From Orbicella franksi (taxonomy: Eukaryota): a stretch of DNA of 64,000 nucleotides. This document shows positions 1 through 64,000 of the stretch, in pieces; the first letter of the stretch is position 1, and each line of letters opens with the position of its first letter. A model generated the notes under the pieces. That model ran no database searches, was not told where the DNA came from, and saw nothing but the letters and a program-made list of their open reading frames with translations. Where the stretch lies: the NCBI GenBank assembly GCA_964199315.1, contig OZ116712.1, positions 18,042,001 to 18,106,000 of the forward strand, in the 5' to 3' direction. The translations under genes were made by a program, and so were the position numbers.

Positions 1-23
1 ATCAATAAAACCATAAATCAGTT

Positions 24-55
<32 letters not shown>

Positions 56-130
56 GATTGATCGATCGATCGATCAGTCAGTCAGTCAATTGGCCAGTCT
101 GTTGGTTGGCCAGTCAGTCAGTCAAACTGA
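1..130. repeat. Compound tetranucleotide microsatellite (ATCA/ATCG/GTCA)n
   Basis: Runs of atca, atcg and gtca units read directly from the sequence. Confidence 0.8.
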
Positions 131-518
131 CAGTTTTTAGGCGATTTTAGGTGCAAGTAAGAAACAAAATTCGATTCCAAAGCAGGATGCCATGGGTTTC
201 CTGACAGAGGAGATGCCGTGAATCTGAAGTTAATAGGCTGGGATAATAGAAGATATCATGGTTGTCCTATCAAGGGAGGTCAGTGGAACAAGGTCCCAGT
301 TCTTGTGGTCATAAAGGTGGACACCATAGGAAATCCCTGTCAAGAAAGGGGAGGAAACTATAGAGAGGAACTCACAATGGTGCCAATTATTCTGGTGGGT
401 ATGACAAGCATAGATTTCCCAAAGAGAGTTTAACATTAGAAGTCATTGAAATGGTAAAGTGGTACAATTCTGTGCTTACAAAACTTTAAAATAATCATTA
501 TTGGATTCTAATAGTTAC

Positions 519-3500
519 CATTTCTGGTCTATGAGCTCCAGGTCCTGGTTTCAAGGTTCTATCGCCAGGTGCGTAGTTACGAGCATTCATTGAAAAGATG
601 GGCTTCCTATCTTTGTAGATATTCGGGTCAATCACTTTATATGTGCCTGGTCCCGGGGTCTGTAGAGAAATGGGAAAATTCACGTTCATCACTAGGAGTA
701 AAAAGATTGAAACGCCATGACAGCAGGATCAGTGTTAGAAGTTAAAGGAGCTGTGCCACAGTTTGTGCATCTTGAAAAATTTAGCCTACATTTTTCAAGT
801 TCATTGCTTGTAATCTGTGTCAATCTTCTCCTTCATTAACCATCCTTGTTTCTTTATGGTTTATAATTGTTACTTCTTTAGTGTTTTTCTATCTTAGCAA
901 ATTATTATTGTCAGATTTCCTTCAATTTAAAGGTAATTTTGCATATGGCCAAAATAACTCGCAATACCGTCACTGTACTCCTTTACGTGGCAAATGAAAC
1001 AGAGCTTCTCCACACTTTATCAGATCTTCTAAACAGCTCACCATTACCCCTTAACATTTCCAGGTATAATAAGAGTTGGGAACAAAAAACACAGTGAGCT
1101 CAGTCAACGCACAAGTCAACTTCTGTATATGGGGTTCAGGGCCACCTTAAGTTTTCGAGAATTTAAAGTGGTACTGACCCCATGTACGTATATTTTTTTA
1201 ATTTTGCCTATGTTACATCTTATCCTGCTAATCAAAATTCCATAATAAAAACCTGGGGGTCACCAATCTCGTTTTAGAGTTAATTTACGTTAAAGTTAAA
1301 ATAATGGTGTCTTTAGTTAGTAGGTCATAGCGCTGCTATGGTAGCCTATTGTGCCACAAAATTGATAACAACACATTTGTCAATGATTGGGCAGTTTGTT
1401 GATACCATGATTGCAGCATCAACTGATAAAGAGTGCTTATAATGACTCATCGAAATCTAAGTTTTGGAAACTACTGAAAATTGATGCCAGCCACCTTAAG
1501 CTCCCTATTAGTAATTTGTCTCCAGACAAGAGATTTTTATGTTTTATCTTCAAATTTTGCAGTATTATCTAGACCTTTGTACCTGGCAGTACACAAACCT
1601 TTTGCAAATCCTCATGAAAACTTCCAATCTTTGATCTACTTGTCATGGAGAAAGCAGCTGAGGACTTCTTTCCCACAGACTTGGGGCCAAGAATCACAGG
1701 CATGTTGTAGTTATTTGGAGCTGGATTGTTGTCGTTTTTGCCGTAGGGTGTGCGCAGTCCAAATGAATAATGTGGAGGAAAGGGATGCTTCTGAACAGGA
1801 TTCTTCTCAGCTTGATAATCCCCTTTGAGAAAGTACAACAAATCACAACAAAGTTACTGTGAAACTCAGAAAACTATGAACACCAGGAATACCTATGGAA
1901 TGTTATTGTGTAGCAAGGAAAAAAGCCAATTAGGTAGATGTGGGAAACCAAACCGCAAACAGTAGTGGTAATAAGCCATTTCCAAGTTGGTATTTTCTTT
2001 CTGTTTCAAAACGAGTTCTGGAAATGAGTTTGATTTACGAGACAATGAACGTGAAAGAAAATCTCATTTCAAAAATGAAAGGTTTGTACCAAGACTCATT
2101 TTGAAAGAGGTAAAAGTAACTTGGAAATGGCCCATTAGTTTGTGGTTTTGGGGTTTCTTCGAGTGTCCTGCCAAAATCAAATCAAAGTGTTCATAATTTT
2201 TTGAGTTTCACAGCAATACATGTACAACCCTGTCAGTAGAGTCTTCTTCGATCTTCCTAGAAAAATGGGTAAGAGGAAGGAGACTCTATGAGCATCCTTG
2301 CAATGCTTTGATTTGCCCCTCATCCAAGACAAATGACATGTCAGCCAGTTTTGAGCTGGTCAAATTGGTTTTCTACTGCTGTGCATGATCACTTGCAGCT
2401 ATTGCTGACTACTCCCACACTACGTTGCTAAAAGTTAATCAACAAATTGGCAACTGCTTTGCTTTCATACAAAGTCTCTGAAAAAGATTTTTTGGGAAGA
2501 TCGAAGGAGACTCTGTTTGCAGGGTACACATATGCTAAAATGACCCACAAAAATTTAGAAAAACAAATTAGAGCCTAAGATGCGGTTCAAAATATAAAGA
2601 TGAAGATGATGATCACAGTTCCAGAACTTGAGACTCCAGGCTCCATGAATCAACAGTAAAGCTTTCCATTCAACCAAAAATTCCTGAACTTTCAAAATGG
2701 AATGGTACATAAATTTCCTGGGAAAGTTATTGGCAAACCCACAAATTGCAGAATTTCCAAAATTCACACCATTCAATTGAAAATTCTGGACAGAAAATTA
2801 AATGGAACAGTCAAACCCCTATTAAACAGCCACCCTATTAGATGACGAGTAATTAAAGTCCCTATCAAGGCTTTTCTATTGTTTTTACCTCTGTTAAATG
2901 GCCAACCCCATTTAAAGCAGCCACTATCTATTTCCCTGAGGGTGGCCGTTTAATAGGAGTTGAAAAGTAAAAAAAAAATATCCCACAGTTTGGAGTTGTC
3001 TTCTTTTCCGTACAATCCAGAAAATGTGTATTTGCCAGTTTTCCAGAAATTCAAACCGGAATGTTTCATTGAATTTAAAGTGCAGAACATTTCTATCTGG
3101 GAAACCTTGGCTGTGCAGCTCTACTGCAAAAGGATACAATTTCCATACCCATGAAGAGTCTGAAAATTGTATGCATAATTAAGTATTCAATAATTAATAT
3201 GCCCAAAAATGGCAGGAACATTTGTTTCTCAAAGGCAAGAAAGTTATTACTAAACATAAGGAAAAACCTTATTTACATTTTGTAAATGAAATATCTGACC
3301 AAAACGTGCAAACACCTTGCCATAAAGAAGGATTTGGTCCAAAACTTTGGGCCAAATAAGAGAACAAACACGTGAATTTTCCCAAAAATATTTGGTATTT
3401 GGTTTCGTTTTGCAATCTGATTAGCTCCTGGTTGTTCTAAATGTTTCGCACCGTTCGAGTTCGCATCCAACTTCTCGATTTCTCATCGACCCAAGCAATA

Positions 3501-4219
3501 GCATTTATTCTCGTATTTGATTTGAGTCTTAAGATTAGTAATAGTAAAGCTCGAGTCTGGTGGACTATATTACCATCTCTATTGCAAGGCTTATGTCAAA
3601 AGTCAGTCCGCATTTATATGTAACTATTTAGTGCCGCAAACCAGCTTTTTTTTCTTCATCCTCCAGATCGCAGACATTAAGAGAGTTGCTCTTTTCCTAA
3701 CGAAAAAACCTTTCATTAGGTTCTGCCTGCGTTCATTTCAGGATATCTCCTTGAGAACTTTGCGTCACACGTTTCGCGTAGAATCACTCACGTGGCGTTT
3801 CCAAGGACGCGCCAATCCACGAATTTAGCAAGTGAAAATAAACTTTGCTATTGTGCGAACTTTAATCACACCACATGAGCCATGGCGCTTACAATAAACT
3901 ACATTCTCTTTTAAATAGATATAAACTTACATGGAGCTGGCGTCTGAAATTTTCCTTGTGAGTTTGTGCGAGATTTGAGAGTATATTTCGGAGTGCCTTC
4001 GGGTCCGAAGCGTGTCACATCTGTAATCCTATACTTCGGTCCTGGCCCCAGCGATTGCTGATTTTTCCACGTTCGAGAGCCAAAACTGTAAGCTGCCTTC
4101 TTGTGTTTTGTGTAGTCGTGTCCAATGTAGCCTGTTGATCCTGGTAGTTGGTAAGCCGCCGGCCCTGGTCCACGGAACATCGCTCCGATCATGGGACGTC
4201 TTCTCTCATCCTCCGCCAT
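519..4219 (-). CDS. ODF3: ODF3/CIMAP1-like SHIPPO-repeat axonemal protein, exons 1-3; 3' end lies outside the window
   Basis: Exons 4219-3931, 1822-1599 and 659-519 have GT/AG boundaries and compatible phases (1, 0, 0). They give 218 aa starting MAEDERRRPMIGAMFRGPGPAAY, with repeated PGP/PAP-x-x-Y units followed by YSFG/FSM motifs, typical of the ODF3/SHIPPO family. No terminal exon was found in 1-518. Confidence 0.85.
746..982. mobile_element. Non-autonomous DNA element with AGGAG...CTCCT termini in TTAA-like flanks (Kolobok/piggyBac-like)
   Basis: ttaa-aggagctgtgccac at 742-760; cgtcactgtactcct-ttac at 968-986. Imperfect TIRs. Confidence 0.45.
2227..2525. mobile_element. MITE with ~35-bp TIRs and apparent 3-bp TSD (ACA)
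   Basis: accctg...agagtcttcttcgatcttcc on the left matches the reverse complement of ggaagatcgaaggagactctgtttgcagggt on the right; aca flanks both ends. Confidence 0.65.
2808..2968. mobile_element. Short Tc1/mariner-like MITE (CAGT terminus)
   Basis: cagtcaaacccctattaaacagccacc versus ggtggccgtttaataggagttgaaaag, an imperfect inverted pair. Confidence 0.5.
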
Positions 4220-5622
4220 GACGACAGAAGTTTGTTGAACTATTTTACAGAAAAGCGCGTTCCGAACTTCGTCTTTGCCTCTCCAAAACTTTGTTAAATT
4301 CAACGTTGTTTAGAGATGAGCCTGATTTTCTTAAAATTTGCTGGATAAAGCGTCGACCAACGCAGAAACTGTGGCGAATCTTAACCGTAAACACAAGGCC
4401 TTCTTGATCTCCAAGGAATGGAACGATGGAATATGACACTTGTCTGTCTATTGCTGTCACGCACGGACGAATCAATCAACTCTAATGGGATTAATTATTC
4501 ATACACCATAATTTGGACCAATAGGCTGCGCGCGGATAAATTTTGGCGCCCCCAATTGAGAATCCGCCGGGACGACCACTTTGTTAATGACACAAAATCA
4601 TAAAACGACAATACATTGTTTGACAACTATATATAGAGCACACTTTGCGATCGACAATCCCACTCTTTGACTTCCTCCAAGGAAAATCTAAATTTCTATA
4701 ATTGAAAATAATACTTTCACCCTACTTTATAACATTCCACAAAAGAAAATTCTTAACGGGAAGACTAACAATTAAAATGCTGCAGAGTTAAATTTCCAAA
4801 TTATGGAGATTTCAATGTCCTCTTGATCTTCAGTGTTTACTTCTTAGTCAAATAGAAATCAATATATAGGTCTATATACTCAAATAAAAATATTAAATGT
4901 GTCCGTTTCTTAACTGTTTGAAGAATGGTTTCTTTTTATAGTTATAAACCACTCATTTCTCAAAAGAGGAATGCTGGAGCTGGAGAAAATGGAAATAATT
5001 ACTAGTGTAAGAAACCTGGTAAAATTTGTCCCCCGACTTTGAATGGCCTCACCTCTAAACTAATAAATCTGCAAAAAAATGACTTTTGCGTCCATATTGT
5101 AATCTTTCTCCTCAAATGCATTAACAATCCATCAAGTTTAAACAAAGTAAATACTAACTGTGACAGATTGGATATGTAATTTTAATTACATAGATTTTTA
5201 TGATTTCATTCTTGAATTTTCTCCTTGGTTTTAGTTTCAATTTGAGAAGATGTATCCACATTTGAGACAGTGTTGTAGCACATTTCCAAACAACTTCAAT
5301 TTCATCATAAATATTACACTGCCCATCATCTTTTCAACTCCCTTCTCAACATTTGGAAATGTGGTAAAACATGATCTCATTACTTCAAACTGATGCAAAA
5401 ATTGAAACACCATCAAAAAACTTTCACCTGTTTTTCTCACAGTATATTGCAATTTAATATTGCCACTTTCATGCACACTATACAATAACGAAAAAAGAAA
5501 AAAAAAAACAATTTAATGAGAGAGTGAAAAACATAAAACATTTTTTGTGATCATAATGCAAATAAAAAAGCCAAGGCCATAAGCTGAGAACACTTGTAGT
5601 AGTGTACTTGTAGTTCATCTTA

Positions 5623-6009
5623 GGGCCCGTATGTACAATGTACTGAGCTGACAGAATTTGTTCTCTTCTACCAAAAATCTTGACAAAAGCTGTTTCCTTC
5701 AAATTTTCAAATATTTGATAATTGCGGGTGCACTCGAAACCAGTACAATATTTGTTGACCACAAAGTGTTAATCACATGGCGAGATCAAAGATCAAAGAG
5801 AGATCAAAGAGAGATCAAATTTACTTGACAGTTTTCACTTTTAAAAAAAATTTGTCCTCCTCTTCTGTAAAGCAGGATGCTGGTGCCCTTTAAGTTTGGT
5901 ATGGCTTGACAAAATTTGGTAGGAATAAAATCTCTGTGCGCACGTGTACCACAGAACTGATGACAGCTTTCTTCGAAAAATAAACAAATTTTGCTTTGTG
6001 TATGGGCCC
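5623..6009. mobile_element. PIF/Harbinger (Tourist-like) MITE with TTA TSD
   Basis: tta-GGGCCC at 5620-5628 and GGGCCC-tta at 6004-6012; internally palindromic. Confidence 0.7.
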
Positions 6010-7980
6010 TTAGTTCTTGCCTGCTGCTCATGCATTGTGACATAATAAATTTATTTTTAACATTATAACTTTTTTGTCAAGGGTGTTTTCTGCAAGAGTT
6101 TTGCAAAATTGAATTGATGAAATCTGAGTCTTAATTTAAAAAAATGAGTCTCACCAGTAACACTATAACCTCCACCCTTCCCCTCTACCTTCCTAGATCC
6201 TCCAACCACTTCCTTCCCTCACCCCCCGCCATTGGAAAAAAAAAACTCATTCAAAACAAACTTAAGTTTTATTTACTTGTCAACAGAAATGCTTACAATA
6301 CCAATAGTCTGACAAGAAATCAGCTGTTCATAGATGTTTGGGGTGTCTTTTTGGGCATAAGTTTCCTTTTTTTGCAAAATAACAAAAATAAAACTAGGAT
6401 CTAAGTGTACTCTTGTTTCCATTGTTTTCCATTGCCCACTTTTTGTTAAGAAAAAAAAAAGCATTAAACCTGGTGAAGGCATCATTCACAAGCAGAAAAG
6501 GCAATTTATATTTAATATTGGATTATTCAGCCCTCCATTATTTATTGATTTACTTTTGAATGGAAAAATGTAATGTTTCCATACTGTAGAATCAACTTAT
6601 GGTGAAATTTTATGAAGGGAATAAAAGAAATTATTTTATCTCAGTTACTACAAACACTGTGATTGGTCAATTTAGCAGGCTGTATTCCACTGTATGGCCC
6701 GCTAAAATTTAACACTGTTTTTGTTGCCAAAATGTTTCATGATATGTCTCCAAGTGTTCTTAACTTTTACAGCAATTAAAAGTTTAAAACTTTCTTTTAC
6801 TTTAAATTGTGTATTAAAATGTGAAAACCATTCAACAACGATCTCAAATTGACTCGTTTTGCTTCTGACATGCGTCAGAAATTTGAAGCCATTCTGCGTG
6901 AATAGCAATCGTTCCTGAACCCATCGGATACACAGTAGAGACATAATAAACATCTTACTAACCTCATCTTCTCAGTCCGTACTGTAAGTTACAGATCTTT
7001 GTTTTTTCCTCGTGGATTTATGGCCTAAACAGGAAACACTTGGGCCATAAATCGAAGGGGAAATACTTGGTCCATAACTTACAGTACAGACTGAGAAGAC
7101 CAGGTTAGTACGATGTATTTTAGATTCTAATGGACCTGTTGTATGTTTGAATAAACACGTGATGAAATTGAGACTGAAAAGGAATGAACCATGACACAGA
7201 GTTCTCTGATTTTCAGCCTCAGAGGGGTCTAATGACCTATCTAAGAAGAGAGAGCTCACTGTACTGGTCAAAAGTTATTGTTAACCAGAAAAGCTCTACA
7301 TTGTTTTACATAGCAATAAAATTATGTTAAACATCTTGTAGCTATGCTTCAGTGAGTTTTTGTTGATGATACAAAAAACTATTTAAAAACTTCACTTTCT
7401 ATTACATGTATGAGCAATCAGTGACATTGAAAACCGTATGAGTACATGTAATTGTATGTTATTTTGGATGAGCCAGCTACCCCTAGTTTAATTTATCATA
7501 AGATAATATGTCACCTTGCACGGGAAAACACTTGCTAACTTAATATCAGCTTAACTTAACAAAGGTGAAATTCTTTGCAATGACAAAATTGGGAAGTTAA
7601 CATTTCCAGCTTTGGCCTTTTGTTTACAACATTTGGCTAAAGTTGTGTGGTTTACACTCAGGTAAACACATTTTCCAAGAAAAAAAAGCCAAAAAAAAAC
7701 CCCCTTACAATATAATAGAATCCTATCAACAAACTCAGTAATGCAACCACCTTGTTTTCATAGAAACTTACTCTCAGCCTGAAAAACCTGTGGACAAGCG
7801 CTTTCTTAATGATTACTATCACGTGAAAATAAGTATCAATGGGATTCTACTGTTGCAAATTCCATGATACACTGTACTGTTACCTAAAGCTACATCCTTA
7901 CAAGATTCTAAAACAATTTTTATCCAAAACATTAACAGCTAGCCTATCTACAGAAGTTGGTTATCTTTATAACATTATTC

Positions 7981-8521
7981 TTATCTTCTTCCTGAGTTCA
8001 CTTTTTCCAGGATGTTTAAAAACTTCCCCCTTGTCATTTCCCGGGCTGAAAAAATGATAAAAACAAACATCAGCTATGCCAATGCATATCATAATGTTAT
8101 TACTATAAAATCCTGGTTGTCCCTATTTCAAATACTGAACAACCAAATTTGTAAATTTGATTTCCCTGATGAATCCTTTGTTGTCTGTTACATTAAAGTT
8201 TACTCATTGACATTGAGTTTCAATTTATGATTTATTTAATACAGTTAAATGGCAAATGGTAAACAAGGAATAAAATTGAAAGCCACACAGATAATTCACA
8301 AAGGAGTCTTTTTTGTAACCCGATGTGGAAACAGATTATTGTACTATATGTATTTATAAGTGTATGTAAAAAACAACATAAAGGCTAAATTAAGACAATG
8401 TGACTTACAGATGGCACCTTCTATATTTGTTTACTTTGCAAGGTTACTAATAGGGATGGACCATATTTTTGTTATGACAGGGGGTGGGTTGTTAGGCAAT
8501 TTCCAATTTTTGCCAAAAGAA

Positions 8522-8563
<42 letters not shown>

Positions 8564-11500
8564 TGTCTGTCCCTTAGAAAAACAGGTCACAGGTCATACT
8601 GACTGCCACCCACTTTTGTCAACACTTGTAGAAATTTCTCAGAAGAATTTGATCACTACGATAAATTAGAACAACATCTCCTAGTTTATTGGTTTTTTTA
8701 ATTCTTATCATCTGTCCCAGTCCACTTGACAATTCAGTGATGTTGTAAAGAGAAATAAGCCCTTGATCACTTTTCACTCTTGGGAAAGTACTCTAAGTTA
8801 GCAACTTACCTTCATCCAGGCCAAGCTGAAATGCTAGATTTTGGAGTCCACGAACTTTTTCCATTAGTTGTGATGTAGTAAGACTTCCAAATTCTACAAA
8901 AATTACAAAACAAATTGAAACAAAAAAAAGTGACATAATATGTATTATTATAGCACATCATTAAGTGCTTTGATATTAGTTCTGATTCCGAACAACCCAC
9001 AAGTATCTAACTTCTCCTTACCCATTCGAAAGTAAACCGTGAATCATTCTGTTGTGTTCCTAGGCAATACACATTTTGCTCTTACAATGCCTTTCTCCAC
9101 CCAGGTGTATAAATGGGTACCAGCAGGTAGAGGGTAACCTTGTGGTCGACAAGTATCCCAATTAAGGGAGCAGAAATATTCCTAGTCTCTTCACACAAAG
9201 GATACTAGAGATAAGGACCAGCCTAATGGGCTACTAGGCTTGAATTTAGACCACATCAAGCCAAGAGATATCATTCTATTCCTGAAATCATATCAGAGAC
9301 TGTTACGCGCAAAGATTTCTGAGTTGTACCTTGCAACATGTCCATGTCATCTTTCTCTAGTTCAGCCAACCATTTTGGTGGAGTACTTGATAGAGAAAAG
9401 GGCTGTAATGTTTAACAAAAACAACATTGTTAATATCATGTTCTATGTCCCTACATAATATTATATTGTATATATATCAGTGTTTTGGGTCAATTTTTGC
9501 TCTTTTTAAAATGAACGCAATCAGTTTACTCCCAGCCATTTGTTGGTGACATGTGTAAGTATTATGTCAGCCGACAATTGGTTGGCAGTTAACCCCCAGC
9601 CTAAAATGGGAGCCTTTTTCATAATGACCAAATATTAAACATTTATTTAAATGGATGTAAAAAGTGAAACTAAGAAAAGTGGTAAGTACTTACACTAACA
9701 GCAAGTGAGGCAAAGTCAGACACTCCAGGAACTGTCAAGAGTAAGGTATGAAGTACAATATTTTTAATGTAAAATCATAGAAGGGAATTATATGATCTGG
9801 TAACTAACATGAATGTAGGCAATTAAAAGAATGTAAGAATGTTAGGTACCATACATACTAGGTTGACAAGATCTGTTTGGCTCTGTCAAAAATGTCAACA
9901 AATTTTGTCTCCACCAAATTTGGAATTTTATAATCGCGTACGCACTTGAAAACACCAAAATATTTGATAACCACAAGTTAGTGTCAATCACGTTGAAAGT
10001 ATAGACTCTAAAATGCAAGATGAAATTTACTTGATTGACGTTTTCAGTCAGATAAACGCCTCCAAATTGTAAAATCTGACAGCTTTGACCCTTGACAAAA
10101 ATTTGTCCTGTTCTGAGGCAGGACGATGGTGCCTTTGAAGTTTAGTAGGCTTGACAAAATTCTGGTAAGACAAAAAATCCTGTTCACACTTGTAGAACAC
10201 AACTGATGACAAATATTTTTGCAAAATAAACAAAAATTTGCCTCGTGGGAACAGGCCCTTAGGCTCAATTTCTGCCACTTTCTCAGGTCTCCCTTTTGGG
10301 TGGAAGAGCACGGCTCATTAATTTTCCTGTACGGTGGCTGGTAACCAAGCCTTTAGGAATGCAGGCAGGTGAAATCTGCGTCCTTTTCCAAGATGGTGAA
10401 TGAGGGGATCTGCTTGAGCCATCATAACTATTATATTCTTGTGCTAACTGGTTAGTAGCAAGGTGAAAAGACTTTTTCGATTCAATTTCTTTGCCCTTCT
10501 CTCTTGCCTAAAGCCATAGTCAAATGGACTAGTAAGTAGTCGCAAGTAGCTGCAAGTTAAACTTCCACAGAGACTTGTGTTGGGTAGTACACACAAGTAC
10601 ATACAAGTTGTAGAAAAACCCATTTTGAGGATATGGCCTTACTCCTATGCAGCTGAAATGTAACCATCACAAAAACAAAATGGTAGATATTACAGACATA
10701 CCCAGGGATTGGGAAGGCCATGTGCCACGTGCATATGGCGCATAAAGCTACAAAATGGCGCATTTTGGAAGTACTTGCTGGGCCTGCAATGCACCCTAGC
10801 CATGAAACAGCAAGTAAAGTATATACTATTTTGTGGAAAGGACTTTCATTTCTGAAGTTTTCAGTTTTAGTAATGATGAATAAACGTGAAAAATCACGAT
10901 GCCTTTGCTCTAAATCAACGCTTTAAAAGTGTTCGCTTTGTTTTCGTCCCCAGATCCCTTACTCGTACTATGCTCGGAAATGACGTTTTCGCTCAATCCA
11001 TGTGCTTTCTGTTTTCATTGATAGAATTGGCTGACTTGAATAAGTTTTGCATGCAATAATTAGCCAAATAATATGTCTCCGGAAGCGAAAGTTCCGAAAT
11101 TGGATGTCCAAGACTTGGAGATTGTTGCCGTTTTACAAAATGAATGCCGATTCTACTTGAGGGATGTTGAGTACGAAGATGGCACAGGGGAAGTTTTAGC
11201 ACATATCTTAAATGAAGCCCAGAAAAGGAATATACCTGTTAGAAAGATGATTGGATTTGGTTCTGATGGAGCGAATGTCATGAGTGGAGAAGGAAAAGGC
11301 GTAAATGGGAGGCTGAAGGAACAAAATGTGCACCTGGTATCACTTGTCGAAATTTTTTTTATGGCCCATTTATTTCCCTAATGGCCCAAACTTTTTACAA
11401 ATGGCCCATAACTTTCCACTACGGCAGGCCATAGGCTCAATTGCCTGTTTTGCCTTCCCAATCCCCACATATGATGTATTTCATTGACTCACAGACTGCT

Positions 11501-12184
11501 ATAACAATGAATGGACATCACTCAACTTGCATTGACTTGGGTTGCGTGACCAAACTATGAAAACTTGCGTCTACTTGCGTGCATATTGGATCTCCACCAA
11601 AGTGAGCACAAGTCATCCCAATTCAACGCAAGTGCACCCAAGGCCTGGCCAAACAGAGTCGCAAGTAGACCCAAGTTTTCACCTTGCGTCTACTTGTGAG
11701 TCTGTTTGCCCAGGGCTTAAATTTTAACATTCTCTAAACTACAAACTTTACACCAGAAAAATTACTTATCTCATGTTCAGAGTTTACTTGCTTCCAAGCC
11801 GACCCTGATAAACTTTTACAATTTGGTAAATTAAACCACCTTTATACTGACCAAGGATCATGTTTGTACAGTGCAACTCAAAAATAAGTTGATTATATGC
11901 TTCTGCTCAAGTACACTAGATACTCAAAATAACTTTAATTTATTTTTGCAGACCAAGTGTATAAAATGCAAAAAGCTAAGCATCACCGTAACTCACTTTG
12001 CTCTGGCCACAAATCAGGTGAAGCCCTATCCAGCCGTTCAAAACTTAAAAGACCTTGCAAGCTTTGATCAAGTTCTACAAAGACAAACAGATCAAGATTG
12101 AACATGAGTACAGAAACGAGATATAGAAAAAACACTTGATCTTAGAAATTAAACGTAATAGCGCTTCAAACCTGGTGATTCCAT
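7981..12184 (-). CDS. LIN52: Protein lin-52 homolog (MuvB/DREAM core subunit), 116 aa, 6 coding exons
   Basis: Coding exons 12184-12172, 12074-11997, 9731-9694, 9402-9330, 8893-8810 and 8045-7981, all GT/AG and in phase (351 nt). Translation: MESPELDQSLQGLLSFERLDRASPDLWPEQIPGVSDFASLAVSPFSLSSTPPKWLAELEKDDMDMLQEFGSLTTSQLMEKVRGLQNLAFQLGLDEAREMTRGKFLNILEKVNSGRR, matching recalled LIN52 blocks (LLSFE.LDRASPDLWPEQ; LMEKVRGLQNLA.QLGLDE.REMTRGKFLNIL). A probable 5'UTR exon ends at 12316 (GTGAGT donor). Confidence 0.95.
8522..8563. repeat. (AAT)n microsatellite in the last LIN52 intron
   Basis: About 14 perfect AAT units. Confidence 0.95.
9040..9250 (+). mobile_element. Degenerate 5'-truncated SINE of the same family as 23264-23552
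   Basis: Shares tgtgttcct.ggcaa.acac and tctccacccaggtgtataaatgggtacc with the intact copies. Confidence 0.65.
9880..10258. mobile_element. Second, diverged copy of the 5623-6009 Harbinger-like MITE
   Basis: Shared internal blocks (aaatttacttga, aaaatttgtcct, ggtgcc.tt.aagttt.gta.gcttgacaaaat, aactgatgaca) and an ggccc-tta right end. Confidence 0.55.
11073..11345 (+). pseudogene. Relic of a hAT (ZNF862-like) transposase in the long LIN52 intron
   Basis: EDGTGEVLAHIL...MIGFGSDGANVMSGEGKGVNGRLKEQNVHLVS matches the second catalytic-Asp block (GSDGAxxMxG...GV...L) of that hAT clade; homology stops before the expected HCxxH. Confidence 0.7.
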
Positions 12185-12500
12185 TTCTCTTATTCCTCAC
12201 AATTCAGCTACAAAATAACGATTTGAACTAACAAAACGAGCAACAATTTATCAAAGAATACAAGAGAAAATTCAACTTCTCCGCCTGAGATTGTACGGTC
12301 GTCCCCAGTACTCACGGATGTAGTGTTATCTCCAAATATGGCAACGGCACCTTAGGGACCTCTCACGTGTTCTGAGATAAACGTAGCCGCTGCCCCCTGA
12401 CCCTCCCTCCAAACTCTACATAAGCCCCTTGGCATCTGGTCCCCGTTCTTTTCCACGTTCGAATTTTGGTCACAGACCTCAGAAGATTAGTAAACGAAAA
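12185..12500. promoter_or_regulatory. Bidirectional promoter shared by LIN52 and ALDH6A1
   Basis: Divergent ATGs at 12184 (-) and 12501 (+); locally CpG/GC-rich; E-box CACGTG at 12364-12369. Confidence 0.7.
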
Positions 12501-15500
12501 ATGCTTCGATCTGCCAGCTCTTTTTCGCGTTTGCTTAACAGCAGCAAAAAGGTAAAGGTAAACTGTAGCTGGGTGCGTGTGTTTTTCTAGGAGAAAGTCT
12601 TCGCTATAGATATTTTTAAGTGCTATTTCATCAATTTGTACATTTCGAAATTTCTCTGGCGTTACGTTGGTCAGGTTACTAATGTTATCAAGCTTATTTT
12701 AATGCGTTCTGTATACCCATGTATATATTAGTGTACAGTACGTTTTTAAAATTGGCCTTACCTCACTTAAATACAGTAACAAAGGGATCTCAACAGTTGG
12801 AGTGAAGTAGAAATATCTTATTTGTATGACACATGACACCAGACTAGACGTGTTAATAATATTGAGCTTATTGACTGTGCGTGCCAGACAGGAAAATATT
12901 TGGCTATGGTCCTCAATGCTCTCGGTCCATATGTCCATGTGAGTCCTGACCTTGAGCCAAATATTTTCCTATCTGACCCAACCTTATAGTCAACAATTAT
13001 TTTATACGACCTTTGGTTTGTAGCGAGGGCCTCCTGGAGGTAGCCTGTGTGCATCTGTCCTCTTCTCTTAAAAAGTTGGGAAGAATGTAGCTTTACGCTG
13101 GTTTCCTGGGTGGGTATCCATGACAACACTGTGGGAAGCAACCACTAGGCACCACCACACTGAAATATATCAGTGGAAGTAAAATACTTACCCTGTACTT
13201 ACCTGAAGGAGGGAAGGGCTGAAATGGCCTGACAAGAGCTGTAAATTCACAGGCCGCCCTGCACAACCCCACAGACAATCCAGCATAGAGGAGGGTAACT
13301 GCTGGCCACTACAGTTGTCTCAAGTTTAACTTAGCCTAAATTATATTTAGCCACATTACATTATCCATATCATCTGGAGCCCTAAAAAATTAACCCGCGC
13401 AAAAAAGTGGTAGGACTACAGCGCTACCAACCCTTCCCCCTCTGTAATACCCGTGTAGTGTTCCATATGGGGTAGTTACATGTCAGGATGGTCTTGTTTT
13501 GAATGAGTCAATATTGTCAAGTCATGTTAGCTGATAGAATCTAGCGCGATTGTTCAGTTTAATTCTTGTTTTCATTATCACATAGACGGCTCCATTGGCA
13601 GCAGCATGGAAGAGATTTTATGGTGATGGTGTAAGTGTTGAAAACACTGAGCCTTTATATATGAATTTTTTAGGATCAACAATGCTTCTTTAACAAACAA
13701 ACATTTTGTATTCATTTGCCATTTACATAATAGTTTTATGGAGAAATTTAAAACATTTTAAGAAAGGATACCTCACCAATATACGAGATGGAATCATAGT
13801 GAAATAGGCCCCTTGCATGATCCGGTCAAATGGTACAAAATCACACATGCTAGGATGCAAGTTGCACAGTGGGACTTCCAAAACAAAAGCAGGTCAAGAT
13901 GGACTGGTACGAGTTGCTTTGTTTTGGAAGTCCCACCGCGCAACTTGCATTCCAGCATGTGTGATTTTGTACCATGTGACCAGATCGTGCAAAGGGTCTC
14001 AGTTGTCAAGTTCCCTACTTAGTTCTATTACTCATTAAGTCAATGTTGCCTTTGCCTTTTTTTCTGAAAGTCAAACACAAAGCTGTTTATCAATGGCCAG
14101 TTTGTTGAGTCCTCGACCGACAAGTGGATTGACATTCACAATCCAGTAAGTGCACATAATTTTCTTAGTTATTCTTTTGACTGGTTCTTTCTGTTAATCA
14201 CACAAGGCTTGGTTTTTAACTCTCAAAATTAGGGTAAAATTATTGTTGGACTGAGTGAAGGAAAATGCTTTTTGGTTTGAAGAATCGGGAGGTTCCAAAA
14301 ATTGCATATTTGAAAAATTGATATAATTCCACTGTGTATTGCTGGAACACTTCTCTTCCATTACAAGAAGCTGACTTTAATTTTGTTCTCAAGGCATGTT
14401 GTTACAGAGATGTATTACATGATGTTCAAAATGATATAGTTTAATACATTTTTCTTAGGCCACTAATGAAGTCATCTCTAGGGCCCCTGAGACCACCAAT
14501 GCTGAGATGGAATCAGCTGTTGCTGCAGCAAAAGCAGCCTTTCCTGGTTGGGCTGATCAGTCCATTCTGTCTCGGCAACAAATCATGTTTAACCTTCAGC
14601 ACCTTGTCAAAAAATATATGGTATGAAGTCAGTTAGTTTCTTTATTGTTGATGTCTTAGAGTTCACACATTGCCCAGGAGAACGGCTTCCTTCCTTAGAC
14701 AAGTACCGTAAATCCTCGAATTAGCTCCTCCCCTTTAATAAGCGACCCCTTCGAATAAGCACCCCTCCTATTGGCCGAAATTTGAGATAAGTTCCTCCTC
14801 TGGAATAAGCCCCCCCCCCCCCCCCCGCCTCCCTGGCCTCCCCATGTTTTATGGAATATTACTGAGAAAAGAAACAATAACAGTTTTCATCGTGTTCAAT
14901 CACAAGCAAGTGATTATCGACTCATTCAAGCACTGCACATCGACCATTGCAATGGATGGGAGTGAAAATCTGCTGATTCATTGCCTAATGCCCAACTGAA
15001 TCTTGTGCAGCAGGCCAACCAAGACTGTCTAAAGGGGTTATATTATGTAATTCTTCAAGAGAGACAGGATCCTTCTGACACTTCTGAGGGACTGACACAC
15101 ATATAAAATTACAAAAAACAAGATTTGGGAAAAGTTAAAAGAGCATCCGGTCGATTAAGTACCTCCCTCAAATAAGCACCCCTGTCTTCTCCTAAATTTG
15201 AAATAAGCACCTTGGGTGCTATTTCGAGGATTTCAGGTATTAGGGAAGTTTCAATAGCAGTAGAAAGTATGGATTTGGTGTATAGCCAGGACAAAAAATT
15301 CTGGCCATTGTGAAAGTGAAGTGGTTACCACAGAGAGGTTATCATTAGTAGAGGTTTATCTGCATTTAATCACGTGTTTATTACATAAATTTAAAACCAA
15401 ACAAATCAGGATTTCAATCTTGAATCTTGTCGTTTTTTTAACAGAAAGAAATTGCTGATATAATCACCATGGATACTGGCAAGACAACAGCCGATGCTAT

Positions 15501-18500
15501 GGGCAGTGTTCAAAGAGGACTACGTATGTTTTTTTTGTTTCTAAATGGAGACAATCAGTTGGTTTATCACCTGTCAACCTGTTACTCATAAGGATATACC
15601 TGCCAACTTTTTTTGAGTTATAGGCGTGAGATTTTTATCCTGGGAGTGCTGGGTTTTTTGAAGACGACACAAACATATCCGAATATTCCCAAAGACATCC
15701 GAAAACTTCTGAACATGTCTGAAGTCTTCCGAAATTTGCATGCAATAGGAGAAGCAGAAACAGCCCTGATATTTCCCAGTCCCAGGCTCAGGATGTGTAT
15801 TGCTAAACACAACCTCACTTCCAGTACTTTCTATTTGAAGAAGGAAGTATCGTCATTTACACAATCATAGTTTTCATTTCTTGCATTGGCTTGAGTTTAC
15901 ATATTTTTGGAAATTGTGTCAAGCAAAGCTGCAACCACTCACATTTTTCAATCAGGCATGAGAATTTGGCCTGTAAGCATGAGCCAGTGTAAGATTGAAG
16001 TTTTTAATCTGCGGGCATGAGACGGGCATGAGTTGGCAGGTATATACTTCAATGTTATCAGCTGGCTTAAATATTCATAGTTTAAATATTAATCTCTTAC
16101 TAACTGAACATGAGGGCCATACTGGGGAATTGATTGGCCTGAACCCATGGAGCTGGCTAGTATGGACCAAGCCCTGCAAGGTACATACAAAAACCACTGA
16201 GGGCCAATATTCCCCAGTCCTGCTTGAGCCAGCTAGGTTTACTTAGTAAGTAGTTTATTATATATATGGCCCTCAGGCCATACTTGCTGGCTTTCAAAAA
16301 CAAAAAAATACATGGCTTATGATAAGAAAAAGTCCATATGGCAAAATCCCAACCAGGAAAGAACTAATCAAAAAATAATTATTATGCTCAGATTTACCTC
16401 AAGACTACCTTGCCATATTATAATAAAACATGGTTTTGACTGATAATGTTTGATATTTTTTTGCTTTCAGAGGTTGTTGAACATGCCTGCTCAATCACCT
16501 CTCTACAGATGGGTGAAACAGTGTCACAAATCACTAAGGACATGGATACTTATTCATACAGGGTTCCATTGGGCGTCTGCGCAGGAATCACACCGTATGT
16601 TGATTATTATGATGTGGCTCAACTTGTCTAATCTGAGCACAACATTTTCATGGTTGGCAAAGACCTTGAAAAGTTTGGATCATGTGTACTAAAGGCATCC
16701 ATGGTCAAGTGTCGATCAATACCTTCGATCGACCCTTGATTGATACTCAGTCAACACTCCATCGACACCTAGATCGACACTCCATCAATATCTCGGTCGA
16801 CAGTCGACTAATTTTTATTAGATTCACATGAGTCGGTCGACACTTGGCCGACTATTGACTGACTGTTGATCAAGTGTCGATAGAGTGTTGACCGAGTGTA
16901 GATCAGGATGTTGATCTAATATTGATCAAGATGTCAATCCCAGGGTATCGATCGAGATTGTGGATCGACACTCGACCACACATGCGTGAAGTACACATGA
17001 TCCAAGAGTTCTTACAAATGGAAAGGGTGATAGTAATGTCCCCAGTAATTTCTTATCTCAAGACCCCCTTGGTTTATCTCTGCAATTCTCCTAACTGCTC
17101 AATCTGTAAAAAATTTATAAATATTTGTAAGGAGATTTTAAAGGTTGACATTGTGGACTATTGTTTGTTCCCAGGTTCAATTTTCCAGCAATGGTGCCAT
17201 TATGGGTTAGTTCAAATAATAATGATATACAGTGAAACCTATATTAAACGGACACCTTTGGGACCCTCACTAGTGTCCACTTAAAACAGGGTGTCCGCTC
17301 TAAACAGGTTCAGCAATAATAGTTAATTGTTAACCCTTTTGTAACACAGTGTAAGATCAAAGACTGCTCATAACACAATGTCCAGACAGACAATGCACAA
17401 ATCTGGAATAATCTACTTAGCTTTAAAACTAGTGACATTCGGTGAACAATGTTAAAAGAGTCTGAGCTGAGCTTCAAGAAGTAAAAAGCCCTTAAGTGTC
17501 CGCTTATTGCAGATTTTGAGCAACAAAATGGCTTAATATTGGTTTCTGCGTCGGCTTAATAGAGGTGTCTGCTGAATGCAGGTTTATTTTACAGCAAATG
17601 TGGGAAGAAAATGTAGGGACTCAAGCTGGTGTCCACTCAGTAGATTGTGTCCGTTTAATAAGGGGTCTACATTATTCAGGTTGCCTGGCCTGTAATAATA
17701 AATTAGCTACTAGGCTCAATCATAAAATCCACGTCCTTTTTCATCACAACAGTTTTTAAGTGACATGCAATTGTAGTGTCTATAGTTGTTTGTTTTTTCA
17801 TGACCTGATATCTGCAGTTGTCCTTTGTACAAAACAATGTTTAGTGTGGTTAGTCTAAGCTTCAATGAGTCACATCTATCCTTTAAATGTTAATAGCTGT
17901 TTATGAGGATTAATTCTGTTGGTAAGCAAACATCACCAGTTGTGGACACTTGTTCTGCTTCCTGCAAGTGCCCTCTATACTATTATAGTACCTAAGCTAA
18001 TGCTTTTTGGCAACCATCTGACTATATACAAACTCTAAAAGAAAACCTGTTCACGGTAATAACACGTGGTAAATGTCACTGCAGATGTTTCCTATGGCAC
18101 TGGTTTGCGGCAACACAATGGTCATGAAACCATCTGAAAGGAACCCTGGTGCCACCATGTTCATCATGAAACTGGCACAAGAAGCTGGCATTCCTGATGG
18201 CTGCATAAATGTTATACATGGATCTGTTGAACGTAATAATATTTTTTATGTTTCTATCAATAAAGAACATTTTGTTCCCTTTTAAAGTTTCATGGTCTTG
18301 AGACCTAAAATTCCAAATTAAAGTTCTTTTGAATATCTTTATGGCCTCAAATTTGCACCAAAACAGAATGTCTGTAAATTCCTGGCTGGTAACGTAATGG
18401 TGACACACTGGTTGTTTTGATGCTTGGAAAGTTGAAAAGGATACACTTAACAGTGTATGAGGGACATGTGACACAACATACATGTTTGATGCAAACCTGC

Positions 18501-21500
18501 CACCCAACATGTACCCACACACACTAATAAAATAATTTTTTGTGTGTGACATCTGAGGAGCAGACAGAACTACGTTCAGTAGTTTGGTGGGAATGCAATC
18601 ATAATACTGAACAGCTTTTATTTTTTTAATTTGTAGCTGTCAGATTCATCTGTGAGCATCCTGACATCCGTGCCATTTCATTTGTTGGTTCAGACACAGC
18701 TGTAAGTGTGTAATTTGAGATTTCCACTTATTCTTGTCTGAATTAAAAACAACAGACATTTATAAAGGAATTTCTTTTACTTTTCAGGGAAAATATATCT
18801 ATGAAACAGGTTCCAAGCATGGAAAAAGAGTGCAGTCTAACATGGTAAGTTTTCCAAAAATTCATTGTGTTGTTTCAGAAAATATCCCACCTCCCCCACA
18901 GAAGGGATTTTTCTCTAAGACACCCTGCCCCCACTTCTGGAAATTTCAATTAAGCTTCATACATTTCTTTCTCCACTCTTAAAGAACCCTCCATCCCCCC
19001 AGGGACCCTTCTGTTGGGGGAATACTTAATTTTTCTCTAATTTGTATGAACTGAAAGGCAAAACTAACGGTCATTGAATGTTGTATTTGCATTCATCATG
19101 TGCCCACAACTTCCTTTGTCACTATATTATTTCACTTTCTATGTCTATATCAGAATATGAGACTCTTTGAACCATGCTTTCAGATAGTAGAAATTGTGTT
19201 CCATTGTTGTTGACCAAAGTACTCTTTCAGCTTCAGCATTGTTGGGAAGAAATTTACTAGCTTAAAAGAAACTTTGTGTGATCATTATTGATCAAATCAA
19301 CAACAAAGTGATGTGTTATTTGCAAAATTCTTGCTGAATCCCAATTAAACAGTGACGTAAGACAGCAGATGATGTGTAACCTCTTTTCTTGTCGCCTTTT
19401 GTTAAATAGCCTCTTCTACATACCGGTAATTTATGTATCAGTAGTGATAAATATATTCCACTTGCAGTTTTTAAGAGTAAAGCCGGCAACCAAATGTTGG
19501 AAATATTTCTATGATAGGAAACCAAATTCTTCCAACTGGCACTGCAAGGAATGTATAGACAGTAGTTTGGAGAATTTTTTAGTTGATGTCAAGAATATCT
19601 CTTTTATCTTCTTCTTCCTAAAGGGAGCAAAGAACCATGGCGTTATCATGCCTGATGCTAACAAGGAAAACACAATAAACCAGGTTTGTGGTCATATTTA
19701 AAAAAAGAACACATTCCTTTTTTCTAGTAAGTTAGAACTGCAGTCAAGTTCATATTTTGGAAAACAAGAAATGCTGTGGGAACATTGACTAAAGGTTACT
19801 CTGCAAGCTGTTGGTTTCTCCTACGCAGCTAACTGCTCACAGGGCAGCCATAGGCGAGTATTTCCAGAGCTTTTTTGAGTTTTTTTAAGCTGTTTCAAAT
19901 TCTTTGTATGTTTATTAATTTATTGAGGGGTCTATATTGCCATGGGTGAATGTGAAAATACAATTATTTGTTCCTTATGTTTTAGCTCGTTGGAGCAGCA
20001 TTTGGTGCCGCTGGTCAAAGGTGTATGGCTCTTACCACAGCGATATTTGTCGGAGAAAGCCAAGAATGGATTCCAGATCTTGTAGCCAAGGCTAAAGAAC
20101 TCCAAGTTAATGAAGGTGTGTTTTAAATACAGTCGAACCTCTCCACAACGGCCACCTTCGGGACAGAGGAAAGTGGCCGTTATAGGGAGGTAGGAGTGTA
20201 ATGTGACACCTGTTTTTTCGGGGAAGCAACATTTGTTTTCTTAAAAATACTTATTTTAACATAAACTGAACGCAACACAATCAAAATATATCAATAAAAC
20301 AGAACTTAACAGAAACAGAGGCCAACGAAGCGTGGTGGTGACCTCCAATAAAAAATGGGTGGCTGTATACACCGTTCGTCTATCAGTTGTTAACAGGTCT
20401 TAACTGGCTCTTGTGGAGAGGTATTTTGGCAGTCGGGATGTGCTTTATCGGCCGTTACCGTTGTGGAGAGGTGGCCGGTGTAGAGAGGTTAAGCCCCGGC
20501 CAAACGATCGCAACATTGTTGGTCGCAGCATGTTGCGCGTAGCCTGCGAGCAGGCTCACGTTGGAGCACAATCGCGCGCGGCGTAGCCGTGAGCGCGAAA
20601 TCGAGCAGCGATGCCACCAGACTCCTTCCCGCCGGATCGCTTTGCCCTTCGCCGCTCGCGCGCGACTCAAAGGTGAGCCTACTCGTAGGTTATGTTGCGC
20701 GCGTTTCGCCAGCCTTTTGCGACGTGTTGCGACATGTTGCAAAATGTTGGGTATCGTTGGCTCAAAGTTGAAAATGGTCAAATTTTTCATGCAACATTTG
20801 TGGATGTTGCATGATGTTGTAGTCGTTTGGCCAGGTTCGTGCAACAATGTTGCGCGCGGGTATGCGCACTAGTTCGATTTTCAATACCCAACATGTCGCA
20901 ACAGGGTGGCCAAACGCAAGCAACATGTTGCCCCCAACAATGTTGCGATATGTTGCGTTCAAATGTTGCGATCGTTTAGCCGGAGCTTGCAAGTACTGGG
21001 CCAACAATGTTGGGATATGTTGTGCTGATCGTTTGACCAGAGCTTCACAACTTATACTCAAAGTTTTGACAATTTCTTACCTGGAGATTTTTATACCATT
21101 TCCCTTCAATTCGAAAGTTCTGTTATTTTGGATTGAATGTACAGTTCCCACGATCTTAACTGAATGAAGAGAAATTTGTGGAAATTTGCGCTTGCGCTTG
21201 TGCTTATACCTGCGTCAAGGCCGTTTTCACGTTGAAATAAGAAATATTGTGCTTGCCCTTGTACTTGCGTCCCTAGTGAAAACCAGGCTCAAGACGGATT
21301 GTCAGTCTTTTTTTCCCTCCACTTTCTTATCTTCCTTTTCTTGCTCTTTTCCCTCTATTTTTCTGTTTTCATCGCTTGGAGTGATTTTAAGGCCTTGAGG
21401 AGTCGTGAAATCAAAGTGCATATGGGTGATTTGGTTCAAAGTATTGACATGGTTTTCATAAATCCAGTCATATATATAGTTATTACAAACTGAACATTTC

Positions 21501-24500
21501 TTTGATTAATGAGAATGTAACTCTAAACCTCAGTGCAAGTAAAAAATTGTTTTCATTTCATTTCTGTAGGTCACCAGCCTGGTGCAGACCTTGGACCTGT
21601 CATTTCTCCGGCATCAAAAGAACGTATCTGTAATTTGGTGCAGTCTGGTGCTGAACAGGGAGCTAAGGTAACCTGAATGGGCGGAATTTTCCGAGTGAAA
21701 TTCCGACAGCAGTCGGTATGTTCTCGCCAGCCTATCGGAAATAAACGAAGCCGAGAGAACTCGACAGAGACACGGTTTAATGTTTCTTCTTGGGATACCA
21801 CAATGATATATAAGTAACTTGTACTTAATTGTATGGTTCTGATAGAACTGTCCGCTTTTCCAATTTCAGCCTTGCTTGGACCACCTATTTAAACGATTAA
21901 AGCAACCATAAAAAATTTTCACGGGTAAAATTTTGTAAATTTGATGCTAGTTTTAAATATCCGAGTCACGCCATAACTTTTGAACATTTGGAAGAGAGCA
22001 GCTAAAAGGCCTGCAACACTGAATACAAATTTCTAATCGAAAAAATTCTGTTTCCCTTCTCTAGATTGAGTTGGATGGCCGTGACGTGAAAGTAAAGGGT
22101 TTTGAGAAAGGAAACTTTATTGCACCAACCATCGTGTCTAATGTCACAGTAAGTAAACGTGACCAGCCAGTTTCTGAGTGTACTCAGCTGAGCTCTTTGA
22201 TTGGTTACAAAATATCGTGCAACCAACGTGTTTTAGCCAATAGGAGCAAAGGTGCTGGGGTTTTTTTTCAGCAGTCACAGGCACACCAACCATGATGTGG
22301 CTGGCGCGCGTTTTCCCGCGCTTTGCAACTTTTGCGTGCTATGACTTCGAGTTCTGATTGGCTCATTGAGTTATTTACATTCCTTGTGATTGGTCAGATG
22401 CGATTACTCTGATTTTAGTTTCACTTCAGTCATTGCAAAAGGTTTTTAGCACGGTTTCCATGAAGCAATATGCATCCTTGTTTTCATAAGCAACACCTTC
22501 TCTCTTGTTTATCAAGAATAGGCGCCTGTGTGCTTTGATCAAGTGGACTTCTCGCTGCTGAAAATAAACACCTACACCGCTAACAATCCTAGAATTTCTT
22601 CTATAAGGATGTAAAGCTCAAAATATTATTGAGTTATTAACTGTTTTTTGCTTTCCTATTTTAGCCGGAAATGACGTGTTATAAAGAGGAGATCTTTGGA
22701 CCTGTTTTGATCACTATGAATGTGGACACACTGGATGAGGTACCCTGAACGATCAACAAGTATTTTTCCCTCGTAATATCAAAACATTTTAAGGCATACA
22801 GGTGACGAGAATAAAGTGGGTGAGATTTTTTGGATGCAATACCGAAATATCTCACAGTCTTACTAACATTGAAAGAAGTTTACCATAAAGTTATTCGTTC
22901 GTGCGTCGGTTCGTTCGTTCGTTAGTTCTTTCGTTCGTCTGTCAGTTTTTTTGTTCGTAACACCAGTTGGACGGAACTTCATTCCAGCTCTCCTTGAGGC
23001 GTAACAGTAACTTGCTAAAGTAACTAAATTAACCTTTACCTAACTGAGTTTTGTTTTTCTTGAATTCAAGGCCATTGACATAGTGAACAAAAACCCCTAT
23101 GGTAATGGTACCGCCATCTTCACGAACTCTGGAGCGATCGCACGAAAATACCAACACAAAGTCGATGTTGGACAGGTGTGTTTAAATCTTCATTGCGTGT
23201 TGTTTTGTTTCATACAAGAGAAGACAAAGGGCGAAAGAGTTAATCCCCACATAGGCCTTATGTGGAGGCGCGGTGGGATCATGGTTAGTGCGCTCGTTTC
23301 CGGATCGAGCGGTGCGGGTTCGAGCCCTGCCCGGGGACATTGTGTTGTGTTCTTGGGCAAGACACTTTACTCTCACAGTGCCTCTCTCCACCCAGGTGAA
23401 TAAATGGCTACCAGCGAATTTAATGCTGGGGGTAACCCTGCGATGGACTAGCATCCTATCCAGGGGGGAGTAGAAATATTCCCAGGCGGTTCATGTTACG
23501 GAAACTGGGATAAGCTCCGGCCTGGTGGGCCACTTGGCTCGTGTGCAGACTTCTTTCAGGGTTTGAGCCCTGGCCAGGGACATTGTGTCGTGTTCTTGGG
23601 CAAGACACACTAACTCTCACAGTGCCTCTCTCCACCCAGGTGTATAGATGGGTACCGGCGAATTTAATGCCGCGGGTAGCCCTGCGATGGGTTAGCATCC
23701 CATCCAGGGGGGAGGAGAAATAACCAGACATATTACGTGAATGTATTTGTGCAGGAAGAAAATGCGAACATACATGTGAACAGCAGATGAGCGATGATGA
23801 AGGATATCTTGGGTTAATTTTATGTATTTGTAATTTTCCTATTATAGTTTTTCTCACTATGTTAGGAGTAAGATGTTAAATAACCTCTTCCTAACCTCTT
23901 CCTCTCCGCGCTTTTCTTATTTTTTTTTCGCGCTGCGCCCCAACTAACTAAACGCCTGGAAGAGGCTGGTTGTTAAAGATTAAAGAAGTCAATTTAATCG
24001 CGCAAAGACAAACTTTGATTTGCAGCATTCAATTTGTGCCGTAGGGTTATCGTGAGCTTCTAGTATGCAACAAAGTTGTAACAAATATATCGTCCCTGAA
24101 ATGGTACAGAGAGAGGATTAAATCTAGTTATATGGCAAGTGAGAAGAGAATTTGTGCGGGTTATTTACGTTAAAATTTTTTGCTCAGATTGGCGTCAACG
24201 TTCCCATCCCTGTTCCACTGCCCATGTTTTCGTTCACCGGATCGCGTGGATCTTTCTTAGGAGATTCGCACTTTTACGGGAAACAGGTAATGCCCAATAG
24301 ATTAAATTTCACTCGATGTACTTTTTATCCTATTTTCATTTCTTAGGCTGTGTTCACACTTGGTGCCCAGAACGGTGCTAGAGTATGATTCTTGTTGGGC
24401 ATGTGTGAACACAACTTTTTTCCAAGTACTCACACCAGAATTCAGGCACAATGCTCGAGCCTGGGTGCAGGGTCTCGACCGTGTTCTCGGGCATCAAATG

Positions 24501-25464
24501 GTCCTTGGGTCTTTAGATTAAACCGCGTCTGAACGTAACACTATTTTGTGCCACTGCCCAGGCACCAGTGCTTGGGCATCAAGTGTGAACTCAGCATTAG
24601 ATCTCAGGCGTGGGTTGTTCGAAAGGTGGATAACGCTATCAACCATATAACCAATATCCTGTGGATAGCGTGGTTTGTTTTTTCAGCACATATCCACTGG
24701 ATAGTGATTTATCCGGTGGATAGCGTTTTCCAGCCTTTGAACAACTCGAGAAAGAGAAAGAAGAAGTCCAGGTTCCTGGCTAGCGAGTGTAATAAGGCAG
24801 AGTTTTATATGTCCATGCATCTTTGTTTGTAAATACTCTTTTTATGCGGAGCTAGACTATCAGTAAGGGGTTTAGATGATTTGCATTACGAGTGACGTTT
24901 GGAAATTCTCACAAAATTCAGTGCTCCAGCCTTAAGGCGGGTGCCATTTGAAAGTATTCTCGGACTAAGAAGACGAGTGGTGCAAAGCTTCGATCGCTCG
25001 AGTTTTCATACGATTACACATTTATTTCATGAGTGAGGAAATTACGAATGCGCCTGTAGTAATTAGCTTTGGAATGCAAATTAAAAAGAATAATGATAAA
25101 TTATCCGGCCAGCTCTCAGCCAACCAGAGTGACGTAATTTACGGAATTACGGAAAACCGACCGTGTGGATACAGTCAACAGCAGTTTGATGCCAATATTG
25201 GGGAGGGGGGGGGGGGGAGGGGTTGGAGGGATAAATCAGGTTACCCTTTCCCCCACCCCCGGAGGCTAAGATTTGTTCGAACGTAACGTCACTAACTCGT
25301 GTTACCTTTATCGACCTCAAGTTGGCTAGAGTATTGACTTTTTCTGTCTTTCCTTTCTTCAGGGTATCAACTTTTACTTAGAAGTCAAAACCATCACAAG
25401 CCTTTGGAGAGACGAGGACGCCGAAGCTCTTAAGGCCCCGACAGCTTTCCCCACCATGAAATAA
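12501..25464 (+). CDS. ALDH6A1: Methylmalonate-semialdehyde dehydrogenase [acylating], mitochondrial; 529 aa, 18 exons
   Basis: Exons 12501-12551, 13586-13630, 14071-14145, 14459-14620, 15445-15523, 16471-16594, 17175-17205, 18085-18232, 18637-18701, 18788-18844, 19624-19683, 19986-20115, 21570-21667, 22065-22148, 22665-22739, 23071-23175, 24188-24286 and 25363-25464; all GT/AG, phases compatible, 1590 nt. Motifs: [42 protein letters not shown] (catalytic Cys at 20022-20024), [29 protein letters not shown]. The Arg/Ser-rich N-terminus resembles a mitochondrial transit peptide; exons 1-2 are the least certain. Confidence 0.95.
13809..13996. mobile_element. Hairpin MITE with ~80-bp inverted arms in ALDH6A1 intron 2
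   Basis: ccccttgcatgatccggtcaaatggtacaaaatcacacatgct...gggacttccaaaacaaaagc is mirrored by gctttgttttggaagtccc...agcatgtgtgattttgtaccatgtgaccagatcgtgcaaaggg. Confidence 0.8.
14706..15237. mobile_element. Tc1/mariner-like MITE with TA TSD
   Basis: ta-ccgtaaatcctcgaattagc on the left, gctatttcgaggatttcagg-ta on the right; internal aataagc-ccc repeats. Confidence 0.7.
16677..17003. mobile_element. MITE with 14-bp TIRs and internal TCGA(T/C)C-rich repeats
   Basis: ggatcatgtgtact ... agtacacatgatcc, a perfect inverted pair. Confidence 0.7.
20128..20488. mobile_element. Truncated Tc1/mariner-like MITE abutting a TTAA element
   Basis: tacagtcgaacctctccacaacggccacc on the left, partial inverse ggtggccggtgtagagaggtt on the right. 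Confidence 0.55.
20493..21043. mobile_element. Palindromic TTAA-flanked element rich in ATGTTGC/GCAACAT
   Basis: ttaa-gccccggccaaacgatcgcaacat on the left; atgttgcgatcgtttagccggagc (to 20986) and a second right-end copy to about 21043. Confidence 0.65.
20540..20692. mobile_element. 153-bp nested MITE with TAG-initiated TIRs and a 9-bp TSD
   Basis: tagcctgcgagcaggctca / tgagcctactcgtaggtta (3 mismatches); TGTTGCGCG duplicated at 20531-20539 and 20693-20701. Confidence 0.75.
23264..23552 (+). mobile_element. tRNA-derived SINE, near full length
   Basis: A-box-like tggttagtgc and B-box GGTTCGAGCC, followed by a body (gggcaagacactttactctcacagtgcctctctccacccaggtg...gggtaaccctgcgatggactagcatcc) found three times in the window. 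Confidence 0.8.
23559..23712 (+). mobile_element. Second partial SINE copy directly downstream (tandem dimer)
   Basis: Restarts at the B-box region gggtttgagccctggccagggacattgtg and repeats the body. Confidence 0.75.
24346..24596. mobile_element. PIF/Harbinger-like MITE with TTA TSD
   Basis: tta-ggctgtgttcacacttggtgccca ... tgggcatcaagtgtgaactcagca-tta. Confidence 0.65.
24603..24747. mobile_element. Short palindromic GGATA/TATCC-rich MITE
   Basis: gttgttcgaaaggtggataac ... gttttccagcctttgaacaac; a second copy lies at 62532-62679. Confidence 0.65.
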
Positions 25465-27704
25465 ACCGAGCGAGCATCATCAACATTTGCAAGAAATTCT
25501 TCTGATGGCATGAGAGCACGGAATATAACTGCCTTAACAAACTCGACGACCATAAACTGGGATTTGAAAAAAAAAATTAAGAGGAAAAACATTCCTGAGT
25601 GAAAACAATGTAGATTCGAACGAATAGCAGTTTTTTACTGGCTCGACGCCGCCATGAGGAGCGACCGTTAGCGATAATGGCGCGCGTGCTCCTAGGCTAA
25701 AACAGGGCTGAAAGCATGCCGCGCGGTCTTCACAGATTGTCAAGCTTGATTTTTAATGTTGATTCATCCTGATACTGCTATTTAAACAACTCTTCATGAA
25801 TGAAATGAATGCCGACCATAATAATCATCTAGTAATAAATATTTTTTTCCCACAGACGAATGACTTGTGTTGAGTTTGATCTGTTTCCAAGCTGTTTCCA
25901 TGTAATTCCTCCTATAGGCTAACCTCGATACCATGACCTTTTCATGGGAACGAGGTTGGCTGCGGAGTCCAACAAAACCGCCTGTTTTTTTTTCACTTCC
26001 TTGCATTCAAGAGAAAGTATAGGAATAGAAATGAAGGGATTTGATTATGCAATCGGCCTACCTACCATGCCAGGTGCAAGAGATATTTTAGAACGCAATG
26101 ACCAGCTGATGGCAAACCATGGGGGATGCTCGGGTATATATGATAATGCACGAAGGCGACCACCTTTCTAAGGTTGGAAATTTGGGATCTGAGGACTGAT
26201 CTTGCGGTTAGAGATTTTGTAGCGATTTTTTGGGTGAAAGATTTTGTTCAGGGTTTTTTTAGGTTTTCTCTCACTTTATATAGCAAGCAATTGTAATTTC
26301 ATCAGTTCGGCATTTATAGACGTCTCGGACAGATGCAAATTTAGGCCTCACGGAATGGTTTGCAGTACATCAGCAGGAAAAAATTTATGACATGCGCAGT
26401 TGAACCGTTTCTCGGAAACACTTGCTCCAGTCAAATTATTGTAAACTTTTTGGCTGAATATCGTCTTCCGACGCGAAGTTTTTGGCCCATAGACGTGCTA
26501 AGAAGGAAGAATGGGACACGGCTGAAAGTTCTACCGTTTTAATTTTTTCTCTTTCGTCGCGTAAGTGGCAGAAATACGTATTTTTTTACTTTTTTGCCGT
26601 CCTCAGCGGGCAGAGGCGGTGATGTCGAAAAACCGAAACGGTGAAATTGGAGATTTGCCTTCTAGTTTCCTGGATAATGAAGGTCTGGAGGCCTAGACTG
26701 ATTGCTCTTGAAGTTATTTCAACTTTTTCCCCGCGCGTCCAAGATATTGTAGTGAAATAAATATTGAATGCACTAAGCGCACGGAGACAGCTTGGGAGAT
26801 GTTAAATTCGAGGCTACGAGAGGTGAGTTCACGCTCCATTCTTTCAGGTAAATGCAAATAGTTACCCCCTGCTAGTATTGATTAGTAAGCCACAACAACT
26901 GTTTGGTATTCCAGTAATGATTTTTTCCAGCATAATAGGCACTTTCATTTTTAATGTTCTGAATAAAGGTGGTCTTGTTTAGACATCCCGCTGTTGATAA
27001 CATTTTCATATTTTGGGAGGGAATAAAATTATTCAGTCTGTTGTGCGTTTTATCAGTTACATCAGGTTTTAATAAACACTGCTCTGCTTTACATTCCACT
27101 ATATTAGGCTACTTTCGATTCCTTTCTACCTTGTTTTTTCTCTCATGCAACATGGTACCTCATGTACATTAGTACACTGCTTTATGTTATTTTATCTTAT
27201 ACAAGCTACACTCTTGTGTAATTTTAAGCAAACTTTACGTTAAAAATTACCAATACTTACATTTTTACTGTGAAAATTATGCGGCTTACTTATCATGCTA
27301 GTTTTAAACAACTGCCCCATATGAATGATAATGAAAAACAATTATGTATGTTCAAATCCATTGTAAACTGCCGACTGTACAACTTTACAGCAATCATGCA
27401 TTATAATCACTCAGAAGTATTTTTATATTCACATTCACTGTAAACTGCTGACTGTACAACTCTACAGTAATCATGCATTACATTATAATCACTCAGAAGT
27501 ATTTTGATATTTATGATCACTATTATTTACACTGCAACAATTTGTATTTTACAAATGGGTAAGACTCCCCACAAACTAATTACTTTATCTGAATCTCAGA
27601 TAGAACATAGTTGAAGTGCATTTGTTTAGTATGAAATTGTTACAATTGAAAATAATCTTTTTGTGAAAGTACCTTTTTAGAAAGAGCCACCCCATATTTG
27701 ACTT

Positions 27705-30700
27705 TCATTCTTCTTGTATAGGAAACTGGGTGGTATGCATGTCCAATGTGGATGGAAGATCAATGTTCAAAGACTGTACAATGTTTGGCAGGTTTTGTAC
27801 GAAGAACTGGCATTCTCTTGGTAAGTCATGTGTTGAAAGTTCCTGTCCATAACCCCATACCTCAATAGCTGCAAGTTGCATTAGAGATGGAACCTTTCCA
27901 GCTGTTCTGAATTCTGTAATGACAGTTGGCCGGAATGACCTCTGGTTTTCCAATTGTGATGTGCCTTTGGTGGAAGCTTTCCACTGCAGTTCAAGTTTGC
28001 GGCCTTCAGCTTTGAGGGACTGGATCATGCTTGAGGTGTTGCTATTTAGTTTCCTTGCTTCCCAAGCTTTGGGATATACATCTTTTGCAGTCAGTGGCCC
28101 ATGGTTTTCACATTTTCGGATCATATTTAACTTCTTTCTTGCCTCTTGCAAAAGGTCTGAGGTCAGCATGTTTGCATATGCCTTCATTCTCTCTTCATGT
28201 ACTTCTCTTGCTGCTTCAGTGGTGTGGTTGTTGTTTTTTCCACTGTGAAGTATGTTCTCAACAAATGTTATCAAGGCTTGTTTTGACAGCTCTGACATGT
28301 TGTTTTGAAGATAAAGTTGTGAAAGGTTGAACTGCCTTTCAGCAATTACATTGTTCACAGGAATACTGAAAATGTGTTTGGCATAGAACTCGAAAAGGTG
28401 GGGGTTAGCTTCTTTACTGATGAGACTACTCTGTGGTGATGTTGCAACTCTTTTGATATCATTCAGTAGTTTTGGTTCCTTCAAGTTCCAGATTTCTGCC
28501 CATTTAACTAAACCAGTTCTGTCCTTACAAACCAATGTGTGAAGATTTTGTCCATGGACATAGAAATTTTGCACTGACCTGCTTTCTTTTTCTCTTTCAG
28601 TTGACAGCATGACAGGAATTTCAAGAGCCTTCAAAACAGAATACCAGAAAGAACTTTGGTATCTTGGATCAGCTCCAATTCCAAATAACTTGGGGAAGGA
28701 CAACCACTCTGATCCATGGTCTTTAACAACTTTAAGTGCTTCTTGCAACATTGGCCTCTGCACTTCCTGACGAAAGTGGTTGATGGCTGCAGGATCCTTC
28801 AGTGACATCTTCATCTGCTGCTCAGTTAAAGGAAAATATGCTGATGGAGACATCAACATTTTACTTAATGTTTCATGATGTTTAAGGACAGTTGCTGGCC
28901 ATAATCGTGCCAGGTATCCACTGGAGAAGCCAAGTTCTTGATCTGTTGCTTGTGATGCATTGAGAGATGGAATAAGAAACTTGTCAAGAAACTCATACAA
29001 AAACTTAATTTCCACTTGAATCATTGGACAGGAGCTCAACTTGATAACATTCTGCCACACTGTGTAGTGGCTGTCTGACTTTGGCATTCTTTCCAGGACA
29101 CTCTCTCCAAGTTGTAGACAGGCTTTACCATACTTCAAGTGCCATTGAAGTGTCTCATAATAGTATGTCCACCTCGTGTCAATAAAGGACTGGGGAAGGG
29201 GTGGCTCTTTACTTAAGATTCCTAGTGATACATACATTGATTTGTACTGACTTGGGCGTTCATGATGAAGCCAAGATACCTTATAAAGTAGTTGCAATAC
29301 ATGGTTGTTATTCATGTCACCCTTGGCCCCAAACCCAGCTTGGCACATCCTTCTTAACATAATGTTCAGGACGTGGGGGTAACATCCAACAAAGAACATG
29401 TCCTTTTCAAAAACCCTTGAATTATTTGCTATTAAACCATTAGCCTTCCCCTTCTGGGTTGAGGCATTATCCCCAACCAAACCTGAAACATTAGTTATGC
29501 CATATTCATCATGAACAACATGATATTCTACATCAGACTGGTGTTTTCCTGACCCACTCGCTGTCAAACTGTTACCAAGGACATATGCCCTGGGTTCATT
29601 GATCTCTGGGCACCAGGTGTGGACACCTACAATGTGCCGCTCTTCGCCACCTTTGTTGGAGTCATCACTCCATACATGGAAATCATATTGGCTACTTGCA
29701 AATCTTTTGCGTAATATCAGTTTATCGGCCTCCCCTAATAGGATATTCCAGTCTGCCAGTGTGGATGGCGAGACAACAACATTTGTTGGGGGGCTACAGT
29801 TGAATAAAATACTGAAAATTAGATGTAATGCAATGGGTGTCTTTTGGCTAGAAAGCAAACATGCATGCTGTAAATATCTCATGCAGGCCATAAACATGAC
29901 TGTTCTACGATTTGTTCCATTTTTGCCATGAGAAAATGTGTCCACAAGGGAATACCTAGGTTTCTTTACATTTTCATCATTTTCCTTTAATTGTCTTTTC
30001 AGCTTTGTGGAAGCAGATTTTGTCCCTCGTAGTTTGTTACCGACTTGTTTCGTTTTCAATTCAGTAGACTTCAAAGTTCTTTCACGCTTCTTTGCTTCAC
30101 TTTGTAACTTCAAGACATCTTTCCTTAGGTCATTGTTAATTCTTCTCAAAAATACTGTAAATATGAAAATGATAAATAGGGCCTTACAAGTTTTACTTGT
30201 ATTTTGTTTTTTTTTTTAAACAATAAATTTAAGGATAGAAAAACTTAAGTATACAGTGTACTTGTGTGGATTTCTGAAAGTTACTGTTTCCTCGGCGGTC
30301 CGCTTATATCGAGTCGAGATGTTGACTTGCGAATTTACAAAACGAAAGGCAGACAAACCCTTTGGGGAAAAATTGCATTCTCACAAAATTTACGACTAGA
30401 CTAAAATTTGTCGGTCGCTTTTGGTTAAAAGGCTGTTAACATGAACCTACGAAAGTACCTGAAGTACTGGCGTAATACACGAAAGCCGGCCGGCCACAGA
30501 AAATTAAAAATAACCTAAATATCTATCTAATTTTGAACATTTTGCAATGGTTCGAGCAAGCAGACTTTTTTAAAAGAGCATTTAGCTGCGATTCAAATCT
30601 TGTTTACTGCGTACCCAGCTATGAAGGAGCCCTTTTTTTGCGAAGCGGTGATATCCAGTCCAGAGTATGTTATTAAATTTTTGTCTGCTTCGGAACTCGG

Positions 30701-31279
30701 TGTCCAACTCGATCGCCAAAATCGCCGCTTCAAGTTTGGTATTTTGACACAGCCGTGTCCTATGTGACCATACCATTTAGTTTGCTTCATTTTACAAACT
30801 TTTTAAAACTATTTTCGTTTTAAGTATTCCTTGACCCCTTGTAGTGGTAATATATTATTACGTTAAATAAGTTTGAGTTTAAAAAATTTAGTGACAACAT
30901 CGAAACTCGCATTAATTGACATCGCCACGAATTTTTAATGTATTTGTGGGAAAGCAGCTTTTACTGGTAATTCAGAAGCTTTAAGAAACACTTTTTAGGA
31001 GATTTATAGACGGCTTGATGACTACTTGAGCAGACACCTACCTATACTTCGTCGTAGAGTTTGTATTGTCCTCTTCAGGCCGGCACTTTCACACTGTAGG
31101 CGTTTACAGTCTCGCTCGAGTTTGTCGATTTTTTCCTCGCTCGACAGGTTTTTCAATTCTACTCGGACACTGCTTGCAGCTATTTTTTTCACGTTTTCAT
31201 CGGTAATTTCTTTCTTCTTCTTTACTGACGGTTGATTTAACCGGGAAAAATGACTGCCGTGAACTCTTTTTCGTCCCAT
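27705..31279 (-). CDS. hAT-like DDE transposase, ~895 aa, 2 exons
   Basis: Exon 1 31279-31042 (MGRKRVHG..., donor G|GTAGGT, phase 1) joins exon 2 30154-27705 (acceptor atttacag, phase 1) in frame. The uninterrupted ORF has WSDDS (first Asp), VGDNAS (second Asp), CYPH (CxxH), DTRW and NVIAERQF (Glu). Exon 2 is well supported; the exon 1 link is inferred. Confidence 0.8.
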
Positions 31280-31446
31280 CTGCTCGACATTTTGTTGCAA
31301 TTTTAAAATAATTTGCTTGAGTGAGCTTGAATGTAAACATCAGCGAGTTGAGCCCGCGTATCCCTACGAACAGCAGTTTCCCAAAAAAAAGTACTCTGCG
31401 CATGTCACAAAAAATTGGGCATCAGCGGTCCAAGGGGTAGGATACC

Positions 31447-31646
31447 NNNNNNNNNNNNNNNNNNNNNNNNNNNNNNNNNNNNNNNNNNNNNNNNNNNNNN
31501 NNNNNNNNNNNNNNNNNNNNNNNNNNNNNNNNNNNNNNNNNNNNNNNNNNNNNNNNNNNNNNNNNNNNNNNNNNNNNNNNNNNNNNNNNNNNNNNNNNNN
31601 NNNNNNNNNNNNNNNNNNNNNNNNNNNNNNNNNNNNNNNNNNNNNN
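31447..31646. other. Assembly gap (200 N)
   Basis: Run of exactly 200 N. Confidence 1.
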
Positions 31647-32471
31647 GTTCCGTGAGGCCTAAAATTACATGCAAATGACAATGAGAATTCCTGTTTTAGC
31701 GGAAGGAACTCTCCTCTTGATGCTTCGGACTTTTGGACTCTTGGGGTTACGTTCTGGGTTTTTGGATTTTTTGGGTCTGATGGAACCTTTTTGGGGTCCC
31801 ACAATGTGATCTCCCCGTTACTATGGTATCCGAGTACCCCTAACGCCTCTTCCACCCCTTTCCCCCAACCGCCTTCCCTAGGATGGTGAAGCTCCAGCTT
31901 CTTGAGTACAACACTCGCGTTGTTAAAAGCCTTTTTCAAATTTCCATTATCTTGGTCTTTTAAGTGTCTACTTTACCCGCAGACGCGAGCAAGCTAATGC
32001 ATTTTCTGTATCTTACAGCGCGTATGTCTGGAAGTGATAGCACGTCAAGCTGTCTACTTTTGCGTGAAAATAAATGCGTGGTTTATTTTATACGTGCGTA
32101 AATTCGCGAAATAACCTGAAGCGTTATTATGCGTGGGTTATAATTGTTGTCTAAGTGTTTCATCTGCTTGCATCTGAGGGAAAAAGCCGAGTCACGTCCT
32201 GGAAAGCGAAACGTAATCTTCTCTATTTTATCTTCGGCGCAGTCTTCGGCATGGACTCGCAAAGACTCCGGGCGACTCGGTAAATGTTTCGTCATTCGGA
32301 AAAAAGTGCGAAGCCTGGGAACGAGACCGATGGCAACAAAATAACCATCGAGACAAGTTCGGCTGCAACAGATGTTTGTCTACGTTCGGAAATTCTCTCA
32401 CAAGTTCAGTTTCAAACTCGTAAACTAACATGTTTTGATGCATGCGGAACGTTTAGTGTCATAGGGGAATA

Positions 32472-35400
32472 ATGGCTGAAGGTGGTAGTCGGCCTTGGTC
32501 GCGCCATCGAAACCGCCGCCGACAAAACGACAGAGAAGGAAGGGAAAATGAAGAGATTGACCGAGATCTGCTCAGAGTTGTTCTTAGCGATTCTGAAGAC
32601 TTCGTTCCTGAGGACGTAAAAAGCACATCGTCTGTTGCCTGTAGCTGTGCTTCAGATTTTCAAGAGGAGCAAACTGGCTGTAATTCGTCTAACGTGAAAA
32701 GCTGTCCGAACTTGAGCGATTTGGATCCCGAGATTCGTTCTCGCAGCTTTCGTTGGTTAGTCAGGCAAGTTAGTCGTCGGAAAAGTGCCAAGGAGTCTGG
32801 AAAACGTCCCTCTGATAAGAATCGTAGAAGTGACCGGGACAAGAATGGCCTTAGCTACCATGCTCGATGCCTACAAGAAGCGAAACGAGTCAGGCGAGCG
32901 GCCGAGTTGGAAGCTATCAACCGCAGGACGAGACCACAGCAAGCTCGGCGAAGAAGGCCCCTGAGTTTGCTTAACTTCAGGTCCGGAAACGATGAACGAG
33001 GAGTGCAGGATGCGGGAAGAAAGAGATTTTCGTTCTCTTGGGGGTTTCGACAGGACGATTCAACCACCCAAGTTGATGAACGTCGCGATCGAGCCAACAC
33101 AGTGCCCCCAAGACCGCTGTCACCAACACCACCGTCAGATGACTCTCCAACTGACGATGGAAGAACGAACGCGATGAGCTTCGATGACTTTGAGAGAAAA
33201 AGAAGAGAAAAGGCTCGTTTGAAAGCAGCGCAACATAAACTGGAGTATTTCCTCATCAGCGACATCGTTTCCATCACAAATTGCCCGTGGTATTGGGGGA
33301 AAATTAATAGGTTTGAAGCGGAAAAGGTGAGAGCTTTGTAACTTTTAACTTCATTAACCCGAATGATACAAGATGTTGGTAAAATTTCATTATTGTCATT
33401 GTCAAAAGTGCGGGAAGGTGTTACGCTTTTGTTTGGTTAGAAAGAAAGGTTAACAGTGGTATTTCATTTTCATTAGTTTTTGCGATTCATATCATACAAA
33501 CTGGATAGTTTAGAGAACGTATTTTTTAATATACGTGGGCCATGCAGTAAAAACACAGTAGCTACGAATAAGAAAGGTTATGCTCGAAAATAAATTGATT
33601 GTAAAAGGGCAAAACATTTAAATTAGGTGAAAAATTGATGAGATGTTTAGCTGTTTTAGAAGCAGTTATCCTATTGTTAAAATGCCCCGGAAAAAAGACC
33701 AAGTCGTGAGATGTCAATTGGCACCTGCTTTGTCTCCAAAACCTGACACTTTCTAAAACGCATATTTTTATGAGTAATTTTGTCAATAGATTGTTACTAA
33801 TGCATTGATCAAATTTCTCAGATGTCACGACAATTAATTATAGGAGGTTCGGTTTCATGAAGCAGCAAGAATTTATAGAAAAAGAAAACTACTTACAGAC
33901 TTTTGTTATATATCATTATATGTATGTCAAGCTGGTAGGCAGCAAATAAAATTTGGAAGCACTTCAAGAATGACATATATGGACAGCTTAATTTGTGGAC
34001 ACTGCCTGCAACAGTCAGGGAATTTTGGTCTAACTGCAAATGCAAACATTATACCATGAAAATTTTGCATAAGTATTTAATCACTAATTCTGATCTAAAA
34101 TGAGTTCTTGTACATTTTGTGAACTGTTTTTCAATATGTAATTTTGCTTCAAAGCTTTTCTGCATACATCTCAGAGAATGATAAAATAATGCAAGTGGCT
34201 TTCTCAGGCCTAGGTGTTAAGGAAACTATATACGCCTACGTTAAGAACTCTGTCAGTTTACAAATTACTTAGTTTTTCCACGCCTAATGTTTGGACTTAA
34301 TTTCATGTTTTGACCACAAGAAAGTTTAAAAAGACAGTTTGAATTGCCTTATAGTCTTATCAGTAAAATTCATAATTCCGATTGGTTCATCTTACATCTG
34401 GGTTGTCACCTAGTTGAAAAATATCAGCATAGGTGTTTGGTTATTGTGAGTATGCATGTATTTCTCTTTTTGTTTTTCTAAACCAAAAAAAGTTGCAATT
34501 CTGAAAAAAGTTTCAACAAATGTCTTGCATTATCCTATTTTTGAGCCAGTCAGTGATAAATTTCACTAGGACTTTGCACCTCTAGATATTTGAACACAGC
34601 TGTTTCAAGAAATATTGTCAGATTCAAGCATCAAGCTTATGTGACAAGACCAAACAATCAAAAAACTATTGACTAGGTCATATATTTTACGCATGCACTT
34701 TGTTTTGACTTCCAAGAGATCGTTTGTTTTGTACATTTTTGCAGGACTTCAGGGTTTTGCCGCAGGTTTAGCAGAAATAGCATGTTTAAAGTAAAAACAA
34801 GGACAGAAAACAAGTTTTTATTGCTGCTTTATGTCATCAATATTTTATTAGCACATATATTGCTTTTCATAATATTTTTCTTCTAATCCACCTTTTTCTC
34901 ATTACAAGTGGGCTTAGTGCTTTCATCTAGAAATTTTCACTGCAATGAGTGTTAATATGCAAGCTTTTGCAAGAATAAAACCAGATGGACTGTTTGATAA
35001 ATTGAACAATTATTTATTTTTACCTCAGATACTGGAAGGCTTTCCTGATGGAACATTCCTGTTACGTGACAGTGCGCAATACCACTATCTGTTCTCAGTG
35101 AGTTTTCGTAGATACTCCCGAACATACCATGCAAGGATTGAACAGTGGAAGCACAGATACAGCTTCGACAAACCAAGTGACTATTCATTCTGTTCAAAAA
35201 GTGTTTGTCAGTTGTTACAGCATTACTCTCGTGCAGAGCAATGCATGTATTATGAACCTCTGCTGTTGAAGCCGCTACACCGAAGCAATCCAGTGTCCCT
35301 ACAGGATCTCTGTCGCGCAACAATCTGTAGTCAGACAACTTTTCAAGGAGTCAGCGACCTTCCTGTACCGAATTCTATGAAGATTTTCTTGAGAGAGTTT

Positions 35401-35493
35401 CATTACAAAGTTCCAGTGAAGAGAACTGAAGAGAAAGGTACTCAAACACCAGCACCACGAAAGAGATTCAGTTTTTCATTCCACAGAGACTAG
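32472..35493 (+). CDS. SOCS4/5: Suppressor of cytokine signaling 4/5-like (SH2 + SOCS box), 439 aa, 2 exons
   Basis: Exon 1 32472-33326 (AAG|GTGAGA) and exon 2 35029-35493 (cctcag|ATA), phase 0. SH2: [53 protein letters not shown], the SOCS4/5-type pattern. SOCS box: SLQDLCRATI...LPVPNSMKIFLREFHYK. Confidence 0.92.
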
Positions 35494-38400
35494 TATCCCC
35501 AGCTTGGTGGATAGATTAATTTTTTTAGTTGTATTCTGAACTGAAGATCAAAGTGCATTATTGATCGGAGAACAAAAAGCATTCTAGGTGGGTCCCAAAG
35601 GGAAGGGAAAAAGTGATGCTGGGGGGAGGGTCTGAGGAATCCTTAAAGCAATGAGCTCCAAAGAAAGGTTTGAATCTGGCTTGATGTTAACCCAAATCCG
35701 CAGCTCTATGTTCAAATGATAGATGAGAGTGAAAAAATGTCGCACTTGGACTTACATTTGTGATATATACCAAATTGGTAGTAGAGTATGTCTTCATTTA
35801 TGACTAGATGTTTTGATATTTTCAAAGGCTTGAGGTGATTGAAACCCTTTTTGGTCTTTGGTTACTTCAACTTCGTAAAAAGTGCATAAATATGGTTATA
35901 AATATGGACAACTTCTTTTCCAGAAGTTAAAAAGGAAAAAAAAACTTGTTCAGAGTATAAGTTAGAGTATAACAGCCATAAAATAATTTTGTAAGCCAGT
36001 ATATAATATATTTATTGGTTTTTGAAATAGTATTATCATAAAAGCCCTTGCTGTCCTTCCCAAGATAGTAATTAGCGACAATTGTAATATTCAGTTCAAT
36101 AGGAAAACAGATATTTTGAGGTAACCTGTCAACTGTTTAAAGCATTAGAGGTAGCATCTCAACTGCTTTGTATATATAAGGGGTTTCCTTAGGGGCCAGG
36201 TACCTGGCAAATTGACCAACTGTGAGGACAATTTTGCCCACCTGATTTGACCATCCAGCAGAAAGTTTTTCTTGTAAAGAAGTTCTTTTTGAATAGTTTT
36301 GCCTGCCGTTGAAAACTAATTGCCACCCTGCTGAAAACAGTAATGAAACCCCTGATATAAAATCTTGTATTTAGACTGCAAGCAGCTGGTTTTGTTCCTG
36401 AAATCCTCCGCACAATTGAAAAATTTAAAATTATGCAAATTAGGGAAAGGAATGAGAAGGGAATGCAGCAAGACCATGTCTCTTGTCTTGATGAGCATTA
36501 GATTTGTCTTTTACAGGATAATGGACCTTTTCATGGATGTCACGCAACAATGTTTTCATATTGTTCAAGTAAATAAAAAAATCTCCTCCATAGTTCAATT
36601 TATCATGCTGAATTTAGTAAATCTACGAAGTTTCAGAAGAATCTGTTGCAAGCTTGTAAAAAAATACATGTATGGGACCCCAAACTTACAAAGAAGTGTA
36701 GGCCAGAGGGCAAGTGTTGCCCCCTGGTATACATTTCTTTGATAAATGGAGTGGTGCAATTTATTTTTGTTTGGATGAAAAATTCAGAAAAGCCTGACAT
36801 TGGTGAAGAGGTCCATTGTTGTTGATGTCATTGTTTACATTTTGCCTCATTAGTATATGACTTTGCATAGACAAGGCATCGTGCTAGATGCAAGTTGACT
36901 CCAAACAGCAGTGAAATTTGGTGCGTTGTGAATGTTTTAGTCCTTTGGGTGTAATATTAATGAAGGTGATATTGGCGCTTTCAGAAAATGTGAAATATCT
37001 GGGTGGCAAAAGCACTAATGAGCTCTTACACTCTTTGTTAAATTTTGAATTTATAAACCCGTACCACATGAAATATATACTGGTAATACATCGGGTTCAA
37101 ATTCCTTGGGACAGTTTTATAATGGTATGCTCTTTCAATGTTCAGAAGTGATATTCCTCTTAAAACTTGATCAGAAAGTGAATTACTTAATATGCTCATG
37201 AGGCAAATATTGTAAACAAAGATTAGTAACAGATTCCCTTGTAGCTAGCTGATTTGTAAATTATTTGATATAAATGACTTCTCAAAAGGTCTTAAAAGAG
37301 TGGAGAAACCTCCTCAGTAGTAGCTTATTAGAACTTTTATAATTGATATATGCAACTTTTTTAAACTTGCAAAAGTACAGGGTTAGAACTAATATAGAGG
37401 TATATATTTAAAAGAGCACTTAACAAATAGAATATTATTTATTTCAGGGTACACAAAATAGATATTGTTGATTTGAAGTATATTGATAGTATTTAGTTTT
37501 GGTCATTTAAAAGTTCATGTTCATGTGTTGGAGAGTAACATTACAATTCTGCTTAATTTTGGGGATACATGTACCAGTACAACTTGGCATACTGGTTGCC
37601 TTGCTGTATTTTTAGGGAAAACGTCTTACTGAACTGTCAGGTCTATTTTCCTTTTTAATTTGAGCTGATTATTTCATTGCCATATTTGTGGTTGAAACCT
37701 TAGTGTGTGACCATCCAAATGAAAGCTGTTGAGCAGTACTTTCATGTGGTACTGTTTTTTTATGCTGTACAAGGTGGTTCAATCTTTTAAGTCTGGATGA
37801 AACCCTAGTGTGTGACAATTCAAATGTAAGCTCTTTTTTTGTGAGCTCTGTACCTTGCCACTGTTCTTGTCAAGGTTCTTTGTTCCTCTGCACATGATTA
37901 AGTCTGAAAGAAAGCAAACTCCTTGATAGATTATTAACAGTAATTTACAGTCTTGTTTTGTTTTTGTTTCTAAGGCAGTCATGTTCAACTTTCATAATAT
38001 GAGATTGAATACTTACAGTTTAGCTCAGCTAAGAGCATTTATTTTGTTGCACCTTAACAACTGTGTTCCTGTTACTTTTTATCATTTACATAAGATAATT
38101 TAGCATTTGTATATGAACTAGTGTCTTTAAAAGTTGTTAATGTTTTGAGAAACAAGACTTATTTTAAAGTAAAAAAAAATTATGCTTATAAATTTCTTAA
38201 GCTCTTTGATAGAGCAAATATGGGTTATCTACATGTCAGTTACATTTAAGGCAAAATAATTATGTACACCTTCTCAGAGGATTTTTTCCATCTTTGTATC
38301 AATCTTTATTAACAGGTACAATGTCTGTATCTCACTTGTGCATAAGACATTTTTTGTGGACTGTAATGCAAGATTTTGCTGTCTTCACGATAATGTTTGC

Positions 38401-39796
38401 AAGACTTTCTCACTTAATACATTCATGCAACCCATGGTGAATTAAATAGAAAATAATACATGGGTGCACCTAGATATGGAATTTCTCTTCCATTGTTCAA
38501 CTCAGTATCTCACAAGTGAGTGCAGCGAACAAGTAAGATACAAAGTTGAACACATCAAAGGGAAATTTCATATCTGCAAGCAGCCATGTGTTATTTTGTT
38601 TATTTTATGAACGTACTTATAACAATGTCAAAAGTTGTGCAAATGCCACACAATCATTTCAAAAAAAATTTCCGAAGATTACTGACAAATTTAAATACAG
38701 TAAAAAAATGATATCAAACATTACATCATCGATATCATGACAGTGAAGTTGTCATAATTTTACATATGTTCAATTACGGCTCTCCTCAGAGCTGGAAGTC
38801 CTTGTAAAACACTGCAGTTTATGTAATAAAATATTACGTCTCCAATTTCTCTCTCTGCATTTCATATTTAGCAGTTTGACTTCGAGCTTCAGGCCTCAGT
38901 GTAAAAACCTGAAAAGCCACCAATCCAGAAGAAGTTTAGTAGTAAGAGAACAGAAAATTTGAAACAATATTGAGTTGGAAAACAACAGTTCAAAATAAAG
39001 GAATGTGTCACAGGGTTTTGGACTGTGGTACAGTAAAGCGAGGGCTTGAGCCTATTTACAAGTGCGATTAGCACTGTCGGTAATGTTTTGGTGAAGGTAT
39101 TTTATTTTCACAGTGTTAAACTCTAATCACCGAGGAACATAATCGGTACTGGCTAATTGGTGGGCAAACCTGACATTGAAAATGAAAAATTAATGAAAAT
39201 GCTATAGGATAAAACTGCAATGGCCTTGCATATTTCCATTCCGGGAGAGTACATTCTCCTGGACTGGAGTTAAGAACTGACCCAATTAACATCAGGGTAT
39301 TGGAATAGACTTTCCTTGTCCCACACAAGTGTTTCTGTGCTTGACTTTTTTTATAGACCTTTTTACATACAGTTGTCTGCTCACTGTGACCTGGCCTTTG
39401 GATGGCAGTGATGCTGGAGAGCAACCTTGTTTTGATACAGACCTTAGTTCGCATTAATTCTACATGAGAAAAGCAGAAAGGTTTGTATCAAAAGCAAGGT
39501 CACCTCCAGCCTTGCCTGCATTCACAGGCCAAATAATTGTGCTCACAACAGTAAAATGGCCTTTTTTGATCCTGACAGACCAAATGCCAAAGTGTAGCGT
39601 GTTCAAACAGATGCAAATGTTCCTCGAAGAAAGTGGAATCTTTCGCCGTCAACTTGCTAAGGAGGTGGTGTAACATTGAAACTGGCTAATTAAACTGTAA
39701 ACAGGCCAACCTTATAAGCCTCTCGTTCTAACCAGAAAGTTATTATTAGGTTTGTAGTCTGCAATTGCCATGCAACCCCAGGAAAGAGGAGGATGG

Positions 39797-40053
39797 AGGG
39801 GGTGGGGGGGGGTGCTCATCGTACCTTTTAGGGGTTAAAAAAGTAGTTTTGGTACCTCTTAGGATATTGAGCCAAAAACATATGACAGGAGAAATGACAG
39901 GAGATAGTGTGTTGTTCTTGAATTGGTACCTCCAAGGGGTGAAAAAAGTTTCAAGCCACGCCCACATAGCAGGAACTTGGTACCTCTTAGCGGCTCTTTT
40001 CAAAATTTCTGACGAGCATCCCCGTACTTTCTATATGGTAGTTCCCCCCGGGG
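39797..40053. mobile_element. MITE with poly-G/poly-C ends
   Basis: ggggtgctcatcgtacc on the left, gacgagcatcccc...gttccccccgggg on the right; a related element lies at about 42545-42910. Confidence 0.5.
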
Positions 40054-40390
40054 GTTTTATAAGATCAACCGTTTGGGGGGTTGAGGGGGTTGGGGTAGGC
40101 GGGCTTCGGGTGGCAGTTGGTCTTCATGACAAATTGGGTAAAATGTAAATGTTTATTCCAAAATCATGATCATCAAACTGATCGATAGCTCCTGTTGATA
40201 GCTTGTAAACAGGCTCCGGCTGGAAGGGTCTGACCGCAGCTAGAAGGGCCGACAAAGAACCGGCTGAGAGTGAAGTGGCCGAGAGGGCCGATGGGGTTCG
40301 GGGTGGCGGACTCTCTCCCGGCGCTGGCCCCATCCTCGACAAGAGAGCCTTTTCACAGCCGAATTGACCTTAAGAGGTGCTGCTTACCAT

Positions 40391-40632
40391 TAAAATCAAC
40401 GATGATGGACACGAACAGATGGAAAAGAACTTTCCGTCGACTGTTCGTACAAACCGATATGAAAGGACTACCGCGTACGTTCCTATTTGTTTTCCAACCG
40501 GAACCGGAAGTTAGCAAGACGCGACTGCACTAATCTAATTCCCAGATTCTCGCAGTATTCAATATGGCGGCAATTTAGCAGAGGTTTTCGCACAAGTCAG
40601 AGTAGTACGTTTTAATCGGTATTTGTGGCAGG
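40391..40632. promoter_or_regulatory. Probable bidirectional housekeeping-type promoter
   Basis: CpG-rich; ETS-type CCGGAAGT at 40504-40511 and YY1-type AATATGGCGG at 40561-40570; a plus-strand first exon to the right and a minus-strand donor (ATG|GTAAGC, 40388) to the left. Confidence 0.5.
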
Positions 40633-42361
40633 ATGGCTCCGATGTATTTATCTGGGATGCGAATGGTCGCGATTGGATGGTAAGAAAGTGATATATTTCT
40701 TTAAACTGCTCGTCTAAGCTAGAGATCGTATACTACTTTGTTTGCTTTAGCCAGAGCATACCTTGCGAGTAGTTGGTTTTTACTACTCGCAGGGTAGTCA
40801 GAGCACGAACCGGAGTCTAGCAATCGTGAAAATCTAGAGATTTTCCTACACGAATTGGGTGATCATGTCTGTTGGAGCCGAGAGAATCATCAAAAATCAC
40901 TAAAACTACGACAAATCAAAGGAAATAAACTGCTAAATGGTGATCATTTGTTGTAATTAGATATATAAGAATGTAGCGAACTATTATTAGAGGAAAAATT
41001 TGATGGAACGTAACTTAAATCCCTCGGAAAATCTGAGGCATTGCCTGAAAATAGTATACCTTCAAATAACCAGTTGAGAGAGTTTCTATTTTAATATTCG
41101 GCCTCAAGGGGTTACGTAACAATCATCGAGGTTTGTATCTTTTTATCAGGTGCATTTAGGTCTAAAACAGGAGTGAGGGGAGAGGGGAAGGGGTGAAGCC
41201 AAATAACGCTGGTCAGCCTGAGGGTGTTGACCTGTTTATGGTCAGCTCTCAATAATTGAAATCAAATAGCAAGACTCCCCACCCCCTACCTCGTACCCCT
41301 TACCCCTCACCCTCTACTCCACACCCCCTCACCCCTACTCCTCACCCTCCTCATCCCCTCACCCCCTCACCCCCTCACCCCTCACCCCCTCAACCCCTCA
41401 CTCCATCATCCCAATTCCTCACCCCAGGGTCTGAAATTAACTTTTTTCGGCAGGCACCAACTGGCGACTGAATTTTTTTTTTTCAGTCACCAAATGTAAA
41501 AATTTGGTCGCCAAAAAGTGTCAATAAAATTTTTACTTTGCAGCGAAACACAAGCCAAAATTTTTCGTTGCCATGGGCTTGCCGGCAAAACATTTGCAAT
41601 TGATGTAATCAGGAATCAAACCAGTGCTGAAATCATCTTTTGACCACTTTGACAGATCTACATTTCCACCTTTTGACGCCCAGAGAATATCTAAATCTTC
41701 ATCTAATTTCTTCGTGATGTTCTGTCTCCATCTTGTAATAAATTACGGAAAGATTTCAGAACATCTTTGGACACCACATCGCCTGGATAAATATTCATTG
41801 CGTCGGCAATATGTATGTCATGGGAAACCGCTGAAAAAACATAGCAACGAAGCTTTGCACTGATCGTCGCTGTGAGACGTTGTGGTAGATTTATAATAAC
41901 AGGAAAATCGGTTTTATACTTCAAAAGCAGCAGAAAGGTAAAAAGGAAGTGACCAATTAGCAGGCGGCTTTGAATTTTATTTTAATCGATTTGGCTGAAA
42001 ATCAAAGTTATTGTTAGTGTAATTATCGTGGCATGAAATAGTTAATTGCTCGCTGGCGACCAGTTGTGAAATTCTGGTCGCCAGTGCAAAATTTTTAGTC
42101 GCATTGGCGACCAGGAAAGCGCAGTTTTGGACCCTGCACCCCCCCTACCCCTCCTCTCACCCCTTATCTCTCTTGCCTGTTTGAGAGACTTGCTGTTTTC
42201 ATCTGACTTTCATTTCTTCTTTTAATTCAAGGGTTGTGATTGCTACAACTGGAATATCGTCCTTTATTGTCGCTAAGAGATACATTGATAGAAAGAGACT
42301 TGAACTGATCAAAGCAAAGCAGAAGGAAAGAATGCTAGAGGCACAGAAGGATGCCAAGTAA
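40633..42361 (+). CDS. 58-aa single-pass membrane microprotein, DUF4748-like
   Basis: Exon 1 40633-40679 (TG|GTAAGA) and exon 2 42232-42361 (ttcaag|G), phase 2. Protein: MAPMYLSGMRMVAIGWVVIATTGISSFIVAKRYIDRKRLELIKAKQKERMLEAQKDAK. The GW-hydrophobic helix-AK+xID pattern recalls DUF4748. Confidence 0.75.
41277..41424. repeat. C-rich (CCCCTCA)n-like minisatellite
   Basis: Repeated ccctcacc units; the tract resumes at 42137-42170. Confidence 0.8.
41425..42136. mobile_element. hAT-like non-autonomous element (CAGGG termini) interrupting the C-rich tract
   Basis: cagggtctgaaatt / gcagttttggaccctg with subterminal ggcgac/gtcgcc repeats; no clean 8-bp TSD. Confidence 0.6.
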
Positions 42362-43236
42362 CGCTCTGGAAAGGTTTCTGTCAAAGAAGAGCAACAGAAC
42401 TATTGTGCAAGGCTGCAGATCAATCAATTTTGAAGTGAGCAATCTACCTAAAGTATAAAAGTCAAGTTCATGCATTTTTCAGCTTTTGAAACAAGAGACA
42501 ATCCACAGCGGGATATGTTAGTTGCAGAAGGAAGATTCCTTTGGTGGGGGGGAGGGGGCGGGGAGGACTTCCACATGGAAAGGTCAGGGGATTCTCATTA
42601 GAAAATTTGAACCAAACCCTTCAAGGAAACCAATCTGGGTGTTGCACGAGCTTTATTTGATCCCTAAAAGATATCACTTAAGATGGATCAGGCTTGATTA
42701 ACAGTCGCTGTTCAGCAAAGGAGCCTGCAGTAGTAGATACTGGTGGAAATAAAGTCTGATAATAGAAATAAGATCATTTTTTTATTATTTTGTGGTTAGC
42801 AATAGTGGCATTATGTCATGAACACCTTACATGAGATCAAAATCCTTGATTTATACCCCAAAGTGAGACGGCAAGCAGCCCTGACCTTTTCAAATGGGAA
42901 TTCCCCCGGGAAGGAAAATGCACATTGTGTTGTACTAGAAAATATCCATATGCTGCCCACAGAAGACACTTTGGTTTAAACCTTGCGAGCCTTCGATTGC
43001 CAGTCTGCAATCTTTGAAAAATAGCGAATAAAAAGTGCGATTGTTGAAATATATACGTAAAAAGTGTGAAGTACAAAAATTACAGTAAGAACGAAGAAAT
43101 ACTTGCGAGGAAATAAAATGCTAATATGGGGTACATAAAAGAATAAAATATTGTCTAGGTAATGGTTTTGAGTTATTGTTCGATTGAATTGTAATTGCGG
43201 TATGGCCAGGATTCTAAAGTCTTACTCACACGAAAG

Positions 43237-43720
43237 TAGAGGAGTTCACGCTCTAAGGAACATTATGGGTAATCAGGGCAAGATTGCAAAGAAACAAAGC
43301 GGCAAAATATACGTTTTTCTTCATATTTCTGTTTTGAGTTTCATTTTCGAAAACAAAATTTTACTGTAAATAGAGAAACCCCTTTTCTACATTTACTAGT
43401 GTTTTTTGAGTCGATTGAGCTGGGTATTAGCCTACTTGTCAGAGTAACGGGAACGTTATTTTTGTGGCTTGAGCGGTTAAGACTTGATCAAATCATTTGG
43501 TTTTAACCATGAAAAAAATTCCTACACCCACAACAATCACTCGATCAGCTCAAAACAGCTAGCAAACATAGAAAAGGGGTTTCTCTGTATACAGTATATG
43601 TTTTGTCTCCAAATGTGAAATCAGAATGGAAATATAAAGAAAAACATTTGTTTTACGGCTTTGCTTCTTTGTAAATTTGCCCTGATTACCCATAATGCCC
43701 CGAGGGCGTGAACTCCTCTA
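43237..43720. mobile_element. Foldback MITE with ~190-bp inverted arms
   Basis: tagaggagttcacgc...attatgggtaatcagggcaa...agagaaaccccttttcta is mirrored by tagaaaaggggtttctct...ttgccctgattacccataat...gcgtgaactcctcta. Confidence 0.75.
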
Positions 43721-44481
43721 TTTCTCTTGTCAATAACATGGGCGTTATTTGAGTCAATAGAGTGGCCGTTCAACCCAATTAGGAATTATATTATATTTTA
43801 ACCAGAGAAGGTTTTTAAATTTTAATTCAATATTATCATAAATTCAAAGGGCTGATGCCATATTTTTGCTTACAGCTGTTTTGAGTAAAACTTAATTTAG
43901 TGTAATCACATTAAAATGGCGTTTGATATTTTCTGTCACACAATGCAGAACCATACTACACCATACATGATAGAACTACAATGTACTAATACTTCGTGAA
44001 ATTTGCGGCATAATTGGAAGAATGACTTTCTTAAACCTTTTTGGGAATGGTCTTTTCAATTAGTGAAATCTTATTTTAAATCTGCTAAATTCTCTTTCCC
44101 ACTTAGAAAATAGTACTTCAATTTACCTTAAAGTTGAATAGCAACTCTTCAAATCGAGTCTTAAAACATAGTCTTATACTTTGCAAGATGTCACTTTGGT
44201 ACTTTCTCACTTTGCGAAATGGTACTTTAAATTACGTCGCGAAATGTTAATACGTACTTTGTGAAGTGGTACTTCACGTTACTTTGCGAAATGTCACTTT
44301 ACACTCTTTGAAATATTGCTTATTGAAGCCAGTACTTCATTAAAAGTTTGGATATGTTCATTTTTCATGACACCCGTTAATTTCCCACGTTACGACCCGG
44401 CTTGTAAGGCATATTTCTCAGAAAAAAAGGTTTGGTTTCGTCTCAAAAAGGTACCGCAAGGCAAACTTCGGAAAACTCGCC

Positions 44482-45447
44482 ATGAACGTAACTGAATCTA
44501 AGGAGGGATCCTTGATTAAAATGTGTCCCATGAACGAGATGGTTTGGAAGCAGGGGTACCAAGTGGAAAAGATTGCCTTGGCCATGACAGCAATAATCCT
44601 GAACATCCTAAGCTTTCCTGTGACGATCCTGATGAATGTGCTGGTGATAATGGCGGTAAAGACAAGACCCAGATTGCAAAGCAACTATAACATTTTGCTG
44701 GCCTGTTTGGCGGGAACAGACCTGTTAGTCGGAGCGGTTTCACAGCCGACTTTCATTGCGGGACAGATTTATGTCATAAAAGGTTTATCTCTAATTGAAT
44801 ACTGTCGATACCATAAGGAAAGCCATCTGATATTTGGAATTCCTATTTATGCATCTCTGTTTCATTTGACACTTATTAGTATGGAACGGTTTGTAGCCAT
44901 GAAGTGTACTTTTCGTTATGAGACAATTGTTACAGAGCTGCGTTTAAAAATAATCGTTGGTAGTTCCTGGGTCATCGCATGTTGCCCAGGTATTCTGCGA
45001 AGCCTTTCTGAAGAGTTTGAAATCATTATCAGGGTGCCAGGTTTCCTGTTCGCTTGTTTCAACCTTTCGTTGATACTTTACTGTCATTTTTCAGTTTATT
45101 TTGTAACCCGTCGTCACGAGAAACAAATCAAATGCGAGCAAGTTTTACCACAAGCCGCTGCTGACTTTGCAAAGGAGAAGAAAGCTCTGAAAACTACCAG
45201 GATTATTTTAATGGCTTTGGCTGTGTGTTTTTCCCCCTTGATTGTGCATAATTTAGTTTTGCACGCCTATTTTAAGAGTAGAGCTTACATTGGAAACGTA
45301 ATAGTTTTGTCCCAGCCCGTTTTCGTATCGGTTTTCTTGCTCAATTCTCTTTGCAATCCGATCATTTACTGCTATAGAAATAACACGTTTCGCAAAACGT
45401 GCAAAGAGTTGCTTAAAATGAAGTACACAAACTTTAACGAGGAATAA
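44482..45447 (+). CDS. Orphan class A (rhodopsin-like) GPCR, copy A (subtype alpha), intact, 321 aa
   Basis: Intronless ORF with 7 hydrophobic segments; MN (TM1), LAGTD (TM2), ERF (TM3), W (TM4), CFSP (TM6), NSLCNPIIY (TM7), helix 8 FRKTCKELL. Confidence 0.92.
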   Translation: MNVTESKEGSLIKMCPMNEMVWKQGYQVEKIALAMTAIILNILSFPVTILMNVLVIMAVKTRPRLQSNYNILLACLAGTDLLVGAVSQPTFIAGQIYVIKGLSLIEYCRYHKESHLIFGIPIYASLFHLTLISMERFVAMKCTFRYETIVTELRLKIIVGSSWVIACCPGILRSLSEEFEIIIRVPGFLFACFNLSLILYCHFSVYFVTRRHEKQIKCEQVLPQAAADFAKEKKALKTTRIILMALAVCFSPLIVHNLVLHAYFKSRAYIGNVIVLSQPVFVSVFLLNSLCNPIIYCYRNNTFRKTCKELLKMKYTNFNEE

Positions 45448-46747
45448 CAACTTATTAAAAACCACCATGGCCTGTGATATTGATGATGTTACAAAATTTT
45501 GTAAAGTTTCATGTGTCATTGAAATAAACTATACCTTAGAAATTGATTTAGAGTGTTGTCAATTTCATTGAAGCAGAGAAATAAGTTGAAAAACATGGCG
45601 AAATTTGTTTCGTTTCGTTTCGTTTCGACGCAAATTTTAATTGCAAATCCTGCTCCATGAAAGACGGCTCTCAGGTGAAATCAGGAGGATAAAAGAAGAT
45701 GGTGTCCATGTCTATGATTTCGACAAGGAAATAAATTAACACAACTTTAATTTGACGGTTTCCGAAAGTTTTGTCTCATAGTATCTGTTATCATAATATT
45801 CGTTCTTATAAAAAAAAAAAGTTACTTTAATTTATCTGAACTTAAGTACAGCATTTTACGGCAAAATATTTTTTTTCTTTCATTGGAAATTGAATTCCTT
45901 TTCGGATTTACACTCAAAGAAGAAAGTCAGGCCCCGATCGACAGATGGTATTTTCAGTGAAGAAGCGCGAACCAATAATAATTAGTAACATTTCCTTCAC
46001 TGTTCTAATTGTGTTTTAAAATGTGCTACTGAGGAAATGCTACTTCAAGATACTTTACAAAATTTTGATTCGCAGTTTACAAAATTATGCAGTCACTCTA
46101 ACAAATGGCACTTAAGAAAGTTCGTGAAGATTAATTCTTATAAAAAATTTACTTTAAATTATCTCAACCAACAGTGTTGCATTTTACGGCAAAATTTATT
46201 TTCTTTCATTGGAAATTGGATTCCTTTTGGATTTCATTTATCCTGAGCCACTCAGCCAGAAAATCAGTCCACGACAGCTGCAAATTTCAATGAAGAAGCG
46301 CAAGACAAAAACTATATTTTAACGTAAGTTTTGCTCGGAAGACGAATAATAATTAGTAACATTTGTTTCAGTGTTTTGTTTGTGTTTCAATGTTTTTCAC
46401 TTAGAAAATGCTACTTCAACATACTTGACCAAATTTTAATTTGTAGTTTCGAAGTGGTTATTATTCGTTTAACAGATGGTACTTATTAAAGTTTGCGAAA
46501 TACCACTTTGTAATTTGACAAATATAGCTTGGTACTTTACGAAATCGTCCATAGATGTTCTTTTCGAGATGGTACTTCTCGTTACTTTGCGAAATGTTAC
46601 TTTATACTCAATGAAATACTACTTGATGAGGTGGCTGGTAATTTGGGAAAATATCTGTGCTGTTCACTGTTTTCGCTGTAATTAATTTCCCGGGCGGTGT
46701 CGATGTAAGGTATATTTCGTAAAGAACCTTTCGTTTCGTGTCTAAAA

Positions 46748-47340
46748 GAGGGTCCCCTATACTTTTTCCGTGACGCGTGAATAAGCATTTTTTGCTTTGC
46801 GTGAAGCGTGAATGAGGATTTACTTTTTCCGTGATTCGCGAATCTATATTTTTCCGTCCTCGGGAAATTGGTTTTCGATGTTTTCATGATCCGTGAATTA
46901 TGCATTTACTTACGCGTGATTTGTGAACCAACGACTTTTGCGGGGATAATTTTTCACTTCTTTTGAAGATTTTAGCGTCATTAAAGCTCGTAAACTGCAC
47001 AAAACTAGATGTAAAACCGCCCATTCGACGCGCTTGCGGCTGGAGGACTGAGAACTAACCACAGCGACAGTTAACCAGGAGGCCCTAGAAACTAGTCTGT
47101 CACGATGTGTCAGACACGGCATTTCGATGCATTAAAATGGAGGGTTCTGTATGTTTTGCTAACGTGGACAGAATTTGTATTTTTATGTGGCACATGATTT
47201 AGCCTTTGCATTTTTATGGGAAACGTGATTACCTGCTTTTTTCTGTGAACGTGAAGCTGTTTTTCCAATTTTACGTGATGCGCGAAAAGGCCAATTACAT
47301 ATGCGTGAAATTGTTTTCAGAAGAGGTATAGGGGACCCTC
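46748..47340. mobile_element. 593-bp MITE with 15-bp TIRs and a 6-bp TSD (CTAAAA)
   Basis: GAGGGTCCCCTATAC / GTATAGGGGACCCTC perfect TIRs; ctaaaa at 46742-46747 and 47341-47346; many subterminal CGTGA repeats; absent from the paralogous sites before copies E and F. Confidence 0.9.
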
Positions 47341-47392
47341 CTAAAAGGGACGTACCGCAAACGATCGCAAAGCCAACTTCGAAAAATTCACT

Positions 47393-48355
47393 ATTAACGT
47401 AACGGAATCTAAAGCGGGATCCTTGATTAAAATGTGTCCCATGAACGAGATGGTTTGGAAGCAGGAGTACCAAGTGGAAAAGATTGCCTTGGCCATGACA
47501 GCAATAATCCTGAACATCCTAAGCTTTCCTGTGACGATCCTGATGAATGTGCTGGTGATAATGGCGGTAAAGGCAAGACCCAGATTGCAAAGCAAATATA
47601 ACATTTTGCTGGCCTGTTTGGCGGGAACAGACCTGATAGTCGGAGCGGCTTCACAACCGGCTTTCATTGCGGGACAGATTTATGTCATGAAAGATTTATC
47701 TCTAATTGAATACTGTCGATACCATAAGGAAAGCCACCTGACATTTGGAATTCCTATTTATGCATCTCTGTTTCATTTGACACTTATTAGTGTGGAACGG
47801 TTTGAAGCCATGAAGTACACTTTTCGTTATGAGACAATTTTTACAGAGTCGCGTTTAAAAATAATCGTTGTTAGTTCCTGGGTCATCGCATGTTGCCCAG
47901 GTATTCTGCAAAGCCTTTCTGAAGGGTTTGAAATCATTATCAGGGTCGTATCGTCCTTGTTGGGATATTTCAGTCTTTCTTTGATGCTCTACTGTCATTT
48001 ATCGGTTTATTTTGTAAACCGCCGTCACGAGAAACAAATCAAATGCGAGCAAGTTTCACCACAAGCCGCTGCTGACTTTGCAAAGGAGAAGAAAGCTCTG
48101 AAAACTACCAGGGTAATTACAACGGCTTTGCTTTTTTATGTTTTGCCTACGGGTGTGCATTATCTATTTTTGCCCGTCTTTTTTAAGAGTAGTAGTTACA
48201 TTGTAAACGTAATACCTGACTTTTGTCCCATCCCGTTGGTTCTCTCGCTCAATTCTCTGTGTAATCCGATCATGTACTGTTGTAGAAATGAGATGTTTCG
48301 AAAGACATGCAAGGAGCTGCTTAAAATGAAGTGCACAAACTTTACCGAGGAATAA
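47393..48355 (+). CDS. Class A GPCR copy B (subtype beta); ancestral ATG mutated to ATT, next in-frame ATG at 47432
   Basis: ctATTaacgtaacg versus ccATGaacgtaacg in E and F; the rest of the frame is open, with a locally frameshifted TM7 segment. Functional status uncertain. Confidence 0.7.
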   Translation: MNVTESKAGSLIKMCPMNEMVWKQEYQVEKIALAMTAIILNILSFPVTILMNVLVIMAVKARPRLQSKYNILLACLAGTDLIVGAASQPAFIAGQIYVMKDLSLIEYCRYHKESHLTFGIPIYASLFHLTLISVERFEAMKYTFRYETIFTESRLKIIVVSSWVIACCPGILQSLSEGFEIIIRVVSSLLGYFSLSLMLYCHLSVYFVNRRHEKQIKCEQVSPQAAADFAKEKKALKTTRVITTALLFYVLPTGVHYLFLPVFFKSSSYIVNVIPDFCPIPLVLSLNSLCNPIMYCCRNEMFRKTCKELLKMKCTNFTEE

Positions 48356-49282
48356 AAACTTATTACAAACCAGTATGGCGCGTGATATTGATCATTCGGG
48401 AGTCGCGGATGCTACAACATTTAGTAACGTTGCATGTGTTGAAATAAACCTCCTTAGAAATTGATTTAGAGTGTTGTAAATTTCATTGCAGGAAAAAAAT
48501 AAATTGAAAAACATGGCGAATTTTGGTTTCGTTTCGTTTTTCTTCCAGACGACGCTGTCTGTCGTCCATGAATCGACAGAAAAAGAAAACTAATTGCAAG
48601 TTAAATGCGTCATAGCTAGTTTTGGCGCATAATATCTGAACATCGTGAAGGTTACTTCTTAAAAAAAGTCCTTTAAGTTATCTCAACTAACAACACTACC
48701 TTTTATGGGAAGTTTTTTTTCTTGCATTGGAAATTGGATTGTTTTTAGGATTTCATTTATCCTGAGTCACTCAGCCAGTAAATCAGTCCACGACAGCTGG
48801 TATTTTTAATGAAGAAGCGCAAGACAACAGCTATATTTTAACGCAAGTTCTGATGATGAATAACAATTAGTAACATTTGTTTCAGTGTTATGTCTGTGTT
48901 TCAATGTTTGCCACCTAGGAAATGCTACTTTAAAATTTTGATTTGTATAGTTTGCGAAATGGTATTTGCTCCTTTAAGAAGTCATACTGAAAAAAGTTTG
49001 GGAAATGTTACTTTGTGTGTTGAAAAATATAGCTTAATTATTTTCGAAATGATCGGTCGGGGTGGTACTTCACTGACGTTACTTTGCGAAATGTCACTTT
49101 AAAATCCGTGAAATATTGTTCGATGAAGTGGCGGGTAAGTCAGATAACTTTCTGTGCTTTTCATTGTTTTCGCTCTAATTAATTTCAGGGCTGTAAGCTT
49201 GTTAGGCATATTTCGCAAAGAACATTTCGTTTCGTCTGGAAAAGATACCGCAAGCCGTACTTTAAAAGAGAAAAAACTCGCC

Positions 49283-50248
49283 ATGAACGTGACTGAATCC
49301 AAGGAGGGATCCTTGATTAAAATGTGTCCCATGAACGAGATGGTTTGGAAGCAGGAGTACCAAGTGGAAAAGATTGCCTTGGCCATAACAGCAATAATCC
49401 TGAACGTCCTAAGCTTTCCTGTGACGATCCTGATGAATGTGCTGGTGATAATGGCGGTAAAGACAAGACCCAGATTGCAAAGCAAGTATAACATTTTGCT
49501 GGCCTGTTTGGCGGGAACAGACCTGTTAGTAGGAGCGGCGTCACAGCCGACTTTCATTGCGGGACAGATTTATGTCATGAAAGGTTTTTCTTTGACTGAA
49601 TATTGCCGATACCGTAAGGAAACCAACACCATTTATACAATTCCAATTCTTGCATCTCTGTATCATTTGACACTTGTTAGTGTGGAACGGTTTGTAGCCA
49701 TGAAGTACACCTTGCGATATGTGACAATTGTCACGGGGCTTCGTTTTAAAATAGCCGTTGTTAGTTCCTGGGTCATGGCATGTTGCCCAGCTATTCTGCA
49801 AAGCCTTTCTGAAGAGTTTGAAATCATAATCAGAGTAGCAAATACTTTGTTGGGATGTTTCAGCCTTTCGCTGCTACTTTACTGTCATTTTTCGGTTTAT
49901 TTTGTAACTCGCCGTCACGAGGAACGAATCAAATGTGAACAAGTTTCACCACAAGCCGCTGCTGACTTTGCAAAGCAGAAGAAAGCTCTGAAAACTACCA
50001 GGATAATTACGATGACTTTGCTTGTGTGTTTTTTGCCGGCGAATGTGCATTATTTGTTTTTGCCCATCTATTTTAAGAGCAGTAGTTACATTGTAAACGT
50101 AATAATTTTGTCCCATCCCGTTCTCGTATCGGTTCTCTGGTTTAATTCTCTGTGCAATCCGATCATATATTGCTATAGAAATAGGACGTTTCGAAAGACA
50201 TGCAAGGAGCTGCTTAAAATGAAGTGCACAAACTTTAAGGAGGAATAA
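49283..50248 (+). CDS. Class A GPCR copy C (subtype gamma), intact, 321 aa
   Basis: ATG in the same cgccATG context as the paralogues; all 7TM motifs; gamma-specific RKETNTIYTIPILASLYH. Confidence 0.92.
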   Translation: MNVTESKEGSLIKMCPMNEMVWKQEYQVEKIALAITAIILNVLSFPVTILMNVLVIMAVKTRPRLQSKYNILLACLAGTDLLVGAASQPTFIAGQIYVMKGFSLTEYCRYRKETNTIYTIPILASLYHLTLVSVERFVAMKYTLRYVTIVTGLRFKIAVVSSWVMACCPAILQSLSEEFEIIIRVANTLLGCFSLSLLLYCHFSVYFVTRRHEERIKCEQVSPQAAADFAKQKKALKTTRIITMTLLVCFLPANVHYLFLPIYFKSSSYIVNVIILSHPVLVSVLWFNSLCNPIIYCYRNRTFRKTCKELLKMKCTNFKEE

Positions 50249-51089
50249 GAAAAATTACTATAGACCATTATGGCCTCTGATATTGATAAACCAGGAGTTG
50301 CTGATGTTGCAAAATTCAGAAGCATCGCATGCGTTGAAATGAACTTCCTTGGAAATTGATTTAGAGTGCTGTGGGATTCGTTGGAGAGTAGAAATAAACT
50401 ACAAAAACAAGGCGAGTTACTGTTTACCCATCACTAAGGTCTTGTTTTAGACAGAGTAAATTGAATTCCAAATCTTGCACTATGGAAAAAGGGTTTCGTG
50501 CATGATTTCAAGAAGAATAAAACAAGATGGGTGCATGTCGATCTCTATCAACAGGTCAATAAAATCAACTGTAATTTGAAGGTTTCAAGGTTTCGTCGCA
50601 TAATATCTGAACTTCCTGAAGGTACCTTCGTTAAAAATATCAAAGAAGTTACTTTGAAGTATGTGAACTGAGAGCATTACATTTTAAAGCACAAGATTTT
50701 TCTCTTGCATTGGGAATTGGATCCCTTATTTGATTTTATTTATCCTGAGCCGCTCGGACAATAAATCAGTCAAAGACACCTGTCATCATTTTCACTGAAG
50801 ATGAAGCGGAAGACAGGAAATATATTTAAACGTAACTCTTGAGGAAGAATAATAATTATTAACATTTCGTTTCAGTGATTGATTGATTGATTGATTGATT
50901 GATTACTTGATGGTGCTTTGATGTTTTCCACGTAGGAAATGGTTATTCAAAGTAGTTTACTAAATCTTCAATCGCAGTTTGCGAAATGGTGTTTGTCACT
51001 TTAACAAATATATGGCACTTACGATACTTTGCGGTCAAATGTCACTTTCCACGTTGAGAAGAATTGATTGGTGCAGTCACGAGTTAAAG

Positions 51090-51390
51090 AATCCGATATA
51101 ACCAACGCGTCGGCCAACACTACCAACAAACCACCGACATACTACGAACACTTTGGCCGACAAACTACCCACACAATACGAACACGTCGGCCGAGACACT
51201 ACCGACACAATATTAACAAGTCGGCCGACACACTACCGACAACAGGTCGGTCGACAAACTACCGACACAACACGAACACGTCGGCCGACACACTACTGAC
51301 ACAATACTAACAAGTCGGCCGACACACTACCGACACAATACAAACAAGTCGGCCGACACAATGCCAATGCGTCCGCTGACACACTATAGA
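51090..51390. repeat. Degenerate tandem repeat of CCGACACACTA/GTCGGCCGAC units (probable MITE remnant)
   Basis: About 8 imperfect units; the duplicate at about 60057-60357 encodes the same incidental 80-aa ORF. Confidence 0.7.
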
Positions 51391-51713
51391 ATTAATTTGT
51401 GATTTGGAAAATTGTGTTTTAGACTTAAACAATTGGTTCTTCAAACACTTTGCGAAATGCTACTTTGTTCTATTGCTTGGTGCTTGAAGAAATCGTCCTT
51501 TGAGGTGCTTTTTTAAATGCCACTTCAAGTTACTTTGCGAGTAGTCACTTTATACTCCGTTAAATATTAGTTGATGAGGTGTACTTCAAAGAAGGTTGCT
51601 CCGCTCATATAAGTTTCCCAAACTCTGAACTTGATATATCGATAGGTATATTTCGGGAAGAACATATCGTTTCACGTCAAAAAAGTACCGCAACCGACCG
51701 CAGAAAACTCGCC

Positions 51714-52678
51714 ATGAACGTGACTGAATCCAAAAAGGGACCCTTAGTTGGAATATGTCCCATGAACGAGATGGTTTGGAAGCAGGAGTACCAGGTGGAA
51801 AAGATTGCCTTAGCCATGACAGCAATAATCCTGAACATCCTAAGCTTTCCTGTGACGATCCTGATGAATGTGCTGGTGATAATGGCGGTAAAGACAAGGC
51901 CCAGATTGCAAAGCAACTATAACATTTGGTGGCCTGTTTGGCGGGAACAGACCTGATAGTCGGAGCGGTTTCACAGCCGACTTTCATTGCGGGACAGATT
52001 TATGTCATAAAAGGTTTATCTCTAATTGAATACTGTCGATACCATAAGGAAAGCCACCTGATATTTGGAATTCCTATTTATGCATCTCTGTTTCATTTGA
52101 CACTTATTAGTATGGAACGGTTTGTAGCCATGAAGTATACTTTTCGCTATGAGACAACTGTTACAGAGCTGCGTTTAAAAATAATCGTTGTTAGTTCTTG
52201 GGTCATCGCATGTTGCCCAGGTATTCTGCGAAGCCTTTCTGAAGAGTTTGAAATCATTATCAGGGTGCCAGGTTTCCTGTTCGCATGTTTCAACCTTTCG
52301 TTGATACTTTACTGTCATTTTTCGGTTTATTTTGTAACCCGTCGTCACGAGAAACAAATCAAATGCGAGCAAGTTTCACCACAAGCCGCTGCTGACTTTG
52401 CAAAGGAGAAGAAAGCTCTGAAAACTACCAGGATTATTTTAATGGCTTTGGCTGTGTGTTTTTCCCCCTTGATTGTACATAATTTAGTTTTGCACGCCTA
52501 TTTTAAGAGTAGTAGTTACATTGGAAACGTAATAGTTTTGTCCCAGCCCGTTTTCGTATCGGTTTTCATGCTCAATTCTCTTTGCAATCCAATCATATAC
52601 TGCTATAGAAATAAAACGTTTCGTAAAACTTGCAAAGAGCTGCTTAAAATGAAGTGCACAAACTTTAACGAGGCATAA
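51714..52678 (+). pseudogene. Class A GPCR copy D (alpha), 1-bp deletion near 51926
   Basis: aacatttggtgg versus aacattttgctgg in the other copies; the ORF is split into 51579-51956 and 51926-52678. Confidence 0.85.
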
Positions 52679-54011
52679 CAACTTATTAAAAACCACCATG
52701 GCCTGTGATATTGATGATGTTACAAAATTTTGTAACATTTCATGTGTCATTGAAATAAACTATACCTTAGAAATTGATTTAGAGTGTTGTCAATTTCATT
52801 GAAGGAGAGAAATAAATTGAAAAACATGGCGAAGTTTGTTTCGTTTCGTTTCGTTTCGACGCAAATTTTAATTGCAAATCCTGCACCATGAAAGACGGCT
52901 CTCAGGTGAAATCAGGAGAATAAAAGAAGGTGGCGTCCATGTCTATGATTTCGACAAGGAAATAAATTAAAGCAACTGTAATTTGACGGTTTCCGAAAGT
53001 TTTGTCTCATAACATCTGTTATCATAATAGTCGTTCTTATAAAGAAAAAGTTACTTTAAATTATCTGAACTTAAGTACAGCATTTTACGGCAAAATATTT
53101 TTTTCTTTCATTGGAAATTGAATTCCTTTTCGGATTTAAACTCAAAGGGGAAAGTCAGGCCCCGATCGACAGATGGTATTTTCAGTGAAGAAGCGCGAAC
53201 CAATAATAATTAGTAACATTTCTTTCACTCTTCTAATCGTGTTTTAAAATGTGCTACTGAGGAAATGCTACTTCAAGATACTTTACAAAATTTTGATTCG
53301 CAGTTTACAAAATTATGCAGTCACTCTAACAAATGGCACTTAAGAAAGTTCGTGAAGATTAATTCTTATAAAAAATTTACTTTAAATTATCTTAACCAAC
53401 AGTGTTGAATTTTACGGCAAAATTTATTTTCTTTCATTGGATTTCATATATCCTGAGCCACTCAGCCAGAAAATCAGTCCACGACAGCTGCAAATTTCAA
53501 TGAAGAAGCGCAAGACAAAAACTATATTTTAACGTAAGTTTTGCTCGGAATACGAATAATAATTAGTAACATTTGTTTCCGTGTTTTGTTTGTGTTTCAA
53601 TGTTTATCACTTAGAAAATGCTACTTCAAGGTACTTGACCAAATTTTAATTTGTATTTTCGAAGTGGTTATTGTTCGTTTAACAGATGGTACTTAAGAAA
53701 GTTTGCGAAATGCCACTTTGTAATTTGACAAATATAGCTTGGTACTTTACGAAATCGTCTATAGATGCATAGATGTTCTTTGCGAGATGGTACTTCGCGT
53801 TACTTTGCGAAATGTTACTTTATACTCAATGAAATACTACTTGATGAAGTGGCTGGTAATTCGGCAAAATATCTGTGCTGTTCATTGTTTTCGCTGTAAT
53901 TAATTTCCCGGGCGGTGACCATGTAACGTATATTTCGTAAAGAACCTTTCGTTTCGTGTCAAAAAGGGACGTACCGCAAACGACCACACAGCCAACTTCG
54001 AAAAATTCGCC

Positions 54012-54977
54012 ATGAACGTAACGGAATCTAAAACGGGATCCTTGATTAAAATGTGTCCCATGAACGAGATGGTTTAGAAGCAGGAGTACCAGTTTGAAAA
54101 GATTGCCTTGGCCATGACAACAATAATCCTGAACATCCTAAGCTTTCCTGTGACGATCCTGATGAACGTGCTGGTGATAATGGCGGTAAAGACAGGACCC
54201 AGATTGCAAAGCAAATATAACATTTTGCTGGCCTGTTTGGCGGGAACAGACCTGTTAGTAGGAGCGGCGTCACAGCCGACTTTCATTGCGGGACAGATTT
54301 ATGTCATGAAAGGTTTATCTCTAATTGAATATTGCCGATACCATAAGGAAAGCCATCTGATATTTGGAATTCCTATTTATGCATCTCTGTTTCATTTGAC
54401 ACTTATTAGTATGGAACGGTTTGTAGCCATGAAGTATACTTTACGTTATGAGACAATTGTTACAGAGCTGCGTTTAAAAATAATCGTTGTTAGTTCCTGG
54501 GTCATCGCATGTTGCCCAGGTATTCTGCGAAGCCTTTCTGAAGAGTTTGAAATCATTATCAGGGTGCCAGGTTTTCTGTTCGCATGTTTCAACCTTTCGT
54601 TGATACTTCACTGTCATTTTTCGGTTTATTTTGTAACCCGTCGTCACGAGAAACAAATCAAATGCGAGCAAGTTTCACCACAAGCCGCTGCTGACTTTGC
54701 AAAGGAGAAGAAAGCTCTGAAAACTACCAGGATTATTTTAATGGCTTTGGCTGTGTGTTTTTCCCCCTTGATTGTGCATAATTTAGTTTTGCACGCCTAT
54801 TTTAAGAGTAGAGCTTACATTGGAAACGTAATAGTTTTGTCCCAGCCCGTTTTCGTATCGGTTTTCATGCTCAATTCTCTTTGCAATCCAATCATATACT
54901 GCTATAGAAATAACACGTTTCGTAAAACGTGCAAAGAGCTGCTTAAAATGAAGTGCACAAACTTTAACGAGGAATAA
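54012..54977 (+). pseudogene. Class A GPCR copy E (mosaic), nonsense mutation at codon 22
   Basis: TGG to TAG at 54075-54077; length otherwise 966 nt like the intact copies. Confidence 0.85.
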
Positions 54978-56330
54978 CAACTTATTAAAAACCACCATGG
55001 CCTGTGATATTGATGATGTTACAAAATTTTGTAAAGTTTCATGTGTCATTGAAATAAACTATACCTTAGAAATTGATTTACAGTGTTGTCAATTTCATTG
55101 AAGGAGAGAAATAAATTGAAAAACATGGCTGGCGAAGTTTGTTTCGTTTCGTTTCGTTTCGACGCAAATTTTAATTGCAAATCCTGCACCATGAAAGACG
55201 GCTCTCAGGTGAAATCAGGGGAATAAAAGAAGATGGCGTCCATGTCTATGATTTCGACAAGGAAATAAATTAAAGCAACTGTAATTTGACGGTTTCCGAA
55301 AGTTTTGTCTCATAATATCTGTTATCATAATAGTCGTTCTTATAAAAAAAAAGTTACTTTAATTTATCTGAACTTAAGTACAGCATTTTACGGCAAAATA
55401 TTTTTTTTCTTTCATTGGAAATTGAATTCCTTTTCGGATTTACACTCAAAGAAGAAAGTCAGGCCCCGATCGACAGATGGTATTTTCAGTGAAGAAGCGC
55501 GAACCAATAATAATTAGTAACATTTCTTTCACTGTTCTAATTGTGTTTTAAAATGTGCTACTGAGGAAATGCTACTTCAAGATACTTTACAAAATTTTGA
55601 TTCGCAGTTTACAAAATTATGCAGTCACTCTAACAAATGGCACTTAAGAAAGTTCGTGAAGATTAATTCTTATAAAAAATTTACTTTAAATTATCTCAAC
55701 CAACAGTGTTGCATTTTACGGCAAAATTTATTTTCTTTCATTGGAAATTGGATTCCTCTTTGGATTTCATTTATCCTGAGCCACTCAGCCAGAAAATCAG
55801 TCCACGACAGCTGCAAATTTCAATGAAGAAGCGCAAGACAAAAACTATATTTTAACGTAAGTTTTGCTCGGAAGACGAATAATAATTAGTAAAATTTGTT
55901 TCAGTGTTTTGTTTGTGTTTCAATGTTTATCACTTAGAAAATGCTACTTCAACATACTTGACCAAATTTTAATTTGTAGTTTCGAAGTAGTAATTGTTCG
56001 TTTAACAAATGGTACTTATCAGTGAAAGTTTGCGAAATGCCACTTTGTAATTTGACAAATATAGCTTGATACTTTACGAAATCGTCCATGGATGTTCTTT
56101 GCGAGATGGTACTTCGCGTTACTTTGCGAAATGTTACTTTATACTCAATGAAATACTACTTGATGATGTGGCTGGTAATTCGGGAAAATATCTGTGCTGT
56201 TCATTGTTTTCGCTGTAATTAATTTCCCGGGCGGTGACCATGTAAGGTATATTTCGTAAATAACCTTTCGTTTCGTGTCAAAAAGGGACGTACCGCAAAC
56301 GATCGCAAAGCCAACTTCGAAAAATTCGCC

Positions 56331-57298
56331 ATGAACGTAACGGAATCTAAAGCGGGATCCTTGATTAAAATGTGTCCCATGAACGAGATGGTTTGGAAGC
56401 AGGAGTACCAGGTGGAAAAGATTGCCTTGGCCATGACAGCAATAATCCTGAACATCCTAAGCTTTCCTGTGACGATCCTGATGAATGTGCTGGTGATAAT
56501 GGCGGTAAAGACAAGATCCAGATTGCAAAGCAAATATAACATTTTGCTGGCCTGTTTGGCGGCAACAGACCTGATAGTCGGAGCGGCTTCACAACCGGCT
56601 TTCATTGCGGGACAGATTTATGTCATGAAAGATTTATCTCTAATTGAATACTGTCGATACCATAAGGAAAGCCACCTGATATTTGGAATTCCTATTTATG
56701 CATCTCTGTTTCATTTGACACTTATTAGTGTGGAACGGTTTGAAGCCATGAAGTACACTTTTCGTTATGAGACAATTTTTACAGGGTCGCGTTTAAAAAT
56801 AGCCGTTGTTAGTTCCTGGGTCATCGCATGTTGCCCAGCTATTCTGCAAAGCCTTTCTGAAGAGTTTGAAATCATTAACAGGGTCGTATCGTCCTTGTTG
56901 GGATATATCAGCCTTTCTTTGATGCTCTACTGTCATTTATCGCTTTATTTTGTAACCCGCCGTCACGAGAAACAAATCCCAAATGCGAGCAAGTTTCACC
57001 ACAAGCCGCTGCTGACTTTGCAAAGGAGAAGAAAGCTCTGAAAACTACCAGGATAATTACAATGGCTTAGCTTTTTTATGTTTTGCCCACGGGAGGGCAT
57101 TATTTGTGTTTGCCCGTCTTTTTTAAGAGTAGTAGTTACATTGTAAACATAATACTTTTGTCCCATCCCGTTGTTATATCGGTTCTCTCGCTCAATTCTC
57201 TGTGTAATCCGATCATGTACTGCTATAGAAATGAGATGTTTCGAAAGACATGCAAGGAGCTGCTTAAAATGAAGTGCACAAACTTTACCGAGGAATAA
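56331..57298 (+). pseudogene. Class A GPCR copy F (beta), +2 frameshift and a further nonsense codon
   Basis: Extra CC at 56979-56980 (aaatccc versus aaatc) and TTG to TAG at 57068-57070 in the original frame; total 968 nt. Confidence 0.88.
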
Positions 57299-58248
57299 AA
57301 ACTTTTTACAAACCAGTATGGCGCGTGATATTGATCATTCGGGAGTCGCGGATGCTACAACATTTAGTAACGTTGCATGTGTTGAAATAAACCTCCTTAG
57401 AAATTGATTTAGAGTGTTGTAAATTTCATTGCAGGAAAGAAATAAATTGAAAAACATGGCGAATTTTGGTTTCGTTTCGTTTTTCTTCCAGACGACGCTG
57501 TCTGTCGTCCATGAATCGACAGAAAAAGAAGACTAATTGTAAGATGAATGCGTCATAGCCAGTTTTGGCGCATAATATCTGAATATCGTGAAGGTTACTT
57601 CTTAAAAAAATCCTTTAAGTTATCTCAACTAACAGTACAACATTTTACGGGAAGTTTTTTTTTTTTCTCTTGCATTGGAAATTGGATTCTTTTTAGGATT
57701 TCATTTATCCTGAGTCACTCAGCCAGTAAATCAGTCCACGACAGCTGGTATTTTTAATGAAGAAGCGCAAGACAACAGCTATATCTTAACGCAAGTTCCG
57801 ATGACGAATAAGAATTAGTAACATTTGTTTCAGTGTTATGTCTGTGTTTCAATGTTTGCCACCTAGGAAATGCTACTTTAAAATTTTGATTTGTAGTTTG
57901 CGAAATGGTATTTGCTCCTTTAACAAATGATACTGACTGAAAAAGTTTGGGAAATGTTACTTTGTACGTTGAGAAATATAGCTTAATTATTTTCGAAATG
58001 ATCGTTCGAGGTGCTTTGTGAAGTGGTAGTTCACATTACTTTGCGAAATGTCACTTTATACTCCTTGAAATATTGCTCGATGAAGTGGCGGGTACTTCAG
58101 GAAACTTTCTGTGCTTTTCATTGTTTTCGCTCTAATTAATTTCAGGGCTGTGAGCTTGTTAGGCATATTTCGCAAAGAACATTTCGTTTCGTCTGGAAAA
58201 GATACTGCAAGCCGTGCTTTGAAGAAAAAAAAAAACAATAAACTCGCC

Positions 58249-59214
58249 ATGAACGTGACTGAATCTAAGGAGGGATCCTTGATTAAAATGCGTCCCATGA
58301 ACGAGATGGTTTGGAGGCAGGAATACCAAGTGGAAAAGATTGCCTTGGCCATAACAGCAATAATCCTGAACATCCTAAGCTTTCCTGTGACGATCCTGAT
58401 GAATGTGCTGGTGATAATGGCGGTAAAGACAAGACCCAGATTGCAAAGCAAATATAACATTTTGCTGGCCTGTTTGGCGGGAACAGACCTGTTAGTAGAA
58501 GCGGCGTCACAGCCGACTTTCATTGCGGGACAGATTTATGTCATGAAAGATGTTTCTTTGACTGAATATTGCCGATATCGTAAGGAAACCAATACCATTT
58601 ATACAATTCCAATTCTTGCATCTCTGTATCATTTGACACTGATTAGTGTGGAACGGTTTGTAGCCATGAAGTACACCTTGCGATATGTGACAATTGTCAC
58701 GGGGCTTCGTTTTAAAATAGCCGTTGTTAGTTCCTGGGTCATGGCATGTTGCCCAGCTATTCTGCAAAGCCTTTCTGAAGAGTTTGAAATCATTATCAGG
58801 GTAGCAAATACTTTGTTGGGATGTTTCAGCCTTTCGCTGCTACTTTACTGTCATTTTTCGGTTTATTTTGTAACTCGCCGTCACGAGGAACGAATCAAAT
58901 GTGAACAAGTTTCACCACAAGCCGCTGCTGACATTGCAAAGCAGAAGAAAGCTCTGAAAATTACCAGGATAATTACGATGACTTTGCTTGTGTGTTTTTT
59001 GCCGGCGAATGTGCATTATTTCTTTTTGCCCATCTATTTTAAGAGCAGTAGTTACATTGTAAACGTAATAATTTTGTCCCAGCCCGTTCTCGTATCGGTT
59101 CTCTGGTTTAATTCTCTGTGCAATCCGATCATATATTGCTATAGAAATAGGACGTTTCGAAAGACATGCAAGGAACTGCTTAAAATGAAGTGCACAAACT
59201 TTAAGGAGGAATAA
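58249..59214 (+). CDS. Class A GPCR copy G (gamma), intact, 321 aa
   Basis: 966-nt ORF nearly identical to copy C; carries Cys15Arg and a TM2 Gly to Glu change. Confidence 0.9.
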   Translation: MNVTESKEGSLIKMRPMNEMVWRQEYQVEKIALAITAIILNILSFPVTILMNVLVIMAVKTRPRLQSKYNILLACLAGTDLLVEAASQPTFIAGQIYVMKDVSLTEYCRYRKETNTIYTIPILASLYHLTLISVERFVAMKYTLRYVTIVTGLRFKIAVVSSWVMACCPAILQSLSEEFEIIIRVANTLLGCFSLSLLLYCHFSVYFVTRRHEERIKCEQVSPQAAADIAKQKKALKITRIITMTLLVCFLPANVHYFFLPIYFKSSSYIVNVIILSQPVLVSVLWFNSLCNPIIYCYRNRTFRKTCKELLKMKCTNFKEE

Positions 59215-60646
59215 GAAAAATTACTATAGACCATTATGGCCTCTGATATTGATAAACCAGGAGTTGCTGATGTTGCAAAATTCGGTAGCATCGCATGCGT
59301 TGAAATGAACTTCCTTGGAAATTGATTTAGATGCGCTGTGGGATTCGTTGGAGAGTAGAAATAAACTACAAAAACAAGGCGAGTTACTGTTTACCCATCA
59401 CTAAGGTCTTGTTTTAGACAGAGTAAATTGAATTCCAAATCTTGCACTATGGAAAAAGGGTTTCGTGCATGATTTCAAGAAGAATAAAACAAGATGGGTG
59501 CATGTCGATCTCTATCAACAGGTCAATAAAATCAACTGTAATTTGAAGGTTTCAAGGTTTCGTTGCATAATATCTGAACTTCCTGAAGGTACCTTCGTTA
59601 AAAATATCAAAGAAGTTACTTTGAAGTATGTGAACTGAGAGCATTACATTTTAAAGCACAAGATTTTTCTCTTGCATTGGGAATTGGATCCCTTATTTGA
59701 TTTTATTTATCCTGAGCCGCTCGGACAATAAATCAGTCAAAGACACCTGTCATCATTTTCACTGAAGATGAAGCGGAAGACAGGAAATATATTTAAACGT
59801 AACTCTTGAGGAAGAATAATAATTATTAACATTTCGTTTCAGTGATTGATTGATTGATTGATTGATTGATTACTTGATGGTGCTTTGATGTTTTCCACGT
59901 AGGAAATGGTTATTCAAAGTAGTTTACTAAATCTTCAATCGCAGTTTGCGAAATGGTGTTTGTCACTTTAACAAATATATGGCACTTACGATACTTTGCG
60001 GTCAAATGTCACTTTCCACGTTGAGAAGAATTGATTGGTGCAGTCACGAGTTAAAGAATCCGATATAACCAACGCGTCGGCCAACACTACCAACAAACCA
60101 CCGACATACTACGAACACTTTGGCCGACAAACTACCCACACAATACGAACACGTCGGCCGAGACACTACCGACACAATATTAACAAGTCGGCCGACACAC
60201 TACCGACAACAGGTCGGTCGACAAACTACCGACACAACACGAACACGTCGGCCGACACACTACTGACACAATACTAACAAGTCGGCCGACACACTACCGA
60301 CACAATACAAACAAGTCGGCCGACACAATGCCAATGCGTCCGCTGACACACTATAGAATTAATTTGTGATTTGGAAAATTGTGTTTTAGACTTAAACAAT
60401 TGGTTCTTCAAACACTTTGCGAAATGCTACTTTGTTCTATTGCTTGGTGCTTGAAGAAATCGTCCTTTGAGGTGCTTTTTTAAATGCCACTTCAAGTTAC
60501 TTTGCGAGTAGTCACTTTATACTCCGTTAAATATTAGTTGATGAGGTGTTACTTCAAAGAAGGTTGCTCCGCTTATATAAGTTTCCCAAACTCTGAACTT
60601 GATATTTCGATAGGTATATTTCGGGAATAACATATCGTTTCACGTC

Positions 60647-60846
60647 NNNNNNNNNNNNNNNNNNNNNNNNNNNNNNNNNNNNNNNNNNNNNNNNNNNNNN
60701 NNNNNNNNNNNNNNNNNNNNNNNNNNNNNNNNNNNNNNNNNNNNNNNNNNNNNNNNNNNNNNNNNNNNNNNNNNNNNNNNNNNNNNNNNNNNNNNNNNNN
60801 NNNNNNNNNNNNNNNNNNNNNNNNNNNNNNNNNNNNNNNNNNNNNN
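60647..60846. other. Assembly gap (200 N)
   Basis: Run of exactly 200 N. Confidence 1.
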
Positions 60847-61450
60847 TGTCAGTTGTAAGTATGGATGCCAAGATAAAAACATGATTTGCTGGTAAAATTT
60901 GGAATCATTTGACAGTTGTAAGTATGGATGCCAAGATAAAAACATGATTTGTCGGTAAAATTTGGAATCATTTGTCAGTTGTAAGTATGGATGCCAAGAT
61001 AAAAACATGATTTGTCGGTAAAATTTGGAATCATTTGTCAGTTTTCAGTGCAGATGCCAAGATCAAAACATGATTTATCGTTTAAATTTGGAATCATCTG
61101 TCAGTTGTCCCAGATGGATAAATTCTCCTATTGTAATATAAATTAGGCATCAGATAATTTGTCTCTACTAGACATATAAGTCTACACAGTATGGATGTTG
61201 AGATTGAAACATGAGCTTTCTGATAAAATTTGGAATCATCGTTCAGTTGTCAGAAAGAACATTGTGATCAAAACACTACTTATTGGTTAAAATTTGGAAT
61301 AACCTGTCTACTGTCAGTAAGAATGTTGAGATCAAAACATGATTTGTCTGCTAAACTTTGGAATTATCTATCAGTAGTTAGTAAGGGTGCTCAGATAAAA
61401 ACATGACTCAGATTACGTTTGGAATCATCTGTCAGTTATCAATAAGTATG
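60847..61450. repeat. 63-bp minisatellite: 4 near-perfect units plus degenerate copies
   Basis: Units start at 60847, 60910, 60973, 61036 and 61099 (tgtcagttgtaagtatggatgccaagataaaaacatgatttg..ggtaaaatttggaatcatt). Confidence 0.9.
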
Positions 61451-62531
61451 TTGACATCAAACTTTGACTGACCTGCCGTGTCTGATGTATTTTACTTCCT
61501 CCACTGATATTTTGGTGTTTTTGTGTTTCCTGTTTGCCCTGATAAGAGATACAAACACATTGTAGAGTTACTTACGATTTCTTACCGTCGACCAGTATAC
61601 TTTAGCATTGCATGTCTAACTGATGGAGTTACTCAGAACTAATGAAAGTAGTAATATATACATGTGTACAGTACAATGTTTCAAAGTACACTTGCCAACA
61701 ACAAGTCAGATACCAGAAATATAAACTAACCTGATCCAGCTGTTTCTGTCTCCTCCATTGATCTTAGTTGTCCCATGCTGATGCTTGCTTCTTGTTTGCC
61801 TGATAATTAAAAAAAAAAAGAGGTTGTTTCAACAGCAGCTTTGTTTACATTTTTTCCAATAACCCAAATTGCCTAGAAAAGGGAAAATTCCCAGTGTTCA
61901 TATTTTGTCGTTACGAATTGTACTGAAGATTTTCAGGACTAACGAAAATAATCCAAAAATAAACATCTGTAAAAATGCTGCATCATAAATATTGCAAAGT
62001 TGCTTTCTCCAGGTAGATAAGCTCTTAATTTAACCCTTTTAACAGCTAAGTTTAACACGTTTGATAAAGGAGTCCTGACATCTCTACAATAAGATGTATG
62101 CCATGTTCAATAATGGTGTTGTCTTCCTCATCAATTCTTAGGAGCCAGAATTCCAACTGATACTACATGCACATGTGGTAGCTACTATGTAGAGTTCCTA
62201 ATTCCCATATATACACCACAAATTACCTTTAATATATCTGGCTGTATCTGAAGTCCAATATCACCACATTATGTTCATGTGCTTCATGTTTTGCCTGATA
62301 AGTAATACAGACACTATGATAAGTGATTTACTGTTGACTTTTTCAGGTACAATAGTAACATCATGCATACAAATATGTTCAAACAATCACTGAAGAAAAT
62401 TTATAACAAGCAAATCAAATGTAAGGGGTCATCCATTGGATTGTTGTTGGGTAGAGGGGAGAGAGAAATTCAAAGAAAGAAGGAGAAAGGAGGTACAGGA
62501 ATGTTAAACTGGTATGAGAAACAATTCCTGA

Positions 62532-62679
62532 AGGCCCCAGTTGTTCGAAAGGTGGATAAGACTATCCACTGAATAAATCACTATCCAGTGGATAATATGG
62601 TTTGTTTTGTTAAAACTTATCCACGGGAAAGTGATTTATTCAGTGGATAGTGTTATCCAGCCCTCAAACAACTGGGGCC
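62532..62679. mobile_element. Palindromic GGATA-rich MITE, same family as 24603-24747
   Basis: ggccccagttgtt ... aacaactggggcc terminal inverted pair. Confidence 0.75.
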
Positions 62680-62703
62680 AGGAATGGAAGGAGGAAAAAA
62701 ATA

Positions 62704-62910
62704 TTGTGTGGATCCAGAAAATATCCATAACCCCCCCACGGATAGGATTTTTTCTAAGACCCTCCTACCCATCTGGAAATTCTGATTAAGCTTTATACAT
62801 TCCTTCAGTTTTTTGGTCTTACTGAACTGATCCCCCCCCCCCCCCCCCCGCCCTGGAAATACCAATCCCCTCTGTGGGGAGAGTGTGGGTATTTTCTGGA
62901 ACTGCACATT
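62704..62910. mobile_element. MITE (atgtgtggatccagaaaatatcc family)
   Basis: attgtgtggatccagaaaatatcca versus tgggtattttctggaactgcacat; a related degenerate copy lies at about 18865-19030. Confidence 0.55.
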
Positions 62911-64000
62911 GTGAGCCGAAATTCATGTAAATATAATATTCGATTTACCGCGCTTTAATTCATGAAATATCGATATATTATTGGCTAAATAAATGTCTTA
63001 CAGCATTTGATATATTTTCAACCGTTTAAGTACTAGAAAGCAGCAACAAAACATAAAGTTTTTGTTACGTAAGCTTATGTACACACCGAAGATGGTCAAA
63101 GAGGACACTGCATCTTGAGGTCGCTTGCTGTTTCTGGTACTTGAATAAGTGACCGAATTTCCCTCCAGAAGGTTCCACCAGGAAAAGGATTGTGTCTGGA
63201 ACACGTTCGGTAACATTTCTTGTAATGTAGAAATGGCAAAAGGCAAAGTTTGAAAGAAGAAACGGAGCTTCCGACCACCTCATGCAAAGAGCGAAAAACT
63301 AATTTGTAATGCAAATTGAGTCCCAGGGCCGCGTGTCTTTCTTAGCCGGCGGGGCCTTGGCGCGAGGAAAAGGCGGCTCGGAGACCTCATGTTTCAGTAC
63401 AACGAGCAACAACGCTGGTTTCATTCCTTGAAATATCCACTTGCTGATCTTTAACCAACAGTGTTGTGGAGTCAAATATTTAGAAATCATGTTTTTGAAG
63501 AAAGTTAGTTTTGTCAAGCCAAGGTTAACTCACGTATGTGGAACATTCAATTCTTCAAAGCCTCCCCAGTTTGCCTTGGAAACATTTCATTCTAGAAGTT
63601 TGTGTTAAGACGTTCACCTGTGTACCATGATGCTAATGTCGTTCTTGCGACCACTTGGCTTCTACTTCCCCTAAAAAGACCCAAGATTTAAGCAATAGAG
63701 CACTTTTTCCGTGTTCACTTAGCCTCATCTAAACAAGAGGAGGCCGGGTTGGGAGAATTCGAGACAGTTACGCAAACCCGAGACATAGTCGAGGGTTTGC
63801 ATAACTTTCGAGAATTGCTTTTATAAAATAATTCTCAAAAATACGGGCGAATCTAAAACGTCACAACGTAACCGTGTTTACATACTCTCATCTAAATACA
63901 CTTATCGACCAATGAGGGAGCGCTCGGTTATTTATAATATAGCTTTTGCTAAAGATTATTCTATTTTTCTAGTTTTCAATTGGTTAATCTCTGCTTGCCT

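Follow-up and report, generated by a model that had tools for sequence, protein, structure and literature searches.

Among conserved ancestral gene pairs, 5'-5' orientation and very short spacers are over-represented (Irimia et al., 2012; PMC3514665). Pairs of the HSPD1-HSPE1 type from that study resemble the LIN52-ALDH6A1 pair described here in being likewise 5'-5' oriented over a very short spacer, broadly used and kept across phyla, with the difference that HSPD1 and HSPE1 belong to one complex and are strongly co-expressed while LIN52 and ALDH6A1 have no known common function. In human, LIN52-ALDH6A1 is listed as a divergent pair with a start-to-start distance of 460-464 bp (supplementary tables of PMC3815023 and PMC12672016), which matches the divergent arrangement at 14q24.3 given in a preliminary description of this DNA. 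The human and coral pairs comprise the same orthologues, head-to-head over a sub-kilobase spacer (460-464 bp versus ~165-190 bp in the coral), and the alpaca locus confirms the mammalian head-to-head layout.

The divergent-pair lists centre on human or on vertebrates and use no outgroups but fly, worm and yeast; in them the pair is neither discussed nor dated beyond vertebrates. A tetrapod gene-order list (Davila Lopez et al., 2010) records it in no species other than human, chicken and Xenopus, while a survey of 49 genomes (Robert et al., 2022; PMC8851819, supplementary file 4) places it in block 6428, labelled 'Bilateria novel', in which LIN52 and ALDH6A1 are accompanied by a tyrosine kinase and an unnamed gene. 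Block 6428 thus contains the pair together with the same kinase neighbour that is found in Lottia, Lingula and Lamellibrachia; it consists of four orthogroups dated to Bilateria, whereas the two-gene core is here also present in corals. Text searches found the pair discussed only as livestock and human association-study loci. The prior record is confined to supplementary tables, and the extension to Cnidaria is new. What is described here is a real, old but ordinary and partly catalogued conserved gene pair, and no new kind of system.

The two genes in the coral

In the window (the whole 64,000-nucleotide stretch of Orbicella franksi DNA that was analysed) spliced models and RNA reads show both genes to be intact, spliced and expressed. 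LIN52 starts on the minus strand (ATG 12184-12182) and ALDH6A1 on the plus strand (ATG 12501-12503), with 316 bp between the start codons; both ATG positions are as the preliminary description gave them, while the end of ALDH6A1 exon 1, placed there at 12557, moves to 12551 on the evidence of an RNA joint. At the other end of the interval, the tiny first coding exon of LIN52 ends with base 12172. No gene lies between the two 5' ends, and the opposite strands and starts less than 1 kb apart are those of a divergent pair. The gene features are as follows.

7983-7981, minus strand: LIN52 stop codon (spliced model guided by coral LIN52 proteins)
12074-11997, 9731-9694, 9402-9330, 8893-8810, 8045-7984, minus strand: LIN52 coding exons 2-6
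12172-12300, minus strand: LIN52 exon 1 (splice joint, read depth, mRNA contig L012)
12184-12172, minus strand: coding part of LIN52 exon 1, Met-Glu-Ser-Pro plus one base
12762-12881, minus strand: alternative LIN52 5' exon inside ALDH6A1 intron 1 (mRNA contig L013)
12463-12551, plus strand: ALDH6A1 exon 1, with a 38-nt 5' UTR, ATG at 12501 and 17 codons (contig start and splice joint)
13586-25464, plus strand: ALDH6A1 coding exons 2-18 (RNA joints for the first three introns, guided spliced model for the rest)
13586-13630, 14071-14145, 14459-14620, 15445-15523, 16471-16594, 17175-17205, plus strand: ALDH6A1 exons 2-7
18085-18232, 18637-18701, 18788-18844, 19624-19683, 19986-20115, 21570-21667, plus strand: ALDH6A1 exons 8-13
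22065-22148, 22665-22739, 23071-23175, 24188-24286, 25363-25464 (stop included), plus strand: ALDH6A1 exons 14-18

The spliced LIN52 model encodes 116 residues without an internal stop, and every exon is matched by the mRNA contigs L012 and L013. It is identical at 111 residues to a Stylophora protein (P0351) and at 79 of 116 to a mammalian LIN52, and its exon pieces match PF10044 with 34.1 and 25.6 bits (cut-off 22). The joint 12074|12172 is carried by 39 RNA reads, read depth drops after 12275, and L012, an mRNA contig of a related coral, aligns from 12300 down to 12174; the 5' UTR extends at least to ~12276 and probably to ~12300. The tiny phase-1 first coding exon also occurs in Acropora, amphioxus, Saccoglossus, Lingula and alpaca. 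LIN52 carries an N-terminal LxSxExL pocket-protein motif followed by a Ser-Pro site (S28 in human) that is used by DYRK1A. The coral model reads LLSFERLDRASPDLWPEQ, the same pattern as the mammalian LLSFEKLDRASPDLWPEQ, with the pocket-protein motif and a Ser-Pro site that is a candidate for phosphorylation.

The alternative 5' exon splices to LIN52 exon 2, so that neither exon 1 nor the shared promoter is used. It is seen in contig L013, which matches the window at 98-100% identity and aligns at 12881-12762 and then at 12076-11997, with a GT donor on the minus strand. As read from the window sequence this exon is non-coding here, because an in-frame stop precedes exon 2.

For ALDH6A1, an RNA contig starts at 12463 directly after the adapter, and RNA joins the end of exon 1 at 12551 to 13586, the first base of a 45-nt exon 2 (13586-13630). 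The exon 1 coding sequence is kept among corals, and its 17 codons, basic and rich in hydroxylated residues, look like a predicted mitochondrial presequence. The complete model encodes 529 residues with GT-AG at all introns and a single stop, at its end. All five ALDH exon pieces tested have TIGR01722 (MMSDH) as their top NCBIfam match at 47-71 bits each, scores for which the whole-protein cut-off is out of reach of single exons, and other ALDH families fall far below or give no match. Identity is 66-67% to the hemichordate, amphioxus, limpet and alpaca orthologues and 51% to a plant MMSDH, and the exon at 19986-20115 encodes the catalytic-cysteine context AAGQRCMAL. When representative proteins were searched with one ALDH exon, plant proteins and fragments of about exon size made up most of the top matches, and full-length animal orthologues were reached only by way of a truncated fluke protein (P0113).

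The shared spacer and its candidate motifs

Between the two genes the following elements were considered.

12267-12285, no strand: AAAATTCAACTTCTCCGCC, 19 bp, the sole long intergenic block kept in all four corals (four-coral alignment)
12301-12462, no strand: spacer between the transcript starts, ~165-190 bp, very probable TATA-less bidirectional promoter core (RNA depth, transcript 5' ends)
12364-12369, no strand: E-box CACGTG, mid-spacer (distance to the LIN52 start ~65-90 bp, to the ALDH6A1 start 94 bp)
12458-12463, no strand: CHR-like TTCGAA, abutting the ALDH6A1 transcript start

RNA depth is almost nil in the bins covering 12276-12463, and the 5' ends of both transcripts flank the spacer. 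By RNA reads and mRNA contigs, ALDH6A1 begins at ~12463 and LIN52 at ~12276-12300, positions that represent contig ends and a read-depth drop in non-identical strains and not cap-based mapping. GC content is 0.44 in the 316-bp stretch between the ATGs against ~0.38 around it, and colinear DNA of two other corals spans the junction. In Acropora the distance from the 5' end of the LIN52 mRNA (L008:9877) to the ALDH6A1 ATG at 9703 is just 174 bp. We regard a true bidirectional promoter as very likely. The conserved 19-bp block (12267-12285) falls in the first bases of the LIN52 5' UTR and is also present in an Acropora mRNA contig (L009), and an Rfam scan of 11900-14200 gave no match.

The CHR (TTYGAA) is an element of DREAM/MuvB target promoters that occurs near the transcript start and is often preceded, at four bases, by a CDE. 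The coral locus is reminiscent of such promoters in that TTCGAA is no more than 45 bp away from the ALDH6A1 ATG and LIN52 is itself a MuvB subunit. It differs in that the motif is unconserved in corals, reading TTCGAT in Acropora and being deleted in the coral contigs L033 and L034, and is expected by chance (0.77 TTYGAA per 316 bp). TTCGAA moreover coincides with the transcript start, and no GC-rich CDE-like site was found four bases upstream of it. The CHR reading was rejected, and nothing supports DREAM control here.

The E-box bears on the possibility that the pair has been held together by selected co-regulation, both genes answering one factor through a shared spacer element, for example a bHLH-Zip protein of the USF, MYC/MAX or TFE type that would couple cell-cycle exit to mitochondrial valine/pyrimidine catabolism. 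CACGTG lies near the exact mid-point of the spacer and recurs in the spacers of Acropora (where the sequence reads TCACGTGA) and Saccoglossus, where ~0.04 occurrences are expected by chance in each (0.04 per 316-bp spacer), as well as near the LIN52 ATG in amphioxus. Against this, the aligned place in the four-coral alignment reads CACATG in L033 and TACGTG in L034, substitutions that weaken the case for a conserved shared element; the E-box was not found in the spacers of Lottia, Lingula, alpaca or Lamellibrachia, and no motif is common to the spacers across the phyla compared. The preliminary description was right about where the E-box and TTCGAA lie, but their proposed role as shared elements is not supported, neither being conserved even among corals.

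Expression is similarly divided. The two genes have similar exon depth in one polyA run (X24), where reads are thin, and raised co-expression is a property of 5'-5' conserved pairs (Irimia et al., 2012; PMC3514665), while run X22, at very low coverage, has LIN52 reads without ALDH6A1 exon reads. The earlier statement that the genes have no known functional tie also stands, the literature search having found no paper that connects the two functions. We consider selected co-regulation an unlikely reason for the persistence of the pair.

Distribution and age of the pair

An annotated PF10044 gene lies beside a PF00171 gene on the opposite strand in Branchiostoma floridae, Saccoglossus, Lottia, Lingula, alpaca, Acropora digitifera and Lamellibrachia. 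Searches with tblastn added unannotated ALDH6A1 exons divergently upstream of LIN52 in the sea spider Pycnogonum and the divergent pair in two metagenome contigs (L032 and L034), one of them from a hexacoral. The metagenome scan with the LIN52 profile returned mostly transcripts or contigs; besides L032 and L034, which have the pair, several LIN52 contigs show no ALDH exons in the 2.5-7 kb that flank the gene upstream. Consecutive locus tags suggest the pair in the molluscs Solemya, Patella and Potamilus as well. With its orientation kept, the pair is thus present in Anthozoa (the window, Acropora and L034), Mollusca, Brachiopoda, Annelida, Arthropoda (Pycnogonum), Hemichordata, Cephalochordata and Mammalia. 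The two ATGs lie close together in most lineages, with gaps of 237, 297, 316, 320, 562 and <=663 bp; amphioxus, at 1.6 kb, and Lamellibrachia, at 3.4 kb, show that tight spacing is not universal.

Absence from most intermediate lineages, which the preliminary description named as a refutation, was not observed, the pair being missing in only three of the cnidarian and bilaterian lineages sampled. In the jellyfish Rhopilema no ALDH exons occur within 10 kb, and in sea urchin an amino-acid transporter gene stands head-to-head with LIN52 at 70 bp. The locust (Schistocerca) annotation has no gene at all within 10 kb of ALDH6A1, so that there the pair is not seen rather than proven absent. ALDH6A1 is also unannotated in Pycnogonum, where only tblastn found it. 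The MMSDH gene of the sponge Amphimedon is Aqu2.1.28296, with its start near 10.6 kb on its contig.

With ~20,000 genes, the chance that a specific gene is the divergent upstream neighbour is estimated at ~1/40,000 per lineage, and the repeated adjacency of LIN52 and ALDH6A1 is therefore far beyond chance, which does not apply to the two hexamers in the spacer. Draft assemblies do hold artefacts, as in Lingula, where LIN52 and a 5' ALDH6A1 module occur twice in tandem and several ALDH exons are doubled. However, the same orientation recurs in independent assemblies of ~10 named taxa and in metagenome contigs, the junction is colinear in two other corals, and RNA backs both flanking genes; an origin of the adjacency by chance or convergence, or as an artefact of assembly or annotation, is vanishingly improbable. 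Shared ancestry, which the preliminary description had proposed in the form of a bidirectional pair inherited since the common ancestor with vertebrates, is supported by Anthozoa, four protostome phyla, a hemichordate, amphioxus and a mammal, and we regard the pair as almost certainly ancient by descent. LIN52 and ALDH6A1 are orthologous, non-paralogous neighbours that keep their orientation in distant clades, as expected of a conserved ancestral microsyntenic pair in the broad sense of Irimia et al.

The two-gene core is older than the published 'Bilateria novel' label of its block, because it is present in the window and in Acropora, which represent deeply split coral clades, and in a third hexacoral contig. 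The distribution dates the pair at least to the cnidarian-bilaterian ancestor; later, independent breaks would have separated the genes in a scyphozoan and an echinoid at least, and probably in insects too. A broader proposal holds that the junction is at least of cnidarian-bilaterian age, possibly earlier, and that selection, more than promoter entanglement alone, has kept it so that a bHLH-Zip factor acting on the E-box can control a quiescence (DREAM) subunit jointly with thymine/valine catabolism. Its age component is well supported and its functional-coupling component is not supported; as a whole we find this proposal improbable.

Persistence of the pair

We favour as a probable explanation an ancestral divergent pair with one compact bidirectional promoter that has become entangled. 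Two core promoters would lie inside a single nucleosome-free region of less than 200 bp, and a breakpoint separating the genes would have to hit that tiny interval, harming the promoter of at least one broadly used single-copy gene. The pair would accordingly be retained through cis-regulatory entanglement and a small breakpoint target, and such retention would need no biochemical link of valine/thymine catabolism to a DREAM/MuvB subunit. Between entanglement and selected co-regulation, we lean towards the former as what retains the pair.

A further possibility is that the pair is a bystander in a regulatory block, in which distal regulatory DNA of the partner or of a third neighbour lies in the introns or flank of one of the two genes. 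The extended synteny is consistent with such a block: beyond LIN52 there is a tyrosine-kinase gene in Lottia, Lingula and Lamellibrachia (the published scallop block has the kinase too) and a nucleoside-transporter gene in amphioxus, Saccoglossus and sea urchin, and beyond ALDH6A1 amphioxus and Lingula have an SH2/SOCS-box gene. The alternative LIN52 5' exon inside ALDH6A1 intron 1 points in the same direction. However, the flanking genes vary among cnidarians, protostomes and deuterostomes while the LIN52-ALDH6A1 junction is the constant part, and survival of the pair through a change of all flanking genes, which would speak against a block, is largely the case already. Neither gene is a developmental regulator of the block-anchoring type, and both are compact in the window (4 kb and 13 kb). 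Retention as part of a regulatory block is, in our estimation, very improbable.

With promoter entanglement as the preferred reading, the locus offers a clean, RNA-supported bidirectional promoter of less than 200 bp that has joined two functionally unrelated genes since before the cnidarian-bilaterian split, and it assigns a block published as 'Bilateria novel' to an older node. It also provides a test case for whether such pairs are retained by co-regulation or by inseparable promoters. The constraint is not absolute, the pair being broken in Rhopilema and sea urchin, and jellyfish, sea urchin and insects are natural breakers for comparison.

Two divergent transcription units around one short spacer

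LIN52 and ALDH6A1 lie head-to-head in the window, as had been observed in the preliminary description, with ATGs 316 bp apart and RNA starts of the two divergent transcription units less than 200 bp apart.

12184-12172, 12074-11997, 9731-9694, 9402-9330, 8893-8810, 8045-7984, minus strand: LIN52 coding exons (six exons, 116 residues)
ATG 12501, stop 25462-25464, plus strand: ALDH6A1 coding region (18 coding exons, 529 residues)
exon 1 to 12551, then 13586-13630 (45 nt), 14071-14145, 14459-14620, plus strand: ALDH6A1 early exons, from RNA joints

A single residue separates the LIN52 protein from its Stylophora pistillata counterpart over the part that matches, so that this stony coral belongs within or close to the pocilloporid (robust) corals. 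The LIN52 exon pieces pass the Pfam LIN52 cut-off in a profile search, and the protein retains the stretch LLSFERLDRASPDLWPEQ, which is near-identical in mammals. Identity of the ALDH6A1 protein to the enzymes of Saccoglossus, amphioxus, Lottia and alpaca is 66-67%, and the methylmalonate-semialdehyde dehydrogenase model was the best fit for every exon tested.

Transcript ends were placed with two raw polyA runs and two RNA contig sets over 11900-14700. The joint across LIN52 intron 1 (12075-12171) is crossed by 39 reads, and RNA depth on LIN52 exon 1 extends to ~12275 and is near zero beyond. Since L012, a contig of spliced LIN52 mRNA from a related coral, matches 12300-12174, the transcript probably starts near 12300. 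The RNA contig for ALDH6A1 opens at 12463, right behind an Illumina adapter and with almost nothing upstream. By the RNA, ALDH6A1 exon 1 ends at 12551 instead of at 12557, the bound first assigned to the region. The untranscribed spacer is thereby ~165-190 bp, about what one nucleosome-free region would span. Its exact limits are approximate, since RNA ends and not mapped caps define them and the reads derive from strains that diverge slightly. The 5' end of an Acropora digitifera mRNA contig (L009) lies 124 nt ahead of the LIN52 ATG, which leaves only 174 bp to the ALDH6A1 ATG on the other strand. Coral promoter bounds are now within about 200 bp.

Both genes carry further features near this junction. 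An alternative LIN52 5' exon (12762-12881, minus strand) within ALDH6A1 intron 1 is joined to LIN52 exon 2 in an mRNA contig (L013, 98-100% identical), giving an isoform with ~420 bp of antisense overlap between the two transcription units. This exon is non-coding in the window owing to an in-frame stop; the Stylophora annotation (P0351, 157 aa) takes a longer LIN52 N-terminus from it. In ALDH6A1 intron 2, ~190 bp at 13806-13996 are self-folding (82% inverted self-match), with very high RNA depth from many variant contigs and no Rfam match, and resemble a miniature inverted-repeat transposon that is present in many copies and travels within other transcripts.

The pair in other animals

ALDH6A1 orthologues were reached through a truncated fluke ALDH6A1 and LIN52 orthologues through a LIN52 exon found within an extended open frame at the Lingula locus, and the genomic places of both sets were then retrieved. 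At every locus tabulated, LIN52 (PF10044) directly adjoins ALDH6A1 (PF00171) on opposite strands with 5' ends facing. Across phyla the orientation is conserved and the spacing mostly tight.

ATG-to-ATG gap between LIN52 and ALDH6A1 at fetched loci
Branchiostoma floridae (L001): 1621 bp
Saccoglossus kowalevskii (L002): 320 bp
Lottia gigantea (L003): at most 663 bp; first mini-exon missed by annotation
Lingula anatina (L004): 237 bp
Alpaca (L005): 562 bp
Acropora digitifera (L008): 297 bp
Lamellibrachia satsuma (L010): 3369 bp

The sea spider Pycnogonum litorale has no annotated LIN52 neighbour; tblastn found ALDH6A1 exons upstream of LIN52 on the opposite strand, a pair that annotation-only synteny surveys would overlook. 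These exons (L011:172-1384) are clear, 60-73% identical to the Saccoglossus query, and unannotated in the assembly record. The pair also occurs on two metagenome contigs, L034 (LIN52 closest to coral LIN52s) and L032 (invertebrate), and consecutive LIN52 and ALDH6A1 locus tags suggest it for Solemya velum, Patella caerulea and Potamilus streckersoni.

Among the named taxa surveyed, three have the pair broken or not seen. In Rhopilema, a jellyfish, the gene upstream of LIN52 is on the same strand as LIN52, and no ALDH exons occur within 10 kb; in Strongylocentrotus the pair is broken and an amino-acid transporter gene stands head-to-head with LIN52 at 70 bp; in locust no gene is annotated within 10 kb of ALDH6A1 (annotation only). 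The constraint is strong and not absolute, as the pair has been broken naturally in the jellyfish and the sea urchin, and probably also in insects.

Two further arrangements were seen. Metagenome contigs L014, L015 and L016 (9-15 kb) carry an intronless full-length LIN52 frame with no ALDH6A1 exons nearby, which is either a retrocopy or from an intron-poor animal. In Lingula (L004:3293-9763 and 14259-20825) there are two tandem copies of the module of LIN52 and ALDH6A1 5' exons, their 237-bp spacers identical, and the ALDH6A1 exons for residues ~258-492 are doubled too. Either the promoter module was truly duplicated in tandem, or the draft assembly has left haplotypes uncollapsed.

Spacer motifs and persistence of the junction

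Selection for co-regulation of the two genes by way of a common site could play a part but lacks support. An E-box and a CHR-like TTCGAA had been put forward as candidate shared elements; neither site is constant across a four-coral alignment. The E-box CACGTG (12364-12369) lies almost mid-spacer and is rare in this DNA (0.04 expected per spacer); the Acropora spacer contains TCACGTGA, and CACGTG occurs near the LIN52 ATG in Saccoglossus and amphioxus. At its position two other-coral contigs have CACATG (L033) and TACGTG (L034), and it is absent from the spacers of Lottia, Lingula, alpaca and Lamellibrachia. The CHR reading of TTCGAA (12458-12463) was rejected because the motif is expected by chance (0.77 per 316 bp), coincides with the ALDH6A1 transcript start, has changed to TTCGAT in Acropora and has been lost by deletion from L033 and L034. 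Of the intergenic blocks kept by all four corals, AAAATTCAACTTCTCCGCC (12267-12285), within the opening bases of the LIN52 5' UTR, is the best preserved, and shorter ones such as AGCCCCT (12423-12429) are retained too; comparison of spacers across phyla found no common motif.

Most likely, a single accessible region is common to both core promoters. A separating breakpoint would then have a very small target and would harm one of two single-copy genes, so that the junction would persist through purifying selection against breaks. The 5'-5' orientation and short spacer of the pair agree with what Irimia et al. 2012 (PMC3514665) described for conserved ancestral pairs, an enrichment of 5'-5' arrangements and of spacers below 1 kb.

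Age of the pair and its flanking genes

The suggestion that the pair has been kept since the common ancestor with vertebrates is supported, the same facing orientation being found in coral, protostome and deuterostome loci. Independent origin in at least eight phylum-level lineages is not credible, because the chance of a given gene being the divergent upstream neighbour is ~1 in 40,000 (our own estimate, for ~20,000 genes). Adding to the case against it, the gene models of corals and other invertebrates give LIN52 a tiny first coding exon of four to six codons, the longer annotated alpaca first exon ends in the same Met-Ala-Ser-Pro splice pattern, and a phase-1 intron follows in all compared gene models, alpaca included. 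Most simply, the pair was inherited from the ancestor of cnidarians and bilaterians and has since been broken at least two or three times. The two-gene core is found in both major stony-coral clades, and the pair therefore predates Bilateria.

Published lists of divergent pairs include human LIN52-ALDH6A1, with its two starts 460-464 bp apart (PMC3815023, PMC12672016), Davila Lopez et al. 2010 gave MMSA-LIN52 as conserved in human, chicken and Xenopus, and Robert et al. 2022 (PMC8851819) labelled as "Bilateria novel" a scallop block of an unnamed gene, a tyrosine kinase, LIN52 and ALDH6A1. Text searches of the accessible literature found no discussion of the pair itself. What is new here is modest: its presence in corals, and so a dating older than Bilateria, for a well-known kind of feature, together with the bounds of the coral promoter.

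Past the LIN52 3' end the window holds SHIPPO/ODF3-like PGPG-repeat exons (~500-4310, minus strand), and an Acropora SHIPPO-repeat gene (L008:13374-18274) has the same position and orientation, so that coral synteny covers three genes. In amphioxus, Saccoglossus and sea urchin (L001, L002, L007) an equilibrative nucleoside transporter gene (PF01733) lies just past the LIN52 3' end. This is a second conserved adjacency, again involving nucleoside metabolism, and it persists in sea urchin, where ALDH6A1 has left. A tyrosine-kinase gene stands beside LIN52 in Lottia, Lingula and Lamellibrachia, in agreement with the published scallop block, and an SH2/SOCS-box gene lies downstream of ALDH6A1 in amphioxus and Lingula.

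Follow-up and report, generated by a model that had tools for sequence, protein, structure and literature searches.

A very recently active hAT-like transposon with 5-bp target site duplications in the coral Orbicella franksi

Introduction

Transposons of the hAT superfamily are associated with target site duplications (TSDs) of 8 bp, to which the groups hAT5, hAT6 and hAT7 are published exceptions (PMC12730594). The hAT5 group is defined by TSDs of 5 bp (PMC12730594); its description is credited to Kapitonov and Jurka in 2007 (Repbase Reports 7:1188) in a passage of PMC12730594. A passage of PMC9004415, which cites the Nematostella genome paper, places its first discovery in invertebrates, and the group occurs in invertebrates and fish (PMC9004415). 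The group had also been named in an earlier note on the DNA analysed here, and the two accounts establish that it exists in print.

The subject of this report is an element within a 64,000-nt stretch of the Orbicella franksi genome (contig OZ116712.1, positions 18,042,001 to 18,106,000; hereafter, the window). We interpret it as an autonomous cut-and-paste hAT transposon of a divergent, hAT5-like lineage with 5-bp TSDs, encoding an 895-residue transposase in two exons and very recently active, and assign this reading a probability of roughly 0.85.

Results

Anatomy of the element

The element at 26342–31661 is a single copy of a DNA transposon family with about 25 copies; its features are summarized in Table 1. 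The earlier note had described perfect terminal inverted repeats (TIRs) of 14 bp and identical AAATT flanks, and both are present. The repeat sequence matches the whole window twice, against 0.01 matches expected by chance, and stretches to 18 nt with one mismatch; exact 18-mer ends number 49 genome-wide and zero in the control. A subterminal inverted 12-mer had been noted before the assembly gap, and it is found there; with its partner near the left end it is a putative transposase-binding site, and the GACATGCGCAGA pair is also present in a coral element of 78% identity (L035). The region downstream of the stop codon contains no open reading frame of 80 or more residues, and includes two imperfect units of about 80 bp arranged as direct tandem repeats at about 27345–27520.

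Table 1. Coordinates of the element and its features, in window positions. Residue numbers follow the 814-residue exon-2 frame.
Feature	Position	Strand	Basis or remark
Left TSD copy, AAATT	26337–26341	.	Sequence, copy table, empty-site joint sharing 5 letters
TIR TAGGCCTCACGGAA, element end on the 3' side of the gene	26342–26355	+	2 window matches, 0.01 expected
Non-coding region of 1.35 kb downstream of the stop codon	26356–27704	-	
Subterminal motif TGACATGCGCAG	26389–26400	+	Inverted partner of 31396–31407
Transposase exon 2	27705–30154	-	816 codons plus stop
E604 codon	28338–28340	-	
W327 codon	29169–29171	-	
H259 codon	29373–29375	-	
C256 codon	29382–29384	-	
D227 codon	29469–29471	-	
D162/163 codons	29661–29666	-	
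Intron, GT..AG on the minus strand	30155–31041	-	RNA joint and Montipora gene model
Transposase exon 1, ATG at 31279	31042–31279	-	79 codons plus 1 base
Subterminal motif	31396–31407	-	Inverted partner of 26389–26400
Assembly gap, 200 N	31447–31646	.	No sequence here in other copies
TIR, element end on the 5' side of the gene	31648–31661	-	Sequence match
Right TSD copy, AAATT	31662–31666	.	Sequence, copy table, empty-site joint

The transposase gene and its product

The two exons, of 238 and 2450 nt, amount to 896 codons including the stop and encode 895 residues with no internal stop, as had been anticipated for a stop-free transposase of about that length. An identical exon junction is found in an NCBI gene model from Montipora (P0006). 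The D, D, CxxH, RW and E motifs named in the earlier note could all be located, as D162/D163, D227 (within GDNAS, 226–230), C256-x-x-H259, R326-W327 and E604 (within AERQFN, 603–608), and they are conserved in 13 relatives.

Exon 1 encodes a basic stretch followed by a predicted coiled coil, with just two cysteines and two histidines and no zinc-finger spacing. Pfam returned neither a BED zinc finger, which is common but not universal in hAT transposases, nor another known DNA-binding domain for exon 1 or the N-terminal part of exon 2. The C-terminal module, conserved in corals, has an Elongin-BC-box-like pattern, and no Pfam match to a SOCS box was obtained for it at E ≤ 10. A genuine SOCS-box gene lies 3.3 kb away from the element; BLASTP found no similarity between it and the module.

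Predicted fold and superfamily assignment

Searches and structure predictions were made with exon 2 (814 residues) or exon 1 separately, and the predicted fold is that of exon 2. The AF2 model, with a mean pLDDT of 73.6 and values mostly of 85–93 in the core, comprises an RNase-H-like DDE core with a large helical insertion. The top structural match was the Hermes transposase (Foldseek E 1e-9), for which VIA aligned 396 residues with a Z-score of 19.6, an rmsd of 3.6 and 14% identity. The next match had a Z-score of 10, and the P element transposase and RAG1 scored 7.9 and 6.8. Among ESM Atlas models the nearest shapes were those of hAT families (Dimer_Tnp_hAT, DUF4371 and ZBED5-like), with TM-scores of 0.52–0.61.

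At the level of sequence, no Pfam family exceeded its threshold for either exon, for pieces of the protein or for distant relatives. Dimer_Tnp_hAT (PF05699) reached 14.2 bits exactly over the E motif, below the cut-off of 21.4, and gave no match on the whole protein, whereas ordinary hATs encoded by the same genome reach 29–33 bits. One distant relative showed a weak, sub-threshold match to TNP-like_RNaseH_N (E 0.017), and single-sequence and profile searches of the PDB gave no relevant match. Alignment by hhalign to four Pfam-positive coral hATs paired the D, D and CxxH motifs with the invariant ones of these proteins at a probability under 1%, a result that is no more than consistent with hAT membership. 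Because Pfam, PDB sequences and hhalign give no significant match, the superfamily placement is based mainly on predicted structure. The hAT-like character that had been proposed is supported by the fold and not by standard sequence models, and the model supports a hAT fold for the transposase despite its non-recognition by Pfam.

The termini of hAT elements follow the rule YARNG, with which TAGGC here agrees at four of five positions; the relatives described below agree at five (TAGGG) or four (CAGCC).

Relatives of the transposase

At E ≤ 0.001, 267 relatives were retrieved from among 1.84 billion representatives. Named relatives are from scleractinian corals, the calcareous sponge Sycon and a chytrid, and neither Hydra nor Nematostella is represented among the named matches. 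The coral element of 78% identity has the same terminal repeat as the window copy and the TSD AAGTT, and relatives of 35–38% identity retain YAG..CCTCAC ends. For L033 the ends are CAGCCCTCACCATC and the TSD ACATT; for L034 the ends are TAGGGCTCACGGATG, flanked by AAATT and AATTT. The 5-bp duplication is exact at the 78% coral element and at the 35% relative, and matches at four of five positions at the 38% relative.

These data bear on whether the element could represent a separate, deep-branching hAT-like clade, with a 5-bp TSD acquired independently or ancestral, instead of the hAT5 of Repbase. The shortfall against Pfam relative to ordinary hATs, the small number of relatives, and the coiled-coil N-terminus in the position expected of a BED finger all point in that direction, as does the want of named proteins from Hydra and Nematostella, in which hAT5 was described. 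This last point is weak evidence, since most database proteins are nameless and annotation often hides transposon genes by masking. Moreover, both features that define hAT5, namely a hAT-type transposase (by fold) and a 5-bp TSD, are present, and hAT5 is known from cnidarians. A distinct old lineage shared by corals, calcareous sponges and a chytrid is the less likely reading; it would be distinguished by conserved YAG-S-CCTCAC ends, strict targeting of AANTT, a coiled coil instead of the BED finger and, in corals, the Elongin-BC-box-like module, and would be mobile today in a reef-building coral.

The right end and the assembly gap

The run of 200 N lies 15 bp inside the right end of the element and outside the gene; it is 168 nt upstream of the transposase ATG, so that it interrupts no reading frame. 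The 40 bases that precede the gap run directly into G+TTCCGTGAGGCCTA, with zero letters between, in all 18 of the other copies, and contigs of two runs with loose ends at 31446 extend from that position exactly as the other copies do. Without the Ns the window copy measures 5120 bp, the length of copy L001 (5148 bp) less a single intron deletion of 28 bp. The run of Ns is probably an artefact of assembly, and the gapless junction predicted at the locus is ..GGATACC -> GTTCCGTGAGGCCTA-AAATT-ACATGC.

The proximity of the gap to the right end might instead signify that this end and its flank were mis-scaffolded and that the window copy is not a single whole element, particularly as no read or contig at this locus runs from the sequence before the gap into the unique right flank. 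We consider this very improbable: AAATT is identical on both flanks, the two flanks directly adjoin one another in empty-site contigs of two runs, the contig after the gap opens with the element's terminal 15 bp, and both the N-free length and the other copies, which have nothing at the gap position, are in agreement with a continuous element.

Target site duplication and empty site

Perfect 5-bp TSDs were found for 17 of 19 copies, the window copy included, with the target consensus AANTT; the tabulation leaves out L003 and L015, the right end of the latter not having been found. The TT at TSD positions 4–5 is invariant (19/19), and variants including GAGTT, ATGTT and GAATT are fully duplicated. 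An exact empty site bearing AAATT once is present in public contigs as a joint 26336->31662 with 5 shared letters, and is carried by DNA contig X2 and by X9, a 2778-nt contig from an RNA run. Together with the duplications at the ends of relatives, these results uphold the 5-bp TSD that the earlier note had claimed, supplying both the survey of copies and the empty-site allele that it had called for. The 17 copies and the single-AAATT empty site refute duplications of TA and of 8 bp, the latter being the length that characterizes the hAT superfamily. An asymmetric model, in which the left-end TT belongs to the element and the TSD is 3 bp, results in the same sequences and was set aside on grounds of symmetry alone.

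The other reading raised in the earlier note, GGCC..GGCC ends with a TA duplication, and membership of another short-TSD superfamily (Transib, CACTA-Mirage-Chapaev) could appeal to the TA adjoining GGCC at both ends and to the 5-bp duplications also made by Transib (2–5 bp for that clade; PMC12730594), but are refuted by the fold match and by the empty site, which shows a single AAATT and no TA. In addition, GAGTT, ATGTT and GAATT are duplicated whole, the termini are TAG..CTA and not CA..TG, and RAG1 scores far below Hermes. For Transib, neither a RAG1-like core nor CAC... termini were found and TSD length alone agrees. Kolobok and the P element were likewise rejected: Pfam gave no THAP match, the P transposase has a low Z-score, and the TSD is 5 bp as against TTAA (Kolobok) or 8 bp (P).

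Copy family, age and expression

The family includes full copies of 5.13–5.16 kb, one of them grown to 5.96 kb through a nested insertion, and internally deleted derivatives of 3.24, 2.4 and 2.0 kb, which are also visible as DNA joints in contigs. Full copies differ from the window copy by 0.04–1.04%, the lowest value corresponding to 2 substitutions in 5120 bases relative to L001, and at least seven copies (that of the window and six further) have open frames. A stretch of 28 bp that all eight other full copies carry is missing from the window copy alone; the deletion falls after 30171, 16 nt upstream of the last intron base (30155). For this reason the description of the element as apparently intact stands for the coding frame, which is open, and not for the intron, which is altered near its acceptor.

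An RNA joint 30154->31042 (CT..AC) corresponds exactly to the predicted intron; its shorter arm is only 28 letters long, and the run that yields it is labelled as a different organism. The depth of RNA runs is zero across much of the intron, whereas DNA runs cover it. The empty-site contigs of two runs indicate that the insertion is polymorphic at the window locus. No convincing reading frame spans the junction in the host sequence there, and we take the insertion to lie within an untranslated or non-coding host transcript. The suggestion of a young, possibly active element agrees with the few substitutions, the open copies, the polymorphism and the spliced joint. Judged from these sequences, the family was very recently active and probably still is today.

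Discussion

In the mechanism that we propose for the hAT5-like element, the 895-residue transposase would be made from the two-exon mRNA and would bind the terminal repeats of 14–18 bp together with the subterminal GACATGCGCAG motifs. A DDE site formed by D162/163, D227 and E604 would excise the element, with C256/H259 and W327 serving as in hAT enzymes, and reinsertion would proceed through cuts staggered by 5 bp at palindromic AANTT sites. The deleted derivatives would need mobilisation in trans.

To our knowledge, there is little evidence that DNA transposons are presently mobile in reef-building corals. The family is a good candidate for an active coral transposon because of its near-identical copies, open frames, spliced transcript and polymorphic insertion within transcribed host sequence. 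It would be useful as an insertion-polymorphism marker in coral populations and, if a natural copy is active, might serve as a gene-transfer tool for cnidarians, as other hAT elements do elsewhere. The family also reveals a hole in the Pfam coverage of hAT transposases.

Comparison with known systems

The nearest ESM Atlas shapes, which align over 480–590 residues, are those of Buster/Charlie-type hATs and their domesticated kin (ZBED5, ZMYM1, GTF2IRD2 and ZNF862; DUF4371, FAM200-ZBED5_RNase-like), although the coral protein has no sequence-level Pfam match to these. They are either elements with 8-bp TSDs or immobile host genes, whereas the coral family is a mobile multi-copy element.

With Hermes of Musca domestica (PDB codes: 8edg, 4d1q, 2bw3) the coral transposase shares an RNase-H-like DDE core into which a large helical domain is inserted, and the D-D-E spacing is similar (64/377, compared with 68/324 in Hermes). 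Hermes differs in making 8-bp duplications and in having an N-terminal BED domain, and the coral protein, which has additional regions at both termini, is about 280 residues longer. The pairing of a Hermes-like enzyme with a strict 5-bp stagger at palindromic AANTT makes the family a natural point of comparison for the determinants of TSD length.

Set against hAT5 by description, the element fits this known kind by its defining features, and we file it there because hATs with 5-bp TSDs were described in cnidarians in 2007. As judged by description, it differs in being unseen by the Pfam hAT models, in having a coiled-coil N-terminus and no BED finger, and in its coral C-terminal module and AANTT target consensus. 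The likeness to hAT5 extends to the hAT-type transposase, the short terminal repeats, the 5-bp TSD and the presence in Cnidaria.

Element boundaries and gene anatomy

The element is real and, save for an assembly gap that is probably empty, complete. The terminal inverted repeats (TIRs) and AAATT flanks described in the earlier note are present, and that observation is confirmed; TAGGCCTCACGGAA has two matches in all in the 64-kb window, versus 0.01 expected by chance. The two exons contribute 238 and 2450 nt to a coding sequence of 896 codons including the stop, which yields the 895-residue transposase that had been estimated.

Features of the element in the window
Feature	Position	Strand	Remark
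AAATT, directly outside left TIR	26337-26341		
TIR TAGGCCTCACGGAA	26342-26355	+	sequence match
Subterminal 12-mer TGACATGCGCAG, inverted pair	26389-26400 and 31396-31407		
814-codon open frame	27705-30149	-	within exon 2
Exon 2 start	30154	-	in-phase acceptor
Intron	31041-30155	-	887 nt, GT..AG
Exon 1	31279-31042	-	ATG at 31279
Assembly gap	31447-31646		200 Ns; 168 nt upstream of ATG
TIR, reverse complement of TAGGCCTCACGGAA	31648-31661	-	sequence match
AAATT, directly outside right TIR	31662-31666		

Because the gap lies upstream of the ATG, no reading frame runs through it. The distance from the 40 pre-gap bases to the TIR was measured in other copies, with no letters filled in. In 18 of 18 of these, ..GGATACC is followed at zero distance by G+TTCCGTGAGGCCTA, the same letters as those after the gap in the window, and contigs of two public runs that reach 31446 go on likewise into G+TTCCGTGAGGCCTA. 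Without its Ns the window copy measures 5120 bp against 5148 bp for L001, another copy, the difference being one 28-bp intron indel and nothing else. With the Ns ignored, the subterminal 12-mers occupy bases 48-59 from the left end and 55-66 from the right and are nearly symmetric. The gap is best read as a place where the assembly broke at the edge of a repeat and lost little or nothing, because of this zero distance, the run contigs, the matching lengths and the placement of the 12-mers. No read or contig was found that leads from the bases before the gap into the right flank unique to this locus.

Target site duplication and empty site

A perfect 5-bp direct repeat flanks 17 of the 19 copies with both ends, and the remaining two show a one-base mismatch. 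The duplicated sequences (AAATT, AATTT, GAGTT, AACTT, ATGTT, GAATT and AAGTT) give a palindromic target with the consensus A(17/19) A(18/19) N T(19/19) T(19/19). At the locus itself, 26336 runs straight into 31662 in a contig of X2, a DNA run (organism A, depth 5.7); 5325 bases are left out, and the two sides share 5 letters. Poly-A RNA run X9 (organism B) shows the same joint in a contig of 2778 nt at depth 108. The exact empty site sought in other individuals thus reads cagatgc-AAATT-acatgc, which confirms the element boundaries and the proposed 5-bp duplication, and the insertion is missing from another individual or haplotype. Because TT at positions 4-5 never varies, an asymmetric model, in which the left TT is part of the element and the duplication is 3 bp, predicts identical sequences; this is a formal ambiguity, and the asymmetric model is rejected on symmetry only. 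The other alternative raised earlier, GGCC termini with a TA duplication, is refuted by the single AAATT at the empty-site joint.

The flanks 26100-26336 and 31662-31950 are contiguous in the 2778-nt RNA-run contig, so the host sequence around the element is transcribed. Through the insertion site, these flanks gave no convincing open frame.

Copy family and recent activity

The 497-Mb genome holds 49 exact 18-mer ends, versus 0 for a reversed control, which corresponds to about 25 copies. At least eight further full-length copies diverge by 0.04–1.04% from the window copy, and L001 differs from it by 2 substitutions in 5120 bases. Both exons are open in the window copy and six further copies; exon 1 of L005 contains a stop, and L007 is frameshifted. 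About nine 3.24-kb derivatives lack element positions 1445-3220 and 795-917 and with them the catalytic core, and one 2.0-kb and one 2.4-kb derivative were also found.

An X9 contig has a joint 30154->31042 (CT..AC) at exactly the predicted intron boundaries, with a shorter arm of only 28 letters, and the NCBI Montipora model P0006 has an identical exon junction. In X9 two intron depth bins (30216-30607) are empty and exon bins have depths of 26-75; the intron has a depth of 24-95 in DNA runs. With the near-identical L001, the open copies, the insertion polymorphism at this locus and the spliced RNA joint, the interpretation of the element as young and possibly active is supported; it is very young and probably mobile. 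The window copy alone lacks 28 bp of intron beyond 30171, near the acceptor; the deletion lies 16 nt before the final intron base, 30155. It may affect splicing of this copy, which could be movable in trans.

Two plus-strand GT..AG joints in X9 (26820-27720 and 27819-28600) point to a spliced transcript that starts in the left end of the element and runs opposite to the 3' portion of the transposase gene. No long open frame was found in it by hand reading of the window sequence; a regulatory antisense RNA and host-gene read-through at another copy are both possible sources.

The otherwise open copy L009 (G000:C6:30215200-30221159) contains, after element position 267, a nested element (~800 bp) whose terminal repeats are G runs and whose duplication is the 8-bp CCTCAGCG, an ordinary insertion with an 8-bp duplication within an element that makes 5-bp ones. 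Five decayed partial copies spaced ~50 kb apart on one chromosome (G000:C8:19694568-19941146) look like a tandem segmental duplication that took one old copy along.

Transposase fold and sequence

Sequence searches took each exon separately, and the fold was predicted for exon 2. The AlphaFold2 model, with the relatives' alignment as input, has a mean pLDDT of 73.6, with the core mostly at 85-93. Among the 12 top Foldseek ranks shown, 11 are Hermes transposase chains (E 1e-9 to 3e-6), followed by ISCth4 (3e-3) and the P element (7e-3). Independently of Foldseek, VIA-align places Hermes 8edg_A first (Z 19.6, 396 residues, rmsd 3.6), ahead of an integrase core (10.1, next best), the P element (7.9) and RAG1 (6.8). 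The nearest ESM Atlas shapes belong to families with Dimer_Tnp_hAT, DUF4371 and FAM200-ZBED5_RNase-like domains (TM 0.52-0.61), and feature-based Atlas matches below 0.8 agree with hAT-type shapes. Mainly on this predicted fold, in keeping with the earlier "hAT-like" label, we conclude that the transposase belongs to the hAT superfamily as a divergent lineage.

At the sequence level the link to hAT is faint. Neither exon matches Pfam at E ≤ 1, and PDB gave no match by sequence, including a profile search. Dimer_Tnp_hAT scores 14.2 bits versus a cut-off of 21.4, placed exactly on the E motif, and hhalign against four Pfam-positive hATs of the same genome pairs D, D and CxxH at a probability below 1%. 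The D, D, CxxH, RW and E motifs noticed earlier do follow hAT order, and ADDSNKG, GDNAST, GCYPHxLN, ETRW and NNVIAERQFN are kept among relatives. A word search returned 17 relatives, from corals (Montipora) and the sponge Sycon ciliatum, none with relevant domains; an exhaustive profile search over 1.84 billion proteins gave no more than 267 at E ≤ 0.001, for the most part fragments, those named being from Oculina, Stylophora, Sycon and a chytrid. No BED finger was found in the transposase. Exon 1 is basic, and exon 2 opens with a long predicted helix (~57 residues) that reads as a coiled coil.

A C-terminal module, VPSLMxLAALxVWxYGEELPxHDLPRECxxFxQNLP...EE (~27708-27890, minus strand), is kept in three relatives, the most distant at 35% overall identity; the sponge relatives lack it. 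In pattern it resembles an Elongin BC box together with a cullin box. The structure prediction is of low confidence over this stretch (pLDDT 28-63), and Pfam SOCS_box gave no match even at E ≤ 10. A host open frame 3.3 kb right of the insertion (34945-35490, plus strand) encodes SH2 (26.1 bits) and SOCS box (37.5 bits) domains and is thus a SOCS-family gene, with no BLASTP similarity to the transposase C-terminus. Two Stylophora pistillata models, P0015 ('Zinc finger MYM-type protein 1') and P0077 ('TNF receptor-associated factor 6, partial'), hold pieces of this transposase family and are probably chimeric annotations spanning transposon insertions.

Relatives and comparison with known hAT groups

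The closest of three relatives compared, a coral locus 78% identical (L035), has the TIR TAGGCCTCACGGAATG, the same GACATGCGCAGA subterminal pair and AAGTT on both sides. L034 (38% identical) has TAGGGCTCACGGATG and flanks AAATT / AATTT, a 4/5 match, and L033 (35%) has CAGCCCTCACCATC and ACATT on both sides. With the duplication exact in two of three relatives, it and the YAG-S-CCTCAC termini look like traits of a lineage and not of a single family.

The usual duplication length of hAT elements is 8 bp. PMC12730594, citing Kapitonov and Jurka 2007, gives the names hAT5, hAT6 and hAT7 to groups whose duplications are 5, 6 and 7 bp long; the first two are the groups named in the earlier note. 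According to PMC9004415, which cites the sea anemone genome and gives a Hydra protein as the example, hAT5 was discovered first among invertebrates. As hAT5 is published and known in cnidarians, the 5-bp duplication here is non-canonical but not new. A separate deep lineage outside Repbase hAT5 is less likely than not but keeps an appreciable chance, given that Pfam does not recognise the protein, that its relatives are few and oddly scattered over taxa, and that a BED finger is missing; on comparison of descriptions, both features that define hAT5, a hAT-type transposase and a 5-bp duplication, are found here. The likeness to Hermes transposase lies in the predicted fold of the exon 2 product, at Z 19.6 over 396 residues.

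Follow-up and report, generated by a model that had tools for sequence, protein, structure and literature searches.

Does a coral DNA transposase carry, near its C-terminus, a box by which it might recruit a cullin-RING ligase of its host? The question is raised by a window of 64,000 nt (the whole stretch of DNA analysed here) from Orbicella franksi, in which a first-pass annotation noted, within a transposase tail, an Elongin BC-box-like motif followed by a cullin-box-like one, and likened the pair to the SOCS box of a neighbouring gene. The motif is degenerate, and was singled out by that reader because of the match.

The element and its transposase

The motif lies in a genuine hAT transposon, of about 26333-31670. 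Its 23-nt terminal inverted repeats (TIRs), at 26333..26355 and 31648..31670, are 91% complementary; the right arm adjoins an N run (31447-31646) that falls inside the element. Similarity to two independent copies, L001 and L004, begins at 26337 and 26349. The copies L001, L002 and L004 have the element in common and sit in unrelated flanks, which shows its mobility. No obvious 8-bp target-site duplication was seen around the element. It belongs to acroporid-type stony corals and is apparently active in stony coral.

The main open reading frame (27705..30149, minus strand) encodes a transposase of 814 aa plus stop. A probable upstream coding exon (31022..31300, minus strand), with a coiled-coil and basic N-terminus, was identified by its translation, which matches Montipora protein P0006 and 903-aa Acropora RefSeq models at their N-termini. 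In a Foldseek comparison the AF2 model of the transposase aligned with that of Hermes, 4d1q (E=6e-8, probability 1.00, TM 0.59 by target), and it has the Hermes-like RNase-H fold with its inserted helical domain. D162/D163, D227, C256/H259 and R326-W327 are invariant in transposase alignment A1, and E604 is nearly so (90% or more); the DDE triad and the CxxH and RW motifs of hAT transposases are thus all present. E604, in AERQFN (codon at 28338..28340, minus strand), is presumed from this conservation to be the catalytic Glu. A weak Pfam match to Dimer_Tnp_hAT crosses its surroundings (E=0.099), and neither a BED finger nor a hAT dimerisation domain scored above the Pfam threshold in the transposase. 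This coral hAT lineage is poorly described and without any Pfam annotation.

A selected module in the transposase tail

The motif proved to be the core of a C-terminal module of ~40 residues, aa 753-792. Before it runs a poorly conserved linker, aa 716-752 (27894..28004, minus strand), predicted to be disordered (pLDDT <50 at residues 716-756 of the AF2 model). The module opens with VP and the BC-box-like helix, VPSLMQLAAIEV, aa 753-764 (27858..27893, minus strand), of the form S755-L-x-x-L-A-A-x-x-V764. There follow an 11-residue spacer, WGYGQELSTHD (27825..27857, minus strand), the Cul2-box-like stretch LPRECQFFV, aa 776-784 (27798..27824, minus strand), and QNLP (27786..27797, minus strand), with which the conserved module ends. 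Helices are predicted at 756-767, 778-785 and 787-792 (pLDDT about 50), compatible with a three-helix box; structure searches with these low-confidence tail models, by Foldseek against the PDB and by Atlas shape, returned only noise.

The first-pass annotation was right about the host protein, the transposase of a mobile hAT element by its Hermes fold, DDE residues, TIRs and copies in unrelated flanks, and had the letters and positions of both motifs correct (on the minus strand, 27858-27893 for VPSLMQLAAIEV and 27798-27824 for LPRECQFFV). It erred in ending the protein at QFFV: the reading frame continues for 30 residues to a stop at 27705-27707, directly preceded by a C-terminal Glu-Glu (27708..27713, minus strand) that is invariant. 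Nor does the box lie just beyond the catalytic Glu, being about 150 residues C-terminal of E604.

Nine tail members, with identity down to 27%, make up alignment A3. In the helix, L756 and A761 never vary, A and C alone occupy position 760, and position 764 is V, L, M or I. The spacer has an invariant Gly within a conserved [YFH]-G-[EDQ]-x-[LMI]; L-P-x-E-C is invariant in the Cul2-like stretch, whose last position is V, I or L; and in QNLP the Pro is invariant and preceded by L or I. The consensus is kept in every intact family member and under purifying selection. Rates of substitution set the box apart from its surroundings: dN is 0.17-0.33 with dS >1.4 (saturated) and dN/dS 0.07-0.23, and the linkers on either side evolve fast (dN 0.5-0.8), with about 0.5 for aa 739-752 before the box and 0.6-0.8 for the ~20 residues ahead of the terminal Glu-Glu. 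Despite these fast-changing residues -EE ends all coral copies, and likewise P0030 and the box-less P0011. The box is retained in Acropora, in Stylophora and in more distant copies, is kept in intact reading frames, including Acropora RefSeq models, and is mutated in decayed copies; sponge-type relatives are without it, though they keep the rest of the transposase. The 40-residue box is therefore a real, selected protein-level module and not a chance string, a lineage-specific addition that purifying selection has kept in independent copies.

These figures also bear on the idea that the tail has no independent function and owes its conservation to a DNA-level constraint or to recent common descent. 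Copies inside one genus are nearly identical, as recent descent would have it, but residues are kept where synonymous sites are saturated, the nearest TIR is 1.4 kb from the box, and the box persists, though both linkers diverge, in copies of Acropora type, in those of Stylophora and in others far more distant, so we judge this explanation improbable. Subterminal transposase-binding sites in particular were rejected as the source of the conservation, given the 1.4 kb between box and TIR and the low dN at saturated dS.

Candidate Elongin, cullin and other motifs in the tail

The BC-box consensus is (S,T,P)LXXX(C,S,A)XXXPhi (PMC4878042), and spacings of 8-23 residues to the Cul2 box are quoted for VHL boxes (PMC3355856). 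S755-L-M-Q-L-A-A-I-E-V764 meets the BC-box consensus, as do eight of the nine A3 members, the exception being a decayed Stylophora copy with Arg at position 1. The cullin half of the pattern proposed in the first-pass annotation stands only in a relaxed form: LPRECQFFV, 11 residues after the BC box, matches PhiPXXPhiXXXPhi when its invariant Cys is counted as hydrophobic, and the strictly hydrophobic pattern has no match in the transposase because the middle residue is this Cys. With Cys so counted, no intact A3 member departs from the published BC-box and Cul2-box consensus at any position or in spacing. The LPxP of a Cul5 box is absent, L-P-R-E standing here and no family member having Pro at the fourth position, and the box would thus be of Cul2 rather than Cul5 type. 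The invariant Gly, Glu-Cys and NLP of the module fall outside the BC/Cul2 consensus.

We examined how often such patterns arise by chance. The BC-box pattern by itself turns up in 60% of shuffles of the 814-aa transposase, and the BC box with a Cul2 box (Cys allowed) in 2%. When every stop-free stretch of at least 80 aa in the six frames of the window (14,573 residues) was scanned, the literature pattern matched exactly twice, in the real SOCS box and in the transposase tail. The same pattern is found in 105 of 120 SOCS4/5 homologues and nowhere in box-less relatives (7,578 residues). A more specific SOCS-like pattern occurs in 0.02% of shuffles, a figure not counted as a P-value since the pattern was composed with the tail sequence already known.

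The comparator for these tests lies outside the element. The box at 35287..35391 (plus strand), with SLQDLCRATI, 11 residues and LPVPNSMKIFL at 35296-35391, is a true SOCS box, as the first-pass annotation had it (Pfam SOCS_box E=2.8e-9, 37.5 bits, together with SH2), and belongs to a SOCS4/5 orthologue whose homologues carry the names SOCS4 or SOCS5. The parallel drawn between this box and the tail holds for the letters and the 11-residue spacer; it fails as a likeness above chance, hhalign giving a probability of 0.7% for the two and, against a profile of 115 SOCS4/5 boxes, a score of 7.4 that 75% of column shuffles equal or better. Homology of the tail with SOCS_box was not detectable by HMM or profile methods: with E-values up to 10 accepted, Pfam, SOCS_box included, matched none of the nine tails; the A3 profile retrieved no SOCS, VHL or FEM1 chain from the PDB; and nothing relevant came from sequence searches of the PDB with profiles A2 and A3 and with a single tail. 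A homologue search confined to the SOCS box region gave one near-identical protein only. The likeness to the neighbouring gene is a coincidence, because elsewhere the element sits in unrelated flanks. Homology with, or capture from, the neighbouring box was accordingly rejected, the profile tests being at chance and no SOCS gene lying near other copies. An F-box reading of LPxE was also rejected: by eye, F-box hydrophobic positions 6, 10 and 13 are Q, Q and P here, and nothing is conserved far enough downstream.

Language-model features in two of the three members tested point to SOCS_box, Vif and VHL clusters. For the window tail the nearest ESM Atlas clusters include SOCS_box (0.82, 0.80), Vif (0.72) and VHL (0.69), with KLHDC-type Kelch clusters as well (0.52-0.49); P0037 gave SOCS_box (0.87, 167 shared features), Vif and VHL; and the Acropora tail, in the third run, gave unrelated bacterial matches. 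All scores are <0.9.

Two other candidate short motifs overlap the first helix. It may be viewed as a BH3-like motif for Bcl-2-family proteins, since P0036 and P0037 match Pfam PMAIP1 (NOXA) with E=0.07 and 0.13, the A3 profile matches the NOXA BH3 peptide 3mqp_B with E=0.49, and the invariant Ala and Gly and the next acidic residue are accounted for by the pattern; yet every one of these E-values is at chance level, and the pattern Phi-Sigma-x-x-Phi-x-x-Phi-[GAS]-D-x-Phi is satisfied by P0036 and P0037 only, its key Asp being replaced by Gln in the window copy and by Glu in other coral copies. We consider a BH3 role most unlikely, leaving as it does the second conserved block, DLPxEC...P, unexplained. 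A Rev-type nuclear export signal has the consensus L-x2-L-x2-Phi-x-Phi, and L756-MQ-L759-AA-I762-E-V764 matches it, but so do ten other stretches of the transposase, and in P0030, P0032, P0036 and P0037 the third of the hydrophobic positions is taken by H, C, S or A. Export too would leave the second block unexplained, and there is very little to commend it as the role of the helix.

A candidate VHL box and its relation to known systems

The closest validated look-alike of the coral box, by a marginal sequence resemblance, is the VHL box of FEM1B (596-627, PDB 8wqa), in which the BC box (597-608) and cullin box (617-627) bind ELOC and CUL2 (PMC10943247). SL..LAA..V and [IL]PR.[LC]..FV are common to the two in the same register, LPRECQFFV aligning with I616-P-R-T-L-E-E-F-V624, and the BC box is separated from [IL]-P-R-x-[LC]-x-x-F-V by 10 residues in FEM1B and 11 in the coral tail. 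Ala stands in place of Cys in the BC box of FEM1 proteins, as the first-pass annotation stated and the FEM1B box in 8wqa bears out. Comparison of the tail with FEM1B 596-627 by hhalign gave P=0.0045 over 12 columns, those of the BC part; Smith-Waterman gave a z of about 2 for a comparison picked after the fact, and BLASTP gave no alignment.

We regard it as most likely, if a little short of an even chance, that the module works as a FEM1-type VHL box; that the tail truly binds Elongin BC is, judged from its sequence, a prospect of just the same tentative standing. Docking on Elongin C would fall to the first helix, S-L-x-x-L-A/C-A-x-x-Phi, and contact with Cul2 to L-P-x-E-C-x-x-Phi-Phi, 11 residues on, which would make the transposase a receptor, and probably a substrate too, of an Elongin BC-Cul2-Rbx1 ligase. 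The consequence might be self-limiting turnover, or a ubiquitin-driven disassembly of the transposase-DNA complex; alternatively a host factor might be degraded in the manner of viral BC-box proteins. In a fuller and rather more tentative version, the transposase would combine the FEM1-type VHL box with, perhaps, a C-terminal di-Glu degron, and would be plugged into host cullin-RING ligases by both (Elongin BC-Cul2 and possibly CRL4-DCAF12), for timed self-destruction, for pulling apart a very stable transposase-DNA complex or for destroying a host defence factor.

A serious competitor, which we also place clearly below an even chance, is that the conserved helix-loop-helix binds another partner, such as a further transposase subunit (in oligomerisation or auto-inhibition), a host cofactor, or some part of the body of the transposase. 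The VHL-box fit would then come about incidentally, from an amphipathic helix with L-P after it, the consensus positions being simply its hydrophobic face. Such a partner would suit the invariant G, E-C and NLP, which lie outside every BC or Cul box definition, the invisibility of any SOCS or VHL box to all profile methods, and the noise in one of three ESM Atlas runs. It leaves unexplained why SOCS_box, Vif and VHL clusters are reached from each of two members at 27% identity, and does not account for the restriction to A or C at the C/S/A position or for the two-part, in-register match to FEM1B. The disordered linker between module and body, and sponge-type relatives that keep the rest without the module, also speak against it.

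No published precedent for a BC box in a DNA transposase was found in the literature searched. If the box binds Elongin BC, cut-and-paste transposons too would tap the ubiquitin machinery of their hosts, which would offer a concrete mechanism for the self-limitation or disassembly of eukaryotic transposition complexes and a DNA-transposon counterpart of Vif or E4orf6. Such binding would further provide a small, testable handle, a single helix and a few point mutants; even with another partner, what is described here is a new C-terminal module, under selection, of a coral hAT lineage.

Several known systems may be set beside the element. Hermes and other hAT transposases share with it the fold, the DDE triad, the CxxH and RW motifs and the short TIRs; the coral transposase differs in having about 210 residues after the catalytic Glu, box included, and a long coiled coil as its N-terminus. 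The SOCS box (PF07525; the SOCS4/5 gene 7 kb away) has the same C-terminal plan of BC-box helix, spacer and L-P with hydrophobics, whereas the coral tail lacks a Pfam match and an LPPhiP Cul5 box, and its profile likeness is at the level of shuffles. The VHL boxes of the CRL2 substrate receptors FEM1B and FEM1C (PDB 8wqa, 8pql) are C-terminal, have Ala instead of Cys in the BC box and are without LPxP, all as in the coral tail. The coral tail differs from FEM1B in the Cys for Leu of its cullin box, the invariant Gly of its spacer and the about 26 further residues after the box, which in FEM1B ends the protein; and the candidate box is borne by a DDE transposase, that of FEM1B by ankyrin/TPR repeats. 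Viral BC-box proteins such as lentiviral Vif, adenovirus E4orf6, EBV BZLF1 and ASFV MGF505-1R hijack Elongin BC-cullin ligases (PMC3355856, PMC4878042, PMC13342108). There, as putatively here, a selfish element carries a short BC box, and Vif clusters are among the ESM Atlas neighbours of the coral tails. The viral proteins are accessory, with binding proven and targets known, whereas in the coral element the carrier of the candidate box is the transposase itself.

The element that carries the module

The C-terminal module discussed here lies within a transposase ORF of 814 codons (27705-30149, minus strand). The window comes from a stony coral; it has 38.6% GC, and its best protein matches are in Montipora, Acropora, Stylophora and Oculina. 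Pfam is near-empty for the transposase (Dimer_Tnp_hAT, E=0.099). An AlphaFold2 model built from its alignment with relatives (pLDDT 66.6 overall, core >80) retrieved the Hermes transposase with Foldseek (E=6e-8, probability 1.00), the next-best folds falling far behind. In that alignment, which reaches relatives at 35% identity and includes one sponge protein, there is no variation at D162/D163, D227, the CxxH motif (C256, H259) or R326-W327 and almost none at E604. Two 23-nt arms at 26333-26355 and 31648-31670 form a pair of inverted repeats with 91% complementarity. Copies from other assemblies (L001, L002 and L004) have the element in common with the window while their flanks are unrelated, and similarity of independent copies to the window begins at 26337 and 26349. 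The module is carried by a mobile hAT transposon.

A probable upstream exon (31022-31300, minus strand) resembles, in translation, the N-terminal ends of Acropora RefSeq models 903 aa long. This basic exon precedes the transposase N-terminus (29970-30149, minus strand), predicted as a single long helix (aa 2-60) that is likely a coiled coil. Pfam detected no BED zinc finger in the transposase N-terminus, an absence that is unusual among hAT transposases. In the non-coding stretch from the ORF stop to the left inverted repeat, L004 aligns several times in overlapping registers at 27348-27513, which suggests short tandem repeats of ~90 bp there. A 200-base N run (31447-31646), inside the element and abutting the right repeat, makes its 5′ non-coding end unreadable in the window. 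No clean 8-bp target-site duplication was seen beside the repeats (26328-26340, 31664-31676), so this hAT-typical feature is unconfirmed; ATGCA and ATGTA stand at the element edges and may belong to the repeat.

Two other copies illustrate decay. L004, 95% identical to the window copy, has an in-frame stop (~8220-8232) at the codon for S738, a short way upstream of the module, past which the module and the Glu-Glu end are still readable; its sequence indicates a very recently inactivated copy. P0016, named 'Zinc finger MYM-type protein 1' at NCBI and carrying PF14291, is a chimeric gene model (L003 8001-16535; Stylophora pistillata LSMT01000232.1) that fuses an unrelated hAT of the DUF4371 kind to the tail of a decayed member of the transposon family described here, with stops and frameshifts upstream of the tail.

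A C-terminal module under selection

The first-pass annotation, which likened the transposase C-terminus to an Elongin BC box followed by a cullin box, was essentially right in its observation. It placed the BC-box part, VPSLMQLAAIEV (27858-27893), and the Cul2-box-like part, LPRECQFFV (27798-27824), exactly; both are on the minus strand inside the transposase ORF. It erred in ending the protein at QFFV, since the ORF runs 30 residues further to PIQEE, and in putting the box just beyond the catalytic Glu, ~150 residues separating it from E604. Five tails (window, L004, L001, L002 and the decayed Stylophora copy L003) share V-P-x-L-x-x-L-A-A-x-x-V-W-x-x-G-x-E-L-x-x-x-D-L-P-x-E-C-(5 residues)-N-L-P and the terminal EE, and the residues flanking the shared block differ.

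Nei-Gojobori comparison between three intact copies gave for the box (aa 753-792) a dN of 0.17-0.33 with dS >1.4 or saturated (dN/dS 0.07-0.23); dN is ~0.5 in the linker upstream, 0.6-0.8 in the stretch downstream and ~0.1 in the catalytic core. Such low dN at this level of dS places the conservation at the protein level, and, lying 1.4 kb from the nearest inverted repeat, the box is not subterminal DNA. The motif is indeed conserved in homologous transposases: intact copies keep it, including the intact ORFs of Acropora and of the P0002 cluster, as do four much more divergent fragments (P0030, P0032, P0036 and P0037) in a wider alignment with identities down to 27%, while frameshifted fragments have key residues altered. 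P0037 also has the RSF.PT motif that lies further upstream in the family. Among 1.84 billion representative proteins, a profile search picked up 17 sequences, these four included; every one is a fragment of the transposon family, and no host protein was among them. Relatives of the sponge type, like other distant ones, stop soon after the RSF motif and have no box; the box thus counts as a C-terminal addition specific to this lineage. It is a real protein module, under selection.

Candidate readings of the module

Membership of the Pfam SOCS-box family was rejected: the SOCS_box, VHL and VHL_C profiles have no match at E ≤10 in any of nine tails, and against a 115-sequence SOCS4/5 box profile hhalign scored 7.4, with 75% of column shuffles as good. 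Neither of the two family profiles, nor a single tail used as query, retrieved a PDB chain of SOCS, VHL or FEM1. Tail models have pLDDT ~50, at which the predicted helices (756-767, 778-785 and 787-792) are compatible with a three-helix box and prove nothing, and shape searches with these models returned only noise.

The neighbouring gene is a true SOCS4/5 orthologue. Its adjacency to the element is coincidental, because elsewhere the element lies in unrelated DNA without a SOCS gene close by, and hhalign gives a probability of 0.7% for the tail against its box. The "same 11-residue spacer" noted for the two is present in the tail, yet the likeness is partly accidental, the best profile register aligning the tail's L-P to the second Phi-P of the SOCS box (Phi, hydrophobic).

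Published consensuses are (S,T,P)LXXX(C,S,A)XXXPhi for the BC box, PhiPXXPhiXXXPhi for the Cul2 box, 8-23 residues downstream and usually with Leu first, and LPPhiP for the Cul5 box (PMC4878042; PMC3355856). The window tail reads S-L-MQL-A-AIE-V, 11 residues, then L-P-RE-C-QFF-V. Across the wider alignment, BC position 2 is invariantly Leu, position 6 Ala or Cys only (Cys in P0036 and P0037 at the site of the coral Ala) and position 10 V/L/M/I; the L-P is invariant and the final position V/I/L. In the middle of the cullin box stands a Cys in every member, and the tail matches the Cul2 pattern only when this Cys counts as hydrophobic. There is no LPxP in the tail; if it is a box, it would thus be of the Cul2 (VHL) type, as originally proposed. 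Shuffles of the transposase contain a BC box alone in 60% of cases and BC plus Cul2, Cys counting as hydrophobic, in 2%. The combined pattern recovers 105/120 SOCS4/5 homologues. In the window's stop-free stretches, 14,573 residues in all, it matches twice, at the genuine SOCS box and at the tail, and 7,578 residues from relatives lacking the box contain no match.

No box definition accounts for the invariant Gly, Glu-Cys and NLP, and a different interaction or oligomerisation role, with a partner other than Elongin BC, is almost as likely as a VHL box. A BH3-like motif is an unlikely reading of the first part of the box: in the most divergent box-bearing fragments, P0036 (residues 3-21) and P0037 (45-61), it reads C-A-x-x-[IM]-R-x-F-G-D-x-[LI], like the BH3 helix of NOXA, with Pfam PMAIP1 at E=0.07 and 0.13, and the family profile matches 3mqp_B, a NOXA peptide, at E=0.49; coral copies, however, replace the essential Asp by Gln or Glu, and the second conserved block is left without explanation. 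The window copy also matches the Rev-type pattern of nuclear export signals, yet the third hydrophobic residue of that pattern varies across the wider alignment. The VHL box, though unproven and judged from sequence somewhat short of an even chance, is the best single explanation of the module. No DNA transposase carrying a BC box turned up in searches of the literature.

Comparison with known cullin-ligase adaptors

SOCS_box, Vif, VHL and KLHDC proteins are Elongin BC binders. By language-model features in the ESM Atlas, where every score was under the tool's 0.9 line, the window tail lies nearest two SOCS_box clusters (0.82, 0.80), Vif (0.72) and VHL (0.69), with KLHDC-type Kelch proteins also near (0.52-0.49); the P0037 box lies near SOCS_box (0.87, with 167 shared features, and 0.86), Vif (0.76) and VHL (0.70), and an Acropora-type tail gave unrelated bacterial matches. 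These neighbours are a coherent lead, not proof.

The terminal Glu-Glu (27708-27713, minus strand) is invariant in every coral copy (L001, L002, L003 and L004 included), following ~20 fast-evolving residues with in-frame indels, and recurs in the divergent box-bearing P0030 and the box-less relative P0011. CRL4-DCAF12 prefers a C-terminal di-Glu as its degron (PMC9929631), which makes the ending a possible further connection to cullin ligases.

The closest validated analogue of the tail is FEM1B, whose C-terminus (residues 596-627) has an exact match in 8wqa_D and is related to FEM1C (8pql_H). BLASTP of the tail against FEM1B found nothing; hhalign gave P=0.0045 over 12 columns and Smith-Waterman a z of ~2, for an analogue picked after the fact. 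By cryo-EM the FEM1B BC box (597-608) sits on ELOC and its cullin box (617-627) on CUL2 (PMC10943247). SL..LAA..V and [IL]PR.[LC]..FV are common to FEM1B and the window tail, whereas the spacer between them is 10 residues in FEM1B and 11 in the tail.
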